A stretch of 64,000 nucleotides of DNA, taken from the NCBI GenBank assembly GCA_044229535.1, contig JBGASU010000001.1, positions 1,406,969 to 1,470,968 on the forward strand, in the 5' to 3' direction. The notes beneath the pieces were generated by a model. That model saw only the letters and a program-made list of their open reading frames with translations. It was not told the DNA's origin and did not search any database. Positions 1-64,000 of this stretch are shown one piece after another. How positions within the stretch are numbered: position 1 is the first letter of the stretch; the number at the start of each line of letters is the position of its first letter. The translations under genes and the position numbers were made by a program. Source of the DNA: Candidatus Midichloriaceae bacterium. GTDB taxonomy: Bacteria; Pseudomonadota; Alphaproteobacteria; Rickettsiales; Midichloriaceae.

Positions 1-616
1 TGTTTAAAACAGCGTAAGTATCCTGAATGTGATTTTTTACAGCAAAGCTTATAAATGCAAAAACTAAACATCCTATTAAAGCAGTTACAGCTATTACATC
101 ATGCCAGTCTGCTTGAGCTTCAATGTATCTAACGGATTTTCCAGATAATACAGCTCCAACAGTCCCTAATGCTAAAGTTGCACCCATTAATAATCCTCGG
201 CCACCTGGAGGGAAGTGGTCTGCAACAAATTTTAATGCACACATGAATGCAGATGCAGAACCAACGCCTATTATAAAGCGACTTAATTGTGCCACCCAGA
301 AATGCTTGGTTATACCGAATAATAAAGAACCAATGATGCAAATAGCGATTGAGTATAAAGACATTTTTTTCACCCCAATCCTATCAACTATTATTCCTAA
401 TGGAATTTGCAGTAGTGAATAACCTAATAGATAAAATGCTCCTAAGGTTGCAAATTGCTCAGCAGTTATACGGAAAGCTAGACGTATTTCATCAACCATT
501 ACGCCTGGAGAAACTCTTAGTATATATTGGTAGAAATAAAATAGGGCTATAGCAAACCAAGCAAGATACGCCCCGCGCATCATTTTGTTACGAAGAAGTT
601 TTTGTATGAAAAGCAT
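1..616 (-). CDS. MFS transporter, N-terminal part (gene continues beyond window start)
   Basis: Absent from the ORF track because it runs off the edge. Hand translation of the minus strand from ATG 616-614 (alternative ATG-ATG at 583-578) gives MLFIQKLLRNKMMRGAYLAWFAIALFYFYQYILRVSPGVMVDEI...LGYSLLQIPLGIIVDRIGVKKM...FIIGVGSASAF. This is multi-TM with the MFS motif-A-like G-x3-D-R-x-G-x-K. The listed 123..422(+) ORF is its antisense shadow. Confidence 0.8.
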   Translation of the reverse strand, partial: MLFIQKLLRNKMMRGAYLAWFAIALFYFYQYILRVSPGVMVDEIRLAFRITAEQFATLGAFYLLGYSLLQIPLGIIVDRIGVKKMSLYSIAICIIGSLLFGITKHFWVAQLSRFIIGVGSASAFMCALKFVADHFPPGGRGLLMGATLALGTVGAVLSGKSVRYIEAQADWHDVIAVTALIGCLVFAFISFAVKNHIQDTYAVLN

Positions 617-739
617 AGCTTTAATCAATGAATAACATGTGAACGATTAAGATACGCCCCATAAATTAACGTGTCAATTACATTTGCATTAGCATCAGAT
701 TTTGCTAGAATCATTGCGATATAGAGAGTGAGATACAAG

Positions 740-2452
740 ATGAATATTTTTTCCGCATTGCAGCAAAAACTACAGATAATTATTAAAGAGTGCTTTCCTG
801 ATGTTAATAATTTAAACGGAATTACCATAGAGATTCCTAAAGATTCTTCGCATGGCGATTTTGCGACAAATGCTGCCATGGTTTTGAAAAGTCAGTTACA
901 GCAAAACCCAAAGGATATTGCAGCTAAGATTATCGAGAAGATGCAAGATTTAGAAGGAGTAACGTCTGTAACACTAGCTGGGCCAGGTTTTATAAATTTC
1001 AATGTAGTTTCTATTTATTGGGTTGATTTAGTTAATTATATAAACTCTAACCCAAATGAGTTTGGCCGCTCAAATATAGGTCAAAATGGCAAGGTGAATG
1101 TGGAATTTGTTTCGGCTAATCCAACAGGGCCGCTTCATATTGGTCATGCTAGAGGGGCTGTTTATGGTGATGCATTATGCAAAGTTTTGAAAAACTGTGG
1201 GTATAATGTAACCAAAGAGTATTATATAAATGATGCTGGTTCTCAGATTGAAACATTAATAAAATCAGCCTTCGTGCGATACCAGCAATCTATGGGTGTC
1301 CCTTCTGAGATAGGAGAAGGAATGTACCCTGGGGAATATTTAATACCAGTTGGTGAAGAGTTGAAGCAGATCTATGCCGACAAACTTTTGGAGATGCCTT
1401 TAGAGCAATCATACAGTTCAATTAGGCAATTTGTTATTGATAGAATGATGGATCTTATTAAGTCAGATCTTTTGAAGTTAAATATTACTCATGATGTTTA
1501 TACTTCTGAAAAAAACGACTTGCAGGATAAGGGGTTGGTAGATTCAGGTATTAAGTTTTTAGAAGATAAAGGATTAATATACCAAGGAATTTTAGAAGCT
1601 CCAAAAGGTAAGACCCCAGAAGATTGGGAGCCAAAAGAAATGACTTTGTTTAGAGCGTCTGCTTTCGGTGATGACATGGATAGAGCTGTTAGACGCTCTA
1701 ATGGAATGCATACTTATATTGCTGGTGATATTGCTTATCATATTCATAAGTTTAAACGTGGATTTAATGATATGATTTTAGTCTTAGGTGCGGATCATTC
1801 AGGGTACATAAAGCGAATGAAGGCAATTGTGAATGCTATATCAGATGGTAAGGCGAAAATTGATATTGCGATCAACCAGTTAGTAAATTTATATAAAAAT
1901 GGCGAGCCGTTTAAAATGTCGAAAAGGGCTGGAAACTTTGTGACGGTAAATGATGTAGTAGACGAAGTTGGCAAAGACATTTTAAGATTTGTTATGCTAA
2001 CACGCAAATGTGATACAGTGATAGACTTCGATTTTGACAAAGTAAAAGAGCAGTCTAAAGACAATCCAGTGTTTTATGTGCAATATGCAAGTGCCAGAGC
2101 AAGTTCAATACTGAGAAATGCGGCTGAGCAAGGTATAAAAATCTCAAGCGTGTATGAAAATATCTTTACTAATCACGATATTGTTTTAATCAAAAAGCTT
2201 GCTGAATATCCGAAGATTGTTGAAGCTGCAGCAACTTATCACGAACCACATAGAATTGTGTATTACTTGCATGAATTGGCAAATGAGTTTCACTCGTTTT
2301 GGGCGAAGGGTGGGGAGGATAGCAATTTAAGGTTTATCATTGATAGTAATCCTTCCCTGACTTCGGCAAGAATAGCATTGGCAAATGCTGTAAAAATAAC
2401 TTTAAGGAATGGTCTGGATCTCATTGGTGTTACTGCATTAGAAAAAATGTAA
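740..2452 (+). CDS. argS: Arginine--tRNA ligase
   Basis: Class I synthetase motifs: ANPTGPLHIGHARG (HIGH) and FKMSKRAGN (KMSK). About 570 aa. The track ORF starts at GTG 728; ATG 740 (MNIFSAL) is the more likely start. Confidence 0.95.
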   Translation: MNIFSALQQKLQIIIKECFPDVNNLNGITIEIPKDSSHGDFATNAAMVLKSQLQQNPKDIAAKIIEKMQDLEGVTSVTLAGPGFINFNVVSIYWVDLVNYINSNPNEFGRSNIGQNGKVNVEFVSANPTGPLHIGHARGAVYGDALCKVLKNCGYNVTKEYYINDAGSQIETLIKSAFVRYQQSMGVPSEIGEGMYPGEYLIPVGEELKQIYADKLLEMPLEQSYSSIRQFVIDRMMDLIKSDLLKLNITHDVYTSEKNDLQDKGLVDSGIKFLEDKGLIYQGILEAPKGKTPEDWEPKEMTLFRASAFGDDMDRAVRRSNGMHTYIAGDIAYHIHKFKRGFNDMILVLGADHSGYIKRMKAIVNAISDGKAKIDIAINQLVNLYKNGEPFKMSKRAGNFVTVNDVVDEVGKDILRFVMLTRKCDTVIDFDFDKVKEQSKDNPVFYVQYASARASSILRNAAEQGIKISSVYENIFTNHDIVLIKKLAEYPKIVEAAATYHEPHRIVYYLHELANEFHSFWAKGGEDSNLRFIIDSNPSLTSARIALANAVKITLRNGLDLIGVTALEKM

Positions 2453-2513
2453 TAATCTCTTGATACTTAGAAAATTTTTACCTACTATCTGGTGAATTTG
2501 TTTTGAGGAAAAA

Positions 2514-3059
2514 ATGGATCATTCAAACCCAAATAAAATTTACGGTACTACCATTCTGTGCGTTAGAAAAGGCAAAGAAGTGGTAATAGCAGGGGATGGG
2601 CAAGTAAGCCTAGGTCACACTGTGCTAAAATCCACTGCTAATAAATTAAGAAGGCTTGCAAGCGGAGAAATAGTTGCTGGTTTTGCAGGGTCTACAGCAG
2701 ACGCATTCACTTTATTTGAAAGACTAGAAGCAAAGCTTGAAAAACATCCTAAGCAACTAGTGAGAGCTGCGGTTGAATTAGCCAAAGACTGGAGAACAGA
2801 TAAGTATCTGCGTCGTCTCGAAGCTATGATGATTGTTGCAAATAAAGATAGTACTCTAATTATTACGGGAATGGGTGATGTGATCGAGCCAGAAGATGGT
2901 GTAGCAGCGATCGGTTCGGGTGGTAATTACGCGTTAGCAGCAGCAAGAGCGTTAATTGATCAAAAACTAAGCGCTGAAGAAATAGTGAAGAAAGCTATGA
3001 AAATTGCTTCGGATATATGTGTTTATACAAATAATAATTTAAAAGTGGAGAGCTTATGA
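2514..3059 (+). CDS. hslV: ATP-dependent protease subunit HslV
   Basis: 181 aa. N-terminal [23 protein letters not shown] carries the catalytic Thr. [14 protein letters not shown] is typical of HslV. Confidence 0.93.
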
Positions 3060-3664
3060 GTGGCGATAGATATCTAAAAATTTTAGAAGATGTAGGTGCG
3101 GTTTTAACAGGCCATTTTGTATTATCAAATGGTATTCATAGTGAGAAGTATGTCCAGTGTTCTAGATTTACTAGATATCCAAATATAACGGCGGAATTAG
3201 TTGCTGGGTTAGTAGATAAATTGAAAAATACTTTGCCAAACATTGAATTTGATTTGATAGTTTCTCCAGCGATTGGCGGTATAGTTTTAGGTTATGAGCT
3301 TGGTAGGCAGCTTAATAAAATGGCCATTTATTCAGAGCGTGTTGACGGCAAAATGACTTTTCGTAGAACCTTTGAAATACCTAAAAATGCTAATCGTGTA
3401 TTGCTTGTTGAAGATGTGATTTCAAGTGGCAAAGCGTCAGTGGATACATATAATTGCATTAAAGAGCATGGTGGCGAAGTGGTAGCCCAAGTAGCACTTA
3501 TAAATAGGCATGATAGAGAGTATAACCCTCCATTCCCACTTGTGAATTTGGTGGATATAAGTGTGAGAACTTATGAAGAAAATCAGGTTCCAGAATGGTT
3601 AGCAAAGATCCCTATAGAACGACCTGGTAGTGGTTGGATGAGCAAAAGCAAAGTTGCTGTTTGA
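3056..3664 (+). CDS. pyrE: Orotate phosphoribosyltransferase-like type I PRTase
   Basis: 202 aa. PRPP-binding motif [15 protein letters not shown]-terminal [17 protein letters not shown] resembles the alphaproteobacterial PyrE type. ATGA overlap with the hslV stop. Confidence 0.7.
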
Positions 3665-3673
3665 GATATTGCT

Positions 3674-4134
3674 CTAAAGTGATGTTAGGCTGGGGTTTTG
3701 TCTTGGAGAGTGCTCAGCATCATGATCCATTTTCCAACGAAGCGCCAATGCAGATATAGCAATGGTGCACACTACACCTATTCCTAAGAGCGTCTTAGCT
3801 TCAATCAACCCCATATGTGTATAGGCAAACCCAGTTGCAAGAGTGCTGCTAGCTAGAGTGATGAAATAACTGTGAGTATGATGTGGATTTTTTCTGACTT
3901 CTCTGTCTCCGTTTTACAGAATAGATCTCTTGTCTGTTTTGCAATCAAGGGAAGTACACTAAAGAAAGAGATAGCTCCTAATAATCCAGTTGTAGAATCA
4001 ATAGCGGCTCCAAAACTATGTGATTGTTGCAGTATCATTTGATATGCAAAAATTGGGGTGACGATTCCTGAAATAAAACTGCTAACGTGAATCGCTGCAT
4101 CATTCATAATTGAGCTTGGGTATTGTAAGACCAT
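3674..4134 (-). pseudogene. 4-TM membrane protein, fourth copy of a tandem paralog family, interrupted by a frameshift in an A6 run
   Basis: ATG at 4134 is preceded by AAGGAA. The frame of track ORF 3853..4209 stops at TAG 3855-3853, but another frame continues ...NPHHTHSYFITLASSTLATGFAYTHMGLIEAKTLLGIGVVCTIAISALALRWKMDHD... to TAG 3676-3674. That continuation aligns with the C-terminal halves of the upstream paralogs. The frames can be joined at the A6 run (T6 on the plus strand, 3888-3893). Confidence 0.65.
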
Positions 4135-4150
4135 AAAATATTCCTTTGTG

Positions 4151-5059
4151 TTATATTGGTTGCAATTCACTAGCAATGCCTGTTCCATCTGTACGCCTAG
4201 TTCTATCATGCATGAATTTTACTAATGAAATAAAAGAGGTGAATGTTGCTAACGCGCCGACTGAGATGCTTATTCTAATGTCTATTTCTTTTGTTGCGCC
4301 GTAAATAATACAATTTGAAAGAGTACTTAAGGATAATGCAGAACAAAAGCGATACCAGCCTGATTCAATTGACTTTTTGGCGAATTCTGGAGATTCTTCG
4401 CCCCAGCAACATTTGCAGAAACTTTGAGTTAATAGCGCTGGAACTCCCAAAATTGAAGATGGTAAAATTGCAGTGGTAAAAGTAAAATTAATCAGCCAAT
4501 TTTCTGAGGGAAATATATTCGTTGCCGCGCCAAAACAGAGAAATGGAGTTGTGATCCCAGAGGCAATACTAAGTACGTTTAGCAGAGTAGGATTAACAAA
4601 ATTTCGTGCTGGTGAATCATCAAAAACTATTTGTTGCGGATTGGAATCGCGACCTTTAAGCCAATGATAGCTTATAACCAAACTCATGGCTGAAACTAAG
4701 CTCAAAGCAAAAAGTGAAATACCAGTCGCAACACGATTATAATCCATTGAGGCATAAATTGTCCCACTTCCCATAATACCTGTCATTACACCAGTGCTGA
4801 ACATTATCCAAGAATATCTTAGATCTTCTTGAGGTTCGTTATTTGGTGAGAAAATTTTTTTAATTTGCCTGTAAAACAACAATGCACCAGTCGCACTGCT
4901 AATTCCCAAAATGGGATTGAAGGCGAGCATAACTGAAAGATTATTGGACTCAAAGAATCCTGCAGAAGTCCCAAAAATCAATCCAGTAATGCATGCGCCA
5001 GAAATTAAGCTTGTTCTTTGGGTGATTGAAGCATCAAAATCATTGATGTATTGTACCAT
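4151..5059 (-). CDS. Membrane protein made of two copies of the ~150-aa 4-TM module
   Basis: 302 aa. Halves 1-148 and 149-302 resemble each other and ORF 5065..5511, e.g. INFTF..., FCKCCWGEESPEFAKKSIESGWYRFCSALSLSTLSNCIIYGATKE versus FQKCKQKDTNGKQSIDVSKGWFSLAIATSTTAIASSIYYCATQ. GAGG lies 5 nt upstream of the ATG. Confidence 0.7.
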   Translation of the reverse strand: MVQYINDFDASITQRTSLISGACITGLIFGTSAGFFESNNLSVMLAFNPILGISSATGALLFYRQIKKIFSPNNEPQEDLRYSWIMFSTGVMTGIMGSGTIYASMDYNRVATGISLFALSLVSAMSLVISYHWLKGRDSNPQQIVFDDSPARNFVNPTLLNVLSIASGITTPFLCFGAATNIFPSENWLINFTFTTAILPSSILGVPALLTQSFCKCCWGEESPEFAKKSIESGWYRFCSALSLSTLSNCIIYGATKEIDIRISISVGALATFTSFISLVKFMHDRTRRTDGTGIASELQPI

Positions 5060-5064
5060 TTACC

Positions 5065-5511
5065 TCAAGCGAGTGAATTGGATAGCGGCTGTCTTATTCT
5101 ATCCATATACATTCTCATCGCGCAAGCAGTTATTACCATGCCACTCAAAGTTGAGGTTGCTATGGCAACTTCATTATTAATTACTTGTGTCGCGCAATAA
5201 TAAATTGAGCTTGCAATTGCAGTAGTCGATGTTGCAATTGCTAGACTAAACCAACCTTTACTTACATCAATAGATTGCTTCCCATTAGTATCTTTTTGTT
5301 TGCATTTTTGAAACGTTGCAGCCAATAGAGGAATCATAGTAGCTAAACCAAATGCGCTAAAGAAAGTGAAATTCATTATTTCACGAACATCTGGATTCAA
5401 GAGTGTCTTAAAAGCAAGCACTGTATACATTGTCCCCGATATTGCGCTTGCAGCGCATAGTGCAGCGGTCTTATATAATGGTGCATAAGAAAAAGTTGGG
5501 ATTTGTTTCAT
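5065..5511 (-). CDS. 4-TM membrane protein, single module of the tandem family
   Basis: 148 aa and hydrophobic. Its ATG lies 1 nt after the stop of the upstream histidine kinase (TAA-C-ATG), implying co-transcription. Confidence 0.7.
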   Translation of the reverse strand: MKQIPTFSYAPLYKTAALCAASAISGTMYTVLAFKTLLNPDVREIMNFTFFSAFGLATMIPLLAATFQKCKQKDTNGKQSIDVSKGWFSLAIATSTTAIASSIYYCATQVINNEVAIATSTLSGMVITACAMRMYMDRIRQPLSNSLA

Positions 5512-5512
5512 G

Positions 5513-7366
5513 TTACTCCTCTAAAGTTCTATAACTTGGGAAAGTAACCGTAAATGTTGTGCCTTTTTCAGGCGTGCTTTTTACAGTGATATTTCCTTCA
5601 TGGGCTAATGCACATTCTTTTGCATAGGCTAATCCAATTCCATAACCTATTGCTCGAGATGTTTCTTTATTTTTTAGTCTAGTGAATTTTTTAAATATCT
5701 TTTCCAGATCTTCTTTTGCAATACCTATTCCTGTATCGGCAACTTGTAAGACTATTTGATTTTTAGAATTTTTATTTGCTTCTATATCGATGGCGCCATC
5801 TTGCTTATTATATTTAGCAGCATTCGATGCTAAATTTTGTATTAGTTGGCCAATCATCATTTCGTCACCTAGTATTTTTAGGTTTTGTTCGACATTTATG
5901 CTGATTTTAATGTTTCTGTCTTTTGCATGATGACGAATCATACTGATATTCCATTCTATCAATTCTTTGACATCTAAATGTTTTTCTTCGATATGCTTTC
6001 TTGCTTCTTGAAATTTAAATAGGCGCAAAAAGAAGTTGAGCTGCTTATTTTGGTAAATTGATGTTTTATGAATAATATCTGCAAATTCTTTTAGCTCGTC
6101 GTCTTTGTATTTATCTACTTTTTTTACTAATAGTTGTGCAAAGCCAATTATACTAGAAATGGGGTTAATAAGTTCGTGGCTTAAGAATGACATGTTGCTT
6201 TTAATGAAGGCATTTGCTTGCTCAAGATCTTGATTCGCTTTACCAAGTTGGCTTTGTTTGATTCTGAGATTCTTAGTGGTGTTTGCAATATTCGCAAGTT
6301 GTAGTGATAAAGTATTTAGCTCATTTGCTTTATATGAAGGTACCCTTACATTCTTACCTTTTGATATATTATCTGCAGCTTGTCCTAGTTCTATAATAGG
6401 CTTTATTACTTGGTAACCTAAGAAAAGTAATATCGAAGTAAAAATCACCCCTAATGTGATATACATTATAACTTTTGGGAGTAATTCTTCTTTCAGCTCT
6501 TGATAATATAAGTGTTTATTCTGTCCTATAAACAGGCTGAATGGGTATTTGCTCGAATGCGTTATGTGCGTGTAGATATATTGTTGGGCATCTACAGGTT
6601 TGGATAGTTCATTAACGTCTATATCATGATCGTGTAAAAGTATCTCTTTAATCTGATCTGAAAACAGAAAATTATCTTGATTTAAAACGGGTTCTGACGA
6701 AGTTATAAAGTTTAATTCATCATCATAAATCACAAAGCTTATTTCGTCATTGCTGGCTTGTAAAAGTCGTGTAGTTAGCTTTTCAATGCTAATTCCTGCT
6801 GATAGATATCCTATAAATTTTTCGTTATTTTTATCGTTTATTCCAACAGCACTTGGCAAAATATAATCTCCGGAGGAGAGGCCTATATCAGGCTTGGAAA
6901 ATTGCATAGCCCATGGGTGTGTCCTAGATTTTTCAATCCAACTTCTTTTGGCGTAATTCAGTTTTATAGGCGTCACAAATCCGTTGATGCTATCTGCGAT
7001 TAATAAGCCGTCAGGTCGAGCAAAGTGTATGGCATGCCAAGCGAAGGAGTCATCTTTGAAATTGTCATGATGATGCCTTACGAGTTCAGCTATAGATTTA
7101 TCACTTAGATCCGTATTATTACTAATTTTTGTACCTAAAAACTGCAATAGATGCTCTATGAGCTTTAGTTTGTCATCGAAGTCATTTACGAGTTTTTGTC
7201 CTTCTTTTTCAATAAATATGCGCTTGTCTTCTCTATAGGAATGATAGGTTGAAAAGGATATCCATATTGTGATTATCAATATTAAAGATATCACAGCTAC
7301 GGTAAAATATAGATACTGTTGAGCTAGTGAGTGTTGTCGTGATCGCAATGATTCTAAAATCCACAT
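5513..7366 (-). CDS. Sensor histidine kinase (TM - extracytoplasmic sensor - TM - HAMP-like - HisKA - HATPase)
   Basis: 617 aa. H-box FLSHELINPISSIIGF, N-box NLASNAAKYN, G1 DTGIGI, G2 GYGIGLAYA. Two TM segments flank a ~270-aa extracytoplasmic domain. No adjacent response regulator. Confidence 0.9.
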   Translation of the reverse strand: MWILESLRSRQHSLAQQYLYFTVAVISLILIITIWISFSTYHSYREDKRIFIEKEGQKLVNDFDDKLKLIEHLLQFLGTKISNNTDLSDKSIAELVRHHHDNFKDDSFAWHAIHFARPDGLLIADSINGFVTPIKLNYAKRSWIEKSRTHPWAMQFSKPDIGLSSGDYILPSAVGINDKNNEKFIGYLSAGISIEKLTTRLLQASNDEISFVIYDDELNFITSSEPVLNQDNFLFSDQIKEILLHDHDIDVNELSKPVDAQQYIYTHITHSSKYPFSLFIGQNKHLYYQELKEELLPKVIMYITLGVIFTSILLFLGYQVIKPIIELGQAADNISKGKNVRVPSYKANELNTLSLQLANIANTTKNLRIKQSQLGKANQDLEQANAFIKSNMSFLSHELINPISSIIGFAQLLVKKVDKYKDDELKEFADIIHKTSIYQNKQLNFFLRLFKFQEARKHIEEKHLDVKELIEWNISMIRHHAKDRNIKISINVEQNLKILGDEMMIGQLIQNLASNAAKYNKQDGAIDIEANKNSKNQIVLQVADTGIGIAKEDLEKIFKKFTRLKNKETSRAIGYGIGLAYAKECALAHEGNITVKSTPEKGTTFTVTFPSYRTLEE

Positions 7367-7492
7367 AGGAAATTCTAATTGAATTAGATAATTGGTAACA
7401 AAATTTATTGAAGTTGCAAACTTATATTTTTTCTAAAATAGCAAAACTTTCTTGTAGCATTTTATAAAAACTGTGTTATAAGTCTTTATCAT

Positions 7493-7567
7493 TCCTCGGT
7501 AGCTCAGTGGTAGAGCAAGCGGCTGTTAACCGCTCGGTCGCTGGTTCGAGTCCGGCCCGAGGAGCCA
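7493..7567 (+). tRNA. tRNA-Asn (anticodon GTT), CCA encoded
   Basis: Hand-folded cloverleaf: acceptor TCCTCGG/CCGAGGA, D arm GCTC-AGTGGTA-GAGC, anticodon arm AGCGG-CTGTTAA-CCGCT, T arm GCTGG-TTCGAGT-CCGGC, discriminator G, then CCA. Confidence 0.93.
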
Positions 7568-7667
7568 TTTTTTAAATCCCCCCAATTTCATTTCGTTAAA
7601 CTAAATTATTTTTTTGCAGCAAGCTGTAATTTTTGTTTTATGAATTTCGTTCGAAATGTGTCGAAAT

Positions 7668-7683
7668 TTAACAAAACTTTAAC
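7668..7683 (+). promoter_or_regulatory. CtrA-box-like site TTAA-N7-TTAAC upstream of the 1182-aa ankyrin gene
   Basis: TTAACAAAACTTTAAC. It ends 22 nt upstream of the -10 hexamer at 7706-7711 and 58 nt upstream of ATG 7741. Confidence 0.5.
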
Positions 7684-7702
7684 AAATTCCGCACCTTAAT
7701 TG

Positions 7703-7711
7703 TGTTATAAT
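7703..7711 (+). promoter_or_regulatory. Extended -10 promoter element (TGtTATAAT)
   Basis: TGTTATAAT at 7703-7711, about 30 nt upstream of ATG 7741. RBS-like GAGGGGA at 7728-7734. Confidence 0.5.
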
Positions 7712-7740
7712 GTCCATTTGATACGACGAGGGGAATCTCA

Positions 7741-10700
7741 ATGAACTTGCAGGAATTTAGAGCATTAGACGAATTTCAAAGATTTGATTTTTTAAAAGAA
7801 CTGGCAGGCGATGAACTCAGAGCTTTTGCTAGGGAAGTGGGTGCTGAGCAAGGAGCATCTCCCATGTTAGCAAGGATTTCTGCTAGTCCAAATTCAAACG
7901 ATGCAACTATAAAAAATCAATTAAAGATAGAATTGAGAAAGCTAGGCCTTACTTTTCAAGAGAGGCAGGCTGATATGCAGTTTGATGTTGCTGAACAACC
8001 TCAAGAGCAATTTAGTTGGGAAAAAATTAAAAGAGCGCCGTTCATTGAGCGAAAGCCAACACCGATTGATGAAGCCACAAAAGATGCTTTCTTACAGCAA
8101 TTTTATCAAGGTGAAGTGGTTGATGTTGATACAATAAACCCACTAAGCAATATTCAGGCAGTAAGAGCGCAGGTCGAATTGGTTTGCCAAAAAATGGTTG
8201 GCTATGGCTTTAGAAATTTTAATGACTTGAAAGATAAGTTTGCGGATCTGGCATTTAATATTGAAAGTGCAGAACAGCGTCAAAGAGATTTTTCCAATGC
8301 CAAGCAGATTAAGCAAGTAATGGAGTCGATTTTATACTTTGTGGAAAATACTCCTGAAGTTTCAAGAAGAGAGCTTATTGCAAATTACAAAGATACTAGA
8401 TTTATATGTGGTGATGGGACGCTGCAAAACCTAATTGATATTTTTAGCGAAATGCAATTAGGTAAAGCTGACATAGCTGCCTATGTAGCGTGGGCGAAGA
8501 GGAAAGTAGTTATTGATACGTTCTTGCCAATGTATGAACAAAATTTCTTTCACGAAGCTGGTTTAATTTACCGTATAGGAAATGAAAGGCATTATGTTGA
8601 TTCATTAATTAACGCAGTTGCTGATGAATTTGGTCTGGTAGTTCGAACACAAGATGAGGACAGGTTTATTAAAGACGCATCTAGGTATAGGGAGTTTCTG
8701 CTGGGTGAATTGAACCGAGTTTTTGCACAGCCTGAAGTGCTTAAAAACATTTTTGGCTTGGTAGTCGCTAAAATTTCTTCAAACCTTGAAAATGGCATAG
8801 ATAAGATACTGCCTGTCCAAAACCAAGTGCAAGATTTTTTAGGTAAGCTGGGAGTAGGTGATAAGTATAATTATTTCCATTTGGTGAATTGTAAAGAGAA
8901 TGGACTTAAGGATGACTTCAAAAGGGTTGTAGAGTCAATAGTTGCAAATTACATGCATGAGCAGCGTGTTATCAAGGTATCTAACATAAAACATATTTGC
9001 CAATTATTGAAAATTGCTGGCTCTTATAATTCGCAGTATAGGCAAGTTATTACCAGAGAAAATTTCCCAGAAGACGCGGATAATAACAAGGGATTTGTTA
9101 ACTTTATTTTAATTCAAAATATAGAATTAGATGAAGCTCAATTTGGAACTAAAAGCCCAATATTATATTTTGCGAGAAAAAATAGGAATATTTTTGCAGA
9201 TTTTAATCTTCCCTTTGTATTCATGCAAAGGCTACTGCAAGAAGCATCTGCTGAAGAGTTAAAAGACATTAATATTCCAGCTGACATTTTAAGATCTTCT
9301 CTCTTCTATGTAAAAACTCCAGAGCAAATTGATGTCTTAATTGCTAAGGGTGCTAATATTCAAGAAATTTCTCTTAATGGCGGCAATGCTACACGGGATG
9401 CAGCATTAAGAGGAGAAAGAGCGATAGTAGATAAATTTGCTGAACAGGGAATAGCCCCAATGAATGTTTTTGAAGGCCATGAAGATGGCGTTGACCAAAG
9501 ACGGGAAGAGGCCTTAATAAATGGCATTGTTGCAAATCAAGAAATTCTGCGACACATCGAAGATGGTGTTCCTAATATTTGTAGAATTGTTAAGTGTGGC
9601 ATGGTAAATGCGCTGCGAAAAGCTTTGGAGTTCCCAGAAGGTAGAGACGCATTAAAACTGAAAGATAAAGATGATAACGTAGCATTGCACTATGCAGCGC
9701 GCCACACAAACCCAGAATTGTTTTTGGAGATAGTAAAAACTACTGAAGGGAGAAGAGCAATAGGAGCTTATAATAAAGATAATTTCACTCCTGTTGAAGA
9801 ATTAATAATTCAGGATAGAGTTGATTTAATTAATGAGGTTCTCAAAACGCCCGAAGGTACGTTGCTTATAAATGGTGGTAACGGTAATAAATCTTTTGTT
9901 GAGCTATCATATGAACATAAGAAATATAGTTATCTTAAAACTTTATTGAAATGCAATATCTCTTTAGATCCAATCCTGAAATACAAAAACAAAGGTATGG
10001 TTCAGGATGCTGTGGATCATGAGGATTTTGAAGTATTTGGAATGCTTATGGAGCGTGCAGAGCTGAGAAACAGGTTGTTTCAATTAGAGCAGGATTCTAT
10101 ACATAAGCTGGATCAGCAAGGTTTACTAAAGCCAATATTAGAAAAATATTGGTTAGAAATTTTGGAAGGTATAGATCCTGAAGATATGGCTTTTTTTGCA
10201 GAATTCGTTTTAAAGTTTGGTTTATTAAATCAAGACATAGATGAGAAACATTCTCATGTGCTCTCAAGATTTTTACTATCGTTACAGAATTTTTATTTTC
10301 CAATGACAGATGATCTTGATAAAGTTATTAGCTTGATTATGTCTAACAAAGAGGTGCAAAAATTAGTTGTTACGGTCGACCCTCTCAGACCTCATGAGAA
10401 TGTTTTTAAACGTTTAGTAGCAGCAGGCGCCACTCAAGCTGTAGAGGCAATTCTAAATGATGATTTTCTAAGAAGGAGTCTCTATTTAACAGATGCTCAG
10501 TGCAATACTTTCCTTCATAATGTAGAGTGTAGTGAGGGCGATCCAAGTGCTTTCAATGATTATTATTTAGAAAGTTCAGAACAACAAGACAGTTTTTTTG
10601 ATTGTTTACGAAGCATAGCAGATAACCCGCATTTAAAAGCAGCTTTGCCAAGTCTTCTTTCAACCAGAAATGGTATTGGGTTTACGCCTTTACAATCGGC

Positions 10701-11289
10701 TTTAGAAGACATGCAAGAGTTGTTTCTAATCTTATTAGATTGGAGTGTGAGGCATGAGAACGTTCATTCGTTGCATATTCCAGACAATAAAGGCTGTACA
10801 CCTTTTTATAACGCCTTATTAAAATTGTACGAGATGCATATAATATCTCAGTTTGTTGACGCAGATGCAAGTTTGGTTGATTCGATTTTTGATCATGTAG
10901 ACAACGAAAGGGTGAATGTTATTTCAAGGATACTTGATCAAGCAGGCAACGAAGTCGCCTTTGGTAATGTTTTTGAATTGGTGAAAGACAATCCAATACT
11001 AATGAGAAAATTTATTGACTCTGTTGGATATGAATCAGGGTGTTCTTCGCTTGAATATGCAAGGAGGTATGACATGCCAACAATTGTAGATGCGATATTA
11101 ACTTTTGCTCAAGGTACAAGTCTTGGTTTCTCATTGCCTCCAGCTTCAGTAGAAGCGCAGGCCAGCGCATCTACTGCTTGGATTCCTGATGTTGATGCTG
11201 AAGCAGATGTTGAAATTGCTGACCCAGTATTGAATGAGATGAACAGTGATGAGTTGGAAAAAGCTCGTAGCAAACGTTCTAGGCATTGA
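7741..11289 (+). CDS. Large ankyrin-repeat protein, candidate secreted effector
   Basis: 1182 aa. ANK-like repeats include DKDDNVALHYAARHTNPELFLEIV, NGIGFTPLQSALEDMQELFLILL and DNKGCTPFYNALLKLYE. No signal peptide. Acidic region followed by a basic C-terminus (EKARSKRSRH). Confidence 0.8.
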   Translation: MNLQEFRALDEFQRFDFLKELAGDELRAFAREVGAEQGASPMLARISASPNSNDATIKNQLKIELRKLGLTFQERQADMQFDVAEQPQEQFSWEKIKRAPFIERKPTPIDEATKDAFLQQFYQGEVVDVDTINPLSNIQAVRAQVELVCQKMVGYGFRNFNDLKDKFADLAFNIESAEQRQRDFSNAKQIKQVMESILYFVENTPEVSRRELIANYKDTRFICGDGTLQNLIDIFSEMQLGKADIAAYVAWAKRKVVIDTFLPMYEQNFFHEAGLIYRIGNERHYVDSLINAVADEFGLVVRTQDEDRFIKDASRYREFLLGELNRVFAQPEVLKNIFGLVVAKISSNLENGIDKILPVQNQVQDFLGKLGVGDKYNYFHLVNCKENGLKDDFKRVVESIVANYMHEQRVIKVSNIKHICQLLKIAGSYNSQYRQVITRENFPEDADNNKGFVNFILIQNIELDEAQFGTKSPILYFARKNRNIFADFNLPFVFMQRLLQEASAEELKDINIPADILRSSLFYVKTPEQIDVLIAKGANIQEISLNGGNATRDAALRGERAIVDKFAEQGIAPMNVFEGHEDGVDQRREEALINGIVANQEILRHIEDGVPNICRIVKCGMVNALRKALEFPEGRDALKLKDKDDNVALHYAARHTNPELFLEIVKTTEGRRAIGAYNKDNFTPVEELIIQDRVDLINEVLKTPEGTLLINGGNGNKSFVELSYEHKKYSYLKTLLKCNISLDPILKYKNKGMVQDAVDHEDFEVFGMLMERAELRNRLFQLEQDSIHKLDQQGLLKPILEKYWLEILEGIDPEDMAFFAEFVLKFGLLNQDIDEKHSHVLSRFLLSLQNFYFPMTDDLDKVISLIMSNKEVQKLVVTVDPLRPHENVFKRLVAAGATQAVEAILNDDFLRRSLYLTDAQCNTFLHNVECSEGDPSAFNDYYLESSEQQDSFFDCLRSIADNPHLKAALPSLLSTRNGIGFTPLQSALEDMQELFLILLDWSVRHENVHSLHIPDNKGCTPFYNALLKLYEMHIISQFVDADASLVDSIFDHVDNERVNVISRILDQAGNEVAFGNVFELVKDNPILMRKFIDSVGYESGCSSLEYARRYDMPTIVDAILTFAQGTSLGFSLPPASVEAQASASTAWIPDVDAEADVEIADPVLNEMNSDELEKARSKRSRH

Positions 11290-11341
11290 GAAAATGAATG
11301 AATTCTCGATCTATACTTGATATACTATAAGTCTTTAGCAT

Positions 11342-11418
11342 TCCTAGGCGGCTCAGTGGTAGAGTAAGCGGCTGTTAACTGCTCGGTCGCTGGTTCGAGT
11401 TTTTAGTCCGAGGAGCCA
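11342..11418 (+). pseudogene. Decayed copy of tRNA-Asn(GTT)
   Basis: Aligns with 7493-7567 and keeps the anticodon loop CTGTTAA. Defects: C in place of U8, an A:G mismatch in the acceptor stem, and the 3' T-stem strand CCGGC replaced by TTTTAGT, so no T arm can form. Confidence 0.8.
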
Positions 11419-11521
11419 TTTTCCCCCATTTCATATCTTTATCTAAAAAAGTCTTTTGTAAAATTACCTCTGCTTGCTTTTTCTGGCGTATGGGGTAGAA
11501 TCTTCTCACTACTAACTAATC

Positions 11522-14281
11522 ATGGTTAAGCCCTTGTCAGCGAATACAAACATCAACCTATCGTCGATGCAGCCTATCTCAATTGAAAACGAGATGAGAA
11601 AGTCTTATTTAGACTACGCAATGAGCGTTATCGTATCACGTGCACTACCAGATTGTAGGGATGGTTTAAAGCCTGTTCATAGGCGTATTCTTTTCGCTAT
11701 GCACGAGGCTAATAACTACCACGATAAGCCTCACAAAAAATCAGCCAGAATCGTCGGTGACGTAATGGGTAAATATCACCCTCATGGTGATAGCGCCATT
11801 TACATGGCATTAGTTCGTATGGCTCAAGATTTCTCTCAGAGAGTAGCTCTTATCGATGGGCAAGGTAACTTTGGTTCAATGGATGGCGATGCTCCTGCGG
11901 CAATGCGTTATACAGAGTCACGTTTAGCAAAAATTTCATCATCCATGTTGGTTGATCTTGATTATCAAACCGTAGATTTCCAACCTAACTATGACGGTTC
12001 TGAAAAAGAGCCAAGAGTGCTGCCAGCACAATTTCCAAATTTATTAGTGAACGGAACAAGTGGTATTGCCGTTGGTATGGCAACTAACATTCCTACCCAT
12101 AACTTGGGCGAAGTTATCGATGCTTGTATCGCTTATATTAAAAATCGTGAAATTACATTAGAAGAAGTATTAGAATTAGTCCCAGCACCAGATTTTCCTA
12201 CAGGCGGTGTTATTATGGGGCATGCTAGAGCAAGAACGGCACTTGCAACTGGTAGAGGATCTATTGTCGTGCGTGGTAAAATTGATTTTGAAGAAATAGG
12301 TGGGCGTAATGCTATTGTTGTTCATGAGTTGCCATATCAGGTTAATAAATCTGAATTATTAAAACATGTTGAGCAATTATCGCGCGATAAAGTGATTGAA
12401 GGCATTTATGAAATGCGTGATGAGTCAAATAAGCTTGGCGTTCGCATGGTGTTTGAACTTAAAAAAGACGTAGTTCCAGATGTCGTATTAAGTCAGCTTT
12501 ATAAATTCACAGCCTTACAGACTAGCTTTGGCGTAAATATGTTAGCCTTGCATCAAGGCAGACCAATGACCATGAATGTGTTGGATATTGTTAAAGCATT
12601 CGTAGAATTTAGAGAAGAAGTTGTAACACGCAGAATTTCATTCCTACTAAATAAAGCGCGTACTAGAGCCCATGTTTTAATTGGCTTATCATTAGCAGTT
12701 GCTAATATTGATGAAGTGATCGCTCTTATTAAATCTTCGCAAGATCCAGTTGTTGCTAAGAAAAAATTAATGGATAAATTCTGGGATGCAGAAACAGTAA
12801 TTCCATTATTAAAACTTGTAGATGACTATAGAAACGAATTGAAAAACAATCAGTGTAAATTTACTGATGAGCAAGCAACTGCAATTTTAGAAATGAGATT
12901 GCAAAGACTTACTGGCCTTGAGAAAGACAAAATTGAAAAAGAATTAGGAGAGCTTGCGACTGAAATTAAAGACTATCTTGAAACTTTAGGATCTAAAGAA
13001 AAATTGATGGGTATAATTACCACAGAGTTACTAGATATTAGAGAAAGATTTGCGACACCTCGTAAAACAGAAATTCAAATTAATGACGATGATGTTGATA
13101 TTGAAGATTTAATTCAACGTGAAGACATGGTTGTAACAACGACATTAGGTGGCTATATCAAACGCGTACCACTCGCAACATACCGCGCGCAAAAACGTGG
13201 TGGTAAAGGTCGTTCGGCGGTTACCATGAATGATGATGATATGACAACCGATATCATTGTATCAAATACACATACTCCACTCCTATTCTTCTCAGATGCT
13301 GGAAAAGTATATCGTTTGAAAGTTTACAAACTTCCTTTAGGAAACCCACAAGCAAAAGGCAGGGCATTAGTAAACTTGTTGCCTTTAGCGCAAGATGAGA
13401 AAATTACCAATATTACCCCGATGCCGGAAGATCCGGCGACATGGGAACATTTCGCAATTATGTTTGCAACTGCGCAAGGCAACATTAGAAGAAATGATCT
13501 TGCTGCGTTCTCAAACATCAATGCCAATGGTAAAATTGCAATTCGTCTTGATGAAGGGGATAAATTGATTGGCGTTAATATCTGTAATGAAACCGATCAC
13601 GTTATGCTTTCAACTAAGAAAGGCAAATCACTACGATTCCCTGCAAATGCTATTCGTGTGTTCAAGAGTAGAACATCAGACGGCGTGCGTGGTATTAAAT
13701 TAGCACAAAAAGGTGATGCCGTAGTCTCAATGGCAATATTGAAAGACTCGACTATCTCTATTGAGAAGCGTGAAGAGTTCTTAAAAATTCCAGTTGAATC
13801 AAGAAAAGAATTCGTCACCAATAAAGATCAAGCAGCATTTGAAGCAAAAATTGCGGAAAGAGCAATTGAGAACAGAACTATAACCACAGATGAAGCTTGT
13901 CAGCTTGCAATTGGTGAAGAATTTATTCTTTCAATGACTGAAAAAGGCTACGGTAAACGCTCTTCGGCTTATGAATATCGTGTAGCAGGCCGTGGTGGAC
14001 AGGGCGTGTTTAATATAGACACCTCAGACCGTAATGGCGATGTAATTGCCAGCTTCCCAGTGGATGAGGGTGACCAAATTATTCTTATCACTAATGCTGG
14101 TACGCTAATTAGAACAAACGTTAAGGACATTCGTATCACTGGCAGGAATGCAATGGGTGTTCGTCTACTTAACACCAAGGAAAACGAAAAAGTAATTTCA
14201 GCAACACGCGTTCTTGGTTCTGAAGAAGCTGAAAATGAGTTGAACGAAGCTTTGGAGGCTGCAGCAGATGCCAATAGTTGA
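11522..14281 (+). CDS. gyrA: DNA gyrase subunit A
   Basis: 919 aa. [53 protein letters not shown]-terminal beta-pinwheel repeats. Confidence 0.97.
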
Positions 14282-14456
14282 AGTAAAGATGCTTGAAGGT
14301 CGTACTGACGACCAAAAGCGTAAATTAGTAAAAGAGATTACAGAAGTCATCTGTCGCACTATAGACTCAACACCTGAAAAAGTACGAGTATTCATCAACG
14401 AAATGCCTAAGAAACACTATGCTATTGGCGGAGTTCTGGAGAGTGATAAGAGCTAA
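14268..14456 (+). CDS. 4-oxalocrotonate tautomerase family protein
   Basis: 62 aa. [26 protein letters not shown] has catalytic Pro1 and the typical beta-alpha-beta length. 14-nt overlap with the gyrA end. Confidence 0.85.
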
Positions 14457-14571
14457 GTACTAAATATTCATTCAGGTAACTTTCCGTTTAAGGGACCTGT
14501 ATTGTTTAGTACCGTTATTAGACTAGCAATAGTCTGTATACAATCGTCTTCCCGAATTCGAAGAATTCGTT

Positions 14572-14638
14572 GGATGTGCTAATTTTTGCTTAAAGCCCGC
14601 ATTCGCGGTGCAAAAATCCCCCCCCCAAGAGCACATCC
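14572..14638. repeat. Long imperfect hairpin carrying a C9 bulge
   Basis: GGATGTGCT (14572-80) pairs with AGCACATCC (14630-38). ATTTTTGC (14582-89) pairs with GCAAAAAT (14610-17). Apical CCGC-ATTC-GCGG at 14597-14608. C9 tract at 14618-14626. Confidence 0.6.
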
Positions 14639-14762
14639 AAACATCTTCTTCTCATTACTTGTTTTTCTAACACCCCCCCCTATTTTACAACCTATAGGTT
14701 ATCAGATAAAAAACCAGCCAGCCCAAATTACTTAGCTAAGTTTTTAATATTTTTAGCTCAAA

Positions 14763-14778
14763 TTAACCATTTCTTAAC
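14763..14778 (+). promoter_or_regulatory. CtrA-box-like site TTAA-N7-TTAAC upstream of the 714-aa orphan gene
   Basis: TTAACCATTTCTTAAC. It ends 51 nt upstream of ATG 14829. The core AAATTAACCATTTnTTAA is shared with 24838-24855. Confidence 0.5.
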
Positions 14779-14828
14779 TAAATGTTGCTAAAATAATTAT
14801 AAGTTTTAAAACGACAAATGGTGTTTGT

Positions 14829-16973
14829 ATGTCCCAGTTCCAACGCTTCATTTCACAAGATTTTTATTTGAGTCGGGATTTTCCAAGCGATGGAAGTGCT
14901 GGCCCATTTACAGGATATGGCGCACAAGAGGAGCAGTTATACAACGCTTATATGGCTGCAAGGAGAGTAGATAATTTTGATGCTGATAAATATCGTAAGG
15001 CTGGAGAGGCATATTTTAAGTTTCAACAAGACTACCGTACTGATCCTAACTCTTCTATTCCACTTGTTTTATCTCAGGAACAGCAGATATTTGAATCTTG
15101 GAAACAAGCTAATCCACAATCCCTAAATCCAGAACCTCTTACTGAGACAACCCGTGCACACTCTGTTATTTATGATCAACTCCCTCCTACATCGATGAAT
15201 AGATTTGAATTCCAAAAAATAATAACGGGTTTACAGGGGGTGGGTGACACCAAATCAGGGGAGGTAAATAATGCTGCTCAGAGGTTTGAAAATGCAAATA
15301 AAAAAGGTAATGAAAAATATGCAGATCTAGGGGCTATTCCTTTGAGAGGAGTTGCAGATTTTGCTAAAGAGTACCAAAAGCAAAATATTGATAAAGATAA
15401 GAAACAACAAGACTTCCCACTTAATATAATTACGGACAGAAAGAATGCGCCAATGCTGAAGCTTGCATCAGAAGATCCTAAACTTGCTGCTGCAGCTATT
15501 GAAGCATTTAAAGAGCGCGGAGGAGAGAAGGGGCTGAATGCTTATAAAGCTGCAGATATTGGTAAAGGTATAGAATTAGCAATGACTGCTGCAAATAATG
15601 TTGTTGGTGAAGATTCAAAAAAACAGGCAATTAAAAATGTAAGGAATTTACTAATCGACAACAAATTTGATCAGAAAAAAGTTAAAGCAATTGAAGATGG
15701 GGTAAAAGGAACGATTCCTCAGAAAACACAATTTGCCGAAAAAATGCGTCAGAATCTAGGGTTGTTTGGAAAAGCTGGGGATGATTATGCAATTAATCTT
15801 CACCCCATAGATAGCTGGAAGAATACAAAAGAAACTGCCAAAAAAATTAAAACAAATAATCCATTTAAATCATTATACAATATAGTAAAATTGGTAGCTT
15901 ATGAAATCCCTAAGTTAGCTGTCTCTTTGGTTGTTGCCACACCTATTGCTGCAATAAGAGCTGGGGTTCAAACTGTAAAAGAGAATAAAAATCAAAGATT
16001 AGCTAAGGCTGCTGAAAATTGTTCGAAATATCCAAAAGTAGCTGCTGCAGTTCGCAATGCTCTTGGAGCTGGTGGTAAGAAAAAAGTTACGAATAAGGAA
16101 TTAAATAAAGTAATGGCTGCTTTAGGTAAGAAAGCCCAAGTTTTAGAAAATTCAACTCTATCAAAAGAAACTATAACTAATGCGTTAAATTCAAAAGCTT
16201 CAGCAACACATCATCTATCTAATGATACCAAGAAGGATTATGTAGTTAAACAAGAAAAAGAAAAGCAAATACGTAAGCTCGTTGATGATGCTCCTGAGCT
16301 TAAAAAATTGGATAAAAATGCTAAAGCGGAGATTGTAGCAAAGCTAATGGATCTTCATAAACCAGATAATTCGCCTGATCCTAAGAAAAACCAAGCGGCA
16401 CATCACTCTCTCAATTTCGCTTTAAAAAATGAGACATTAGTATCAAGACTAGTTAATGAATCGGTGAAAGTTCATAGTGCTGTAACCCGCGACCAAAATC
16501 TCAATAAAAAAGTTGAGCAGCAATTCAAAGATACATCGAAATTAACCAATTTAGAGCAAGTAGCTCAAGGTAAGAGCTCTGTAGTTCTAGATGATCTATA
16601 CAAATTAGCAGATAGAAGTAAAAAACCTGAAGTCTCTCAAGAAGTGGATTCGCAATTAAGGCAAAGTTTTAAAAGCGAGCAAACAAAACTAGAAGAAAAA
16701 AGGCAAGCTTGGGAGAAGGCATATAGTAAAGGTGAAGATACTATAAATTACGAGAAAGACTATATAAAGCAACAACAGGTTTTAGATAAGGCAGGTAAAG
16801 AATATTTTAAAGAAAAAATCAAAACTGCAGTGCCAGAAGAAGCAGAAAAAATGGCGAACAACATTGCGGGCTATAAACAGGCCATAGCCAATGCCGACAA
16901 GAGGATAGGTGAGCTGAGCCCAGATCAAGTGCCAAAAACAGGTCAAACAACAACTCGAGCACGTGGGGTGTAA
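14829..16973 (+). CDS. Hypothetical Lys/Glu-rich 714-aa protein with one central hydrophobic segment
   Basis: Long ORF with coding-like composition and no recognisable catalytic motif. Hydrophobic stretch IVKLVAYEIPKLAVSLVVATPIAAI. Basic C-terminal tail. Confidence 0.6.
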   Translation: MSQFQRFISQDFYLSRDFPSDGSAGPFTGYGAQEEQLYNAYMAARRVDNFDADKYRKAGEAYFKFQQDYRTDPNSSIPLVLSQEQQIFESWKQANPQSLNPEPLTETTRAHSVIYDQLPPTSMNRFEFQKIITGLQGVGDTKSGEVNNAAQRFENANKKGNEKYADLGAIPLRGVADFAKEYQKQNIDKDKKQQDFPLNIITDRKNAPMLKLASEDPKLAAAAIEAFKERGGEKGLNAYKAADIGKGIELAMTAANNVVGEDSKKQAIKNVRNLLIDNKFDQKKVKAIEDGVKGTIPQKTQFAEKMRQNLGLFGKAGDDYAINLHPIDSWKNTKETAKKIKTNNPFKSLYNIVKLVAYEIPKLAVSLVVATPIAAIRAGVQTVKENKNQRLAKAAENCSKYPKVAAAVRNALGAGGKKKVTNKELNKVMAALGKKAQVLENSTLSKETITNALNSKASATHHLSNDTKKDYVVKQEKEKQIRKLVDDAPELKKLDKNAKAEIVAKLMDLHKPDNSPDPKKNQAAHHSLNFALKNETLVSRLVNESVKVHSAVTRDQNLNKKVEQQFKDTSKLTNLEQVAQGKSSVVLDDLYKLADRSKKPEVSQEVDSQLRQSFKSEQTKLEEKRQAWEKAYSKGEDTINYEKDYIKQQQVLDKAGKEYFKEKIKTAVPEEAEKMANNIAGYKQAIANADKRIGELSPDQVPKTGQTTTRARGV

Positions 16974-16988
16974 TACTCTTTGATAAGC

Positions 16989-18428
16989 CTACTCACCCTG
17001 TGCTTTGGTAAAGCCTTCTACGTTATCAAAAGTATATAAATTTTGTATCAAGGACATAGTCAGCCCAGATTTTTCAATTTTTCCAAGCAAGGCTACTATA
17101 GCACCTTGTGACATACCTGTATCTTTAAACCCAATAAATCTACATTGTAACAAGTCTGAAACAACACCTTCGGCATCACTATCTGGCCAAACTTTCAGGC
17201 CTTTTTGTGAAACAGTGTGAAGCTTCATATTTGGTTCAATGTTTTCCAGCTTACCAATTATTTGCTCAAGGGAGTTATCGTTGGCGCTGATGTAAACATC
17301 TACCCCTATTAATTGTTGATCATATATAGGTTTGACATATTTATGCGCTTGAATTCTTTTTGCTTCTTTAGGAGCAACAGCTGGTAGTTGAGTTGGTTTT
17401 TTGCCAAGATTTGCTATAACTGCTTCTGCGAATTCCATTGTAGTTGCTTTTTTCTTGCTCTTACCTTCTTTATAAATATCACCTGTGTGAATGCCATTTT
17501 CAATTGTTGTTAACCAAGCATTTTGAATAATTGTTGCAACATCGCCTTGTCCTATATATTCAAGCATTAGGATTGCACCGTTCAACAAGCCAGATGGATT
17601 AGCTATCCCCTTGCCAGCAATGTCTGGAGCGGAGCCATGCACAGCTTCAAACATCGCAAAGTCATCGCCTATATTTGAGCTTCCAGCAAGTCCGACTGAG
17701 CCTGAAACTTCTGCAGCTATATCTGATACTATATCTCCATAAAGATTTAATGTAACTATCACATCAAAATCCTGTGGCCTTGATGCGATTCTTGCAGAGC
17801 CTATGTCGACTATTATTGAATCGGCTTTTATTTCTGGGTATTCTTTTGCTACTTCTTTGAATATTGTATGGAAGCATCCATCAGAAATTTTCATGATGTT
17901 GTCTTTTATTAAGCAAGTAACTTTTTTGCGACCATTTAATTTCGCGTACTCAAATGCATAGCGAATGATTTTTTCAGAGCCCTGTCTGGTAATAATTTTG
18001 AATGCTATGTTATTGTTACCGTTTACTCTGTACTCTACACCTGCGTATAAATCTTCTTCATTTTCTCGAACAATTACCATGTCCATTTTTTTATGGTTTG
18101 TTTCTACAAATGGATAGTAGGTTGCTACAGGACGGACGTTTGCATATAAGCCTAGTGACTTCCTAAAAGTCACATTTAAGCTTTTATAGCCTTTTCCTTG
18201 AGGGGTAGTTATGGGGGCTTTAAGTAGGACTTTTGTGCGTTTTACAACATCCCATGCTTCTTTTGAAATGCCAGACGAAAAACCTTTTGTATACAATTTT
18301 TCGCCGATTTCTATGGTTTCTATTTTAATCCGCGCTTTTGCCGCTTTTAAAATATTTAGAGTAGCCTCCATAATTTCTGGTCCAATACCGTCTCCATAGG
18401 CAACTGCAATAGATGTCATCTCGCTCAT
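16989..18428 (-). CDS. icd: Isocitrate dehydrogenase (isocitrate/isopropylmalate dehydrogenase family)
   Basis: 479 aa. IAVAYGDGIGPEIM, NLYGDIVSDIAA and FEAVHGSAPDIAGKGIANP motifs. Confidence 0.92.
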   Translation of the reverse strand: MSEMTSIAVAYGDGIGPEIMEATLNILKAAKARIKIETIEIGEKLYTKGFSSGISKEAWDVVKRTKVLLKAPITTPQGKGYKSLNVTFRKSLGLYANVRPVATYYPFVETNHKKMDMVIVRENEEDLYAGVEYRVNGNNNIAFKIITRQGSEKIIRYAFEYAKLNGRKKVTCLIKDNIMKISDGCFHTIFKEVAKEYPEIKADSIIVDIGSARIASRPQDFDVIVTLNLYGDIVSDIAAEVSGSVGLAGSSNIGDDFAMFEAVHGSAPDIAGKGIANPSGLLNGAILMLEYIGQGDVATIIQNAWLTTIENGIHTGDIYKEGKSKKKATTMEFAEAVIANLGKKPTQLPAVAPKEAKRIQAHKYVKPIYDQQLIGVDVYISANDNSLEQIIGKLENIEPNMKLHTVSQKGLKVWPDSDAEGVVSDLLQCRFIGFKDTGMSQGAIVALLGKIEKSGLTMSLIQNLYTFDNVEGFTKAQGE

Positions 18429-18498
18429 ATTATCTCCTTAATAGGGTTAATTTAAATCTGAGCTATAGTGGACAAAATTGCAATCAAATTTTTGGTAA

Positions 18499-19344
18499 CT
18501 ATCTGATAGAACGTAAAGATTTGTTGGATATCTCTTTATCTAAAGCCTCAAGTTTCGCTAAGCTAGAAGAAGTGCTGATGTCTGTTTGATTGTTGCCTCT
18601 AATTTCTCTCAATATATTAAAGGCAATGCTTTCAGAAGGATTTTCTATTTTTTCAAGCTTTATAGCGATTTTTTTAATATCGGCCATAACATCAACTTTC
18701 TTTTCAGCAACTAGCAGCTTTCCAGCTTGGATTCTTGTAGATTCCACAGCTTCAAGGGATGACTTCGCTTTGTCATCTAAGTCTTGCCATTTCTTATCTT
18801 GTCGAATTTCTTGCGCAACATCTTTGCAGGCATCATTAAAGCGTTTTGCCGCTTCTAAAATTTGCCCAGATTCTTTTGGTTCTTTGATGAAATTATTTAA
18901 CGCCTCGATTTCTTTTTTTGAAACAAGCTTGTTGCGATCTTTATCAACTAAAGAATTTAGTATTTGTAATTCCGCGATCGTTTCGCCATTTTTATCTACG
19001 GTTGTGTTGAAGAAATATGTGCCAGATGTAATGTAGTTTTGTTTAGCTCTCTCGGATACATGCTCAGGGAAGTTGTCGCAAATCGCTTCTAGAGTGTTGC
19101 CGACAGAGTATTCTACATCATGAATTTGTCTATCTCCATACGCTGTGGATAGTTTTTCTGTTTGTTCTCCTAGATCAATTTTAGATTCAAGTTCTTGGAT
19201 AATGTTTATTGGGATCCCGAGAGCTCTGGCTTCTGCAATTAAATCTTCTAAGGCAGAGTTTTTTAAGCGTACATCGATAATAGATTTAATTATGGCAAGC
19301 TTAGCAAGAATTTCTGAAGTTCTTTGCTCTGCTTGTTTAGTCAT
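18499..19344 (-). CDS. Hypothetical coiled-coil-rich protein, translationally coupled to the STAS gene
   Basis: 281 aa. Its ATG directly abuts the TAA of the upstream STAS ORF (TAAATG). No recognisable domain. Confidence 0.55.
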   Translation of the reverse strand: MTKQAEQRTSEILAKLAIIKSIIDVRLKNSALEDLIAEARALGIPINIIQELESKIDLGEQTEKLSTAYGDRQIHDVEYSVGNTLEAICDNFPEHVSERAKQNYITSGTYFFNTTVDKNGETIAELQILNSLVDKDRNKLVSKKEIEALNNFIKEPKESGQILEAAKRFNDACKDVAQEIRQDKKWQDLDDKAKSSLEAVESTRIQAGKLLVAEKKVDVMADIKKIAIKLEKIENPSESIAFNILREIRGNNQTDISTSSSLAKLEALDKEISNKSLRSIR

Positions 19345-19647
19345 TTATTTATGCTCAATTGTGAATAAGTCGCTAAATCTAGAAATGTCGAACATTTGTT
19401 TTACTTGCCCTTTTGGATTGCGAAGTAAAAGGTTTGTAGATGTTTTGTCGCATTTATCTCTTACTAAAAGTAGAATCCCAAGTGCAGCAGAATCTATGAA
19501 TTCAACGTTAGCCAGATCAATTATTATTTTTTTATAGGCTTGTATTTCTTCAAGAATACTGTTGAAAACTTTGTTGTCAGCGAATGTGAACTTCCCTGCT
19601 AAATTTAGCTCAAGAGAATCGCCACTAGAAACTACATTATGCTCCAT
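19345..19647 (-). CDS. STAS-domain protein (anti-sigma-factor-antagonist-like)
   Basis: 100 aa. VEFIDSAALGILLL contains the conserved phosphorylatable Ser position of the SpoIIAA/STAS fold. Confidence 0.8.
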   Translation of the reverse strand: MEHNVVSSGDSLELNLAGKFTFADNKVFNSILEEIQAYKKIIIDLANVEFIDSAALGILLLVRDKCDKTSTNLLLRNPKGQVKQMFDISRFSDLFTIEHK

Positions 19648-19764
19648 TTACTTGATACCTATTATGTTATGATAAATTCAAGCATGGCATTTTTTAGATA
19701 AATTGCAACACCTATCCTTTTGCTTTTTTTTCAAATTTAATATAGAGTTTATTAAAAAAAATCT

Positions 19765-20538
19765 ATGACACACATAGCATGCTGGAATGTTAACTCGATA
19801 AAGTCGCGATTACAAAACTTTATGAGTTTTGTAGATAAATATTCCCCTGATATTATCTTGCTTCAAGAATTAAAATGCCTAGAAGAAGCGTTTCCAAAAA
19901 TGGAGATAGAGGATAAAGGGTATAATGTCATTATATCTGGGGAAAAGACATATAATGGCGTAGCTATTTTAAGTAAATCACCAATAGAAGATGTCTCAAA
20001 AAACTTGCCAGGAGATGATCAAGATCTTCAAGCAAGGTATATAGAAGGGTTTACCATGGGAATTAGGGTTTGTTCGGTGTATGTGCCGAATGGGCAAGAA
20101 GTTGGCTCTGATAAATTTAGGTACAAGCTAAATTTTTTCGATCGCTTAAATGAACATCTGAAAGCATTGCATAAATATGATGAGCAATTAGTGGTGGGGG
20201 GAGATTTTAATGTGGCTCCAGAAGAAAATGATGTATATAGCCCAAAATCATTAGAGGGTTCGATTTGTTTCCACATGGAAGAGAGAAAGAGATTCCGCAA
20301 GTTGATAAATAACGGAATGTCTGATTCATTTAGAATTTTACATCCTACTAAGCAGGAATTTAGTTGGTGGGATTATAGAGCTGGTGCTTGGGATCATAAT
20401 AAAGGTATGAGGATTGATCAAATACTTTTAAACCCCAGGTCTTGTGATAGACTTATAGAAGCTGGTATTTATAATGAAATTAGAGGGCAAGAAAAAGCTT
20501 CTGATCACGCCCCTATATACTGTAAACTTGCAAAATAG
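19765..20538 (+). CDS. xthA: Exodeoxyribonuclease III
   Basis: 257 aa. WNVNSIKSR, LQELK, GDFNVAP and SDHAPIY motifs of the EEP nuclease family. Confidence 0.92.
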   Translation: MTHIACWNVNSIKSRLQNFMSFVDKYSPDIILLQELKCLEEAFPKMEIEDKGYNVIISGEKTYNGVAILSKSPIEDVSKNLPGDDQDLQARYIEGFTMGIRVCSVYVPNGQEVGSDKFRYKLNFFDRLNEHLKALHKYDEQLVVGGDFNVAPEENDVYSPKSLEGSICFHMEERKRFRKLINNGMSDSFRILHPTKQEFSWWDYRAGAWDHNKGMRIDQILLNPRSCDRLIEAGIYNEIRGQEKASDHAPIYCKLAK

Positions 20539-20540
20539 AA

Positions 20541-21632
20541 ATGATAGTAAATATTTTACCATATAAGGAAAGCTACGATCTGAATCACTTTGGCGCCATA
20601 GCGCTTACGGTGTCGGATATTATTCAAGTGAGTAAATACGGAATGCAGACTATAGTCTTGGGTGGTAAGGAGTCAACAGAGTCACTGACCAATAACTATG
20701 TCTGTATTAGATATAAAAAGAAGTTATTAGAGAGTAGGAGTCATGCGTACTTAAAGGCATGTGTTGAGTTTTTCAAATCAAGGTCTGTAAAATTAATTGA
20801 GGTTCACAACAGGCCTGCGTGGATCCCGTATCTGGCTAATAATACTAATCTACCAATAGCACTACACTTGCATAATGATCCACAAGAGATGAAATTTGCT
20901 AAAAACCCAGCGCAACGGCTGAAATTACTTGAAAAATGTGCCGTTATATATTGCGTTAGCAAGTATGTAAGAAAGCGATTTTTAGAAGGTATTGCAGATG
21001 AGCAGCTCGCTAAAAAAGTGAGAGTTATTTATAATTTTGTATATCCGCTTAAATCTATAGATCTAAGTTCTAAGCAAAAGCTAATATTATTTGTTGGTAG
21101 ATTGACAAAAGAGAAGGGTATTAAGGAGTTGATGGAGGCGCTGACATCTGTATTGCCTGAATTTCCAGATTGGAAAGCTTTGATAATAGGTAGTCCGGGT
21201 AATGCTTCAATTTTTGACGGTTCTGCAAAATCTGTAGCAAAAGCTGTGGCAGCTTTGCCAAGTCAAATAGTGCATTATCCAAAATGTCCGCAAAGAGAGA
21301 CTATGGAGTGGTTTAAAGAAGCGGCAATTTCAGTTGTTCCATCAAAATGGGATGAGCCTTTTGGCAGGACCGTATTGGAATCTCTTAGTAATGGGTGCGC
21401 TTTAATTACTTCAAAAAAAGGTGGAATCCCAGAGATTATAGCGAAATCAGCAATTAGCTTAACAGCAGTTAATTCAGAGTTTATAGAGTATTCGTTAAGG
21501 GATTTGATAAAATATCCCGATAGGCTTTTGAAATATCAGCAAATGTCAGTGAATAGGGCTAATGAGTTTATTGATGGCTATGCAAGTGTGAAGAAGCTTG
21601 ATAAAATACGTGAAAAAGTGCAAGTGAAGTAA
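20541..21632 (+). CDS. Glycosyltransferase, family 1 (GT4-like)
   Basis: 363 aa. C-terminal EPFGRTVLESLSNGCALITSKKGGIPEI (E-x7-E region). Confidence 0.8.
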   Translation: MIVNILPYKESYDLNHFGAIALTVSDIIQVSKYGMQTIVLGGKESTESLTNNYVCIRYKKKLLESRSHAYLKACVEFFKSRSVKLIEVHNRPAWIPYLANNTNLPIALHLHNDPQEMKFAKNPAQRLKLLEKCAVIYCVSKYVRKRFLEGIADEQLAKKVRVIYNFVYPLKSIDLSSKQKLILFVGRLTKEKGIKELMEALTSVLPEFPDWKALIIGSPGNASIFDGSAKSVAKAVAALPSQIVHYPKCPQRETMEWFKEAAISVVPSKWDEPFGRTVLESLSNGCALITSKKGGIPEIIAKSAISLTAVNSEFIEYSLRDLIKYPDRLLKYQQMSVNRANEFIDGYASVKKLDKIREKVQVK

Positions 21633-21633
21633 A

Positions 21634-21810
21634 ATGGAAGCTTTTATTTTTTTAATCCCATTAACGCTTATAATTGTGTTTGGTATGCTGCTAGCCTTCT
21701 TTTGGTGTTTGAAGAATAAGCAATATGAAGACCTAGATGGAGCAGCAAGCAGAATTTTATTTGATGACGCCCTCCGAAAAGATGTTGCAAAAAAACCAGA
21801 AAATGAGTAG
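21634..21810 (+). CDS. ccoS: cbb3-type cytochrome oxidase maturation protein CcoS/FixS (58 aa, not in ORF track)
   Basis: Hand translation: MEAFIFLIPLTLIIVFGMLLAFFWCLKNKQYEDLDGAASRILFDDALRKDVAKKPENE. It has a single TM followed by the CcoS signature W-x3-(S/N)-x-Q-(F/Y)-(D/E)-D-L-(E/D)-G-x3-R-I-L-x-D-D. Confidence 0.8.
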   Translation: MEAFIFLIPLTLIIVFGMLLAFFWCLKNKQYEDLDGAASRILFDDALRKDVAKKPENE

Positions 21811-21830
21811 ATTCCCTTTTACCTCATTAT

Positions 21831-21907
21831 GGCGGAGTAGCTCAGTTGGTTAGAGCGGCGGAATCATAATCCGTGTGTCGGGGGTTCAAATCCCTCCTCC
21901 GCTACCA
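21831..21907 (+). tRNA. tRNA with CAT anticodon, most likely elongator tRNA-Met (tRNA-Ile2/lysidine not excluded)
   Basis: 77 nt. Acceptor GGCGGAG/CTCCGCT, D arm GCTC-AGTTGGTTA-GAGC, anticodon arm GCGGA-ATCATAA-TCCGT, T arm GGGGG-TTCAAAT-CCCTC, then A-CCA. Lacks the initiator hallmarks: no 1:72 mismatch of the C:A type and no GGG/CCC run in the anticodon stem. Confidence 0.85.
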
Positions 21908-22040
21908 TTTATATATTAAATTTGATAATTTGTGCTTAATTTGCTTTTTTATCTTGATATATATATGCGGTATAATATGTTTTGTCGGAGTTAAAGGACG
22001 TTCCTTATGCTCCATAAAATAAGAATATAAAGGGGCAAAT

Positions 22041-22343
22041 ATGTTGCAAAGAATAGATATTCATAGCAAAAATACTCAAGCAGGCTTAGAAAAAATGCTT
22101 GGTCAAGAGAAGCTAGAAGGACTAAAGCTTGAATCATCGTTAAAAATTAACGAAATTCATAATGATGGTAAAGAATTTTATTTTAAAGGTGTAACCTTTG
22201 AAGTCTCTGGTGGTAAAGCGTATATGGCAGATGCTTATTATCAGAAAACTGGCTCTGAGACTGTTTCTTACTGCGGTGATGTTAACAATAATAATCCGCT
22301 ATGTCTAAGTGAATCTAGTCAATATGTTATGATTTACGAATAA
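22041..22343 (+). CDS. Hypothetical 100-aa protein
   Basis: ORF only, with AAAGGGG 6 nt upstream of the ATG. No recognisable motif. Confidence 0.45.
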   Translation: MLQRIDIHSKNTQAGLEKMLGQEKLEGLKLESSLKINEIHNDGKEFYFKGVTFEVSGGKAYMADAYYQKTGSETVSYCGDVNNNNPLCLSESSQYVMIYE

Positions 22344-22470
22344 ACTTATCTTTGAAAATAAAAAAGACTCGTTATCATTCTGCTACAAGGCTTTTTGGTC
22401 TATTAAGCAAAACTCTTGTGCTGTGCAATATTTGATATAATCTGAGAATAGTGTAGTAATTCTTGCATAT

Positions 22471-23505
22471 GTGATGTCTTTTGAGATAGCAGGCAATAAA
22501 GTGGCATTAGGGGAAAGAAAGCGGTTCGAAATACCTGTGGCGACGCTTTTTGATTATACTCAGATGTCAATACCAGTTGAAGTTATTAGAGGTGTTGATG
22601 ATGGGCCTGTTATGTTTGTATCTGCGGCAATACATGGTGATGAAGTAATTGGTGTTGAAATTGTTAAAAGGATCTTAAACAGAAAAGAATTAAAAAATAT
22701 TAAAGGGACGTTGATTTGCATCCCTATAGTAAACCCTTTTGGTTATAATAATAATATTAGGTATTTGCCTGACAGAAGAGATATGAATCGGTGCTTCCCT
22801 GGTTCCCCTGATGGATCTTTGGCGGCAAGGATGGCGCATACTTTTTTGAAAGAAATAGTATATAAATGCCAGTATGGCATAGATATTCATTCTGGTGCTT
22901 TGCACAGAGATAACTTTCCGCAAATTAGATTGGCATTAGGTGATGCAGTAGAATTAAAGCTTGCGCAAGCATTTGGTGCCCCTGTTATAATAAATTCACC
23001 TCATAGAAATGGTACTTTAAGGAAAGCTGCATCAGACAAAGGATTAAAGACTTTGTTGTTTGAAGGCGGTGAAGCATTAAGATTTGATGAGTATGCAATT
23101 AATATTGCAGTGCATGGAATCTTAAATGTAATGCAAGAAATAAAAATGCTCAAAAAGTCTAGTGATGATTCGCATCAAGCACGTACAGTTATGACTGCAA
23201 AATCAAGTCACTGGATACGTGCCCAAAATAGTGGTAGTTTACGTACTATTAAAAAATTGGGTTCATTCGTTCAGCAAGGTGATTTGCTTGGCGTAATATC
23301 CGACCCATTCGGAGCCCGTAAGATGGGTGTTTATGCTTCCAAACCAGGAATTATAATAGGCGGTGTGACAATGCCTTTAGTTAATCGTGGCAATGCTCTT
23401 TTCCATATTGCAACTCTTGAAGATATGAGGATAATTGACGATCAACAAATCGTTTCTGATTCTGATATTGATATCGAGAACGAAGATTGGTTCATGAGGA
23501 AATAA
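22471..23505 (+). CDS. Succinylglutamate desuccinylase/aspartoacylase family (M14-like zinc deacylase)
   Basis: 344 aa. AAIHGDEVIG (zinc ligands H-x-x-E), RDMNRCFPG and DIHSG motifs. Confidence 0.85.
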   Translation: MMSFEIAGNKVALGERKRFEIPVATLFDYTQMSIPVEVIRGVDDGPVMFVSAAIHGDEVIGVEIVKRILNRKELKNIKGTLICIPIVNPFGYNNNIRYLPDRRDMNRCFPGSPDGSLAARMAHTFLKEIVYKCQYGIDIHSGALHRDNFPQIRLALGDAVELKLAQAFGAPVIINSPHRNGTLRKAASDKGLKTLLFEGGEALRFDEYAINIAVHGILNVMQEIKMLKKSSDDSHQARTVMTAKSSHWIRAQNSGSLRTIKKLGSFVQQGDLLGVISDPFGARKMGVYASKPGIIIGGVTMPLVNRGNALFHIATLEDMRIIDDQQIVSDSDIDIENEDWFMRK

Positions 23506-24800
23506 TGTTTGAATCCTATATAGTACAAGCTTTGCTAGTAATATTATTACTAGCGCTATCTGCATTTTTTTCTGGATCTGAAATTGGAATTTTAAGTGCC
23601 TCTAGATCTAAAATCCAAAAATTAAAAATGGATGGGAATAAACGAGCTGTTACTCTTTCGAAATTACGCGATGACAGAGAGAGAATGATAGGCGCGATGA
23701 TGTTATTAAACACATTCGTGAATACTGCGGCCTCCTCAATTGCTTCTGGCTTATCTATAGATTACTTCGGTGATAGTGGTGAGGCGTTGATTATTTCTAC
23801 TACCATTATGACTATACTTATTATGATTTATGGAGAGATACTGCCAAAAACTTATGCTGTTAGAAATGCTGAAAAACTTTCTTTGGCTGTAGCTCCATTC
23901 TTTATGATTATTTCAAGAATGTTTTCTCCAATCACAACTACTATTCAAGTAATGGTTAATGCAACATTAAGAATCTTCACATCGCCTACGAAAAAAGAGG
24001 AAAAGATGAGTGGACTAGAGATCATTCGAGGTGCTTTGGAATTCCATCATGAAGAAGGATTGGTTGTAAAAGAAGATAAGTATATGATCGGTGGAATTAT
24101 TGATCTTGAGAAGATTACAGTCAATGAAATAATGATCCACAGGAATGATATGGAAAGTGTTGATATAGATGACGAGCCAAATGAAATTATTAATCAAGTT
24201 ATAGCGACAACTCATTCTAGAATTCCTCTATGGAAAGACGAGCCAGATAATATCGTTGGCATTATTCACGTAAAAGATGTTGTAAGACTTCTAAGATCTA
24301 AAAAAGAAATTACGAAAAAAGATATAGAGAAAATTATAAGAAAGCCTCTATTCATTCCCAATATTACAAACCTTAAAAAGCAGCTCAATACTTTTAGAGA
24401 GCAACAATCGCATTTTGCTTTGGTGGTAGATGAATATGGCGAATTGCTGGGTTTAATTACGCTTGAAGATATTTTAGAGGAAGTAGTAGGGCATATAGAA
24501 GATGAGTATGACCATGATAACAAAAGTGCAATTCAAAAGAACCAAGATGGCTCCGTTGTTGTTGCAGGCGACGTTACAATAAGAGATTTAAATAGGGCAA
24601 TGCACTGGAATATTAGTGATGAAGATGCGGCAACTTTGGGTGGACTAGTGTTCCACATAGCTCAAAAAGTACCAACAGTAGGTGAGAGTTTTAGGATACT
24701 GGGGTTTAAAATGAAGATATTGAAGCGCAAGTATAACAAGATTATTAAGATCAAGATCGTACCAATTAAAGCTAAGAAAAAGGCTGGTAGTAGCAAATAG
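23505..24800 (+). CDS. CNNM/HlyC-CorC family membrane protein (DUF21 - CBS pair - CorC_HlyC), TlyC-like
   Basis: N-terminal 4-TM DUF21 region, CBS-pair region (IMIHRNDM...VVDEYGELLGLITLEDILEEVVG), C-terminal transporter-associated domain. The likely start ATG 23505 overlaps the upstream stop (TAATG); the track ORF begins at 23487. Confidence 0.85.
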   Translation: MFESYIVQALLVILLLALSAFFSGSEIGILSASRSKIQKLKMDGNKRAVTLSKLRDDRERMIGAMMLLNTFVNTAASSIASGLSIDYFGDSGEALIISTTIMTILIMIYGEILPKTYAVRNAEKLSLAVAPFFMIISRMFSPITTTIQVMVNATLRIFTSPTKKEEKMSGLEIIRGALEFHHEEGLVVKEDKYMIGGIIDLEKITVNEIMIHRNDMESVDIDDEPNEIINQVIATTHSRIPLWKDEPDNIVGIIHVKDVVRLLRSKKEITKKDIEKIIRKPLFIPNITNLKKQLNTFREQQSHFALVVDEYGELLGLITLEDILEEVVGHIEDEYDHDNKSAIQKNQDGSVVVAGDVTIRDLNRAMHWNISDEDAATLGGLVFHIAQKVPTVGESFRILGFKMKILKRKYNKIIKIKIVPIKAKKKAGSSK

Positions 24801-24840
24801 CTGTATATAGCTTACATTATCTCCATGATTTTTTATAAAA

Positions 24841-24855
24841 TTAACCATTTGTTAA
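24841..24855 (+). promoter_or_regulatory. CtrA-box-like site TTAA-N7-TTAA upstream of the 814-aa orphan gene
   Basis: TTAACCATTTGTTAA. It ends 50 nt upstream of ATG 24905 and is followed by the tandem TAGAGTGA/TAGAGTCA. Confidence 0.5.
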
Positions 24856-24904
24856 GGGTTAGAGTGATAGAGTCATAGACATCTAATGATCGCTGGAGTT
24901 CGCT

Positions 24905-27349
24905 ATGAGAGATTTTTCTAAAAAGCCTCAAAACATAGAAGAAGCAAAAAAACTTTTTCCTGAATTATCATCAGAGATTGATGCTGTTTTAAGAGCTTCC
25001 CCTAATTTTGGAGAGAGAATTGTGTTAGCTTTTATTGGAGAGGCAATGGGGGCAATTAATAATCAAAAGCAAAATTTTAAAAGCAATCCCCAAATGGGAG
25101 GTAGTATAGCTTTTATTATTGAGATGCTTAACCATGTTGGTGCAGAGAGGGTTTTAATTGATAAAATCCCAGAAGAGGAAATTCAAAGAAGAGGTTTTCT
25201 TAAAGAGCTTAAAGGCGAATCGAAGGCTCATACAGTTTCAATTATGAATACTATACTTTTAGGTAAATTTGATGGATTAGAAGGTTCTATATATGAGCCA
25301 TACAAGATAGTCGATCTAGTTAAGAATATGAGTGATCTTTGTAACAAATTTACTGATTTAGCAGAAAAAGAAATTTTCGGTTATAATATAGAGCAAGGTT
25401 TAAGGGTTGAGTTTTCAGCGGTTGATAAAGATTTAAAAGATAAATTAGGATATAGATGTTGTGAAAAAATTAATAAAGATAATATCAAAAATGTTGATCT
25501 CAAAGAAAAAAAAGAAATATTGACGCGATACTTTGATTTAATGAAGAAAATAAAGGCTGAAGTCCAGCAAAATGATGATATTGACTCGGATGCTAAAAAA
25601 CGCTTTTTAGAAGAAATAGATAATGATGTATCTAATAAAATAGCCTCAGAAATTTTATTAGCTATGAAAGGTAATGAAATTGATAAGAACTTTAAAGAAA
25701 AATATGATGGTAGAATTGATAAAATAAATAACGTTTTTGGTGAGCAGATAAGACAAAGCAAAGCTCCTAGAAGTGTCTTAAATGCAATGCAAGCGTTGAT
25801 CAGAAGAATGGGAATAGATGCGGTAGATGATTTGGTTAGTGAATCGAATCGTGAGTTCTTTAAGCAAGTTTTAGAAAGCCCTGTTTTAGCTAGAGTTGCT
25901 TTAGGTGTGTTAGAGAATTCTAAGAATTACAGACAAGATTTGGTTGCTGTGATGGATGTTGTTAAAATGGCTTTCCAAGACAACGCGCGTGACGGAAAAG
26001 TAGTTATAAATCATAAGAAATCCATCGAGATCTTCAAAGAAATCCTATCTGATGGTAAAGGTGGTGTGGATCCAAAGGCGATAGAGTTCTTAAAAATTCC
26101 AGGTAATGCAAAGAAATGGGTGGAAGCTTTAAAAATTGATCCAGAATGCTTAGGTAAGTTAGCGGTCGCTGGCAAGAGATTTAGCTCGCCTGAAGCGCAG
26201 CAGTGGGCTCAGCATTTAATAGATCACCCTAAAGAACATAAAGCCCTGTTTGCTAGGCTGCGAGTAGAAGGTGAAATTACTGCTAAAAAACTTGGCGAAT
26301 TAAATGAAGTTTTTGCTCAATTTTATAATAAGCTAAAGCGCGATGTTGAGCCGGAGCTTTTTACCAAATTTAGCGATGGTAAACAAGATCCGTATAACGT
26401 TAATGTAGCAAACAGCGCTGTAGAAAAGGCGATGGAAACACGTCTGGATGTAATGGCTCAAGCTTTTAATGTCATGCTTGTTAACTGGGGTTTAGAAGAA
26501 GTTAAGAAGCATGAAAATAAAGAAAAGGTTGCTAAGGTGATGGTTGAAACTACTTTTGCAAGCGTACAATCAATTGGTGTTTTAGAACGGCTAGAGCCAA
26601 ATGAATTTTTGAAATTAAATTTTGATCAGGCTTTGCAGGTTTATGAAAAAGTGATGCCGCATATTGTAAAATGCAAGGCAGAGAAAAAAAATATCCACTC
26701 AATTATGGGTGGTTTGATTGTACTTGCTTCTACACAAAGTTTCTTTTTTGGTCCAAGTATTAAAACAGAAGATCTTATTAAATGTGTGGAAAATCCAGAT
26801 ATGCCTAAGTTTATTAAGGCATATAATGAAGATCCTGATCTAGCGAAAATTATATTAGCGGAAGTGAAAGGAAATATTAAGGGAGCGGAGAATCAGCTTA
26901 AAGCATTTTGTGATATATATGAGAATATGCATGTGTCTACTAAAATTAAAGATGATTCTCGTATCGTAATAGATATAAGAAAAGTCATTGCTGAATGTAG
27001 TAAGGGATTTTTATTTAAAACAATAGATGTAGCTTCGTTGGGTAATAAAATGAAGGCTGTGAAGGCTAGTCTTAAAGAATACACAAAAGACGTGCAATCA
27101 GAAAAAGGAAAAAAATACATGAGCTTTCAAGAACAGGAGACAACTAAGCCGCTTAACGATGAGATGGGTAATAAAATACCAAGTCCTCTCGCCACTCATA
27201 TTTCCCATATTGATGCTCAAGGTAAAAAATTTAAAATAATAAATGATCATGCTGAAAAAATCGCTGATCCCAAAAACATAGATAAACTTCGCAAAGGAAG
27301 TAAGAAGCTCCATGGAGGAAATAGTGGTGATATAGGAAGAAGCGGATAG
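24905..27349 (+). CDS. Hypothetical 814-aa Lys/Glu-rich protein, candidate effector
   Basis: Long ORF. No signal peptide, TM segment or recognisable catalytic motif. Basic C-terminus (DKLRKGSKKLHGGNSGDIGRSG). Confidence 0.6.
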   Translation: MRDFSKKPQNIEEAKKLFPELSSEIDAVLRASPNFGERIVLAFIGEAMGAINNQKQNFKSNPQMGGSIAFIIEMLNHVGAERVLIDKIPEEEIQRRGFLKELKGESKAHTVSIMNTILLGKFDGLEGSIYEPYKIVDLVKNMSDLCNKFTDLAEKEIFGYNIEQGLRVEFSAVDKDLKDKLGYRCCEKINKDNIKNVDLKEKKEILTRYFDLMKKIKAEVQQNDDIDSDAKKRFLEEIDNDVSNKIASEILLAMKGNEIDKNFKEKYDGRIDKINNVFGEQIRQSKAPRSVLNAMQALIRRMGIDAVDDLVSESNREFFKQVLESPVLARVALGVLENSKNYRQDLVAVMDVVKMAFQDNARDGKVVINHKKSIEIFKEILSDGKGGVDPKAIEFLKIPGNAKKWVEALKIDPECLGKLAVAGKRFSSPEAQQWAQHLIDHPKEHKALFARLRVEGEITAKKLGELNEVFAQFYNKLKRDVEPELFTKFSDGKQDPYNVNVANSAVEKAMETRLDVMAQAFNVMLVNWGLEEVKKHENKEKVAKVMVETTFASVQSIGVLERLEPNEFLKLNFDQALQVYEKVMPHIVKCKAEKKNIHSIMGGLIVLASTQSFFFGPSIKTEDLIKCVENPDMPKFIKAYNEDPDLAKIILAEVKGNIKGAENQLKAFCDIYENMHVSTKIKDDSRIVIDIRKVIAECSKGFLFKTIDVASLGNKMKAVKASLKEYTKDVQSEKGKKYMSFQEQETTKPLNDEMGNKIPSPLATHISHIDAQGKKFKIINDHAEKIADPKNIDKLRKGSKKLHGGNSGDIGRSG

Positions 27350-27359
27350 CTAAATACGC

Positions 27360-27815
27360 TTAATTCACAGAATCATTGGCGGCGCTTGCAGTCTCGTCAG
27401 CTTTTTTCTTCAGATATAACCCCATGAAATCAACAGGGTTTAACATTAATGGGGTAAATCCTCCATCTCTTGTTGTATCAGATATCAAGCGTCTTACATA
27501 AGGGAATAATACGTTTGGACAATGAACTAGCAATATCCTTTCTAATTCGTCTTTGTTATCTTGAATGATCCCAAATACGCCAGCATATTTTATCTCCAGT
27601 ACAAATACGGATTCAGTTTCTGAGCCACCAGCTACGTTTACAGCAAGTTCAACTTCAAATGTATTCTCTTGTAGTTGAGCTACATTAACATTAACCGATA
27701 CGTTAATATTACCTTGCCCATCAAAAGATAGGGATGCTGGTGCTTTTGGATTTTCAAAAGAAAGATCTTTTATATATTGAGCTAGTACGTTGAATGTATT
27801 TGCTGTTTGTTCCAT
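27360..27815 (-). CDS. secB: Protein-export chaperone SecB
   Basis: 151 aa. FNVLAQYIKDLSFENPKAP and ILLVHCPNVLFPYVRRLISDTTRDGGFTPLMLNPVDF are typical SecB. Confidence 0.93.
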   Translation of the reverse strand: MEQTANTFNVLAQYIKDLSFENPKAPASLSFDGQGNINVSVNVNVAQLQENTFEVELAVNVAGGSETESVFVLEIKYAGVFGIIQDNKDELERILLVHCPNVLFPYVRRLISDTTRDGGFTPLMLNPVDFMGLYLKKKADETASAANDSVN

Positions 27816-27918
27816 TTTTTATAATCCTCAATAAATATTTAAAGCTATATTGCTATTAACTCGAAGTGTAAGTATTATTAGGTGGAAATGATAGCTTAGT
27901 TCAGGAAGATTTACAAGT

Positions 27919-28593
27919 ATGCTTGATATTATATTTTTTGCGATTATTGCAGCGTTCATAATTTCTAGGTTGTTCAAGATATTGGGTGATACTCAGTATG
28001 AAAAAGAAGATAGGCCGCAAAACCAAGATGTTGAAACTAGCATCTTTAGAGGGTTTGGCGTTGAAAATGAAGATGATTTGAGGAAGGAAATAATACAGCA
28101 AATTGACATGATGTCCGCATTGGAAGCTAGTCTTCCAGAAGATCAAAGAAAAGTATTTGAGCAGTTGCGAGAGAGTGATGTTACATTTACTGCGGATAAA
28201 TTTGTTGAGGGCGCAAAAGCTGCTTTTGAAATGATAGTAAAAGCTTTATCAGATGGGGATAAAGAAACACTTTCTCGTCTTCTAGACCCTGAAGTATACG
28301 AAGATTTTGCAAAGGAAATTGATAGAAGGACTGAAGCAAATCAAAAGCATGAAGTAACAATAGTGGCGATGAAATCTTGCGATATTACCGATGCCGATAT
28401 TGAAAAAGGAAAGGCTAATATTGCTGTAAAAATAGTAAGCGAACAAATCAATTTAGTTAAAGCAATAAGTGATGGTGTTTTATTAGGTGGTAATCCATCT
28501 AAAATAAACATAGTGACGGATGTTTGGATGTTTTCAAAGCCATTCAATTCAAAAAATAAAATGTGGCAATTGGTTTCTACAGATGTGGCTTAA
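27919..28593 (+). CDS. Tim44-like domain protein
   Basis: 224 aa. N-terminal TM and C-terminal Tim44-type domain. Conserved alphaproteobacterial position between secB and mltA. Confidence 0.75.
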   Translation: MLDIIFFAIIAAFIISRLFKILGDTQYEKEDRPQNQDVETSIFRGFGVENEDDLRKEIIQQIDMMSALEASLPEDQRKVFEQLRESDVTFTADKFVEGAKAAFEMIVKALSDGDKETLSRLLDPEVYEDFAKEIDRRTEANQKHEVTIVAMKSCDITDADIEKGKANIAVKIVSEQINLVKAISDGVLLGGNPSKINIVTDVWMFSKPFNSKNKMWQLVSTDVA

Positions 28594-29710
28594 CAAAATT
28601 CTTTTAAGTCTTGTCGTGATTTTATTTATTACGGGCTGTGGCTCTGTACAAAAATCAAGAACTGTAAAGCTTAGTAAGGCAAATTTTTCTGAGATTTCAA
28701 ATTGGCAGAAAGATAGACATGGTGCTGCCATGGATGCTTTTATTAATTCTTGTGAAAGGTTTCTAAATCAAGATCCTGAAAAACCAGTAAGTTCTCTAAC
28801 TAGTATGGGTGGGTCGGTAATAGATTGGCAAGTACCTTGTATGGAAGCGACTATTCAAAGCAAGTATACAGACAAAGAAGCCAAAGCATTTTTTGAAAAA
28901 TGGTTTGTCCCTTATAAAGTAACTGATGAGGAGTTAAATCCTAAAGGTACCCTAACTGGCTATTTCGAAATTGAGCTGACTGGTAGTAAAAAAAGAGATT
29001 CAAAATATCAGTATCCAATATACATGAGGCCGCCAGAGCTTAATGATGTTAAAGGCTCTTCAGATATCCAACATTCAGCTATTAATGATGGAGTATTGTC
29101 TGGGAGAAATTTAGAAGTGGCTTGGGTGGATAATAGGGCAAGATTATATTTTATGCACATCCAAGGTTCGGGCGTTATTAAGTTAAAGGAGGGTGGAGAA
29201 ATGAGATTGGGCTTTGATGGTCATAATGGATATAGGTTTCAAGGGATAAGCCAAGCTCTACGAGAAGAAAATGCTAGATTAGATTCAGCTAATTCAATGA
29301 TGGATTGGCTTCATGCCAACCCTGAGAGATGTAAGAGGGTTATTGAATCTGATCCTTCTTATGTGTTCTTTAAAAAAGTACAGTCTAATAGTGCTATTGG
29401 GGGACAGGGTGTCCCACTTAAAACAGAAAGATCGCTTGCAGTAGATTGTGGGCTTTATCCTTATGGGACCCCGATCTGGGTAGATGCGGATTTGCCACAA
29501 ACACAAGTTTATAATGCTGGAAAATACACTAGATTATTTATAGCCCAAGACACAGGCGGGGCAATTCGTGGGCCAGTTAGAGGTGACATTTTCTTCGGTC
29601 GTGGTAAAAAAGCTGAAAAAGTGGCTGGTGGATTTAAAACTAAGGGCGTGTTTTATGCACTGTTTCCAAGAACCGTGAAAATACCAGAAATATATACGGC
29701 GATGAATTAA
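28583..29710 (+). CDS. mltA: Membrane-bound lytic murein transglycosylase A (lipoprotein)
   Basis: MltA/3D-domain region (VAWVDNRARLYFMHIQGSG, LAVDCGLYPYGTPIWVD, FIAQDTGGAIRGPVRGDIFFG). The likely start ATG 28583 gives MWLNKILLSLVVILFITGC with a lipobox. The track ORF starts at 28520. Confidence 0.9.
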   Translation: MWLNKILLSLVVILFITGCGSVQKSRTVKLSKANFSEISNWQKDRHGAAMDAFINSCERFLNQDPEKPVSSLTSMGGSVIDWQVPCMEATIQSKYTDKEAKAFFEKWFVPYKVTDEELNPKGTLTGYFEIELTGSKKRDSKYQYPIYMRPPELNDVKGSSDIQHSAINDGVLSGRNLEVAWVDNRARLYFMHIQGSGVIKLKEGGEMRLGFDGHNGYRFQGISQALREENARLDSANSMMDWLHANPERCKRVIESDPSYVFFKKVQSNSAIGGQGVPLKTERSLAVDCGLYPYGTPIWVDADLPQTQVYNAGKYTRLFIAQDTGGAIRGPVRGDIFFGRGKKAEKVAGGFKTKGVFYALFPRTVKIPEIYTAMN

Positions 29711-29761
29711 TTGACTTTTACATAAGTCAATTCTAGGATTTAGCAGATTTTAAGAGGTGAT

Positions 29762-30802
29762 ATGCCTAGTACAAGATTTTTTAATAAAGCTGGTGAGTTT
29801 TCTGTTGCAGAGTTAGCACAAGCAGGTAATTGCAAAGTTATAGGTGATGAATCTTTGAAGATAAAAGATATTGCTACTTTAGAAGGTGGTGAGGTAGGAG
29901 AAATAGGTTTTTTGAGTAATGTCAAATACGCAGCGGCATTTCAAAACTCAAAAGTCTCAGCATGTATACTAGAAGAGAGATTTGTAAAATCTGCACCGAG
30001 TGGCATGACTTTGCTTGTAAGTAACAACCCTTATGCGTCATATGCATTAATTGCTGCAAAATTTTACCCATCTAAAATTGCTGGGTACTATAAAGCTCCA
30101 TCTGCAACAATATCACCATCGGCAAGCGTTCATGAGAGTGCTTATGTTGGTGAGAATGTAGTTATAAGTGAGAATGCGGAAATAGGTGCAGGATGTTATA
30201 TAGGTGCTGGTACTTTTGTTGACGCAGGAGTGGTTATCGGCAAGAATACGCAGATTAAATCTAACTGCACTATTGCGTATGCAGTGATTGGAAAAGATTG
30301 TATTATCCACCCAGGGGTTAGAATCGGTCAAGATGGTTTTGGATTCGCACCAAGTGCACAAGGTATTACAAAAGTTGAGCAATTAGGAATGGTTGAAATT
30401 GGAAATAATGTGGAGATCGGTGCGAATACTTGTATAGATCGTGGTGCAATTGAGAACACTATGATTGGTGATGGAACTAAGATAGATAATTTAGTACAGA
30501 TTGCGCATAATGTGAAAATTGGAAAAAATTGCTTTATAGTTTCGCAAGTTGGTATTGCTGGTAGCACTTCGGTAGGTAATCAAGTGATGCTTGGGGGGCA
30601 GGTTGGAATTGCAGGGCATGTTCACATTGGTGATGGTTCAATGATTGCGGCGCAAAGTGGAATTATGTCTGAAGTTGCACCTGGTTCGGTACTGGGGGGC
30701 TCGCCAGCTGTACCAATGAAACAGTGGTTAAGAATGACGGCATATTTGAAAAAAGTTACAGATCGAACAGTAAAAAACAAAGAAGGAAGCTATAATGAGT
30801 AA
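29762..30802 (+). CDS. lpxD: UDP-3-O-acylglucosamine N-acyltransferase
   Basis: 346 aa. Left-handed beta-helix hexapeptide repeats, QIAHNVKIG active-site His region, and synteny with fabZ-lpxA. Confidence 0.92.
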
Positions 30803-31253
30803 CGTAATGCATGTTGAAAAAATAATGAAGATGCTACCGCATCGTTATCCACTTTTGATGGTTGATCGCGTTGTAGAAATTAATGGTGATAAAGGAATTG
30901 TAGCCCTCAAAAACGTAACTATTAATGAAGAATTTTTCACTGGTCACTTTCCTTCACATCCTGTAATGCCTGGGGTTTTGATTATTGAAGCGATGGCGCA
31001 AGCAGCAGGGATATTTGTTATTCATAATACGGCTGATATTGATCCAGAAAAAAAAGTAGTATACTTCATGTCAATTGAAGAAGCGCAATTTAGAAAACCT
31101 GTTGTTCCCGGCGATACTTTATATCTTCATGTAGAGAAAGTAAAAAATAGAGGCAGCGTGTGGAAAATGAAAGGCGAAGCAAAAGTTGATGGTCAGAGAG
31201 TTGCAAATGCTGTGTTCTCGGCAATGATTGTTGATAAAAATAAGGAAGTGTAA
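30795..31253 (+). CDS. fabZ: 3-hydroxyacyl-ACP dehydratase FabZ
   Basis: 152 aa. [13 protein letters not shown] and [22 protein letters not shown]. Confidence 0.95.
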
Positions 31254-31256
31254 ATT

Positions 31257-32057
31257 ATGGCAATAATACATCAAACTGCAATTGTTCACCCAAAGGCAAA
31301 GCTTGCTCCAAATGTAGAAATTGGCCCATATTGCACGGTAGGCGAGAACGTTGAATTAGCTGACGGCGTTAAATTAATCTCGCACGTTTGTTTGGATGGG
31401 ATTACTTCAATTGGTGAAGGTACCGAAATTTTTCCTTTCGCTGCGATTGGTTTAGTTACACAAGATTTAAAATATAAGGGCGAGAAATCGCGCCTTGTAA
31501 TTGGTAAAAATAATAAGATCCGCGAGTACGTGACAATTCACCCTGGTACTGCCACAGGCAGAATGGAAACCGTAGTGGGTGATAACTGCTTGCTAATGAT
31601 TAGCTCGCACGTTGCACACGACTGTATAGTTGGAAACAATGTGCTGATGGCAAACCACGCTACACTTGCAGGTCACGTTGAAGTTGGTGATTTCGCAATT
31701 ATCGGTGGACTTTCTGCGGTACGCCAATTCGTAAGAATTGGCCAGCATGCAATAATTGGTGGCATGAGTGGGATTGATCAAGATGTAATTCCTTATGGTA
31801 ATGCCTATGGAGAGAGAGCTAATCTTGAAGGATTGAACCTAGTTGGTTTGAAACGCAGAAATTTTGACCGCGAAACGATTAGTAGTTTGAGAGAAGCTTA
31901 CAGAATAATATTCTTAGACGAACAAGAAACATTCGACAAACGCATTGAAGAAGTTGAAAATAAATTCAAAGACAACCAGTATATTGGTGAAGTACTAGCA
32001 TTTTTAAAACAAGATACATCACGCGCAGTGTGTTTTCCAAAAGGTAGAAAGAAATAG
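31257..32057 (+). CDS. lpxA: Acyl-ACP--UDP-N-acetylglucosamine O-acyltransferase
   Basis: 266 aa. IHQTAIVHPKAKL, hexapeptide repeats and the C-terminal helical domain. Confidence 0.93.
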   Translation: MAIIHQTAIVHPKAKLAPNVEIGPYCTVGENVELADGVKLISHVCLDGITSIGEGTEIFPFAAIGLVTQDLKYKGEKSRLVIGKNNKIREYVTIHPGTATGRMETVVGDNCLLMISSHVAHDCIVGNNVLMANHATLAGHVEVGDFAIIGGLSAVRQFVRIGQHAIIGGMSGIDQDVIPYGNAYGERANLEGLNLVGLKRRNFDRETISSLREAYRIIFLDEQETFDKRIEEVENKFKDNQYIGEVLAFLKQDTSRAVCFPKGRKK

Positions 32058-32879
32058 ATGGCTTTAAAAGGAATTAAGAAATTAGGAATAATTGCAGGTG
32101 ATGGATCTTTACCTAGGCACGTTTATGATGCGTGTATTGAGTCAAAAACTGATGTAGTTGTAATTGGCTTAGATCATGAAACAAACTACGAAATATTTGC
32201 TGACGTAGAAGTTTCAAGATTCCCAGTTTATAAAGTTTCAAAAATTCTTAAAAAACTTAAAGATGAAAATGTTTCACACGTAACTCTTGCAGGAAAAGTT
32301 AAGCGTGCAGATATCCCTCGATTGCTGCTAGATATCAAAGGTGCAAAACTTTTTGCCCAGATTGTGAAGTATGGTCTAGCGGACAATAGTATTTTACAGA
32401 CTATAATTAGGTTTATTGAAAAAGAAGGTTTTGAAATTATCGCTCCTGAAAAAGTTGCAAATGAAATTGTTTTAGGTAAGGGAGCTTTAACTAAGGCTAA
32501 ACCAAACAAGGCAGCGCTAAGCGACATTAAGCAAGGGTTGAAAGTTTTAAAAGGCATTGCAACATTTGATGTTGGGCAATCTCTAGTGATTCAAAATGGT
32601 TTGGTATTGGGTGTGGAAGCGGCAGAAGGAACAGACGAATTATTGAAACGCTGTGGCGAGATTAAGCAATCTGGTGATGGACCTATTCTAATAAAAATCT
32701 CAAAGCCAAAACAAGATAGGCGCGTAGACCTTCCGTGTATAGGGCCTGAAACAATAAAAAATGCTGCTATGTATGGTTTTAAAGGTGTGGCAGCAGAAGC
32801 AGGCTCCGCCCTTATTCTTGATGAAGTCTCAACAATTAAGTTGGCTAATCAAAACAAGATTTTTATCGTTGGGGTTTAG
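32058..32879 (+). CDS. lpxI: UDP-2,3-diacylglucosamine pyrophosphatase LpxI (DUF1009)
   Basis: 273 aa. LGIIAGDGSLP, DVGQSLVIQNGLVLGVEAAEGTDELL and RVDLPCIGPETI. Canonical position after lpxA in alphaproteobacteria. Confidence 0.85.
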   Translation: MALKGIKKLGIIAGDGSLPRHVYDACIESKTDVVVIGLDHETNYEIFADVEVSRFPVYKVSKILKKLKDENVSHVTLAGKVKRADIPRLLLDIKGAKLFAQIVKYGLADNSILQTIIRFIEKEGFEIIAPEKVANEIVLGKGALTKAKPNKAALSDIKQGLKVLKGIATFDVGQSLVIQNGLVLGVEAAEGTDELLKRCGEIKQSGDGPILIKISKPKQDRRVDLPCIGPETIKNAAMYGFKGVAAEAGSALILDEVSTIKLANQNKIFIVGV

Positions 32880-32887
32880 CCTGTAAA

Positions 32888-34333
32888 TTACCTTTGGTTA
32901 CCTCTATCTCGGCTTTGCTCTATATTTTTCACCTGTTCATCATAGAATTCAGTAATATCTCCAGACATAGCTTTTGCTGCGCCTTCTAATACATTCCATC
33001 CTGCAGAAAATGCGTTATAGGCCTTACTTTTTACGCAACCTTTTAACAACAAAAATTTCATTTCTGTAGGAAGTAATTTGTTTAGCAGAGTGCTTAATGG
33101 TGGGCAAACTCCTGCTGACAAGAACATTTCGATCACTTCTTTATTTCGATGAGCTGCACATACAGTAAGAGCATTGTCACCAAATCTATTCATCGGCTCT
33201 AAAGCTGTTCTTAGGAGGTCAGGGTAATCTTTGATTGCACTAATTAGTTCTGCAATCAATTTGGTATCATTACGCATAGCAGCCCTAAAAAGTAAATTTG
33301 CATTAAAAAAATCACGATTATCAAAAGAACTTTTTAAGAAATTATAATTGTATTCTGCTGCTTCTAGTATTGATTTCATTAACTCGTTATCTCCATTATT
33401 TACTGCATGGTAGAGCGTGGTGAAGCCAGAATTATCTCTTGCCCAGATGTTGTAATTAGGGTGAGCAAAGCATTTTGAGAAAATATATGCAGCTGTACTA
33501 TCAGACAAGCGATTGAAATTATAAATATAATGCCCTTGGGATATTAGATCTAAAGCCAGAGCTATATTGCCATTTCCCAACGCAGTAATTAGTTCTGGGC
33601 TATTTTGGCCATTATGCCCTTCATAATAACCTAAAAACCTATGCAGCTCTTTTAGTAGATCTTTATTACCAGCAACAAATAAATCTTTATAAAAGTCCTG
33701 CAAATCTTCCTTAGTATCTAGATTGTATAGTGGCATATTTTGTATGCCTTTTATTCCTTGGCCACATCCATTCTCAACAAGGTATTTGAATATTTCAAAT
33801 TGCCCATATCTCAAAGCAAAAGCTAGCGGTGATATAAATTCTCTTACGTTATCTAATGTTTTAATAGTGGGCAGTCTAAAGTCCTCAGCTTCATTAAAAT
33901 TTTCTTTTGTCTTCTCAATTTCTTCTGGTGTCTTATTTCTCTGCTCGCCTGCGCGATAATCGAAGACTTTGAACTCCTTTTTATGATATGGCGCTAGAAT
34001 TTTTAAGAGTTTTAAGCTGTTGTGTCTAATTGCCGCTTCCAAAGCATTATCGCCATCAATACTCTTTTCTTCATTGGTTTTTGGGTCTGTATATACTGCT
34101 GAGCTTCTTAAATTCAAAACTTCAGCATTTTTAGCAACTATAGCGTTTACAACTGTTTCTAAATTAAAGCTCATATCCCAAGCATCCTGCTCTGACGGGG
34201 CAAGCATGTGCAAAATGGTGTTCCCATTTTTATCTTGCTCTAATATTTGCTCTGGAGTTAAGTCGGCAATTATCTCAAGCGCTTGTTCGGTTGTAACTCC
34301 TCTAACATTAAAAATGTCGGATATACTTCTCAT
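32888..34333 (-). CDS. Ankyrin-repeat protein, candidate effector
   Basis: 481 aa. ANK repeats include KNGNTILHMLAP, DGDNALEAAIRHNSLKLLKIL, SGFTTLYHAVNNGDNELMKSIL and FGDNALTVCAAHRNKEVIEMFLSAG. No signal peptide. Basic C-terminus (SRDRGNQR). Confidence 0.85.
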   Translation of the reverse strand: MRSISDIFNVRGVTTEQALEIIADLTPEQILEQDKNGNTILHMLAPSEQDAWDMSFNLETVVNAIVAKNAEVLNLRSSAVYTDPKTNEEKSIDGDNALEAAIRHNSLKLLKILAPYHKKEFKVFDYRAGEQRNKTPEEIEKTKENFNEAEDFRLPTIKTLDNVREFISPLAFALRYGQFEIFKYLVENGCGQGIKGIQNMPLYNLDTKEDLQDFYKDLFVAGNKDLLKELHRFLGYYEGHNGQNSPELITALGNGNIALALDLISQGHYIYNFNRLSDSTAAYIFSKCFAHPNYNIWARDNSGFTTLYHAVNNGDNELMKSILEAAEYNYNFLKSSFDNRDFFNANLLFRAAMRNDTKLIAELISAIKDYPDLLRTALEPMNRFGDNALTVCAAHRNKEVIEMFLSAGVCPPLSTLLNKLLPTEMKFLLLKGCVKSKAYNAFSAGWNVLEGAAKAMSGDITEFYDEQVKNIEQSRDRGNQR

Positions 34334-34394
34334 GTAAAAACCTTAATTATATGTTTGACATGTGTATTATAACACAGTTTTAGCGTGGAATTTA

Positions 34395-34409
34395 TTAAGA
34401 TTTTGTTAA
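34395..34409 (-). promoter_or_regulatory. CtrA-box-like site TTAA-N7-TTAA upstream of the 481-aa ankyrin gene
   Basis: Plus strand TTAAGATTTTGTTAA; on the gene strand TTAACAAAATCTTAA, close to the 7668 site TTAACAAAACTTTAA. Its near edge is 62 nt from ATG 34333. Confidence 0.5.
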
Positions 34410-34452
34410 ATTTTGTTGGTATTTCTTAGGGGTGGTCGAAATTAAGAGTTTT

Positions 34453-34998
34453 TTAAAAACTCGTGGTTTTTAGACCTTCGCGTAAATACGCGTATCCTGT
34501 TATGAGAGTTAGAACTGCTGCAGACCAGAGTAATATTTCGCCAATTATATCTAAGTTTGGAATGCCAGTGGCCTTCTCACCTAATAGTACGATAATAATC
34601 GCAACCATCTGTAATCCAGTTTTGATTTTTGCTAAATTACTAACTGGGATGCTCACTTTAAATTCGGCCAATGATTCCCTTAAGCCAGATACAGTGATTT
34701 CTCTAAGAAGTATCAGTAAGCATGGGATGAAGTGAGCTCTGTCAAAATGTACTAACATCACTAGTGTTGATGCAACCAGCAGTTTATCGGCAATAGGGTC
34801 AAAAACACGGCCAAAGCTAGAGTGAGCATTGTATTTGCGGGCAATTAGGCCGTCTAAATAATCTGTAATGCTAGCAAAAATGAAGATTATTGCCGTTACC
34901 CAATGCGAGATTTTGCCATCAAGGTAAAAGGCGATAATCAGTATTGGAATTAATGCGATTCTTAATAAAGTCAGGTAATTAGGTATGTTTTTAAACAT
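34453..34998 (-). CDS. pgsA: CDP-diacylglycerol--glycerol-3-phosphate 3-phosphatidyltransferase
   Basis: 181 aa. CDP-alcohol phosphatidyltransferase motif DYLDGLIARKYNAHSSFGRVFDPIADK. Multi-TM. Confidence 0.9.
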   Translation of the reverse strand: MFKNIPNYLTLLRIALIPILIIAFYLDGKISHWVTAIIFIFASITDYLDGLIARKYNAHSSFGRVFDPIADKLLVASTLVMLVHFDRAHFIPCLLILLREITVSGLRESLAEFKVSIPVSNLAKIKTGLQMVAIIIVLLGEKATGIPNLDIIGEILLWSAAVLTLITGYAYLREGLKTTSF

Positions 34999-35117
34999 TT
35001 TAAATATAGCTTTTTGACTGCGTTAGGCATGATATTGTCTCAATACTAAGACGTGTTGTCAATCAGGTAGAATTGAAATCTTAACAAAAAAGATGTTGAC
35101 ATCTTAACACTTGCTTG

Positions 35118-35146
35118 TTTACAAGTGCTGTAAAACGTAATATAAT
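35118..35146 (+). promoter_or_regulatory. Sigma70-like promoter TTTACA-17-TATAAT upstream of the phoB-like gene
   Basis: -35 TTTACA at 35118-35123, 17-nt spacer, -10 TATAAT at 35141-35146. ATG at 35175. Confidence 0.45.
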
Positions 35147-35174
35147 CAGTAATATAGAATAAAAAAGTAGTTTT

Positions 35175-35894
35175 ATGGTAAAAAATTTGCAACCAATGAT
35201 ATTAGTTGTTGAAGACGATGATTCTATATCTTCCATAATCAAGTATAATTTGAAAAAAGCGGGATACTTAGTCAATGTTGTTGATAATGGAAATGATGCC
35301 ATTGATTTTGCAAAAGGTAGTACTCCAGATTTAGTTTTATTAGATTGGATGCTTCCAGGAATGACAGGAATTGATGTATGTAAAGCATTAAGGTCTATGC
35401 CTGAAACAGCTAATATTCCAATTATAATGTTATCTGCTAAAGGCGAAGAAATAGATAAAATTACAGGTCTTGAAAGAGGAGCTGATGATTATATCACAAA
35501 ACCTTTCTCACCAGTCGAGTTGTCTGCAAGAATAAAGGCCGTATTAAGAAGAATAAGACCAGCTTTCTCTGGTAAATTTTTAGAGTTTGATGATATAATA
35601 ATGGATCTTTCTATGCACACAGTGTCGCGTGATGGTAAAGAATTAAAAGTATCGCCTATTGAATTCAAAATTCTCCAATCATTGATGGAAAATCCAGGCA
35701 GAGTTCTATCTCGTGAAGCGATAATGGATAAAATTTGGGGCACTGAAATCTATGTTGGAACTAGAACTATAGATGTTCACATTACTAGATTAAGAAAAAT
35801 TTTAGTCGCTTCAAGCAAGGACGGCGAAGATGTTATCAAGACAGTTAGGCTTGGTGGTTATGCTCTAAAAACTGGTAAGAAAAAAGAAAAATAA
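35175..35894 (+). CDS. phoB: OmpR/PhoB-family response regulator, PhoB-like
   Basis: 239 aa. DLVLLDWMLPGMTGIDV, MLSAKGEEIDKITGLERGADDYITKPFSPVELSARIKAVLRR and RTIDVHITRLRK closely match the PhoB pattern as I remember it. Confidence 0.8.
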   Translation: MVKNLQPMILVVEDDDSISSIIKYNLKKAGYLVNVVDNGNDAIDFAKGSTPDLVLLDWMLPGMTGIDVCKALRSMPETANIPIIMLSAKGEEIDKITGLERGADDYITKPFSPVELSARIKAVLRRIRPAFSGKFLEFDDIIMDLSMHTVSRDGKELKVSPIEFKILQSLMENPGRVLSREAIMDKIWGTEIYVGTRTIDVHITRLRKILVASSKDGEDVIKTVRLGGYALKTGKKKEK

Positions 35895-35915
35895 ATTTAT
35901 AAGAGAGATTCCAGG

Positions 35916-38507
35916 ATGGAATTCTTGAAAAAGAGATTTATAGACAATAAGACATTAGTCTCAAAAGCCAATAGTTTTGTAGTAAGGAATCATTACGGTC
36001 AGACAGCACCAATTTATGTCGGTTATTTTCTAGCTTTTATTTTTACAGCGCTTATGGCGTTTTTATTCGATGGTAACCCATTGCTTATAACTGGCGTATT
36101 CCTAATATTTTTTGGCTTTGCCTGTCTTATTAATAGTTTTTATCTGAATAAATATTGTGAAATTAATAACGCTATAGAGTTTCAAAATGCAATATATACG
36201 GCTGCATTGAGAGGAGATTGTGATTACTGTTTAATTTTCAATGAGGATGGAGAAGTAGTATATGCAGATCCCAGATTGCAAAAACTCTCAGCTGCCAAAG
36301 TTTTTAAAAATGTATCTGAGTTAGATATGTTATTGGGAGCTTTTAAAGTATCTCCTGAAAAGACACAGCTTATTCATGAAGTAGTATACCGCAGTAAATT
36401 CAAAGAACAAACACCAGACCATCATCAGACAATTAGTAAAAATGATCGCTCAGTAATACTGAAGCCGTTTCATATTGATGAAGGTGATTTTTCTATAGCG
36501 GTTTGGACATTAGAAAGACCTGCTGGTTTTACGACTATAAAAATCTCAAAGATTGAAGAAGAAAACGAAATTTCTCAAATTGTTGAGAGTATAGCAATAG
36601 GTTTTTATGAGTTGGATCACACTGGGCATTTGCTAAAATGTAACGAGTATTTGGCAAGAATGTTAGGATATGACAAGAAAGAGTTGATTATAAAAGATCT
36701 AAAATTTGATTCTTTAATTGATAAAGATGAATCAATGGACTCTCTTATCTCTACACCCAAAATGGCTAATGCTATTCTTGGGAACTGGCAAGGTTTTTTA
36801 ACTTTCAGGGCGAAATTTAACGAGCATATACATGCCTTTGTGATACAAAAAGCATATTTCAAATCAAATGGGCAAATAGATAGAATCATAGGTTATGTTA
36901 TCAAGCTTCAAGATGAATCTTTGATGCTTAAATCAAAAGGTGTAGAGAAAGGTTGGATTGATTATAGTTGGAAATGCTTTTTTGAAAACTCGCCATATCC
37001 TGTAGCAATTCTAGATAAAGCTGGGGTTGTTTTAAAGATTAACAGATCTTTTGAAGAAATTTTACCAGCAAGTTATTTGGGTATTGAGTTTGAAAAAATA
37101 TTTGTAGATTCTGATAAAGATTTGATAGGAAAACAAATAGCTGACATAGTTTCAAAAAATGCACAGCCAGTTCCAATTAGAAATGCTAGAGTAAATGATT
37201 CTAAGAGGGTCTTGGACGTTTATTTAGGAAAAATACTTGATCTAAACGGCGATACTTATGGATTTATGGTGCGTATTGCCGATATTACTCAGCAGCTAGA
37301 GTTGGAAAACAGCTTATCTCACGCGCAAAGAATGCAGACAATAGGACATCTTGCTGGCTCAATAGCGCATGATTTTAATAATCTGCTTACAGCCATAGCT
37401 GGATTCTGTGATTTGCTGTTTATGAGACATACGGTTGGAGATCCATCATTTGCACACATTATGCAGATAAAGCAAAGTGCAGACAGGGCAACAAATCTAG
37501 TAAGAAGGCTTTTGGCTTTTTCTAGAAAACAAACTTTAAAGCCGCAGATAATAAACCCTGCTGAGCTTTTTACAGATTTCTCTTCATTGATACAAAGGCT
37601 AATAGGATCAGAGATTAATTTTTCTCAGAAGATAGATCCTAATATATGGAGTGTAAAAGTCGATCCAGTCCAGATGGAACAAGTTATTCTAAATCTTATT
37701 GTTAATGCTCACCAAGCTATGGAAAATGGAGGCAATTTAGAGGTTAGAGTCAAAAATGTAATCCTGCAAAAAGATGATATTGTTTTAAGGGGGGTGGTAG
37801 CTCCATCGGGTGAAGGAATGCCGCCAGCTGGAGAATATGTTTGTATAGAAGTAGAAGATAATGGATCTGGTATTCCTCAAGATATAATACTTAAGATATT
37901 TGAACCATTCTTTACTACTAAAGCTGAAAAGTCTGGTACAGGGCTTGGGTTGTCTACTGTATATGGTATAGTTCACCAGTCTGAGGGCTATATTTATGTT
38001 AGGAGTGTTGTAGGTAAAGGAACAAATTTTATAATTTATTTTAAGCGTCACCAATTATCATTGGAGGAGCAGATTGAATTACAAAGAATAGAGCAAGAAA
38101 AGATCAAAGAAGAGGCTAATAATAAGCAAGATTACTCTGGAAAAGGGGTGATAGTATTGGTTGAAGATGAGGAAGCAGTTCGTTTATTTGCCAAAAATGT
38201 TTTGATTAGTAAGGGATATGATGTAATAGAATTTAACTCAGCAAAAAGCGCATTAGAGCAGCTAAGAGCGGATATTCATAGAATTGATTTGATAATCTCT
38301 GATGTAATGATGCCAGAAATGACTGGTCCAGCGTTTATAAGCGAGTTAAGTAAAATCAAGCCTAATATAAATGTTATTTTCGTATCAGGCTATGGAGAAG
38401 AGGCATTCAGTGAAGAATATGGAGAAAAGAGGGATTTCCACTTTATTCCTAAGCCATTTAGTCTAAAACAGCTCGTGGCTAAAGTAAAAGAGGTGATAGG
38501 AAGTTGA
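35916..38507 (+). CDS. cckA: Hybrid sensor histidine kinase/response regulator, CckA-like
   Basis: 863 aa. Two N-terminal TM segments, PAS-like regions, and H-box IGHLAGSIAHDFNNLLTAI followed by GDPSFAHIMQIKQSADRATNLVRRLLAFSRKQTLKP (CckA-like). N-box LNLIVNAHQAM, G boxes DNGSGI and GTGLGLSTVYG. C-terminal receiver VLVEDEEAV...LIISDVMMPEMTG. Confidence 0.8.
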   Translation: MEFLKKRFIDNKTLVSKANSFVVRNHYGQTAPIYVGYFLAFIFTALMAFLFDGNPLLITGVFLIFFGFACLINSFYLNKYCEINNAIEFQNAIYTAALRGDCDYCLIFNEDGEVVYADPRLQKLSAAKVFKNVSELDMLLGAFKVSPEKTQLIHEVVYRSKFKEQTPDHHQTISKNDRSVILKPFHIDEGDFSIAVWTLERPAGFTTIKISKIEEENEISQIVESIAIGFYELDHTGHLLKCNEYLARMLGYDKKELIIKDLKFDSLIDKDESMDSLISTPKMANAILGNWQGFLTFRAKFNEHIHAFVIQKAYFKSNGQIDRIIGYVIKLQDESLMLKSKGVEKGWIDYSWKCFFENSPYPVAILDKAGVVLKINRSFEEILPASYLGIEFEKIFVDSDKDLIGKQIADIVSKNAQPVPIRNARVNDSKRVLDVYLGKILDLNGDTYGFMVRIADITQQLELENSLSHAQRMQTIGHLAGSIAHDFNNLLTAIAGFCDLLFMRHTVGDPSFAHIMQIKQSADRATNLVRRLLAFSRKQTLKPQIINPAELFTDFSSLIQRLIGSEINFSQKIDPNIWSVKVDPVQMEQVILNLIVNAHQAMENGGNLEVRVKNVILQKDDIVLRGVVAPSGEGMPPAGEYVCIEVEDNGSGIPQDIILKIFEPFFTTKAEKSGTGLGLSTVYGIVHQSEGYIYVRSVVGKGTNFIIYFKRHQLSLEEQIELQRIEQEKIKEEANNKQDYSGKGVIVLVEDEEAVRLFAKNVLISKGYDVIEFNSAKSALEQLRADIHRIDLIISDVMMPEMTGPAFISELSKIKPNINVIFVSGYGEEAFSEEYGEKRDFHFIPKPFSLKQLVAKVKEVIGS

Positions 38508-38521
38508 TTTTTATATAAAAA

Positions 38522-38537
38522 TTAACTTTTTATTAAC
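38522..38537 (+). promoter_or_regulatory. CtrA-box-like site TTAA-N7-TTAAC upstream of the truncated CckA paralog
   Basis: TTAACTTTTTATTAAC. It ends about 46-49 nt upstream of the start (TTG 38583 or ATG 38586). The second half-site continues as TTAACCATT, as at 14763 and 24841. Confidence 0.45.
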
Positions 38538-38582
38538 CATTATTCAAATAGACTTAATTAATAAGGTTTTAGAGAGTTTGAT

Positions 38583-39413
38583 TTGATGAAAAAGAAACTG
38601 GAAAATTTAGTAAGTAATAAAGTGCTAGATACAGCACCCAGCATGATTGCTGATATCAATGGTGCGCTTATAGATGTATCTCCAAAAAATGAAATAGAAA
38701 ATATTATAGAATCTTATGAGACCGCATTGGAAATGCAGCAAGAAAGTGCAAAAAAATCTGAGGGGCAAATTGTAATTAAAAAGAGGTTTATTGATAATAT
38801 GGCTATGTTGAAAAAAGCTGATAATTTTATTCATCGTAAGCACTTCGGGAAAACAGCGCCGCTATTTGTTGCTTATGTTGTTGTTTTTGTTTTAAGTATG
38901 ATATTCTTGTTAATAAATGAACAGAATTCTATTTTGGTTCTGATAGTAGCATTATTAATAGGTGCTGCATGCCTAGTGAATGTTCATTTCTTGAAAAAGT
39001 TTAATCGTATAAATAATGCTATAGAATTCCAAAATTATATATTTGCAAATGCATTGAGAAGCGATAATGAGTATTGCATTATTTTCAATGAAGATGGCGA
39101 TGTGGTCTATACAGACCCTAGAATTCAAAAGTTAGAAGTTTCTGAAGAAGCAAAAAAAGTGCATGACTTAGATTTGTTGTTAATGAGTTTTGAAGTGGAT
39201 GACTCAAAAATACAAGCCGTCAAGGATGCTATATTTAAAAAGAAGATTGATGAAAACCAAGAGACGTCATCAGCTGGTGATTTGCTAGCTCTGACTCTGA
39301 GTTTTGCTCATCCTAAAAAAGGCTCATTTGTAATAAATGTTAATCAACTTGAGCATCCAGTTGGTTACACGGTTCTTAAGATGACAAAAAATATGGATAA
39401 TAAGGGGATATAA
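38583..39413 (+). CDS. Stand-alone paralog of the CckA-like N-terminal (2-TM + first PAS-like) module, without kinase domains
   Basis: 276 aa. Residues ~66-200 align with residues ~5-140 of ORF 35916: KKRFIDN..., RKHFGKTAPLFVAY versus RNHYGQTAPIYVGY, and NNAIEFQNYIFANALRSDNEYCIIFNEDGDVVYTDPRIQKL versus NNAIEFQNAIYTAALRGDCDYCLIFNEDGEVVYADPRLQKL. ATG at 38586 is the likely start. Confidence 0.75.
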   Translation: MMKKKLENLVSNKVLDTAPSMIADINGALIDVSPKNEIENIIESYETALEMQQESAKKSEGQIVIKKRFIDNMAMLKKADNFIHRKHFGKTAPLFVAYVVVFVLSMIFLLINEQNSILVLIVALLIGAACLVNVHFLKKFNRINNAIEFQNYIFANALRSDNEYCIIFNEDGDVVYTDPRIQKLEVSEEAKKVHDLDLLLMSFEVDDSKIQAVKDAIFKKKIDENQETSSAGDLLALTLSFAHPKKGSFVINVNQLEHPVGYTVLKMTKNMDNKGI

Positions 39414-39592
39414 TGTTGGACATGTCTCAAGTAGTAATGGGATTTGAGACGCAAGAGGAGATGCTGAACAAGGTCAGTTTATCTTTAGTAAATTCTGAGC
39501 CACAAAATAATATAGAAAAAATAATATTTGAGTACGAGAAAATTCTCGAGATTTGGCAGGCAGAAGAGCTGGAGAAAAATAAGGTAAAATAA
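39413..39592 (+). CDS. 59-aa ORF homologous to the N-terminal extension of the 276-aa paralog (possible remnant; not in ORF track)
   Basis: TAATG overlap with the upstream stop. Hand translation: MLDMSQVVMGFETQEEMLNKVSLSLVNSEPQNNIEKIIFEYEKILEIWQAEELEKNKVK. Compare SPKNEIENIIESYETALEMQQESAKKSE in the 276-aa protein. Confidence 0.45.
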   Translation: MLDMSQVVMGFETQEEMLNKVSLSLVNSEPQNNIEKIIFEYEKILEIWQAEELEKNKVK

Positions 39593-39648
39593 TTTGGTTG
39601 TTTTATTTGCAGTATAAATTGTATCCTTTACTTGGTACAATTTAATAT

Positions 39649-40311
39649 ATGTCTATTATGCTTATAAAAATTAAAATTATAGCTGCATTATTGTTTTGCG
39701 TTATTCCAAGCATAGCTTTCGCTAATTTTCAAGATGAATTGGAAGCAGAGATAGCTTCAGATTCTGGTTTTGAAAATGTCGTGGTAAACTTCCATAATGG
39801 CAAAAGATTTAGTAAAGAAGAAGGAATAAGAATTGTAGATGTGCAGTATCAAAGGAATTCATTTATAGCTGATTGTGTGAGTGCTTTGGGTAAAAATATT
39901 TCTATATCTGGGAGCTTTGAAGAAGCTAAAGTTATCCCTAGCTTAAACAAAAATAAAAAAGTTGGAGAGCTTATAGAGGAATCGGACTTGGAACAGATTA
40001 AAGTTGGAATTTCAAAGTTAAGCAATAAAGCGATCACAAGCAAAGAGGAGTTGTTAGGGAAAGAAGCTAGGGTTAATCTATATATAAAAAAAACAATTTT
40101 TAAAAATGATATAAGATCTGAATCTGTAATTTCTAAAGGAGATTATGTGACTATATTATTTGCAAAAAATCATTTGAGTATAGAGAGCAAAGGTCAGGCT
40201 TTAGAATCAGGTGGACAAGATGAAGTTATAAGGGTAAAAAATTTAGATAGTAACAAAATACTGCAGGTTCGGATTGTAGATTCGCAAACTGTATTGTTAG
40301 GTAATTCATGA
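39649..40311 (+). CDS. flgA: Flagellar basal-body P-ring formation chaperone FlgA
   Basis: 220 aa. Signal peptide and C-terminal SAF-type region GDYVTILFAKNHLSIESKGQALESGGQDEVIRVKNLDSNKILQVRIVD. Confidence 0.8.
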   Translation: MSIMLIKIKIIAALLFCVIPSIAFANFQDELEAEIASDSGFENVVVNFHNGKRFSKEEGIRIVDVQYQRNSFIADCVSALGKNISISGSFEEAKVIPSLNKNKKVGELIEESDLEQIKVGISKLSNKAITSKEELLGKEARVNLYIKKTIFKNDIRSESVISKGDYVTILFAKNHLSIESKGQALESGGQDEVIRVKNLDSNKILQVRIVDSQTVLLGNS

Positions 40312-41051
40312 AACAAGTAGTTTTTATTCTAGTGCTTTTGTCGCTTACGTCTTGCAATGTCGCGGATAGATTATCTCGGATAGGTAAGGCTCCAGATTTA
40401 AATGAGGTAAATGAATACGGTAATGCACATAGTGGCACTTATCCTGAGGATGGTATGGCAAGCGGTGAGAAAGCTTCTAATATCAAAACGGCGAATTCTC
40501 TTTGGAGACAAGGTGCTAGGACGTTCTTTAGGGATCAAAGGGCAAGGTCTGTTGGTGATATATTGAAAGTAGTTGTGGTTATTCAAGATAGCGCAAAGCT
40601 TGATAATAAGACTGAAACAAAACGTAATGAATCTGGTTCTGCAGGTATTCCTGCTTTTGGTGGTTTTGAAAAGGAATTTGAGAGGAAGCTATTACCTGAA
40701 GGCGCAGACCCAAGCAAGCTTATTAGCGTTACTTCTAATGATACAAACAAGGGAGAGGGTAAAATTGACAGAAAAGAAACTATCAATACAACAATTGCAG
40801 CAACTGTTGTAAAGATATTGTCTAGTAATAATCTAGTAATTAAAGGGGTGCAGGAAGTTCGTGTTAATAACGAGCTTAGAGAAGTTACTGTGGAGGGGAT
40901 AGTGCGCCCAGAAGATATAAGTGCGCAAAATTCAGTTACTCTTGATCAAATTGCAGAGGCTAGAATTTCTTATGGCGGTAGAGGTAATGTGTCAGATTAC
41001 CAGCAGCCTAGGTATGGTAAGCAAGTATTGGATGCTATATCTCCATTTTAG
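40308..41051 (+). CDS. flgH: Flagellar L-ring lipoprotein FlgH
   Basis: 247 aa. Lipobox LSLTSC. SLWRQGARTFFRDQRARSVGDILKVVV and LVIKGVQEVRVNNELREVTVEGIVRPEDI are typical FlgH. Confidence 0.9.
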   Translation: MKQVVFILVLLSLTSCNVADRLSRIGKAPDLNEVNEYGNAHSGTYPEDGMASGEKASNIKTANSLWRQGARTFFRDQRARSVGDILKVVVVIQDSAKLDNKTETKRNESGSAGIPAFGGFEKEFERKLLPEGADPSKLISVTSNDTNKGEGKIDRKETINTTIAATVVKILSSNNLVIKGVQEVRVNNELREVTVEGIVRPEDISAQNSVTLDQIAEARISYGGRGNVSDYQQPRYGKQVLDAISPF

Positions 41052-41114
41052 AAAAATCTGTATTTTCAAAGTTAGGCGGGTTATTATGAATGAATACCTA
41101 ATTTATTTATTTAT

Positions 41115-42032
41115 ATGAGTCTTACTCCCGATCAGATTTTAGATAGAATTAAGCTTAAAAAACAGGTTATCAATTGGCGTTTGGTTGCGGTTATGTCAGT
41201 GGTAATGCTGTTTTTATCTTTATTTACGAGTGGAGATCAGAAATATGGAACTAAACCATCGGTTATTGAATCGGAATATATAGCTAGGGTACATATTGAT
41301 GGTATGATTTTTAATGACCAAGATCGTTTAGATATCATAAAAGATCTGGCAGAAGATAAGGCTATAAAGGCAGTTATAATACACGTGAATAGCCCAGGCG
41401 GAACAATGGTTGGCGGAGAAAGTTTGTATTATGCTATACGTAAGTTATCAGAGAAAAAGCCGACTGTTTCAGTAATGCATGATATGGCAACATCTGGAGG
41501 GTATATGGCAGCTATTGCTTCTGATAGGTTAATTGCTCGCCAAGGTACAGTAACAGGCTCTATTGGCGTCTTAATGAATACGTTTGAGTTTTCTGAATTG
41601 GGTGAGAAGTTTGGGGTTAAATTCCATAATTTTAAATCTTCGCCACTAAAAGGCGGCCCATTGCCAACTGAAAAATTGTCTCCTGAAATGAAGGCGCATA
41701 TGCAGGAAATAGTTGATGATATGTATGATGTGTTCATGACCCTTGTGTCCAAAAGACGCAATATTCCGAAAGAGCAGATAAAGATATTAGCTGATGGCAG
41801 GATATTTACTGGAAGAAAGGCTGTTCAGGTAGGGTTAATTGATGAAATTGGGGATGAAGAAACAGCCTTAAATTGGCTTGAAAATGTTAAGAAGATCAAT
41901 CCTAAGTTGAAGGTGCATACTATCTCCTTGGAGATGCAGAAAGATAAACTATCTATGTTTTTAGAATATAGTAATAATTTGGCATATATGGCTCAAAATA
42001 TCCTAAAAACAGGGCAATTGATATTTTTCTAG
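41115..42032 (+). CDS. sppA: Signal peptide peptidase SppA (36K type)
   Basis: 305 aa. HVNSPGGTMVGGE and ATSGGYMAA (catalytic Ser), plus DGRIFTGRKAVQVGLIDEIG. Confidence 0.9.
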   Translation: MSLTPDQILDRIKLKKQVINWRLVAVMSVVMLFLSLFTSGDQKYGTKPSVIESEYIARVHIDGMIFNDQDRLDIIKDLAEDKAIKAVIIHVNSPGGTMVGGESLYYAIRKLSEKKPTVSVMHDMATSGGYMAAIASDRLIARQGTVTGSIGVLMNTFEFSELGEKFGVKFHNFKSSPLKGGPLPTEKLSPEMKAHMQEIVDDMYDVFMTLVSKRRNIPKEQIKILADGRIFTGRKAVQVGLIDEIGDEETALNWLENVKKINPKLKVHTISLEMQKDKLSMFLEYSNNLAYMAQNILKTGQLIFF

Positions 42033-42090
42033 ACATGTGGCTGATTCTGTGTTATTATACACACTGGTTTTTTAAAAGGGGTGTATTAAT

Positions 42091-42399
42091 ATGTCATTAG
42101 AATCAGTTAATAAGCAGCAATTGGTTGAGAAGGTCTTAGAGGCCGATAAAAACTTATCTTTAGAAGTAGTTGAGAAAGCTTTAGATGTTGTTCTTGATGA
42201 AATAAGCACAGGTCTAATATGTGGTGATAGAGTTGAAATCAGAGGTTTTGGATCTCTTGTAGTTAGAAAAAGAGATGGTGGTACGGCGCGTAATCCAAAA
42301 AATGGTGAAAAGGTATCTGTTAAGGATCGCGGTTCATTATATTTCAGAGCTAGTAAAGATTTAATAAAAAATCTTAATGAAGAAGCTGCTAACCAATAA
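42091..42399 (+). CDS. ihfB: Integration host factor beta subunit (HU/IHF family)
   Basis: 102 aa. GDRVEIRGFGSLVVRKRDGGTARNPKNGEKVSV. The sppA-ihfB synteny is typical of alphaproteobacteria. Confidence 0.88.
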   Translation: MSLESVNKQQLVEKVLEADKNLSLEVVEKALDVVLDEISTGLICGDRVEIRGFGSLVVRKRDGGTARNPKNGEKVSVKDRGSLYFRASKDLIKNLNEEAANQ

Positions 42400-42422
42400 T
42401 ATTTATTAGAGTTTCCCTCCCC

Positions 42423-42455
42423 AAAAAAGAGCCCGCTATTAATGGGCTCTTTTTT
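42423..42455. terminator. Bidirectional rho-independent terminator between convergent genes
   Basis: AAAAAA-GAGCCC-gctattaat-GGGCTC-TTTTTT. The stem at 42428-42434/42444-42450 is flanked by an A run and a T run. Confidence 0.8.
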
Positions 42456-42483
42456 ACTAGGGGATATTTTTCTCTTCAATATT

Positions 42484-43134
42484 TTAATAATAAGGAGGAG
42501 GAGTGACAGTTGAGCCAAGTAGTGTCGCAAAATCATGTATGTTTGAACATTTCTCAAATAGCTCAAAATTATCAAGAGACCACGGATTCATAATGGTGGA
42601 CATAGGATTCATGGGGTCGAATGGTACATGACACATAGGATGATTATAAATCATTGATAAGTCACTAGCTAGCATTTGGAAATCTGTATTAGCGCAGTCT
42701 TTCATCAAGAAAGGAGATGCAAGGCTTTGTAAGCCAATTATATCTGGCATAGGGTTCCCAATCGGCATAGGATTTGGGTTGTTTGGATCTGGCATAGGAG
42801 GAACTGGATGGGCGATTTGCCAAATACCATCAAGGTGAGATTTTAGATCTTGCATTAAATCGCTGTTTACGCCACCTACAGACATAAGGTTCGCCGCATT
42901 TAGTGCCCCATTCACATGTTGTCCTAAGGATGTGGTTGCTAAATTAGCATCTCCCACCAGAACATTATTAAAATGTTCCAGTGGAAGTTTTATTCCATTG
43001 ATGAGCGATTGTGCAGTCATCATATGATTATGTTTGAAGTGATCTATATGTTGAGCTACCATTTTAGCGAATAAATTTACTTTGTTTTGATGATTTTTAA
43101 GGTCGAAAAAGTTGTCGCAGGTGAATTGTAACAT
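42484..43134 (-). CDS. Hypothetical Pro/Met/Asn-rich protein ending in a PPPY motif
   Basis: 216 aa with no signal peptide. PVPPMPDPNNPNPMPIGNPMPD tract. C-terminus ...TVTPPPYY. Confidence 0.55.
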   Translation of the reverse strand: MLQFTCDNFFDLKNHQNKVNLFAKMVAQHIDHFKHNHMMTAQSLINGIKLPLEHFNNVLVGDANLATTSLGQHVNGALNAANLMSVGGVNSDLMQDLKSHLDGIWQIAHPVPPMPDPNNPNPMPIGNPMPDIIGLQSLASPFLMKDCANTDFQMLASDLSMIYNHPMCHVPFDPMNPMSTIMNPWSLDNFELFEKCSNIHDFATLLGSTVTPPPYY

Positions 43135-43407
43135 GAGCCCTCCGTTAATATTTACTACAATGATTTTGAACTGAAGTTATATAAGCCGTGAGAGAATAAA
43201 ATAAAATCTCCCACCCCCCTTATACAATAATAAGGCTAGCACCTAATTTTTTTAAATTCAATAGCTTATCCATAATAATTTTATTAAGAATGTGTATTTT
43301 GTATTGCAATGTTGAAAAACCGCATAAAATCTTCAATTTGTGATGTTGAATAATTGAAGTATTGATTAATTTATGATATCCTCGCGAAAATTTTTTGATG
43401 GTTCCTT

Positions 43408-44442
43408 ATGGATTTTAAATGTTTATCTATGTTGGCAATTATTTGTGTGGCCGTTACAAATTGCTATGCTAATGAATGTTTAGAAAATAGATATGCATTT
43501 GATGTTGGGTCTGGGGCAATTAAAACGACTGCTAGTAAAGTTGATAAATGTAAAGGAGAAATAGTAGAAAAGATTGGTGAGCATAATGTTCACATTAAAT
43601 ATGAAACCTGTCTTGAAAGTAAGGGTGATAAAGTTGAAATTTCAGAAGCTTGTATCAAGCAAACTAAGCAAGTAATTCAAGATATAGAAAAAGCATATGA
43701 TATGGATTGTGCCACGTCTAGGTGTGCTGGTGTTGCAACTGCTTGGGCAAGAAAAGCTTCCAATACAGAAGAGTTATTGAAATTATTTAGAGCTGAAAAA
43801 ATAGATATTGAAGTCTTACCACAGAAAGAAGAGGGCAAATTAGGTTTCTATACAGCTAAAACTCATAATACTGCCAAGTATAAATTAAATGATAAAATGG
43901 TTGTTTGGGATCTTGGTGGTGGAAGCTTCCAGCTTAGTGCAGTAGGTGGTGATGGTGATATACATGTGTATAACGGTATGTTTGGCGTAGAAAGTTATGA
44001 TAAACTTATACGTAAAGCATTCATGAACGATGGAATGATTTATTTCAATAAAGAACGCTTAGATAGAGCAATTGATTTCACGGTAAAAAAAATAGGAAAC
44101 AAAGTTAGAAAAGATAAGGTTATTAGAAATAAAATTAAAGAAAATGATGTTGTGGTCTATGCGATAGGCAGACCAATGTATAGAGGGATAAAAGAAAACC
44201 TTAAGCTGAGTGATGTAGTTACTAAAGAGCAGCTTTATAATGCAGCGCTTACTTTTTCTGGTAAGACAGTAGAAGAAGCTAGAAAAGCATATCCGTTATT
44301 ACCAGATCATTATGTAATGCAAGCGCAACCAGCAATTATATTGATTTATAGTATTATGGAGAGTTTAGGAATTGATCAACTGCATATTTTAGAAGCTAAA
44401 GCGACAGACTATATTGCGATTGATGAAAAGTATTGGGATTAA
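43408..44442 (+). CDS. Ppx/GppA-family (ASKHA fold) phosphatase homolog with N-terminal signal peptide
   Basis: 344 aa. Signal peptide MDFKCLSMLAIICVAVTNCYA. Phosphate-1 FDVGSGAIK, GVATAWARKASN, PQKEEGKLGFYTA, phosphate-2 VVWDLGGGSFQLS. Confidence 0.7.
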   Translation: MDFKCLSMLAIICVAVTNCYANECLENRYAFDVGSGAIKTTASKVDKCKGEIVEKIGEHNVHIKYETCLESKGDKVEISEACIKQTKQVIQDIEKAYDMDCATSRCAGVATAWARKASNTEELLKLFRAEKIDIEVLPQKEEGKLGFYTAKTHNTAKYKLNDKMVVWDLGGGSFQLSAVGGDGDIHVYNGMFGVESYDKLIRKAFMNDGMIYFNKERLDRAIDFTVKKIGNKVRKDKVIRNKIKENDVVVYAIGRPMYRGIKENLKLSDVVTKEQLYNAALTFSGKTVEEARKAYPLLPDHYVMQAQPAIILIYSIMESLGIDQLHILEAKATDYIAIDEKYWD

Positions 44443-45203
44443 GGAAGCGCAATAGCTAATTTATTAGCTTTAATTAAACGACCTCTAGTTTTCCACTTTA
44501 CTATATCATCAAAGTAGGATGAGTTATTTGTGCCATAATATTCGGCATTCACAAAGATATTATCGTTGTTGCAATTTTCTGATTCTAGGGTGGTACCACA
44601 AGCTTTACCTTGAATACCATCTGCACTGTAGGCGCCATAACCTTTTTCACCATGGCTTATCAGTATATAACTAATGTCACTTGAAGAATTTATTTGATTC
44701 GCATTCTTATCTTTTAATGTAAATGGCCCTGTCCCGCTTGCGCTATATGATGAAAAGCTACTTGGTGTAGTGGCTAGGTTTTTAACAACTGCATATGTAT
44801 ATTTATTACCCCAACCATCAATCATATACAAAGGATTTATATTAAGAGCAGTTGTTGGAACTGCGCCAATTCTTAATGCAGGTGTTACTGCTGAAACATC
44901 GGTTGTTCCAGTCGCTGATGATAATGTACAATCAGTTGCTACTCCTAATGTCACGCTGTTTGATGAATCCAATCTACTTGCAGGGCAGGGTAATGTGCCA
45001 TTTAATATTAAATATTTGCCAATTGCTAATTCAATTTGGTTTATCCTTTCTTTAGTTAAATTTTCACTTTTAGTCTTGGTCAATTCAAAGAAGAAAGTTA
45101 AAAAACCTGTATAAATAATGCTGCTTATCAATAAAGTTATAGTTAGTTCTACTAAATTAAATCCAGATGTAGATGTACGAATAGGGCTCATCACAGTCCC
45201 CAT
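44439..45203 (-). CDS. Pilin-like protein with prepilin-type N-terminal cleavage/methylation signal
   Basis: Class III signal ...TSTSG|FNLVELTITLLISSII with Glu at +5. Four conserved Cys and the motifs NGTLPCPAS, ISHGEKGYGAY, ENCNNDN and DDIVKWKT are shared with ORF 45191..46675. Alternative start ATG 45191 (TGATG overlap). Confidence 0.8.
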   Translation of the reverse strand: MGTVMSPIRTSTSGFNLVELTITLLISSIIYTGFLTFFFELTKTKSENLTKERINQIELAIGKYLILNGTLPCPASRLDSSNSVTLGVATDCTLSSATGTTDVSAVTPALRIGAVPTTALNINPLYMIDGWGNKYTYAVVKNLATTPSSFSSYSASGTGPFTLKDKNANQINSSSDISYILISHGEKGYGAYSADGIQGKACGTTLESENCNNDNIFVNAEYYGTNNSSYFDDIVKWKTRGRLIKANKLAIALP

Positions 45204-46675
45204 TTTGATTTTAAATACGATTCAACAAGCTTTCTTTCATTATCATTTAATACTCTATTAAAGGCTATAATTTCAGAGATAGAGCCATAAAAATCAGTAG
45301 GACCACCAGTGGTGCAAGATTCGCCAATCTTAAAACACGCTGGCGCAGAAGATAAATTCACAAAAGAATTGTTACTAGTTATTAAATTCCCATTCACATA
45401 TAACGAAGCTTCTGGGCTAGCGCCATCAGAGAACATCCAAGTTGCATAGACATTACCATTATACGTTGTGCCAGAATATAGATTAGTACTTTGCATATAC
45501 CAAAAATTATTACCATTCATATTTAAATTTATAGCAAACCTATTAGTAGCAGTGTCTCTGTCTAGTAAATAATTAGCGTTTGTAATGCTGTTTTGCTGCC
45601 CTGCAAAGAATATCGTGATATTAGTGGCAGGCAGAGCATACTGGTAACTAGAGCTACTAAGAATAAAACCATTCTTGTTGTTAAAAGTCATTGCTGGCTT
45701 TCCATTAAATCCTGTCGCGGAATATACAGGGTGATTTGAGCCTGCTGGGGTGAAAACAAATATATATGGAGATTTGTCTGTCCACTGGCTGACATTGTTT
45801 GAACCATCTTTTGTTATTTTGCTAATATCATTCGCATCAAGCCATAAAACTAATCCATAGATATCAGTTGGTAAAAATGTTGAAGATGCTTGATCGCAGT
45901 TAGCAGGAGCACCACCAGATAAAGTAATTACGTTTTTTATTGTGCGCCAGCGCAATATATCATCATTGTAAGTTGATATGTTTATACTATGAGGTGCGTC
46001 AAATAGCATATTATCATCGTCGCAATTTTCATCTTCTGAACTGACAAGTCCTATGTGAGATAAATTACAAGAAACAGGGACAACTCCTAAATCGTTATAT
46101 GCTCCTTTTCTGTTTTTTCCATGGCTTATTAAGGCATAAGCCTCGCCAATGTCTGTGCCTGTATTTATAGAGTATTGAGCTGGATTATTGTCGATTATAA
46201 CGAAGTCATTGTCTAAAAAGTTTGTATTGCTATCAAAAAGTTGTTTATTGATGCTATTTTCTTTTATGGCGTGATATGTAAATCTCATATCCCAAGCGTC
46301 AAACATAAAATCATCTGGCAAATTTAAAGTTCTAACGGGTACTGAGCCTATTCTTATATTCTTGCTGGCTCCAACAACATCTACAACCCCACTAGCGCTC
46401 CCAGCGCAGTCGGTAGAAACACCGAAATTTGCAGAGTTTTTTAGTTCTGTTCTGCTTGCAGGACAGGGTAGATAACCATTTTTATTATAAAAACTATAAA
46501 TTGCGCTTTCTATTTTATCTAGTTTGCGTTGAGTTTCGCTTATATCATCTCGTAGTTTTGTAGTTGGTAAGATGGATACTACGCTTCCAAAAGCTGCAGC
46601 AATTATGAGCATTGCAATTGCAACTTCTGCCAAAGACATGCCAGAGATGTTAGTTCTTTTTATCATAACAATCAA
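45191..46675 (-). CDS. Pilin-like protein (prepilin signal) fused to a C-terminal LamG/concanavalin-like domain
   Basis: 494 aa. Signal ...RTNISG|MSLAEVAIAMLIIAA with Glu at +5. The N-terminal half is paralogous to the 254-aa protein (NGYLPCPAS, ISHGKNRKGAY, ENCDDDN, DDILRWRT). The C-terminal ~230 aa is beta-rich and ends GSISEIIAFNRVLNDNERKLVESYLKSKWGL, typical of Laminin_G_3-type domains. Confidence 0.75.
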   Translation of the reverse strand: MIVMIKRTNISGMSLAEVAIAMLIIAAAFGSVVSILPTTKLRDDISETQRKLDKIESAIYSFYNKNGYLPCPASRTELKNSANFGVSTDCAGSASGVVDVVGASKNIRIGSVPVRTLNLPDDFMFDAWDMRFTYHAIKENSINKQLFDSNTNFLDNDFVIIDNNPAQYSINTGTDIGEAYALISHGKNRKGAYNDLGVVPVSCNLSHIGLVSSEDENCDDDNMLFDAPHSINISTYNDDILRWRTIKNVITLSGGAPANCDQASSTFLPTDIYGLVLWLDANDISKITKDGSNNVSQWTDKSPYIFVFTPAGSNHPVYSATGFNGKPAMTFNNKNGFILSSSSYQYALPATNITIFFAGQQNSITNANYLLDRDTATNRFAINLNMNGNNFWYMQSTNLYSGTTYNGNVYATWMFSDGASPEASLYVNGNLITSNNSFVNLSSAPACFKIGESCTTGGPTDFYGSISEIIAFNRVLNDNERKLVESYLKSKWGL

Positions 46676-46724
46676 AGCTTATCACCTGATTGAGATTTGT
46701 AAAATAGTTTTAAGATCCAGAAGA

Positions 46725-47999
46725 TTAATTGGTTCTAGAACGATCTAAAAAGTCGGTTGCTACCTTTCTTCCATTCATCATATAGATATTTTGGCTTTCT
46801 GGGTTTTTTGCAACAGGATCGCGAGATTCCTCTTTTGGTAAGCTTACTTTTTTAACTGCTTTTTTCTTTTTTGGTTTTGCCTGCACAGCTAAAGGAGTTT
46901 CTTTTTGATGCTCCTCAACTTTTGTTTCTTCTTTTTTTTCAGTTTTAAATTCTTCTGGAACTTTTGGAGTATCTTTTAATTCTGGTTCAGGTTGTTTTTC
47001 AATTTTATCTTTTAACTCCTCCATACTTGGAGTGGCTGGAACAGTAGCTAAGGGAGCGCTAGGTGTTGTAGGCACAGATTCTGATGTTGTTTTGGCCGCG
47101 GATGTAGAAGGTAATTCTGGCGCTTTCGGCACAATCGTTTCAACCTGAGTGGTAGCTGCATTAGGAGTGGTTGGTTGTGCTACGGAAGGTATAGATGCTA
47201 CCGGTGCTGCGGGAGCAGCAGGTATAGGGGCTACTACTGGTGCTGTAGGATTTACAACAGGAGTCACTACTTCTTGGGTAGTTACTGCAGGCGTTGGGGT
47301 AGTCGTGGTTGCTTGAGCTAGATTTATTCTATCATTTGTAGCTATATAACCAAATTCAGCATTTTTTATCATTGCTTTTTTAGGTGCTATATCAGAAATA
47401 CTTTGGAATGAAACTTGATGCACTGGTTGAGCAGGAAGAACTTCATCAGCTATATCATAAAACGAATAGCCAGCATTGCTGCCTTGTGCAACATCTGAGT
47501 AGTGGGTTTCCATGGCATAAGAATTTGAAGCAGGAATTCTTTTTGCAGAGTTGTTTGATGAGGTTTGAAATGCAGATGATACTTTATCAATGAGTCTAGT
47601 GAAAAAGTCAGAGTCACCTGAAGTTCTAGAAGATGTTTGAGATTGTGGAGTGGCTTGGTTAAACTGGTTTATTACAGGTAGAGAATTTATATTAGACTGA
47701 ACTGAAGTGGCCAAAGAGCTAGGATTAACTTCAGTACCCGACTTGTTTTCAGCAAGAGATGTTGGAGTAATTGCTTGAAATCCAGATGATTTTTCTTCTT
47801 TTTTTTCGCCGAGTGCTCCAGATGCAGCAAGCATGTTGTCTCTAGGCGCTCTTCTATCGCTGAACGATTCTCTGACTTGAGGATGATCAGGTTTCATAGC
47901 ACCACATGCTGTTAAATCAAGAGTGATAGCTACTAAAGCGACGGTTGTTAGATACTTAACCAAGTTTTTTTCCATATTATGTCCAGAAAATAATTGCAT
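46725..47999 (-). CDS. Pro/Thr/Ala-rich lipoprotein
   Basis: Lipobox VAITLDLTAC; the likely start is MEKNLVKY at 47975. Low-complexity TTTPTPAVTTQEVVTPVVNPTAPVVAPIPAAPAAPV tract and a Lys/Glu-rich tail. No OmpA/Pal or TolB motifs. Confidence 0.65.
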   Translation of the reverse strand: MQLFSGHNMEKNLVKYLTTVALVAITLDLTACGAMKPDHPQVRESFSDRRAPRDNMLAASGALGEKKEEKSSGFQAITPTSLAENKSGTEVNPSSLATSVQSNINSLPVINQFNQATPQSQTSSRTSGDSDFFTRLIDKVSSAFQTSSNNSAKRIPASNSYAMETHYSDVAQGSNAGYSFYDIADEVLPAQPVHQVSFQSISDIAPKKAMIKNAEFGYIATNDRINLAQATTTTPTPAVTTQEVVTPVVNPTAPVVAPIPAAPAAPVASIPSVAQPTTPNAATTQVETIVPKAPELPSTSAAKTTSESVPTTPSAPLATVPATPSMEELKDKIEKQPEPELKDTPKVPEEFKTEKKEETKVEEHQKETPLAVQAKPKKKKAVKKVSLPKEESRDPVAKNPESQNIYMMNGRKVATDFLDRSRTN

Positions 48000-48077
48000 T
48001 CCTTTAACAATCTAACACTAGAGAATTATCTCGTGCAACAGAAATTTGGCATGGGTTATGTATGGTTAAGAGAAAAT

Positions 48078-48908
48078 TTAATAAATCATTCCACTTGAGT
48101 CAAAGCGAAACTCTATTTCTTTCCATGAAGCAAATTTTTCTTTGTCGAGGTTTTTTAATGGCGAAGAGACTTTTACAGCCCTGACCGCGCTGTCTACAAA
48201 AGCTTGATAATATGGAGAAGAATTGGGTGTTAGCTTCGGCTGAGCGGATATGACATTTGCTTCCATATCCAATACTATTATCACTATTACTTCCATTCCT
48301 AAAGAATTAGCGCCACTGAAAGATGTGGTATTCCAGTTTTTTGTGATCTGAGATTTTATCATATCAATTTCGCTAATAGACATTGGTATATTAGAATTAA
48401 ATTCTTTATTAGTTTCCCCTTTTATTGCTTCAGCAAAGTCTTTAAATTCTTTATCTATTTTTTTATTCTCTTTTTTCTTAGATTCTTCTTCTAAGCTTTT
48501 TAATATAGATTTTTCAAAGTCATCTGTTTTCTTTTTTTTCTTAGTGTCTTCTTTTTTGTTTTTTTCTAACTTTTTTTCTTGGTTGGTGATTTCTTTTTTT
48601 TGTGTTTCTTTTTTGACAGGTATTTTTTCTGCATCGTCATCCGCTTTTGCTACTTTTTCTTTAGAGTGATCTTGAGCTTCTTGTTTCAAATCTTGAGATT
48701 TAGGAGCTTTTTTGGTTTGAGTGCTTTCATCATTTTTTTTATCAGTAGTTTTGACATTAACATTAGTTAACTCTGAGACATTAACCACATCAACGACCAT
48801 TGCATAGTCGGTATTTATATCTTTATGAAAAAGGGCAGGGAGTTCGTATAAAATGAAGAAGCCCAGTATTAGGTGGAAAATAATTGATAATGTAAAACCC
48901 CGTTGCAT
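48078..48908 (-). CDS. tolA: TolA-like protein (N-terminal TM, Lys/Glu-rich linker, TonB/TolA C-terminal domain)
   Basis: 276 aa. TM FTLSIIFHLILGFFILY, K/E-rich helix, C-terminal domain. Located directly after tolQ-tolR. Confidence 0.75.
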   Translation of the reverse strand: MQRGFTLSIIFHLILGFFILYELPALFHKDINTDYAMVVDVVNVSELTNVNVKTTDKKNDESTQTKKAPKSQDLKQEAQDHSKEKVAKADDDAEKIPVKKETQKKEITNQEKKLEKNKKEDTKKKKKTDDFEKSILKSLEEESKKKENKKIDKEFKDFAEAIKGETNKEFNSNIPMSISEIDMIKSQITKNWNTTSFSGANSLGMEVIVIIVLDMEANVISAQPKLTPNSSPYYQAFVDSAVRAVKVSSPLKNLDKEKFASWKEIEFRFDSSGMIY

Positions 48909-48910
48909 CC

Positions 48911-49342
48911 CTAGTTCTGTTCAAGACCTTCTGTAACTAAAGCCACGTTTTTAAAGCCAGCGGTTTTAATGGCTCCAAAGACTTCCATGACCTTACCGTA
49001 ATCGATTTTTCTATCTCCTCTTACAAAAATTCTAGTCTCTTTTTTTTCTTTCAAAACAGCGTTGAGTTTTGAGGATAATTCTTGAATACGAACTTTCGAT
49101 TCCTGAATGTAAATATTGCCAGATTTATCAATAGAGATCGCTATAGGCTCGTCCTGTCCAGCCAGTGCAGAAGCTTTTGTCTTTGGGAGGTCTACTTGAA
49201 CGCCAGCTACTAACATAGGAGAACACACCATGAATATGATCAGCAGTACTAGCATTACGTCAACAAGAGGAGTGACATTTATCTCGCTGGTAAGCTGCTT
49301 GCGTTTTTTAGTTCGTTTAATTTCTGTTAATGCAAATGCCAT
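48911..49342 (-). CDS. tolR: Tol-Pal system protein TolR (ExbD/TolR family)
   Basis: 143 aa. EINVTPLVDVMLVLLIIFMV with the conserved Asp in the TM segment. Confidence 0.9.
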   Translation of the reverse strand: MAFALTEIKRTKKRKQLTSEINVTPLVDVMLVLLIIFMVCSPMLVAGVQVDLPKTKASALAGQDEPIAISIDKSGNIYIQESKVRIQELSSKLNAVLKEKKETRIFVRGDRKIDYGKVMEVFGAIKTAGFKNVALVTEGLEQN

Positions 49343-50125
49343 TTATTTAATGTTATCAAGTTCACGTGAAATGATTGCTCCTAATTCATTTGAGAAATCA
49401 TCTAGGTTATTAGCCACTCTATTCACTTCACCAGCAAATTTATTATAAAAAATTACTGCTGGTATAGCCGCCGCAAGACCAAATGCTGTTGCAAGTAATG
49501 CTTCCGCAATACCGGGTGCTACAACAGCGAGTGTTGTATTTTTCGAAATAGCTATTGATTGGAAGCTTACCATAATCCCCCAAACTGTACCGAACAATCC
49601 TATGAAAGGTGCGCTTGAACCAACTGTTGCTAAAAATGTTAAGTTTTTTTCTAGCTTGTCCATAGATTTAGAGCTTGCAACCTGCATAGCTTGGTGAATC
49701 CTTTCTTTTGTGCTTGCTCTTAGGTTATGGTTTGCTGATATATCTCTAATGTTTCTGGCTTGCCACTCTTGCATAGCAGACGTAAAAACCAAAGCAATTG
49801 GGTGATTCTCGCGGCCTTTTATTCTTTCAAAAAGATTTTCCAGAGATTGGCCAGACCAAAATGACTTTTCAAAGTTATTAGTTTTACCTTTGATTGATTT
49901 AAAAAGAATCCATTTATCAAATATAATTGCCCAGCTCCAAATAGAAGCGAATATAAGCATGATCATAACCCCTTTGACCACCGCATCAGCCTGCATGAAA
50001 AGTCCCCAGAAAGAGAGATCCATGGTCACTGCAGTAGAGCCGCTATCAAGCGCTAATGAATTTATACTATCGACTGGAGCACCTTTTACTGCTGTTTGGA
50101 ATGCAATATTTAAAACTTGAAACAT
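49343..50125 (-). CDS. tolQ: Tol-Pal system protein TolQ (MotA/TolQ/ExbB family)
   Basis: TVGSSAPFIGLFGTVWGIM and VAPGIAEALLATAFGLAAAIPAV. The real start is probably MDLSFWGLF at 50023, giving ~226 aa. Confidence 0.9.
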   Translation of the reverse strand: MFQVLNIAFQTAVKGAPVDSINSLALDSGSTAVTMDLSFWGLFMQADAVVKGVMIMLIFASIWSWAIIFDKWILFKSIKGKTNNFEKSFWSGQSLENLFERIKGRENHPIALVFTSAMQEWQARNIRDISANHNLRASTKERIHQAMQVASSKSMDKLEKNLTFLATVGSSAPFIGLFGTVWGIMVSFQSIAISKNTTLAVVAPGIAEALLATAFGLAAAIPAVIFYNKFAGEVNRVANNLDDFSNELGAIISRELDNIK

Positions 50126-50180
50126 TTTTTATCTTTAGGATTAACTATATAATGCATTTTAAACATAATTTTTAGTAGAT

Positions 50181-50849
50181 TCAAGATTTGCTTTTAAAAT
50201 TGATGCTATGCGAAGGCTTTTGATACAAAGCTTGAAGTAAAATCATACCGCAATTATAGCTTGAAGTACTATTCTGATTTATAAGCACCATAGCTATATT
50301 AATGCATCCTGCTAAATCTATATTTATACAATGAATTCCTAACTTCCAGAATTTATATTCTGGGAATGGCTGTATGCATCTTAGAGCATATCCTAGGTCT
50401 TGAGATGAGATTTTTTTATATAAATCTTGAAGCATATCTTGATGTAAAGTTCTTTGACACAAAGCTTGTAAAAGCTTCATACCGCAGTTGCGGCTTGAAT
50501 CGTTGGTGTTGTTCAAAAGTAATGAGGTCATATTAATGCAATTCATTAAATTTGTATCTAAATAATGAATCCCTAATTGGTAGATGGTGTGTTTTGGAAA
50601 TGGTTTTATGCATCCTAATGCATATTCAAGAATTTCTCTTTGTTTATAGATAAGGCTAAAAGTATTTAATTTGCTCATTGAGCGAACGTCGAATCTATAT
50701 TCTACTTCAGCTATACACTCTATTATCTGAAATAGTAATCTAGTCGAAGATTCCATTTTTAAGATGTGAGGAATTTTACGTTTGTTGAATCCTTTATGGC
50801 AAATTCTCTCCCATATTCGCTCAGGAATTTCTTTGGGCTTCTCTATCAT
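50181..50849 (-). CDS. Hypothetical protein with an internal ~78-aa tandem duplication
   Basis: 222 aa. EYALGCIKPFPKHTIYQLGIHYLDTNLMNCINMTSLLLNNTNDSSRNCGMKLLQALCQ versus GYALRCIQPFPEYKFWKLGIHCINIDLAGCINIAMVLINQNSTSSYNCGMILLQALYQ. Confidence 0.55.
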   Translation of the reverse strand: MIEKPKEIPERIWERICHKGFNKRKIPHILKMESSTRLLFQIIECIAEVEYRFDVRSMSKLNTFSLIYKQREILEYALGCIKPFPKHTIYQLGIHYLDTNLMNCINMTSLLLNNTNDSSRNCGMKLLQALCQRTLHQDMLQDLYKKISSQDLGYALRCIQPFPEYKFWKLGIHCINIDLAGCINIAMVLINQNSTSSYNCGMILLQALYQKPSHSINFKSKS

Positions 50850-51051
50850 TTTTTTGGTACAAGTTATTGAAATATATCCCTTTTAGTACGCTATATCAAT
50901 GTGGAAAAAAAGGAAGTATATTTTGAAGGGTGTTACGAGAAATATAGCATGGGCAATCGACTATAATAATTATGCTTTGATATTATATCCCTTGATTGAC
51001 TTAGTTTAGATACTGCATATATTATTGGTAGAGGCTTAAATTCGAGATTTT

Positions 51052-51408
51052 ATGAGTAAATTTTCTACATGGCTTTTTTCTACTCTTTGCGGTTCTTATG
51101 TTGGTAAGGATGAGTTTGGTAATTGCTATTATGAAAGTAGGAAAGCAAATAGAGGCTTTGGGCGAAAGCATCGCTGGGTGCTTTATAAGGGGATGCCTGA
51201 AGCTACAAAAGTGCCGCCACAGTGGTTCAGTTGGTTGCATTATCAAGCAGACGTGCCGCCTAGTTCCAATAGCAAGAAGTATAATTGGGAAAAATCTCAT
51301 AGGCCGAATTTAACTGGTACAACTGAAGCATATTTTCCTAAAGGCCATATACTTGCTGGTGGCAAAAGAGATAAAGCAACAGGTGACTATGAGCCTTGGA
51401 GACCTTAA
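51052..51408 (+). CDS. NADH:ubiquinone oxidoreductase subunit NDUFA12-like protein
   Basis: 118 aa. GSYVGKDEFGNCYYE...RWVLY...VPPQWFSWLH is typical of the NDUFA12 family. Confidence 0.88.
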   Translation: MSKFSTWLFSTLCGSYVGKDEFGNCYYESRKANRGFGRKHRWVLYKGMPEATKVPPQWFSWLHYQADVPPSSNSKKYNWEKSHRPNLTGTTEAYFPKGHILAGGKRDKATGDYEPWRP

Positions 51409-51426
51409 CAATTTTATATTTAAATT

Positions 51427-51906
51427 ATGTCTAAAAATTTAGTTGAAAGCTTAGTTGGATTACTAGTAATTATCATCGCAATTGCATTTTTATATTCCGC
51501 ATATAAAACCACTGATGTTGGTGTGAGCGCTACTAGTGGCTACAATATATCTGCAAAATTTGACAGGGCAGATGGTTTGAATTTGGGTAGTGAAGTTAAA
51601 GTTGGGGGTATTAAAGTTGGCAAAGTTATCGGCCAAGAATTGGATGGATCTAACTACCAAGCTATTATCCGTATGGTGATTAAAGATGATATAAAGCTGC
51701 CAGCTGATAGTACAGCTGAAATTATAGGAAATGGCTTGTTGGGAGAAAAATACGTAGCCATTATCCCAGGTGCGGATGAAGAAAAAATTTCTGATGGTGG
51801 TTCGATTGAATTTACTCAATCTGCAGTTAGCTTAGAAAGTTTGATTGGCAAATTTATATTCAGTTCGGCTGAGAAAGCTGGGAAAGATTCTAAGGATAAA
51901 AAATAA
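51427..51906 (+). CDS. mlaD: Outer-membrane lipid asymmetry maintenance protein MlaD (MCE domain)
   Basis: 159 aa. N-terminal TM and MCE domain (GLNLGSEVKVGGIKVGKV, LLGEKYVAIIPG). Confidence 0.85.
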   Translation: MSKNLVESLVGLLVIIIAIAFLYSAYKTTDVGVSATSGYNISAKFDRADGLNLGSEVKVGGIKVGKVIGQELDGSNYQAIIRMVIKDDIKLPADSTAEIIGNGLLGEKYVAIIPGADEEKISDGGSIEFTQSAVSLESLIGKFIFSSAEKAGKDSKDKK

Positions 51907-51908
51907 GT

Positions 51909-52490
51909 ATGTTTCGAATATTTTTATTGTCTCTAATGTTTTGCGCAAGTACATCGGTAGCAGCTGAGCAAGAAGAGTTCGTGCAAGAAGTTGCTCCTCA
52001 AACTGAAGAAGTTGATAGCGAACTGCAAAACATGAGTGTTCAGCAGGAATATCAAGAAAAGCAAAAAAGCGTTTTAGATATTCTATTCGGTAAAGCAGAT
52101 GAAGAGGTGGATGATAAAATTCCTAGTGCAGATTCTTTATCTCCAGGAGAAGTTGAAGTAAATGAAGCAAATAAAGATGGTGATTTTCTTAATACCGCGC
52201 AGATTAAATTAATAGATAAAACATTAGGCAAATTATATCGTTTTGATATTCCTGTAGGTAAGAGTAAGCAGTTTAATGAAATAGTAGTTAGAGTGTTATC
52301 ATGTTGGAGTCCTAGCTACAAAACTTTATTGCCAGAGAGTAGGGCGTTGCTTGAAATACATGAAGTAAATAATGAGAAATCAAAAAGAGTGTTTCATGGT
52401 TGGATGTTTGCTAATGCTCCTAGTACTAATATTCTAGAGCATCCTAATTTCGATGTCACAGTTGCAGACTGCAAGAGTGTAAAAAATTAA
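51909..52490 (+). CDS. DUF2155-domain protein (secreted)
   Basis: 193 aa with a signal peptide. C-terminal AQIKLIDKTLGKLYRFDIPVGK...VRVLSCW...WMFANAPS. Conserved alphaproteobacterial synteny after NDUFA12-like and mlaD. Confidence 0.7.
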   Translation: MFRIFLLSLMFCASTSVAAEQEEFVQEVAPQTEEVDSELQNMSVQQEYQEKQKSVLDILFGKADEEVDDKIPSADSLSPGEVEVNEANKDGDFLNTAQIKLIDKTLGKLYRFDIPVGKSKQFNEIVVRVLSCWSPSYKTLLPESRALLEIHEVNNEKSKRVFHGWMFANAPSTNILEHPNFDVTVADCKSVKN

Positions 52491-52795
52491 GAGTTGGCGA
52501 TCCATTCTAGATAAGTATTATTCAAGCTTTCAATAGAAATTTCTACAATGCAGGGCACTTCGTAAGGGTGAAGTTTGGATATCATTTCCATGGTTTTTTC
52601 TATTAATTTTTTCTTTGTCTTGATAAACATTATCAATTCTTGAGAATTTTCAACCTTGCCTTTCCATTTGTAAATGGATGTAGTGTTGTGAATAATATTA
52701 ACGCAAATCGCCAAGTTATCGGTTATTAATTTATTGGCTATCTTATCCGCATTATTCTTTGAATCGATAGTGACATATAGAAATGAAAAAGACAT
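52487..52795 (-). CDS. cutA: Divalent-cation tolerance protein CutA
   Basis: 102 aa. LAICVNI, SIYKWKGKVENSQE and HPYEVPCIVEI. Confidence 0.88.
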   Translation of the reverse strand: MSFSFLYVTIDSKNNADKIANKLITDNLAICVNIIHNTTSIYKWKGKVENSQELIMFIKTKKKLIEKTMEMISKLHPYEVPCIVEISIESLNNTYLEWIANS

Positions 52796-54567
52796 TAGTT
52801 CATTACTTCAGTTGATATAGCAGAATCAGCATTATTAGCGCTATCCAATTCTTTAGCCAACTCTTTGCCATCGATTAATTTTTTCTTAACTATATTAGGT
52901 GGTAGTTTTGTTTTTTTAGCATCTGTTTCTATAGTCATTTGCGGTGAGCTAGCTTTTTTAAGCTCTGGTAGTTTTTCAGATATGACTTCAGGGTTAGTTG
53001 TTGTTTTTATTCCTGTGTCAGTGTCCAAAGAAGTGCCAAAAACTCTTCCTGATATAGAAGATATCGATTTACTCATTGAAGAGAAAAAGCCATCATCATT
53101 CTTTGGTTCTTCTTCAACTACAGTTATAAATGTTGCTTGCTTATTTGACGGTTCTGGTTTTACGAGTTCAGTTTTTGACTCTTCTTTTGCTAACGTAGGG
53201 TTGTTTTTGTGTTCAGCAACAGGCTGTAATTTTTGTATTGGAGCTTTGGTTGGCTGAGTTATTCTTCTTGCTATTCCAGATTCAAGCTCTTTTCTTATAG
53301 TTATAGTATCTATTATAGTTGCTAATTCTATATTGCCGTTTTTCTGGGCTATACCTAAGGCGTGTTCGCCAGTATTGTTCATAGGTAAAGGTGAAGCACC
53401 TTTGCCTAACAGAAGATTCGCCATCCTGCTATCATTGTTTCTAACTGCAATCATAAGTGGTGTATCGCCATTCTTATCTCTGATATTTATATCCGCACCT
53501 TCTTCAATAAGTTTTGCCACTGGTTGAGTGGAGCCTTTTTGAACAAAAGAGAAGATAGCATTATTTTTATCTGGTTCAGCCTCCGCTACAATAGTTTCAA
53601 ATTGTCCTCTTAATGCTGAGGATGCGTAATCTACAGGATATTTGCCGATATAATCAGTTGTGAAAGCTTTTGCACCGCTTTTAATTAGAGATGTGAAAAT
53701 TTCAACGTTATTATTGGTTGCAGCAATATGAAGTGCGGTTTTCCCATCTTTTGCTTGAGTGTTAACATTCACGCCTTTTGTTATTAGATATCTTACAGTC
53801 CTTAAGTGGTTAGTTTGAATAGCGTACATGAGGGCGCTATAGCCATTTTCGGTTAGTACAGAATTTAAATCGGCACCATTTTTTATTAGAGTGCTAATAG
53901 CTCCTACATCATCTTTTTGTATCGCTGCAAAAAGTAATTCTGAATATTGTTTTTGATATACAACTGTAGGTAGATGCTTGTTATTTTCATCGAACTCCGC
54001 TCGTTGAAAAAATTTGGGCTGGATAGCTTTGTTTTCGAATTTTTTTCTAGTTAATGTGTTGTCTGGTTTGAAGCTTCCTTCGAGATTTTGATTTTCTTGA
54101 AATATGCTAGATAAAGAAGAGCTGATATGCTTATCGCTTGGGGCTCTTTTTGTTTGTTCCCAAGACGCTTTCGTTTGAGCCTTGTTTTTTATCTCAACTG
54201 GCTTTGCTTTTGATTTTTTTGCTTTTGGTTTTTCAGCAATAATTGGCTCTTCTTTTTGTTCTTCAGCGATAACTTGAGGTTTTTGTGGCGCTTCAGGTGG
54301 CGTAGGGACGTTTACGGCAGGGACGTTCTTTGGTGCGTCTACTTTTAGTTGTGTATCTATTTTATTTTTAATTTCAGCTTCTTTTTTTATTTCATTTGGA
54401 TTCGGGATTGGTAACTTAGGGCTCGATTCGGCATTAGAGTTTGTTGTGTTGGAGTCGAAAGAGCCAATATCTCCCCATTCGTCGAAGTTATTTTGTGCAT
54501 ATGCAATGAGCGAAAAGCCAACTAGGTAACTTGAAATAAGGAAAGTCTGAAATAAGTGTTTATTCAT
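52795..54567 (-). CDS. Signal-peptide-bearing ankyrin-repeat protein
   Basis: 590 aa. Signal peptide MNKHLFQTFLISSYLVGFSLIAYA. ANK repeats include NGYSALMYAIQTNHLRTVRYLITKGVNVN, DGKTALHIAATNNNVEIFTSLIKSGA and NGDTPLMIAVRNNDSRMANLLLGKGA. Pro/Lys-rich linker regions. Confidence 0.85.
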   Translation of the reverse strand: MNKHLFQTFLISSYLVGFSLIAYAQNNFDEWGDIGSFDSNTTNSNAESSPKLPIPNPNEIKKEAEIKNKIDTQLKVDAPKNVPAVNVPTPPEAPQKPQVIAEEQKEEPIIAEKPKAKKSKAKPVEIKNKAQTKASWEQTKRAPSDKHISSSLSSIFQENQNLEGSFKPDNTLTRKKFENKAIQPKFFQRAEFDENNKHLPTVVYQKQYSELLFAAIQKDDVGAISTLIKNGADLNSVLTENGYSALMYAIQTNHLRTVRYLITKGVNVNTQAKDGKTALHIAATNNNVEIFTSLIKSGAKAFTTDYIGKYPVDYASSALRGQFETIVAEAEPDKNNAIFSFVQKGSTQPVAKLIEEGADINIRDKNGDTPLMIAVRNNDSRMANLLLGKGASPLPMNNTGEHALGIAQKNGNIELATIIDTITIRKELESGIARRITQPTKAPIQKLQPVAEHKNNPTLAKEESKTELVKPEPSNKQATFITVVEEEPKNDDGFFSSMSKSISSISGRVFGTSLDTDTGIKTTTNPEVISEKLPELKKASSPQMTIETDAKKTKLPPNIVKKKLIDGKELAKELDSANNADSAISTEVMN

Positions 54568-55141
54568 CTTTTGGTACTAATTTTTTAATTTCTTTTTCCA
54601 CAACTGTAGTAACTAATGCAGGTAGATGCTTATTTAGCCACTCACTTATTTGTGGTTTAATAAGCTCTATGACTATATCTTCTACAGTTCCGCCAGAGCG
54701 TAGTTTTAAGGTTTCAATCTCGTTTTTTTCTGTCATCTTCATAAAGTTTTTAAGAGTTTGTCTCGAAGTTGCGGCTACAGCTTCGTCTAATAAAGTTTCT
54801 ATATTTCCAGTATTTGCGGGTTTTTGAGGAGCTTGTGCTAAACCTTGAAAAGCAGGAGTGGGCAAAGGTTGCGATACTTGATTTGCAATGGCATTATCTA
54901 TAGTCGCTAGAATATCATTTGACGGCTGTGGAGTTAAAGGTGTTTCTAACTTTGGAGACTGCGGTTCGGGGGTAGGCTTAGATTCGTTTGCAGCTTTCAC
55001 CTCTTGAATAACCTCTGTTAGCTCTAATACTTCGTCATTAGCTGTGGGAGTGGTATTTGTTATCACTTCTTTTATATCATTTAGTATTTGATCAATTCCT
55101 TGTTCTTGCTTTTCTGCAAGCTGTGCACTTTCTTTCGTCAT
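54560..55141 (-). CDS. DUF2497 (PopZ-like) protein
   Basis: 193 aa. Acidic/Pro-rich middle and C-terminal VEDIVIELIKPQISEWLNKHLPALVTTVVEKEIKKLV, matching the DUF2497/PopZ C-terminal motif. Confidence 0.7.
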   Translation of the reverse strand: MTKESAQLAEKQEQGIDQILNDIKEVITNTTPTANDEVLELTEVIQEVKAANESKPTPEPQSPKLETPLTPQPSNDILATIDNAIANQVSQPLPTPAFQGLAQAPQKPANTGNIETLLDEAVAATSRQTLKNFMKMTEKNEIETLKLRSGGTVEDIVIELIKPQISEWLNKHLPALVTTVVEKEIKKLVPKDE

Positions 55142-55266
55142 CTATTTATCCTAATCTCACTGTCTAATTAATTTTTATCAGCATCAATTATATTAGTCTA
55201 GACTTAATTAGTTGTTTGAGTTTTCTAAAAAAAATGTTAGTAGATAGGTTTAAAAATATTTTAGAA

Positions 55267-55872
55267 ATGAAGCCAATATTTATTTCATTTGAAGGATGTG
55301 AAGGTTCTGGGAAATCTACCCAATCAAAGCTACTGGCCAGTTATTTAGAAAAATTAGGTAAAAGTACGGTGCTTACACGTGAGCCAGGTGGAACGGATCT
55401 TGCAGAAGAAATACGGAAAGTACTATTGGGTGGCAAGAAAATCGAAGACACATTGACAGAATTTGTTTTAATTAGTGCAGCCAGAAGAGACCATGTCGAG
55501 CACAAAATCAAACCTGAATTAGGTAATGGGCAATTTGTAGTCTGTGATAGATTTTTTGATTCTTCACTCGCTTATCAAGGGTATGCTAGAGGTTTGGATT
55601 TAAAGATCATGCATGAAATTAAAAATTTGACTATTGGAGAATTCGCACCTGATAAAACTTTTTTGATTGATATAGATCCTGAAGTTGCTATTGAAAGAAT
55701 CAAAAGTGCTCGTATGGGAAATAATCACTACGATGCAATGGGAATTGAATTTCATAAGAAAGTTAGAAATGGCTTTTTGGAAATTGCGAAACAGAATCCA
55801 AATAGGATTGTTGTAATAAATGGAAACAGATCTCAAAAAGAGGTGTTTGAGGAAATTAAATCTAATTTATGA
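55267..55872 (+). CDS. tmk: Thymidylate kinase
   Basis: P-loop FISFEGCEGSGKSTQ, REPGGT and DRFFDSSLAYQG. ATG 55267 is preferred over the track's TTG 55216. Confidence 0.92.
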   Translation: MKPIFISFEGCEGSGKSTQSKLLASYLEKLGKSTVLTREPGGTDLAEEIRKVLLGGKKIEDTLTEFVLISAARRDHVEHKIKPELGNGQFVVCDRFFDSSLAYQGYARGLDLKIMHEIKNLTIGEFAPDKTFLIDIDPEVAIERIKSARMGNNHYDAMGIEFHKKVRNGFLEIAKQNPNRIVVINGNRSQKEVFEEIKSNL

Positions 55873-55880
55873 GGTGAGGA

Positions 55881-57230
55881 ATGCTTGGAGTATTGAGTGC
55901 GGTTACTAGTATAGCAGGTACATTATTTGGTTTTGCAACAAATAAGGAATTAAGAGAGTGGGTTGCAAATGCAAGTAATGTGGCTTTTAATATCCAAGTT
56001 GCAGATTTCTCAAAAGCAACTTTGTATTTTGATGATGTCCACCTACACAAAGTATATAGCGATACTAAGGGTAAAGTTTTAAGTTCGACAAAAATTGATG
56101 ATACGAATTCGCTAGACGTTATATGCAGAAAAGTAGCGTTAAAAACGGTTAATAATAGATTCGATTTACCAGATAATAAAGATCATAGTACATACTCACT
56201 TGTATCGTATCTAATAGACCAAACACTTGAATACGTTAAAAATATAAAGACTAGCCCACAAGATAGATTAGCTTATGTTACTTATGTTTCTAATTTACTG
56301 AAGCATTTTTCTAAGGATACAAATTTTAAATTTGATTTAACTGATGCTGATATTAAAGCAATAGATGAGATAGCCAGATTAAATACCAAAAATTTGAGAT
56401 TAATATCTAGTGATAGAGTTAGAGTTATCAAATTATCTAGGATAGAACAATCTCAGCAAACAAAAATTTTAGACTCAGATAGATTTAAAAGAATATTCGT
56501 GGCATTGGGTTCTAAAGATTTTGAAACTTCATCTATGCCAAATGTATATAGCGCAAGAGATGTTATAGGAGTTGGAGGAACGCCACTTGATCAATACTTA
56601 TCAATGATTCATAAAGATACGGTTAATAATAAGTATGAGTTTGGCACGCTTTTGAGTTGTTTGCTTGATATATTAAATAAATTTTTAACAGATTCAATTC
56701 CTCAAAATAAAGCTGCTAATGCTACAGATATTTTTCAAAAACTGATTACTATCATAATTGATAAAGATATTGAGGTGACCGATAATGATAGGAGAATGCT
56801 TGGAGAAGTGAATATTAAATTAGCCAAATACTTGGGAGCAGGTCTGGTTATGAATTTAGATAAAACTGCTGGCATCGATGCAAGTATTATGGTTGATAAC
56901 AGTGCAGGAGTGGGATCTAGAGTTAGCCAATCAAATCTAGCCAGCAGTGATCATGGTAAGCAAGTTGGCAGTGTAGATGAAGGAAGTGATATGAGGATCG
57001 CAGGAGTCCCTTATTCCGCACCCGCTGTAGCAACAGTATCGTCATCTGCATCAGCAGCTGTGTCTCCTCAGTTTGCAGCTTCAGCGAGTGCGGCTACTGG
57101 TCAAGCAGCTAATATAGCTGAAGGATCAAGAGTTGATACAGATGCATCGGTAATAGCTGATACAACTGTAACCCAGCAGCAAAAGGTCAATGTATGGAAT
57201 AATAACAAAAAAGGACAGCAGTCAAAATAG
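55881..57230 (+). CDS. Hypothetical 449-aa protein with a Ser/Ala-rich C-terminal region
   Basis: Long ORF with no recognisable domain. C-terminal SAPAVATVSSSASAAVSPQFAASASAATG followed by the basic tail NNNKKGQQSK. Confidence 0.55.
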   Translation: MLGVLSAVTSIAGTLFGFATNKELREWVANASNVAFNIQVADFSKATLYFDDVHLHKVYSDTKGKVLSSTKIDDTNSLDVICRKVALKTVNNRFDLPDNKDHSTYSLVSYLIDQTLEYVKNIKTSPQDRLAYVTYVSNLLKHFSKDTNFKFDLTDADIKAIDEIARLNTKNLRLISSDRVRVIKLSRIEQSQQTKILDSDRFKRIFVALGSKDFETSSMPNVYSARDVIGVGGTPLDQYLSMIHKDTVNNKYEFGTLLSCLLDILNKFLTDSIPQNKAANATDIFQKLITIIIDKDIEVTDNDRRMLGEVNIKLAKYLGAGLVMNLDKTAGIDASIMVDNSAGVGSRVSQSNLASSDHGKQVGSVDEGSDMRIAGVPYSAPAVATVSSSASAAVSPQFAASASAATGQAANIAEGSRVDTDASVIADTTVTQQQKVNVWNNNKKGQQSK

Positions 57231-57249
57231 AGAATAAGCCTTGTTGTTT

Positions 57250-57741
57250 TTATTTTACTACATCCCCAATTTTAATACCCAAGCTTTCAGCTTCACCAGC
57301 ATTAAGTTCAATTACGTATTTGACTTTGATATCTGAAGTTATTGATTTCAAACTATGGGGTTGTTGGTTGGGGTGAATTTCTGCGATAGTGCCAGTCTCA
57401 TCAACCATTATTATATCAAGGGGAATATAAGTATTCTTCATCCAAAAATGAGCTCTATCCACGTATGGAAAAATGAAAATCATGCCATGTTTTGGTTCGA
57501 GATATTTTCTGTACATTAATCCGCGCTGCAATTCTATACTTGTTCTTGCTTCTTCCAAGTATAAGGTTGTTTCTTCATCCATTGAATTCAGTATAAAGTA
57601 TTGGATATATTTACGCTCTGGATTTGATGGATTATAATAAAAGTTAGCCAGCAAGAAACAAAGTATTGCAAATAATAAAAGCAAAAACACCCTATATTTA
57701 TGTGCCAAATCCATTAACTGTATAATTGTTTTACAAACCAT
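57250..57741 (-). CDS. DUF192-domain protein
   Basis: 163 aa. N-terminal TM and GMIFIFP...FWMKNTYIPLDIIMVDETGTIAEI. Confidence 0.8.
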   Translation of the reverse strand: MVCKTIIQLMDLAHKYRVFLLLLFAILCFLLANFYYNPSNPERKYIQYFILNSMDEETTLYLEEARTSIELQRGLMYRKYLEPKHGMIFIFPYVDRAHFWMKNTYIPLDIIMVDETGTIAEIHPNQQPHSLKSITSDIKVKYVIELNAGEAESLGIKIGDVVK

Positions 57742-57781
57742 ATATGAATCTTATATATAATTTATAAAAAATCTCGTTCTA

Positions 57782-57892
57782 TTATTGCCCAAATAGCGAG
57801 TCCATAAGTTTTTTATTTTCTACGGTATGCAATTTCATGTAAGCAACAGCAGGTGAAGCAGAACGTTCGCGTCCGATATATCTTGCACACGT
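57782..57892 (-). pseudogene. Displaced 37-codon relic of the sucA 3' end
   Basis: The minus strand reads TCARYIGRERSASPAVAYMKLHTVENKKLMDSLFGQ*, against the live sucA C-terminus TRAKYIGRERSASPAVGYMKLHTVESKKIMDALFG* (58994-59101). An in-frame TAA lies three codons upstream (57899-57901) and there is no start codon. Confidence 0.85.
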
Positions 57893-58066
57893 AATTATTT
57901 ACAGAATTATCTGCCACCTTATGCGGAGAAAAAATTGAAATAAAATTTATGATATCATTGTTAATTAAAATGATAAATAATACTATTTGTGGACTGTATT
58001 ACTGTGGCACATGCTTATTATATATGAAAAGAACGCAGGTCTTTAGCAATTTAGAAGTGGAGAAAA

Positions 58067-58933
58067 GTGATGCAAAATGAAACTTTATTTTCAATTCTAC
58101 AATTAGCGTTTCTAGCTATTAAGAAAGTTTTATCTAAGCCTTTGCTGCTAATAAGCTATATAATAATTATATCGGCATTAATCGGAATTATTTATATTGG
58201 TAGTGATTTATCTGGTCTGACAAAAAGCTATGATAAGGGTTCTGATTTAGCAGTGATGACAGTAATATTACTTTGGTATTTAGTATTCATAGCTATCTTA
58301 GCATTTGCATACGTTTTTTCTCTTGTTGTTATAAAAAATAATAATGATTTTAGTCAATACCTCTCTAATTTATGGTCTTATATTGTAAATCCAGCATATT
58401 TTTTAAAGACAATATTTTTTGTTTTTAGAAGAAGTATGAAATTTAGTATTGTATTCATACCTGTGTTCATTCTATCCCTTATGATTAGTTTTCTTCTCGG
58501 TCTGTTTGCGGTTTTTGGAAAGGTAAGTTGGAGTGTTTGGGAATCGGTATCCAATTTTTCAGGGTTGCTGTGTGTAATTGTATTTGCAATAGTTTTTTAT
58601 AGGCACGTTAGAGGTATGCTAATAGTTCCTTACGGAATAATTGGGGGTAGTGATTATGAGGATTCTTCAAATGAAAGCGCTAAATCTATGAAAGGTAGTG
58701 AGCACGCTTTTTTTTATATACTTATACTTTTCTTTGCGCTTATTATTTGTTATGGATTTGTTGTCATTTTTGACCCAGACTACGTGGTGCAACCTTACGA
58801 ATTTAATAAACCCAAAGTGCCTTTGTATGAGAATTACTCACTCATGGTTGGCATATTGCTTTGTTCCACTTTCTTCTTAATTTATTCCACGATGATAAAT
58901 CTTTTGTACTTTAAAAGACGTAGTGCTACATAG
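58067..58933 (+). CDS. Multi-pass membrane protein of unknown function (cargo between the sucA 3' repeats)
   Basis: 288 aa with about 6-7 hydrophobic segments. GGAGAAAAGTGATG start context. Confidence 0.6.
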   Translation: MMQNETLFSILQLAFLAIKKVLSKPLLLISYIIIISALIGIIYIGSDLSGLTKSYDKGSDLAVMTVILLWYLVFIAILAFAYVFSLVVIKNNNDFSQYLSNLWSYIVNPAYFLKTIFFVFRRSMKFSIVFIPVFILSLMISFLLGLFAVFGKVSWSVWESVSNFSGLLCVIVFAIVFYRHVRGMLIVPYGIIGGSDYEDSSNESAKSMKGSEHAFFYILILFFALIICYGFVVIFDPDYVVQPYEFNKPKVPLYENYSLMVGILLCSTFFLIYSTMINLLYFKRRSAT

Positions 58934-58993
58934 ATGTCAATCGCCGTCAACCAATAAACTACTTATATATTTAAGTTTGCTAATGCAAACTGC

Positions 58994-61837
58994 TCATCCA
59001 AACAAAGCGTCCATGATTTTTTTGCTCTCTACAGTGTGGAGCTTCATATAACCAACAGCAGGTGATGCAGAGCGCTCACGGCCAATGTATTTAGCACGCG
59101 TTGATTTGTGTTTCACAGCTTTTAGAACTTTCTCAATTCTTGGCTCAACGAAATAGAATGCTCCCATATTTTCATGCTCTTCTTGGCACCAAATTACTTC
59201 TGCATTTGGATATTTAGCTAACTCCATACCTAATTGAACTGTAGGGAATGGATATAATTGCTCCATTCTAATTAATGCTACATCTTGTCTGCCAAGTTCT
59301 TGGCGTTTTTCAAATAAGTCATAATAAACTTTACCAGAGCATATAACTGCTTTGGTAACTTTGTTTGCGACTACTTCTTTATCACCAAGTACTGGTTCAA
59401 ACTTCGTGCCTTCTTTCATTTCTTCAAAGGTTGATACAGCAAGCTTATGACGCAGTAACGATTTGGGTGACATTACAACTAATGGTTTTCTGAAGTTGCG
59501 TTTTTGTTGTCTGCGAAGCGCGTGGTATATTGAAGCAGGTGTTGTGCAATTCAACACTTGAATGTTATCACTAGCGCACGATTGTAAGAATCGCTCAAGC
59601 CTTGCAGAGCTATGCTCTGGGCCTTGTCCTTCATATCCATGTGGCAGCAGCATTGTGATCCCAGACATTCTTAACCACTTCGCTTCACCAGAAGTTATGT
59701 ATTGATCAATTACAACTTGTGCACCATTTGCGAAATCACCAAATTGAGCTTCCCAAATAGTTAGTGTCATTGGGTCTGCATAGCTATAACCATATTCAAA
59801 TGCTAGTACTGCAAACTCAGAAAGGTTACTGTTATAAATTTCTAACTTTGCTTTTTGGCTGTCTGAAAGATTATTTAGAGGAGCAAATTCTTGTTGTGAT
59901 TCTTGATCAAACAAAACCGCATGACGATGCGAGAAAGTGCCTCTCTTTACATCTTGGCCAGTCATTCTGATTGGGAATCCTTCGTCTAGAAGTGATGCGA
60001 ATGCAAGTGCTTCACCAGTTCCCCAGTCAATATCTTTGCCAGTTTCAATCATTTTTTTCTTAGCTTCTAATTGGCGCAGAACTTTTGTATTGATGTTGAA
60101 TTCTTTTGGATACTCACAAAGTTTATGTCCAAGCTCTTTTAGTTTTGAAGCCTTAACTCCCGTTGCCACTTCTTCTCTATCAACTTTTGCAGGCTCGAAT
60201 TGACTCCAGTTTGCAGATAACCAATCGGCTTTATTTGGTTTATAACCAACTGATAATGTAAATTCTGCATCAAGCTTTTGTTTGAAAGTTTGTTGCATTG
60301 TTTCAAATTCTGTTGCGGAAATAAGTCCTTCGGAGATTAATTTATTTGCATAAACTTGTGCTGGGTTTTCTTTGTTTTTAATTGCAGTATACATAACTGG
60401 TTGTGTGAAGAAAGGTTCGTCACCTTCGTTATGTCCATATTTTCTATAGCCAACCACATCGATCACTACATCTTTTTTGAATTTAGCGCGGTATTCAGAA
60501 GCTAACTTACTTACAAATACAACAGCTTCGGCATCATCACCATTCACGTGGAAAATTGGCGCGCCTATGAATTTTGCAATATCAGTAGAGTAAAGCGTAG
60601 ATCTAGAATCTTCAGGGTTAGTTGTGAAACCAATTTGATTATTAGAAACAACATGCATCGTGCCACCCGTGTGGTACGCTTTGAGTTGCGATAATGCAAG
60701 TGCTTCCATAACTGATCCTTGCCCTGCGAATGCAGCATCACCATGGACTAAAATTCCTAGTACTTGAGAACGGTCAGCATCTTTTCTTAGATCCTGTTTA
60801 GCGCGAACGCGGCCTAACACAACTGCATTAACAACTTCTAAGTGCGATGGGTTAGGGGTTAAGGTTAAGTGTACTTTATGTCCATCAACTTCTATATCCG
60901 ATGATGTGCCTAAGTGGTATTTTACATCGCCTGGGATACCCATATTATCAGGGAACGCAAGCTCACCTTTAAATTCAGAAAGCATTGCATGATATGGTTT
61001 GCCCATAACTTTTGTAAGGGTGTTTAATCTACCTCTATGAGCCATGCCTAGTACGTATTCACGTACGCCAAATTGTACTGAGTGTCTGACGATTACTTCC
61101 ATACAAGAGATTGAGTTCTCTAATCCTTCGACGGAGAAACGTTTGGTTCCTGGGAATTTTGTATGCAAGAAGCTTTCAAACATTTCGGCTTCCATTATGT
61201 CTTGTAGAGCTGTCTTTTTTTCCTCTGTGCTGATTGAGACGGTGCCAGCGGTTAATTCTAATTTACGTTGTAACCAATGGCGCTCTTCAGCACTTTCAAT
61301 ATGCATGAATTCAGCAGCAACACGGTTACTATATATTGATTTCAATGTGTGTACTAAATCCCTAAGTGGAGCGCTTTCTACTCCAAATGTTCCGCCAAGA
61401 TGAATTGTTTTATCTAAATCTGCATCAGAAAATCCATGAGATTTATAGTCTAATTCTGCGTGGTATGCAGGTTGCTTTAAGCCTAATGGATCAAGTGCAA
61501 CGTCGGTATGTCCATAAGTTCTATATGCGTTAATTAAGTTTGCAGCTTTTAAGCTACTCATCATATCTTCAGTGCTTGCCACTGAATTAGCAGCTTTTGC
61601 TGGTTTTGCTTTTAACTCCTCTTTGTCAACAGCACCAATTACTCGGTTTTTATACGGCTTCCATGCAGCACCGCTGGCAGCTTTTTGTACATTAGCTGCA
61701 TTGTCATTTAAACTTTTGAAATAATTTTGCCATTCTTGGTCTACAGACGATGGATCTTGCGAGTATTTGCTATATAGTTCTTCAATGAAAACTGCATTGC
61801 TTCCAAATAGATAAGATGTATTCTTTAAATTTGACAT
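58994..61837 (-). CDS. sucA: 2-oxoglutarate dehydrogenase E1 component
   Basis: About 947 aa counted from MSNLKNTSYLFGSNAVFIEELYSKYSQDPSSVD, which is a typical SucA N-terminus. The track ORF extends to 61948. ThDP-binding GMAHRGRLN and HGDAAFAGQG, plus LLPHGYEGQGPEHSS. Confidence 0.95.
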   Translation of the reverse strand: MSNLKNTSYLFGSNAVFIEELYSKYSQDPSSVDQEWQNYFKSLNDNAANVQKAASGAAWKPYKNRVIGAVDKEELKAKPAKAANSVASTEDMMSSLKAANLINAYRTYGHTDVALDPLGLKQPAYHAELDYKSHGFSDADLDKTIHLGGTFGVESAPLRDLVHTLKSIYSNRVAAEFMHIESAEERHWLQRKLELTAGTVSISTEEKKTALQDIMEAEMFESFLHTKFPGTKRFSVEGLENSISCMEVIVRHSVQFGVREYVLGMAHRGRLNTLTKVMGKPYHAMLSEFKGELAFPDNMGIPGDVKYHLGTSSDIEVDGHKVHLTLTPNPSHLEVVNAVVLGRVRAKQDLRKDADRSQVLGILVHGDAAFAGQGSVMEALALSQLKAYHTGGTMHVVSNNQIGFTTNPEDSRSTLYSTDIAKFIGAPIFHVNGDDAEAVVFVSKLASEYRAKFKKDVVIDVVGYRKYGHNEGDEPFFTQPVMYTAIKNKENPAQVYANKLISEGLISATEFETMQQTFKQKLDAEFTLSVGYKPNKADWLSANWSQFEPAKVDREEVATGVKASKLKELGHKLCEYPKEFNINTKVLRQLEAKKKMIETGKDIDWGTGEALAFASLLDEGFPIRMTGQDVKRGTFSHRHAVLFDQESQQEFAPLNNLSDSQKAKLEIYNSNLSEFAVLAFEYGYSYADPMTLTIWEAQFGDFANGAQVVIDQYITSGEAKWLRMSGITMLLPHGYEGQGPEHSSARLERFLQSCASDNIQVLNCTTPASIYHALRRQQKRNFRKPLVVMSPKSLLRHKLAVSTFEEMKEGTKFEPVLGDKEVVANKVTKAVICSGKVYYDLFEKRQELGRQDVALIRMEQLYPFPTVQLGMELAKYPNAEVIWCQEEHENMGAFYFVEPRIEKVLKAVKHKSTRAKYIGRERSASPAVGYMKLHTVESKKIMDALFG

Positions 61838-62055
61838 AATTTTTCTCTGAAATTTCTGGGCTCTTCTTATTACAGAATAGCGGTAAAGTCTAGTTAAATC
61901 AATAAGAGCTATGTATTTAGTGCTATCTAGCTTAATGCCTAGATTCATTTGGTAAATAAATTATGATTGTTTTATGAAAAACAATGGTATTTTAACATAT
62001 GGAATTTCTTTATAAGTGGTGATCTTCAACTACTTCTTCTAATTAACGCTTTTGT

Positions 62056-63576
62056 ATGATAGAAGCTTCCAAAAAGCTCGTTTTGGATGGTTATATGGTT
62101 GCTATGCAAATTATACATGATAAAAAACTGCCTTTTAAAAAATATATAGTTTTTCAAAGTATTGCAGAGTTGTTGGAATATATAAAAGAAACTAAGGTTG
62201 ATTTCCAAGTGCTGCAAAGAGGAAGTGATACTGTTTTACGGGTAGATAAGTACTCTCAATTGGTTTTAAAAAACCATAATTACAATTCTGTAATTGAAAA
62301 ATTACTAGAGAATCATAATGAACAAACTCATAAACTCACTCTTGCAACTGCAGAATACCATACTTATTTAGAAATATCAGATACCAATGGAAAAGAAAAA
62401 TTTACTTTTGGCGGTGCTCCCAAAAACAAAGGTAGTAAATTAGATTATCTGACTATTAGGAATGACTCTTATTACCCCAAGAAATATTATGCTGGTAATA
62501 AACCTATAGAGCCTGATAGTGTTAATCCGCATTTTAATAAAGGTTCTGCATCAATAACTTTTCCAATTACAGCTGCACAATTTTCCAAGGTTTTGGAAAT
62601 AGCAAAGAGTTTAAAAGAAGAATTTGATAAGAGTGATCATAGATTCGATATTACTGGCAACGTAGGTAATAACTGTGCAGATATAGCAAATAAAATAATC
62701 AACGATATAGGAATACATGGTAAAATAATCGATTTTTATAAGGTTGATGAGCTAGATATGCGGGATCAAGGAACAATGTACTTGGTGTGGAGCGATCTAG
62801 GGACTGTGCAATTTATGTACTATTTACCATATCATTTTTTTGATAATATAAGCTTTGTTGTTACTGGGAAAACTATAGATGAACAGCTAGAATATTTAGC
62901 AAGCAAGATAGGGTATTACAATTTCTTTCCTCATACAAAATCTCCTTTGATTCCCCATGCATATAATGATAACTCTAGCGAAATTGATAAGTATCTAAGC
63001 TATATTGACGCAACAAATGCTGAGGGTGATACAATATTACACATTGCATTGAAGTATAATAATGTGAATTTTGCTAAGGTTGTTATATCTAAAGGTATTG
63101 ATATCAATATAGAGAACAATAGAGGAGAGACGGCTCTTCATATAGCTGCGAAAATGCCAGCATCAAAGGATAAATATGAAGTTTTAGAAATCTTATCTAA
63201 GTCTTCTAGGCATATAAATGATGTGGATAGTTTAAATTCTGCCACGCCATTAACAAATGCGGTTATATCAGATGATAGTTCTGCAGTTGAAATTCTGTTG
63301 AAAAACGGTGCCAATGCATCATACGTTAACGCGAACATGGATAATTTAGCTAATATAGTGGTTAATTATGGTGCTTATAAAGTTCTCAATTTAATTAATA
63401 AGTATGATCCAAGTTTGATCTACCATGATAATTTAGAGCACCAAATTCCAATTTGCGAAGTTGCTAGACAAAAAGATCCAAGCGCCATATTAGAAAATTT
63501 TGAAGAAATGTGGTCGAGCTTTGATAAAGGACTATGCAAAGAGCCTGCGCAATTAAGTTCTGCTCTTGAACTTTAA
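62056..63576 (+). CDS. Protein with an unknown ~310-aa N-terminal domain and C-terminal ankyrin repeats
   Basis: 506 aa. ANK repeats include EGDTILHIALKYNNVNFAKVVISKGIDINI, RGETALHIAAKM and SATPLTNAVISDDSSAVEILLKNGAN. The N-terminal domain is unrecognised. Confidence 0.8.
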   Translation: MIEASKKLVLDGYMVAMQIIHDKKLPFKKYIVFQSIAELLEYIKETKVDFQVLQRGSDTVLRVDKYSQLVLKNHNYNSVIEKLLENHNEQTHKLTLATAEYHTYLEISDTNGKEKFTFGGAPKNKGSKLDYLTIRNDSYYPKKYYAGNKPIEPDSVNPHFNKGSASITFPITAAQFSKVLEIAKSLKEEFDKSDHRFDITGNVGNNCADIANKIINDIGIHGKIIDFYKVDELDMRDQGTMYLVWSDLGTVQFMYYLPYHFFDNISFVVTGKTIDEQLEYLASKIGYYNFFPHTKSPLIPHAYNDNSSEIDKYLSYIDATNAEGDTILHIALKYNNVNFAKVVISKGIDINIENNRGETALHIAAKMPASKDKYEVLEILSKSSRHINDVDSLNSATPLTNAVISDDSSAVEILLKNGANASYVNANMDNLANIVVNYGAYKVLNLINKYDPSLIYHDNLEHQIPICEVARQKDPSAILENFEEMWSSFDKGLCKEPAQLSSALEL

Positions 63577-64000
63577 ATTGTTCATAATCCTATCTTTATC
63601 AATCACTCCAAAAAGGTAGCAGCATAGCAAATATGCTCCTCCTCCTATTGTTATGTCCAATAGCATTGCAATTATAATGTTTGCCTCTTTGGTAATAAAT
63701 TCGACGCCGTATATAGCTAGTATCATGAGCAGTCCAGATATTATATACTTCATAGAGTTTAAGATAGTTCTGTCGATCAAAGAGAATCGCTTCGCTTTTA
63801 CAGATATTTGAATTAAGCGTATGACTGTGTACCAAGCAGAAACAACACTGCCAATAGCAATAGAGACATGTTGGAATGTAGAAAGTAAAGCTATGCTAAT
63901 TATTATATTTATGCCTAGGCTTTGAGCAGCTATTACAACTGGAGTTTTTGTGTCTCCTGCTGCAAAAAAACTAGATGTAAAGATCTTTATCAAAACATAT
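63553..64000 (-). CDS. murJ: Lipid II flippase MurJ (MviN), C-terminal part; gene continues beyond window end
   Basis: SSFFAAGDTKTPVVIAAQSLGINIIISIALL and further TM segments typical of the MurJ C-terminus. The reading frame is open to the window edge. Confidence 0.8.
   Translation of the reverse strand, partial: YVLIKIFTSSFFAAGDTKTPVVIAAQSLGINIIISIALLSTFQHVSIAIGSVVSAWYTVIRLIQISVKAKRFSLIDRTILNSMKYIISGLLMILAIYGVEFITKEANIIIAMLLDITIGGGAYLLCCYLFGVIDKDRIMNNLKFKSRT

Follow-up and report, generated by a model that had tools for sequence, protein, structure and literature searches.

A conserved two-gene unit beside cckA in Midichloriaceae, comprising a kinase-less copy of the CckA sensor end and an acidic partner, is probably a feedback modulator

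The window analyzed (the whole 64-kb stretch of DNA) carries a conserved cluster of four genes on the plus strand. A response regulator gene is followed by a gene for a CckA-like hybrid histidine kinase, a gene for a kinase-less paralog of the N-terminal end of that kinase and a gene for a small acidic protein (Table 1). The CckA-ChpT-CtrA pathway, in which the phosphorelay runs from CckA by way of ChpT to CtrA and CpdR, is the central, usually essential circuit of the cell cycle and development in alphaproteobacteria. Neither ctrA nor chpT was present within the window, and no second OmpR-type regulator was found there. The best NCBIfam match of the response regulator was PhoB (TIGR02154) at 292 bits, against a cut-off of 296 bits, with 157 bits for CtrA. 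Identification of this regulator as CtrA was rejected; it is PhoB/RegX3/MtrA-like. It is encoded immediately 5' of cckA in the related loci L001, L002, L003, L006 and L066.

Table 1. Coordinates of the genes and features of the cckA locus within the window
Feature	Position	Strand	Basis
OmpR/PhoB-family response regulator, 239 aa, opening the conserved cluster	35175..35894	+	Pfam Response_reg + Trans_reg_C
CckA-like hybrid histidine kinase, 863 aa	35916..38507	+	ORF, Pfam, NCBIfam, TM peaks
Duplicated segment, kinase residues 1-212 (basic juxtamembrane motif, TM hairpin, PAS-like domain 1)	35916..36551	+	BLASTP, segment alignment
Conserved promoter-like spacer between cckA and paralog	38508..38585	+	6-locus alignment
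CtrA-type box TTAACTTTTTATTAAC (TTAA-N7-TTAAC), 48 nt 5' of the paralog ATG	38522..38537	+	Motif scan
Putative -10-like hexamer TAATAA, ∼21 nt downstream of the box	38559..38564	+	Sequence and alignment
Kinase-less CckA N-terminal paralog, 275 aa	38586..39413	+	BLASTP, orthologs, dN/dS
Paralog extension, aa 1-62, Lys-rich tail + acidic orphan domain, predicted cytoplasmic	38586..38771	+	Alignment, charges
Paralog aa 63-140, basic juxtamembrane motif (KKRFIDN...RKHFG) + two-TM hairpin	38772..39005	+	Segment alignment, TM peaks
Paralog aa 141-270, cap helix (NNAIEFQN...) + PAS-like domain	39006..39395	+	AF2, Foldseek, alignment
Acidic helix-loop-helix protein, 59 aa, copy of the extension domain	39413..39592	+	BLASTP, HMMs, AF2

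Pfam analysis of the kinase returned PAS, HisKA, HATPase_c and a C-terminal receiver, and an H-box (HDFNN) was read from the sequence. With TM peaks at aa 33 and aa 56, the architecture runs from an N-terminal juxtamembrane motif through 2 TM segments, PAS-like domain 1, PAS 2, PAS 3, DHp and CA to the receiver. This is the domain order of CckA (2 TM, PAS domains, HisKA with H-box, HATPase_c, C-terminal receiver). The top NCBIfam family was the Brucella-type CckA (556 bits, E 8e-167, profile positions 85-867 of 868); scores against the CckA equivalogs NF046020 and NF046026 were 556.6 and 405.6 bits, below the cut-off of 1000 bits. The kinase was named CckA-like, or CckA-type, and considered divergent because its score lies under the cut-off, yet CckA is by far the best family with near-full coverage of the profile. 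The Caulobacter CckA profile aligned only from residue 357 onward, a comparison that does not establish Caulobacter PAS-A as a homolog of PAS-like domain 1.

BLASTP paired the paralog with residues 4-212 of the kinase at 89/210 identities (42%, E 7e-56). A first-pass annotation had described a 276-aa ORF copying the two TM segments and first PAS-like segment of the kinase, and the alignment contains the near-identical stretches on which that description was based (NNAIEFQN and C(I/L)IFNEDG(D/E)VVY(T/A)DPR(I/L)QKL). The proposed TTG start at 38583 was not retained, as orthologs place the start at ATG 38586. Pfam found no HisKA, HATPase_c or Response_reg domain in the paralog, in agreement with the reported loss of DHp, catalytic and receiver domains. 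Without a DHp domain bearing a phospho-acceptor His and a catalytic ATP-binding domain it does not qualify as a histidine kinase. In the segment alignment its C-terminus falls exactly at the PAS1/PAS2 boundary of CckA. The novel N-terminal extension reported earlier was also recovered; it is ∼60 aa long, absent from the kinase and characterized by the motif [IL]..I.G.LI[DN]..P.N..E.I...YE..LE..Q.

TM peaks of the paralog were located at aa 92 and aa 115, separated by an outer loop of ∼5 residues. Identity to the kinase was 62% in the cap helix + b1-b2, 48% in the basic juxtamembrane motif, which is common to CckA and the paralog, and 25% in the TM hairpin. The similarity is therefore not confined to low-complexity TM segments, a concern raised with the initial description, since the hairpin is the least similar part. 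The hairpin is the most diverged segment between paralog and CckA, yet it is conserved inside each group. The cap helix + b1-b2 (ATEFQNALFASA...FCLI...DG..VY.D) is the most conserved segment both between paralog and CckA and across the wider family. The PAS-like part was modeled by AF2 with the topology bb-aaa-bbb at pLDDT 70-80, inside a model of low mean pLDDT (54). Foldseek searches with this model gave top matches that were almost all PAS domains, but with E ∼1e-3 and low TM-scores, and Pfam gave no PAS hit in the paralog.

The 59-aa protein aligned to the paralog extension with 14/38 identities (E 1e-6). Reciprocal HMMs agreed with the proposal that it is related only to the extension: an extension-only HMM recovered the small proteins (E 4e-9 to 2e-15), and conversely the extensions were recovered by one made from the small proteins alone (E 2e-8 to 7e-13). 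The first-pass view of two progressively truncated paralogs of the kinase N-terminus had to be abandoned for this ORF, because the kinase has no such extension; the 59-aa ORF is a copy of the non-kinase part of the paralog. The TAATG coupling was confirmed, with the paralog stop at 39411-39413 and the small ORF ATG at 39413. A Shine-Dalgarno sequence (AAGGGGA) lies within the last codons of the paralog gene, and both this sequence and the start/stop coupling are kept among orthologous loci. The AF2 model (pLDDT 74) has helices at residues 14-25 and 33-58, and the pI is 4.4.

No relatives of the extension/59-aa domain were found outside the clade in Pfam (to E 10), a PDB profile search, a profile search of 5.8 billion proteins or Foldseek. 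Neither gene of the unit gave a Response_reg match in Pfam that would indicate a receiver (CheY-like) fold. Sda and KipI are Bacillus anti-kinases, and Sda resembles the 59-aa protein in being small, two-helix and encoded near a sensor kinase. An Sda-type assignment was rejected: Pfam to E 10 returned only noise, and the PDB sequence profile and Foldseek searches gave no match between the 59-aa protein and Sda or KipI.

The spacer between cckA and the paralog has 77% mean identity over 6 loci and contains long invariant runs, despite saturated synonymous sites. No Rfam family and no significant fold (z = -0.97) were detected in it. The CtrA-like box noted earlier proved to be a perfect TTAA-N7-TTAAC. 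Across the window 8 boxes of this type were counted, where 2.2 were expected. In 7/7 lineages the paralog ATG is preceded by a full box at a distance of 45-52 nt, in line with a CtrA-regulon promoter, in which such a box is expected to be conserved among orthologs. In L003 the box is shifted and its spacer differs (motif turnover); in L066 it is the only box in the locus. CtrA is taken here to be the reader of the box, an assumption from general knowledge of Rickettsiales. The position of the hexamer reads TATAAG in orthologs. Two further intergenic boxes show the same layout of box then hexamer. In other MAGs, the regions upstream of ∼200-aa stand-alone relatives yielded a single loose TTAA-N7-TTAA match (L043) and no box with a full TTAAC half-site, so the CtrA-type box is specific to the Midichloriaceae unit.

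A search for the module in related genomes, as had been suggested, identified an intact paralog in seven Midichloriaceae-type lineages. The orthologs (P0002-P0007) are 260-276 aa long and 44-68% identical, all intact, with 80 invariant columns. The order response regulator-cckA-paralog is kept wherever the contig reaches (window, L001, L002, L003 and L066); the short contigs L007 and L010 cover the 3' end of cckA and the paralog. The small ORF is present in 6 lineages (window, L001, L002, L003, L010 and L007, where it is clipped by the contig end). It is absent in L066 and is therefore not an obligatory partner of the paralog. In L002 flgA-flgH have been relocated to the other strand, and the paralog, small ORF and CtrA-type box remain beside cckA.

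The proposed dN/dS comparison of paralog and kinase was computed and was uninformative, with saturated dS (1.85 to undefined); orthologs were compared instead. For the closest pair (L001 vs L010) the paralog has a dN of 0.073, a dS of 1.87 and a dN/dS of ∼0.04. Two signs of a pseudogene were thus lacking: the paralogs of the seven lineages show no frameshifts or stops, and dN/dS in the closest pair is not near 1. The small ORF has a dN of 0.15 with saturated dS. The ratio of paralog dN to CckA N-terminal dN is only 1.6-1.9. In an NJ tree of only 100 bootstraps, in which deep nodes are weak, the paralogs form a monophyletic group (100%) whose branching follows that of CckA; the group falls among the CckA N-termini of Midichloriaceae/Rickettsiales (77%).

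Taken together, the conserved unit of sensor copy and acidic partner is probably a new feedback modulator and not gene debris. An ancestor of one Midichloriaceae subclade would have duplicated the 5' end of cckA, with the cut at the PAS1/PAS2 boundary. The copy would then have been fused to a new ∼60-aa acidic domain, and a second duplication of this domain would have yielded the free 59-aa protein. If expressed, the paralog is predicted to be an inner-membrane hairpin protein with its extension, basic juxtamembrane motif and single PAS-like domain all in the cytoplasm. Lacking DHp, catalytic and receiver domains, it cannot signal alone. The suggestion that a membrane-anchored, kinase-less module modulates or titrates CckA is partly supported, as it fits the purifying selection, the synteny, the box and the clean cut at a domain boundary.

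The explanation that we favor, with about even confidence, is that the unit acts in trans as a CtrA-driven modulator of CckA clustering or of its kinase/phosphatase balance, under feedback. Through the retained cap-helix/PAS-1 surface the paralog may join or cap CckA oligomers; alternatively, it may compete for a partner bound by that surface. Either route would shift the density-dependent kinase/phosphatase balance of CckA in one direction or the other. Because a CtrA-type box is part of the unit's own conserved promoter, the amount of modulator would depend on CtrA∼P, itself the output of CckA, which would make the circuit a feedback loop. Accessory interactions may be the role of the acidic extension and its free copy, whether homotypic or with the basic juxtamembrane motif as a docking site. 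Divergence of the TM hairpin counts against this explanation, as it could reflect insulation of the paralog from CckA instead of mixing of the two.

Several known systems offer comparisons. In Caulobacter CckA, PAS-A is responsible for oligomerisation and for activation of the kinase in a density-dependent manner (PMC4853435; bioRxiv 10.1101/323444). Osp of Rhodobacter (Cereibacter) sphaeroides is a CtrA-activated, direct inhibitor of CckA with a single response-regulator-like domain (PMC9430884). Osp is likewise a small accessory protein, acts directly on CckA, has a CtrA-binding site at its gene, takes part in feedback and is restricted to a subclade; it is, however, soluble, has a receiver fold and binds the transmitter (DHp/CA) domain. 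The paralog is instead a membrane-anchored duplicate of the sensor end of CckA itself without a receiver fold, and the analogy is functional only. The PAS-only DivL of Rhodobacterales (PMC9430884) and the DivL pseudokinase of Caulobacter are regulators of the CckA kinase/phosphatase switch through PAS-PAS contacts (PMC9430884; bioRxiv 10.1101/323444). Like the paralog, these are kinase-dead or kinase-less PAS proteins; they differ in deriving from DivL, not CckA, and in having no acidic extension or small partner.

Small non-catalytic membrane proteins tune kinase/phosphatase activity through TM/juxtamembrane contacts in YycH/YycI-WalK, SaeP/SaeQ-SaeS, MgrB-PhoQ and SafA-PhoQ, and some of these regulators are encoded in the operon of their kinase. 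We know of none that is a paralog of the sensor module of its kinase. The logic of dominant-negative microproteins and RetS-GacS heteromers is comparable, in that an oligomeric signaling protein is poisoned or retuned by a truncated or related paralog. RetS works through DHp heterodimers and microproteins are described mainly for eukaryotic transcription factors, whereas the part retained in the 275-aa paralog is TM + PAS only.

Distinctly less probable than CckA modulation is a paralog that is functional but CckA-independent, sensing the same upstream ligand or partner and serving as a separate sensor, scaffold or partner sink, with the extension and 59-aa protein as output or adaptor. The strong conservation of the cap helix + b1-b2 agrees with a ligand or partner site in common, divergence of the TM hairpins is paralog-specific, and the ∼200-aa stand-alone relatives lie far from cckA. 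Such independence sits poorly with the rearranged L002 locus, where the paralog stays attached to cckA, and with the lack of a recognisable output domain.

An unlikely elaboration involves PopZ, the polar hub protein of Caulobacter, whose N-terminal client-binding motif directly recruits CckA and ChpT. The acidic domain of the extension and the free 59-aa protein would mimic this motif, making the pair a membrane-anchored surrogate for, or competitor of, the PopZ hub. Its TM/PAS part, resembling CckA, would direct it to CckA clusters; the PopZ-like peptide, whether fused or free, would dock on the shared basic juxtamembrane motif, and under CtrA feedback this would set CckA packing density and hence kinase versus phosphatase activity. 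In a wider sense, the sensor end of CckA would be a separable subunit, repeatedly released from the kinase, here through duplication and elsewhere through gene fission. PopZ was the top non-family match of three extension/59-aa HMMs, but a weak one (E 0.024-1.3), and hhalign of the domain against PopZ N-termini gave P 0.026 over 21 columns with a probability of 1.9%.

Also unlikely is a role of both ORFs as accessory genes of the flagellum, transcribed together with flgA-flgH from a CtrA-dependent promoter, their CckA likeness being only historical. The box could primarily serve the flagellar genes, as the unit lies upstream of flgA-flgH in 4/5 loci reaching that far (window, L001, L003 and L066), where these genes come next and no terminator was predicted. 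In many alphaproteobacteria, flagellar genes are under CtrA control (PMC9430884; bioRxiv 10.1101/220293). When flgA-flgH moved in L002, however, paralog, small ORF and box stayed with cckA, and neither ORF resembles any flagellar family in Pfam. Decay of a tandem duplication into pseudogenes or chance ORFs, the alternative first put forward, would agree with the faster evolution of the paralog and the loss of the small ORF in L066 but is refuted, to within a very small residual doubt, by intact full-length orthologs despite saturated synonymous sites, the low dN/dS, the invariant columns, the conserved promoter box, the retained translational signals and similarity beyond the TM segments.

Much of the Caulobacter DivJ/DivK machinery is absent from Rickettsiales, so that a layer of CckA control is missing from the picture in these bacteria. 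Judged from sequence, a conserved kinase-less copy of the CckA sensor end preceded by a CtrA box is a candidate for the missing control layer in obligate intracellular bacteria. Wider searches indicated repeated origins of kinase-less CckA N-terminal modules among Rickettsiales-like alphaproteobacteria. In ∼30 MAG loci from uncultured Rickettsiales-like genomes, cckA exists as two stably separate genes, one encoding 2TM-PAS-PAS and the other PAS-DHp-CA-REC, and the ∼200-aa stand-alone copies of the sensor end have independent origins in other lineages. Together these make action of the sensor module in trans plausible. The pattern suggests that the CckA sensor end is an autonomous subunit, which would change how signal input to CckA is modeled, and the split loci provide natural split systems for reconstitution work. 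Dismissal of the ∼330-aa 'KKK..W' matches as frameshift or slippage artefacts of cckA was rejected, as their junctions show all three frame offsets, varied gaps and their own start codons.

The four genes of the cluster, encoding a response regulator, a CckA-type hybrid histidine kinase, a kinase-less paralog of the kinase N-terminus and a 59-aa protein, lie in one direction and are followed by flgA, flgH and an S49 peptidase gene, identified with Pfam. The Pfam domains of the kinase were PAS, HisKA, HATPase_c and a C-terminal receiver. Its top NCBIfam family, by a wide margin, was Brucella-type CckA (556.6 bits, E 8e-167, profile positions 85-867 of 868); the score lay below the 1000-bit equivalog cut-off of the CckA families, and the protein was therefore labelled CckA-type, divergent. 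The response regulator was ruled out as CtrA, scoring 157 bits on CtrA against 292 on PhoB (PhoB cut-off 296); its nearest solved relatives were RegX3, MtrA and BaeR. A spacer of 21 nt separates it from cckA in an operon-like arrangement, and the pairing is kept as far as L006, a locus of a distant Rickettsiales MAG. The region upstream of the regulator gene (34999-35174) is strongly conserved and contains TTGACA, TTAAC half-sites and a match to TTTACA-17-TATAAT at 35118-35146.

Positions of features, in window coordinates unless preceded by the name of a locus
Feature	Position	Strand	Remark
Response regulator, OmpR/PhoB family, 239 aa	35175-35894	+	
Hybrid histidine kinase, CckA-type, 863 aa	35916-38507	+	
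Paralog ORF	38583-39413	+	276 aa as first called
59-aa ORF	39413-39592	+	start ATG and upstream TAA stop overlap by one base
Intergenic box	7668-7683		58 nt upstream of 1182-aa ankyrin-repeat protein gene (7741-11289, +); -10-like hexamer after box
Intergenic box	14763-14778		51 nt upstream of 714-aa protein gene, no Pfam family (14829-16973); -10-like hexamer after box
PopZ homolog	54563-55141	-	DUF2497 match 7e-18; homologs named cell pole-organizing protein PopZ
Split cckA example, ORF1	L017:5001-6020		
Split cckA example, ORF2	L017:6014-7600		
Stand-alone 2TM+PAS gene	L014:4989-5600		
Stand-alone 2TM+PAS gene	L031:4899-5486		
Stand-alone 2TM+PAS gene	L036:776-1372		
Stand-alone 2TM+PAS gene	L036:1397-1993		
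Stand-alone 2TM+PAS gene	L038:4929-5540		
Stand-alone 2TM+PAS gene	L039:4974-5576		
Stand-alone 2TM+PAS gene	L042:1094-1693		
Stand-alone 2TM+PAS gene	L043:4962-5564		
Stand-alone 2TM+PAS gene	L046:4758-5408		
Stand-alone 2TM+PAS gene	L047:4866-5486		

The first-pass annotation had described both small ORFs as progressively truncated copies of the kinase N-terminus. This held for the 276-aa ORF, which aligned with kinase residues 4-212 at 89/210 identities (42%, 64% positives, E 7e-56); the near-identical stretches originally quoted are contained in this alignment. Identity was 48% in the juxtamembrane motif (KKRFIDN...RKHFG), 25% in the TM hairpin, 62% in the cap helix after TM2 and the first two strands (NNAIEFQN...C[IL]IFNEDG.VVY.DPR) and 34% in the remainder of the PAS-like domain. 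The hairpin is thus the least similar segment, the reverse of what a low-complexity TM artefact would give. The paralog ends exactly where CckA runs on into PAS-2, and its start was placed at the ATG at 38586 by ortholog alignment, giving 275 aa. Hydropathy analysis gave two TM helices in both proteins with an outer loop of ~5 residues, and the Lys/Arg-rich flanks imply an N-in/C-in hairpin in each. The AF2 model of the paralog, calculated from a shallow alignment, had a mean pLDDT of 54, with 70-80 in a C-terminal domain of bb-aaa-bbb topology. Foldseek matches of this domain in the PDB were almost all PAS domains at a modest E of ~1e-3, and Pfam found no PAS domain in the paralog; 'PAS-like' is a reasonable label, short of proof.

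The 59-aa ORF proved not to be a kinase copy. Since the kinase lacks any counterpart of the paralog's N-terminal extension, it is this novel domain that the 59-aa ORF duplicates. The pairwise signal was weak (14/38 identities with extension residues 16-53, E 1e-6). Homology to the extension only, as originally proposed, was borne out by reciprocal searches among 2160 six-frame ORFs: with an HMM of six extensions only, the four small proteins in the test set scored E 4e-9 to 2e-15, and with one of five small proteins only, the extensions scored E 2e-8 to 7e-13. The common signature is [IL]..I.G.LI[DN]..P.N..E.I...YE..LE..Q. The 59-aa protein is acidic (pI ~4.4) and predicted to form helix 14-25, a loop and helix 33-58 (pLDDT 74). 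In the extension a Lys-rich tail precedes an acidic core; the juxtamembrane motifs are basic. No relatives of the domain were found in Pfam, the PDB, the 5.8-billion-protein collection or Foldseek.

Related genomes, where the first-pass annotation had suggested looking for the stand-alone module, contained it in six further lineages, with ~195-260-aa 2TM+PAS relatives elsewhere. The search of 5.8 billion proteins located five paralog orthologs (262-276 aa, 44-68% identical), and a sixth, P0007 (260 aa), came from an exhaustive profile search among 1.84 billion representatives. The order regulator-cckA-paralog-small ORF is the same in the ortholog loci L001, L002 and L003, and short contigs carried paralog and small ORF. 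In L066, the locus of P0007 and the most divergent lineage, the order is regulator-cckA-paralog-flgA-flgH; the paralog has its extension and box, the spacer to flgA is just 60 nt (L066:4236-4295) and there is no small ORF, so the 59-aa partner is dispensable or was lost there. In L002 flgA-flgH have been relocated to the opposite strand (2393-3780, -), upstream of a CDP-alcohol phosphatidyltransferase (CDP-OH_P_transf) gene, with the paralog pair still beside cckA; the pair is therefore uncoupled from the flagellar genes.

The alternative that the array records a decaying tandem duplication was refuted by this retention of orthologs, by the selection on them and by 80 invariant columns in the paralog alignment. 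Synonymous sites were saturated in nearly every ortholog comparison. The closest pair, L001/L010, gave dN 0.073, dS 1.87 and omega ~0.04 for the paralog, and dN 0.15 with saturated dS for the small ORF; paralog-versus-kinase dN/dS, the check initially proposed, was uninformative owing to saturated dS. Non-synonymous change in the TM+PAS part of the paralog was 1.6-1.9x faster than in the CckA N-terminus, a rate best described as relaxed yet far from neutral. On sequence grounds, the paralog and 59-aa genes are a real, conserved functional unit.

The CtrA-like box noted before the paralog was confirmed as a full TTAA-N7-TTAAC (38522-38537 in the window), 45-52 nt upstream of the paralog ATG in 7/7 lineages. 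We take this box to be a CtrA site from the CtrA consensus, and CtrA would be expected to read it. Although synonymous sites are saturated, the 78-nt cckA-paralog spacer keeps a mean identity of 77% over six loci, and it carries AAAATTAAC-N6-TTAAC; the spacer between the 59-aa ORF and flgA is less conserved. The L003 box has another upstream half-site and a different spacer, representing motif turnover, and the L066 box is the sole TTAA-N7-TTAAC in 6.5 kb. Eight boxes were observed in the window against 2.2 expected (0/100 shuffles reached 8). Three of them lie between genes, 49-58 nt ahead of a start codon on the same strand, with a -10-like hexamer ~20-25 nt further on; the genes behind the two listed in the table are possible CtrA-regulon members, one effector-like. 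The cckA-paralog spacer matched no Rfam family and folded no better than shuffles (z = -0.97). There is no ctrA gene within the window; CckA/CtrA are conserved across Rickettsiales (PMC7397232, PMC4426382).

An NJ tree of the TM+PAS module, weak at its deeper nodes, unites the paralogs in a single clade (100% bootstrap) whose branching mirrors the Midichloriaceae CckAs (98%) and which nests within Midichloriaceae/Rickettsiales CckA N-termini (77%). In L006 (MAG GcC11-34) the regulator-cckA pair is followed, in place of the paralog, by a 172-aa ankyrin-like ORF at 5059-5577 overlapping the cckA stop. The nested clade and the paralog-free L006 together indicate a single duplication in the subclade ancestor, then vertical inheritance.

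Exhaustive searching also turned up numerous proteins in two size classes, ~195-230 aa and ~320-360 aa, whose similarity to the CckA N-terminal module begins at their first residues. They match the N-terminal end of the Brucella CckA profile collinearly and fall into no Pfam family. Scanning genomes yielded 52 loci in three groups, mostly from MAGs labelled 'Rickettsiales', 'Alphaproteobacteria' or Holosporales. In ~30 of the 52 (L015, L017, L019-L024, L026-L030, L032-L035, L037, L040, L045, L052, L055-L065) cckA is split, with a 2TM-PAS-PAS ORF1 (306-361 aa, C-terminal KKK.W in many) adjoining a PAS-DHp-CA-REC ORF2 (~500-550 aa where complete). Frameshift error was ruled out: the junctions occur in all three frame offsets with their own start codons, and the split therefore looks like a genuine conserved gene fission, not a sequencing error. 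Ten of the 52 loci have stand-alone 2TM+PAS proteins (~195-260 aa) that no kinase gene follows, some of them from MAGs that also carry a split cckA. Their contexts are varied and away from cckA; L036 has two in tandem, and P0024 is an internal gene adjoining a cytochrome oxidase operon. The third group has full-length cckA, e.g. Wolbachia. The stand-alone proteins tend to cluster with same-lineage CckAs (60-65% bootstrap), which suggests repeated, independent release of the sensor module. No description of stand-alone CckA sensor paralogs or conserved split cckA was found in the open-access literature.

With decay set aside, a modulator or decoy of CckA is the best-supported reading of the paralog, for which we infer the following mechanism. 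In Caulobacter CckA, kinase activity depends on surface density through the first PAS domain, and the protein oligomerises via PAS-A and the receiver (PMC4853435; bioRxiv 10.1101/323444). Keeping the membrane anchor, juxtamembrane motif and cap-helix/PAS-1 surface, the paralog could enter or cap CckA assemblies; alternatively, it could compete for whatever binds the cap-helix/PAS-1 surface. Either role would shift the CckA kinase/phosphatase balance. Two points call for caution: PAS-like 1 is no more than a candidate equivalent of PAS-A, as the Caulobacter CckA profile aligns only from residue 357, and the paralog-specific TM divergence could mean insulation from CckA. A CtrA-box promoter on the paralog would create a feedback loop formally like that of Osp, a CtrA-activated direct CckA inhibitor of Rhodobacter, and there is also a resemblance to the PAS-only DivL of Rhodobacterales (PMC9430884). 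The 59-aa protein is translationally coupled to the paralog and homologous to its extension, which suggests that it binds the extension or that both bind one same target; by charge complementarity, this acidic domain might dock on the basic juxtamembrane motif of CckA and paralog. The pair would belong with accessory or truncated-paralog regulators of histidine kinases, a kind already known.

That the extension/59-aa domain is a PopZ mimic is an attractive idea, unproven and in our judgement improbable. The N-terminus of the window's PopZ (motif GIDQILNDIKEVITNTTP...) was the top non-family match of all three extension/small-protein HMMs, at sub-significant E-values of 0.024-0.42 among 2160 ORFs and 0.08-1.3 among 6762 ORFs, and in profile-profile comparison 21 columns aligned with P 0.026. 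For the N-terminal hub of PopZ, at least eleven binding clients are described (PMC11519897), and direct partners of PopZ include CckA and ChpT (bioRxiv 10.1101/220293).

The window also encodes, at 5513-7366 (-), another sensor histidine kinase; it has a dCache_1 periplasmic domain, and its gene lies a short way upstream of a tRNA gene and of one intergenic CtrA-type box. Two large proteins with ankyrin repeats, a type characteristic of the effector repertoires of intracellular symbionts, are encoded at 32888-34333 (-) and 7741-11289 (+). Both the overall GC content (32-40%) and the presence of flagellar genes are in keeping with a flagellated symbiont of Midichloriaceae type.

Follow-up and report, generated by a model that had tools for sequence, protein, structure and literature searches.

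A displaced sucA 3' end beside an operon fragment: a probable recombination scar between two gene orders in a genus of uncultured Holosporales-like bacteria

Genes and features at the sucA 3' end

The analysed stretch of DNA, here called the window, has a length of 64,000 nucleotides. The sucA gene for 2-oxoglutarate dehydrogenase E1 covers 58994-61837 on the minus strand, with 947 codons and a stop codon. It was taken from the list of open reading frames and from homologues with the four E1 Pfam domains. The mechanical reading frame extends to 61948; relatives start at MSNLKNTSY. The closest homologue is 95% identical, and the 2844-nt coding sequence aligns without gaps to eight relatives. 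An intergenic spacer (58934-58993, no strand), colinear with the spacer in the related loci L081 and L086, separates sucA from memb (58067-58933, plus strand). This intact open reading frame codes for a 288-aa multi-pass membrane protein. Residues 166-280 match PF10110 (GPDPase_memb) marginally, with 32.1 bits above a gathering threshold of 29.6. The protein has only 3 close homologues among 5.8e9 proteins and is fast-evolving (omega 0.46-0.67). PHROGs and NCBIfam yielded nothing for memb, the operon gene X described below or a 449-aa neighbour. Rfam at E <= 1 gave just two sub-threshold chance matches.

Upstream of memb lies X' (57901-58080, plus strand), a pseudogene fragment with the last 59 codons and the stop codon of gene X. 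In tblastn, residues 230-288 of the L086 protein match 57901-58077 with 73% identity; full-length X has 288 aa in L086. The stop codon of X' overlaps the start of memb, the same as in the intact operon. A 43-codon reading frame with an ATG start (57949-58080) is retained within X' in the window and in L081, and the L081 fragment has an in-frame stop. The differences between the two fragments are spread 9/5/8 over codon positions, matching the neutral expectation. X and memb showed no detectable relationship that would suggest paralogy.

Next follows a displaced copy of the sucA 3' end, the relic (57782-57892, minus strand). By codon alignment it consists of 35 codons, a Gln codon and TAA. It is the displaced 3' end of a sucA allele and a pseudogene fragment without a start codon. 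The junction between X' and the relic (57893-57900, no strand) was defined by placing the junction sequences side by side. The homology to X ends at ...AATTCTGTA and that to sucA starts at ACG. Between them, some 7-8 nt (AATAATT) match neither gene, and microhomology amounts to a few nt at most. The joint cuts X at about codon 229. It is identical in the window and in L081 and was therefore formed once.

The DUF192 gene (57250-57741, minus strand; Pfam PF02643, E 1.5e-30) starts 40 nt after the relic. In relatives with an empty site, it starts 6-101 nt downstream of the sucA stop codon. The window DUF192 is unusually divergent, with ~51% amino acid identity to all others. A look-up of its exact sequence gave no match. 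A metagenome scan with a DUF192 alignment retrieved generic DUF192 genes with <=51% identity and no relative of this genus among the matches listed. A GTDB genome scan with sucA found nothing above 52%, hence no synteny information.

Divergence of the two sucA ends

The last 35 sucA codons recur 1.2 kb downstream of the live copy, as the earlier note had reported. A repeat search identified 57789-57892 and 58998-59101 as a 104-nt direct repeat with 75% identity and a spacing of 1209 nt. The repeat search and the codon alignment placed the live copy, on the minus strand, at 58998-59101. BLASTN within the window gave an E value of 1e-13 for the pair and no third copy. In the frame of the relic, a stop lies two codons upstream of where the homology begins, and ATG, GTG and TTG starts are absent, in agreement with the earlier description.

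Aligned over 35 codons, the live copy and the relic share 78 of 105 nt and differ at 27. Two further differences lie beyond, in the stop codon, with TGA in the live copy and CAA in the relic. The relic stop codon is now Gln, with TAA next. The differences are distributed 5/3/19 over codon positions 1/2/3, and this third-position bias is significant (chi-square p = 2e-4). The differences are purely synonymous in sixteen codons; in six others the residue changes, from live copy to relic R to C, K to R, G to A, S to N, I to L and A to S. The earlier count of six changes stands, whereas the view that all are conservative does not: R to C is non-conservative, as is G to A at a glycine that is invariant in the C-termini inspected (the first 60 of 120 listed homologues). 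The Nei-Gojobori method yielded Sd 20.0, Nd 7.0, a saturated pS of 0.83 and a pN of 0.087. The longest exact run comprises 13 nt (TCACCTGCTGTTG) and codes for the SPAVG motif. SPAVGY is kept in most of the 60 homologues inspected, and its glycine is invariant in 60/60. Past the stop codon, an extended alignment of the two copies was AT-rich and unconvincing. A scan for consensus promoters and terminators found fewer sites than in shuffled sequence, leaving a promoter in the relic unsupported.

Degenerative changes are present in both known relics. The L081 relic has a frameshift from a 1-nt deletion, the window relic has G17A and the change of the stop codon to Gln, and R2C is common to both. 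The relic is evidently a dead pseudogene piece of a once-functional sucA allele.

The neutral X' fragment provides a clock of 0.066-0.12 substitutions per site per lineage. Had the two copies started identical, 4-7 third-position differences would be expected on this clock, against 19 observed (P 4e-8 to 2e-4). These 19 are inside the range of 7-20 seen in functional pairs of the genus. The 8 differences in positions 1 and 2 are in line with the X' clock and compare with 0-4 in functional pairs. These values indicate that the relic diverged as a functional sucA allele under coding constraint and was not decaying in place, which upholds the earlier suggestion of two independently evolving functional alleles.

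The relics of the window and L081 each have 16-27 differences in 105 nt from every sampled live allele. No relic donor can be named by nucleotide distance, because third positions are saturated even against outgroups of 75% identity. The differences between the two relics are also biased to third positions (5/1/14). Patching from functional alleles would account for this bias and is partly shown by an L090-like tail and a shared GAT codon. The original parents of the two copies cannot be named because later recombination and gene conversion are evident.

Gene orders in related genomes

Four related lineages (L085, L089, L090/L091 and L092/L093) have an empty site, in which DUF192 follows sucA directly. 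This is the empty state that the earlier note had predicted from its reading of the locus as an insertion scar. A membrane gene lies beside sucA in three loci: the window, L081 and, in a different form, L086. The four empty lineages share the gene order sucA, DUF192, kdp, here order A. In L086, sucA is convergent with an operon of ALAS, X and memb, so that sucA meets memb tail to tail, followed by X and ALAS (order B). The window and L081 are hybrids with order B on the left side and order A on the right side. The left side runs from sucA with its full 3' end over memb to the final 59 codons of X. The right side resumes order A from 105 nt before the sucA stop codon, so that the relic precedes DUF192. 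In a single BLASTN alignment (window 59300-57900 and L086 12538-13894, 80% over 1414 nt), the window is colinear with L086 from sucA via memb to about codon 230 of X. There is consequently no junction on the sucA side. In sucA and in a second gene (7741-11289), the window is closest to L086.

The ALAS-X-memb operon is intact in L094 and L095, which share their contigs with the empty sites L089 and L085. In these two genomes, it lies 140-200 kb from sucA; in L086 it adjoins sucA. ALAS, the 5-aminolevulinate synthase of haem synthesis, matches TIGR01821 at 607 bits. The window memb is homologous to the gene after X in L094 and L095 (hhalign 99.8%; BLASTP 33% identity, E 1e-31) and thus appears to be an orthologue or xenologue of the third operon gene. 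The insert is, judged by these homologies, the tail of a conserved chromosomal operon.

Integrases, recombinases, att cores, tRNAs and phage-family genes were absent from the three occupied loci. The search covered the Pfam annotations of every gene up to 10 kb on either side in L081 and L086. In the window, it covered Pfam on the five open reading frames flanking the site and PHROGs on memb, the 449-aa reading frame and the L086 X. The interval had been described as holding a single membrane protein gene and no integrase; the second part holds, and the last 59 codons of X have to be added to the first. A palindromic element between sucA and DUF192 of L081 and L090 has no copy in the window. 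The gene sucB is absent from the window according to tblastn with the L082 sucB, as noted before. It is also absent around sucA in 7/7 genus-level relatives. Its absence is a genus trait unlinked to the insertion.

Recombination between lineages

L081 and its sister L090, which has an empty site, are closely related over most of sucA. Their divergence at fourfold sites rises from 0.096 in nucleotides 1-2500 to 0.38 in the last 345 nt (Fisher p 6e-6). Past an A-run in the relic, L081 matches L090 again through DUF192 (dS 0.13). The divergence profile shows L081 to differ from L090 by a homologous-recombination tract of ~1.5 kb with one crossover inside the relic. The memb genes of the window and L081 have a dS of 0.295, far under the divergence of their sucA genes. 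The cassette memb of L081 is of the window/L086 type (78% amino acid identity to the window memb) and not of the type of its own clade. Only L081 has GAT at codon 9, in its live copy as well as its relic, a sign of gene conversion. Mosaic sucA alleles show that recombination between lineages does occur.

Origin of the locus

The locus is probably a recombination scar that joins two gene orders of one genus of uncultured Holosporales-like bacteria (probability about 0.68). It would have arisen when one end of a fragment recombined homologously and the other was joined illegitimately, or through a single crossover with a circularised fragment, and would then have spread by homologous recombination. 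The sequences themselves show the repeat, the polymorphic site, the operon source of the insert, the cut in X, the common joint, the dead relic and the ~1.5-kb tract in L081; how the first event took place and which of the two sides was the resident one are inferred. A DNA fragment with order B would have recombined with an order-A chromosome. The fragment would have paired with its homologue at one end, in sucA, and its other end, which broke within X, would have been joined illegitimately 105 nt upstream of the recipient sucA stop codon, as in homology-facilitated illegitimate recombination (HFIR). A single crossover by a circularised fragment would be an equivalent route. The 3' end of one allele would have kept sucA intact, while the 3' end of the other allele was displaced and pseudogenised in front of DUF192. 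The hybrid is flanked by homology, with sucA on one side and the relic and DUF192 on the other, and would then have moved among lineages by homologous recombination. Such movement and gene conversion from the live copy would keep patching the relic with functional-allele sequence. If the window genome belongs to the L086 clade, the import may instead have comprised the relic and the divergent DUF192, a scenario that would call for a second event or two illegitimate joints.

A more speculative and rather doubtful extension is that X' and memb form an integrase-free cassette carried along by an essential gene. Its homology arms, namely the live sucA 3' end and the relic, would let it enter any relative with sucA next to DUF192 by homologous recombination, and each transfer would rewrite part of the relic from the new host allele. 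The fast-evolving memb would be the selected cargo, and the 105 nt of sucA before DUF192 may preserve DUF192 expression signals.

An ancestral occupied state, hybrid or L086-like, with empty sites resulting from repeated repeat-mediated deletion or allele replacement, is unlikely. Direct repeats of 104 nt can mediate deletion and restore an intact sucA. The direction of the ~1.5-kb exchange between L081 and L090, a gain in the former or a cure in the latter, is unreadable from the sequences, and Ile24 and Asn26 of the L081 relic also occur in the sucA tails of L085 and L092. However, a complete ALAS-X-memb operon is retained elsewhere in L085 and L089, and its memb has only 33% identity to that of the cassette. 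The truncated copy was thus never needed, and the full operon does not look descended from it. The last 300 nt of the L090 sucA are not L081-like, contrary to repeat-mediated deletion, and the L081 cassette carries a memb that is foreign to its own clade. Four losses would also be required instead of one origin and one transfer.

The earlier note favoured a site-specific integrative element that targeted the sucA 3' end, carried a replacement end and has since lost the integrase and most cargo. The topology fits: an intact target is followed by an insert and then by a displaced 3' end as a direct repeat. Relatives have empty as well as occupied sites, the two copies resemble diverged functional alleles, and the 13-nt exact match could in principle be a crossover core. 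This match is expected without an att function because it codes for the conserved SPAVG motif. No integrase, recombinase or phage family is found in or near the insert of the window, L081 or L086, and the proposed integrase or att remnants did not materialise. One boundary cuts X at an arbitrary codon within its reading frame and the other boundary does not exist, L086 being colinear. The insert is a chromosomal operon tail, from the operon with ALAS that is conserved in genomes with an empty site, and this origin largely refutes the model, which is now very unlikely. Least probable of all is a local duplication of the sucA 3' end in one genome, with copies identical at birth and neutral decay of the downstream copy: the copies are close and in direct orientation and the relic has degenerative changes, but the third-position differences far exceed the X' clock and the truncated operon piece between the copies is left unexplained.

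The recombination scar is a cleanly resolved natural case in which the gene order changed at the end of an essential gene without killing the gene. With an overlap of 105 nt between the parental arrangements, sucA remains whole and a dated scar is left behind. Endosymbiont-like organisms are often taken to recombine rarely. Here, lineages at the species level within such an uncultured genus exchange kilobase-sized tracts, and in one case both crossovers are mapped. The locus is also a caution for genome scanning. A gene, an insert and a displaced gene end alone are no evidence that an integrative element was at work; this question is decided by what the insert contains and by how the genes are arranged in relatives.

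Comparison with known systems

The event is ordinary in kind. HFIR and single-crossover integration are known in Acinetobacter, S. pneumoniae, P. stutzeri and E. coli (PMC3240628; primary references via PMC5361080). From substrates with one-ended homology, HFIR products arise less often than duplications of 109-950 bp of the homologous segment, which form via a single crossover of a circular molecule; such duplications were present in most E. coli recombinants (PMC3240628). The duplication of 105 nt in the window is just below this range. As in HFIR, one end is anchored by homology, here in sucA, and the other end is joined without homology, here inside X, with foreign or non-allelic DNA trapped beside the anchor. 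The anchor side is uninterruptedly homologous to the donor arrangement in L086, and the other end is illegitimate with minimal homology. The differences concern the setting. The event is deduced from natural genomes of an uncultured, probably intracellular bacterium and not from an experiment. The alleles of donor and recipient were already ~20-25% diverged. The trapped DNA is neither a resistance marker nor alien but a core-operon piece of a related lineage.

For T6SS and Rhs arrays, HFIR has been put forward as the source of displaced 3' ends (PMC5361080). The orphan ends of Rhs, CDI and T6SS genes are similar in that the incoming 3' end takes the live gene, while the old end persists downstream, startless and in direct orientation (PMC5361080). 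Unlike the polymorphic toxin tips with immunity genes in these systems, which are selected for diversity, the sucA locus concerns a housekeeping enzyme with near-synonymous orthologous tails, no immunity-like gene and a decaying relic. The two sucA tails differ at 6/35 residues, and both align with the tails of all homologues.

Elements that insert in a gene end and bring a replacement end include dusA-associated integrative elements, SXT/R391 in prfC and streptococcal ICEs in the 3' ends of housekeeping genes. They share with the sucA locus the intact target, the displaced end as a direct repeat flanking the insert and the coexistence of empty and occupied sites. In contrast, the sucA locus has no integrase and no element-specific ends, and its insert is a chromosomal operon fragment. 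At one of its boundaries a gene is truncated; the other matches the natural gene order in a relative without a break.

Displaced sucA 3′ end

The sucA gene ends at 58994 on the minus strand. Its last 35 codons (live copy, 58998-59101, minus strand) have a displaced second copy, the relic (57789-57892, minus strand). A repeat search of the window presented the pair as a 104-nt direct repeat with 75% identity; BLASTN within the window gave an E value of 1e-13 and no third copy. Aligned by codon, the copies differ at 27 of 105 nt, with 5/3/19 differences at codon positions 1/2/3. Sixteen codons differ only synonymously, and the Nei-Gojobori method yields Sd 20.0 and Nd 7.0 (pS 0.83, pN 0.087). 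Six residues change from live copy to relic: R to C, K to R, G to A, S to N, I to L and A to S. The stop codon of the relic has become Gln, followed by TAA. In its frame, the homology is preceded by a stop at a distance of two codons, and a start codon was not found. The earlier note had described this repeat accurately, apart from calling all residue changes conservative: R to C and G to A are not, and the latter affects a Gly that is invariant in all 60 homologues with inspected C-termini. The mechanically called sucA ORF (58994-61948, minus strand) has 984 aa; alignment with relatives places the true start at MSNLKNTSY, yielding 947 aa. The spurious N-terminal extension overlaps the upstream gene and also occurs in some database entries of relatives (982 aa).

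Gene order in relatives

The window is AT-rich and has many ankyrin-repeat genes. Among named organisms, 'Holosporaceae bacterium Namur' has the closest sucA (64%), and a GTDB genome scan with sucA gave no match above 52%. The protein database contains a genus-level sucA cluster at ≥90% amino acid identity, and its contigs were fetched for gene-order comparison. Nucleotide identity over the sucA CDS (2844 nt) is 92.6% between the window and locus L086, 95.7% between L081 and L090, and 84-88% for the remaining pairs.

Three arrangements were observed. In four lineages (L085, L089, L090/L091 and L092/L093), sucA is followed after a spacer of 6-101 nt by the DUF192 gene and then by the kdp operon. 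This is the empty site that had been predicted from the window. L081 has the order of the window: sucA, antisense membrane gene, relic and DUF192. Its relic has a 1-nt deletion after an A-run, causing a premature stop. In L086, L087 and L088, sucA is followed by the antisense membrane gene, with a complete gene X (288 aa) and an aminotransferase upstream of the latter; DUF192 was not found within 10 kb.

A GC-rich perfect hairpin (TGTCATTCCCGC...GCGGGAATGACA) lies in the spacer that separates DUF192 from sucA or from the relic (L081:14155-14195, L090:~9500-9590); the hairpin spacer in L090 has 41 nt extra. A second repeat of the type 'GTCATTGCGAGG...CGACGAAGCAATCC' is placed after DUF192 at these loci. 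Both look like small palindromic mobile repeats. The window has no copy of the first hairpin.

The earlier note had also pointed out the absence of sucB from the window. This gene is missing near sucA genus-wide, a trait of the whole genus unconnected with the insertion. The order sucA-sucB-lpdA is still present in L082, a relative at 75% identity. In L086 (region L086:12903-15803), a 5-aminolevulinate synthase (ALAS), which consumes succinyl-CoA and glycine, is encoded beside sucA, and glycine-cleavage genes are located near sucA in L081, L089 and L090. The grouping may represent a functional succinyl-CoA/glycine neighbourhood or be coincidental.

Origin of the insert

The window and L086 share a single aligned block, from inside sucA through memb, the gene of the 288-aa membrane protein (58067-58933, plus strand), to window position 57900. 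Positions 57901-58077 encode residues 230-288 of the L086 X protein with 73% identity. What had been taken for intergenic DNA is therefore the 3′ end of X, a pseudogene fragment of 59 codons named X'. As in the intact X-memb pair, it ends in a stop that overlaps the start of memb. In L086, X is preceded by the ALAS gene (TIGR01821, 607 bits). The contigs with the empty sites L089 and L085 also have homologues of X, 140-200 kb from sucA. The order there is ALAS, X and a third gene overlapping the end of X, which is homologous to memb (hhalign 99.8%; BLASTP 33% identity, E 1e-31). Colinearity with L086, the X tail and the distal ALAS-X-memb operons thus identify the insert as the cut-off end of an operon conserved on the chromosome rather than foreign cargo. 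At the three occupied loci (window, L081 and L086), searches in and around the insert detected no integrase or recombinase, no tRNA, and no Rfam or PHROG family. Of the earlier interpretation, the insertion scar and the two once-functional alleles are retained; the reduced integrative island is replaced by an operon tail lacking an integrase.

The ends of memb are conserved and a central stretch (residues ~136-167) is hypervariable, with a 13-residue deletion in the L086 copy. For a gene that is intact and has been retained in three lineages, the overall omega of 0.46-0.67 is unusually high. X' holds a 43-codon ATG ORF (57949-58080, plus strand) that is intact in the window and L081. The stop of this ORF overlaps the start codon of memb; the ORF may have been kept to couple memb translation.

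Joint and age of the relic

At the joint, X homology stops at ...AATTCTGTA and sucA homology starts at ACG, codon 35 counting back from the stop; the ~7 nt in between match neither. The joint is exactly the same in the window and L081. Both relics also have the R-to-C change in the second codon (R2C), a state found in no live allele. The identical joint and the common change mean that the joint arose a single time. The sucA side of the insert has no junction.

X' adjoins the relic, shares its history since the joint was formed, and was used as a clock. Between the window and L081, X' has 22 differing sites (codon positions 9/5/8), and the L081 copy has an in-frame stop; X' is in neutral decay. 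On this basis the clock reads roughly 0.07-0.12 substitutions per site in each lineage. If live copy and relic had been identical at birth, 4-7 third-position and 5-8 first-plus-second-position differences would be expected. Observed were 19 and 8, respectively (third-position P between 4e-8 and 2e-4). Functional alleles of different genus lineages differ at 7-20 third positions, a range that includes the relic count, and at 0-4 first-plus-second positions; the excess of the relic is about that predicted by the clock. The functional-like third-position count and the clock-sized excess argue for the relic being a fragment of a once-functional, already diverged sucA allele that has decayed for about as long as X'.

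Decay is visible in both relics, but states absent from all live alleles are few. Besides the R2C of both relics, the window relic has G17A, I29L, two hits in a Leu codon (still Leu), another synonymous change at a third position and, adjoining the 35 codons counted, the change of the stop to Gln; the L081 relic has one synonymous site and the frameshift. Identity between window and L081 is 81% for the relic and 87% for X'. The relic is no better conserved than X', and selection acting on the relic itself is not apparent.

Exchange between lineages

Compared with its empty sister L090, L081 has differences at 9.6% of the fourfold sites in nt 1-2500 of sucA and at 38% of those in the last 345 nt (Fisher p 6e-6), with dense differences starting at nt 2553. 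From the A-run at codons 27-29 on, the L081 relic equals the live sucA tail of L090, including the unusual AGT-TAA ending. The L081 DUF192 is again L090-like (dS 0.13). The divergent sucA end and the L090-like relic end and DUF192 delimit a cassette tract of ~1.5 kb separating both loci, with the left crossover in sucA and the right crossover inside the relic. The L081 memb shares 78% identity with the window, and the resident memb of the wider L081 clade (L095) only 33%. Between window and L081, the memb dS of 0.295 is far below the sucA fourfold-site divergence of 0.47 (uncorrected). These values indicate a foreign origin of the L081 cassette. An Asp codon GAT, present only in the live and relic copies of L081, indicates gene conversion between them. 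The relics of window and L081 differ by 5/1/14 at the three codon positions; this third-position bias is attributed to patching by conversion-type events. Two more dense patches (nt 537-636 and 1275-1452) distinguish the sucA of L081 (L081:10106-12949) from that of L090 (L090:6653-9496), which are 97-100% identical elsewhere. They suggest extra short recombination imports.

Resident side

Besides sucA, a second gene (7741-11289, plus strand) has 83% nucleotide identity to the L086 gene beside the ALAS cluster; by both genes, the window appears close to L086. Its product (1182 aa, no family match) is an orthologue (78% amino acid identity) of the 1207-aa protein encoded next to the L086 ALAS-X-memb cluster. 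In the window, the gene is located 47 kb from sucA, inverted and with no ALAS beside it; the chromosome is rearranged there too. Relative to L086, the window is rearranged, and ALAS and the 5′ part of X were not found in its 64 kb.

The window DUF192 (57250-57741, minus strand) is an outlier that shares ~51% amino acid identity with the other five genus members. It differs from these by a dN of 0.41-0.45, in comparison to at most 0.26 among the others, although sucA is 95% identical. Either it evolved much faster since relocation or it stems from an unsampled, more distant lineage. The window relic is saturated relative to every allele compared. Given the closeness to L086, the outlier DUF192 and the saturated relic, the window may belong to a genome of L086 type into which the relic-DUF192 side was brought, possibly by a second event.

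Convergent with DUF192 is a 449-aa ORF (55881-57230, plus strand) without Pfam, NCBIfam or PHROG match; the GC content of its 3′ end is 0.44 versus 0.30 in the surroundings. It takes the place of the kdp operon, which follows DUF192 in all relatives with a DUF192 locus (DUF192 of L086 was not found).

Proposed recombination with one-ended homology

At the locus, homology is unbroken on one side, the other side has an illegitimate joint within an unrelated gene, and a stretch of the anchor is duplicated. This anatomy is the one that recombination with one-ended homology generates. An L086-type arrangement would have recombined with a sucA-DUF192 arrangement, and only recombinants with a whole sucA and an expressible DUF192 would have survived. 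In Escherichia coli, substrates homologous at one end yielded true products of homology-facilitated illegitimate recombination (HFIR); the commoner outcome was a 109-950 bp duplication of the homologous segment by a single crossover of a circularised molecule (PMC3240628). HFIR has also been proposed as the way in which 3′ ends of T6SS and Rhs genes became displaced (PMC5361080). With this anatomy and these precedents, we read the locus as a recombinant, which would make it a new, well-resolved case of a known type of event.
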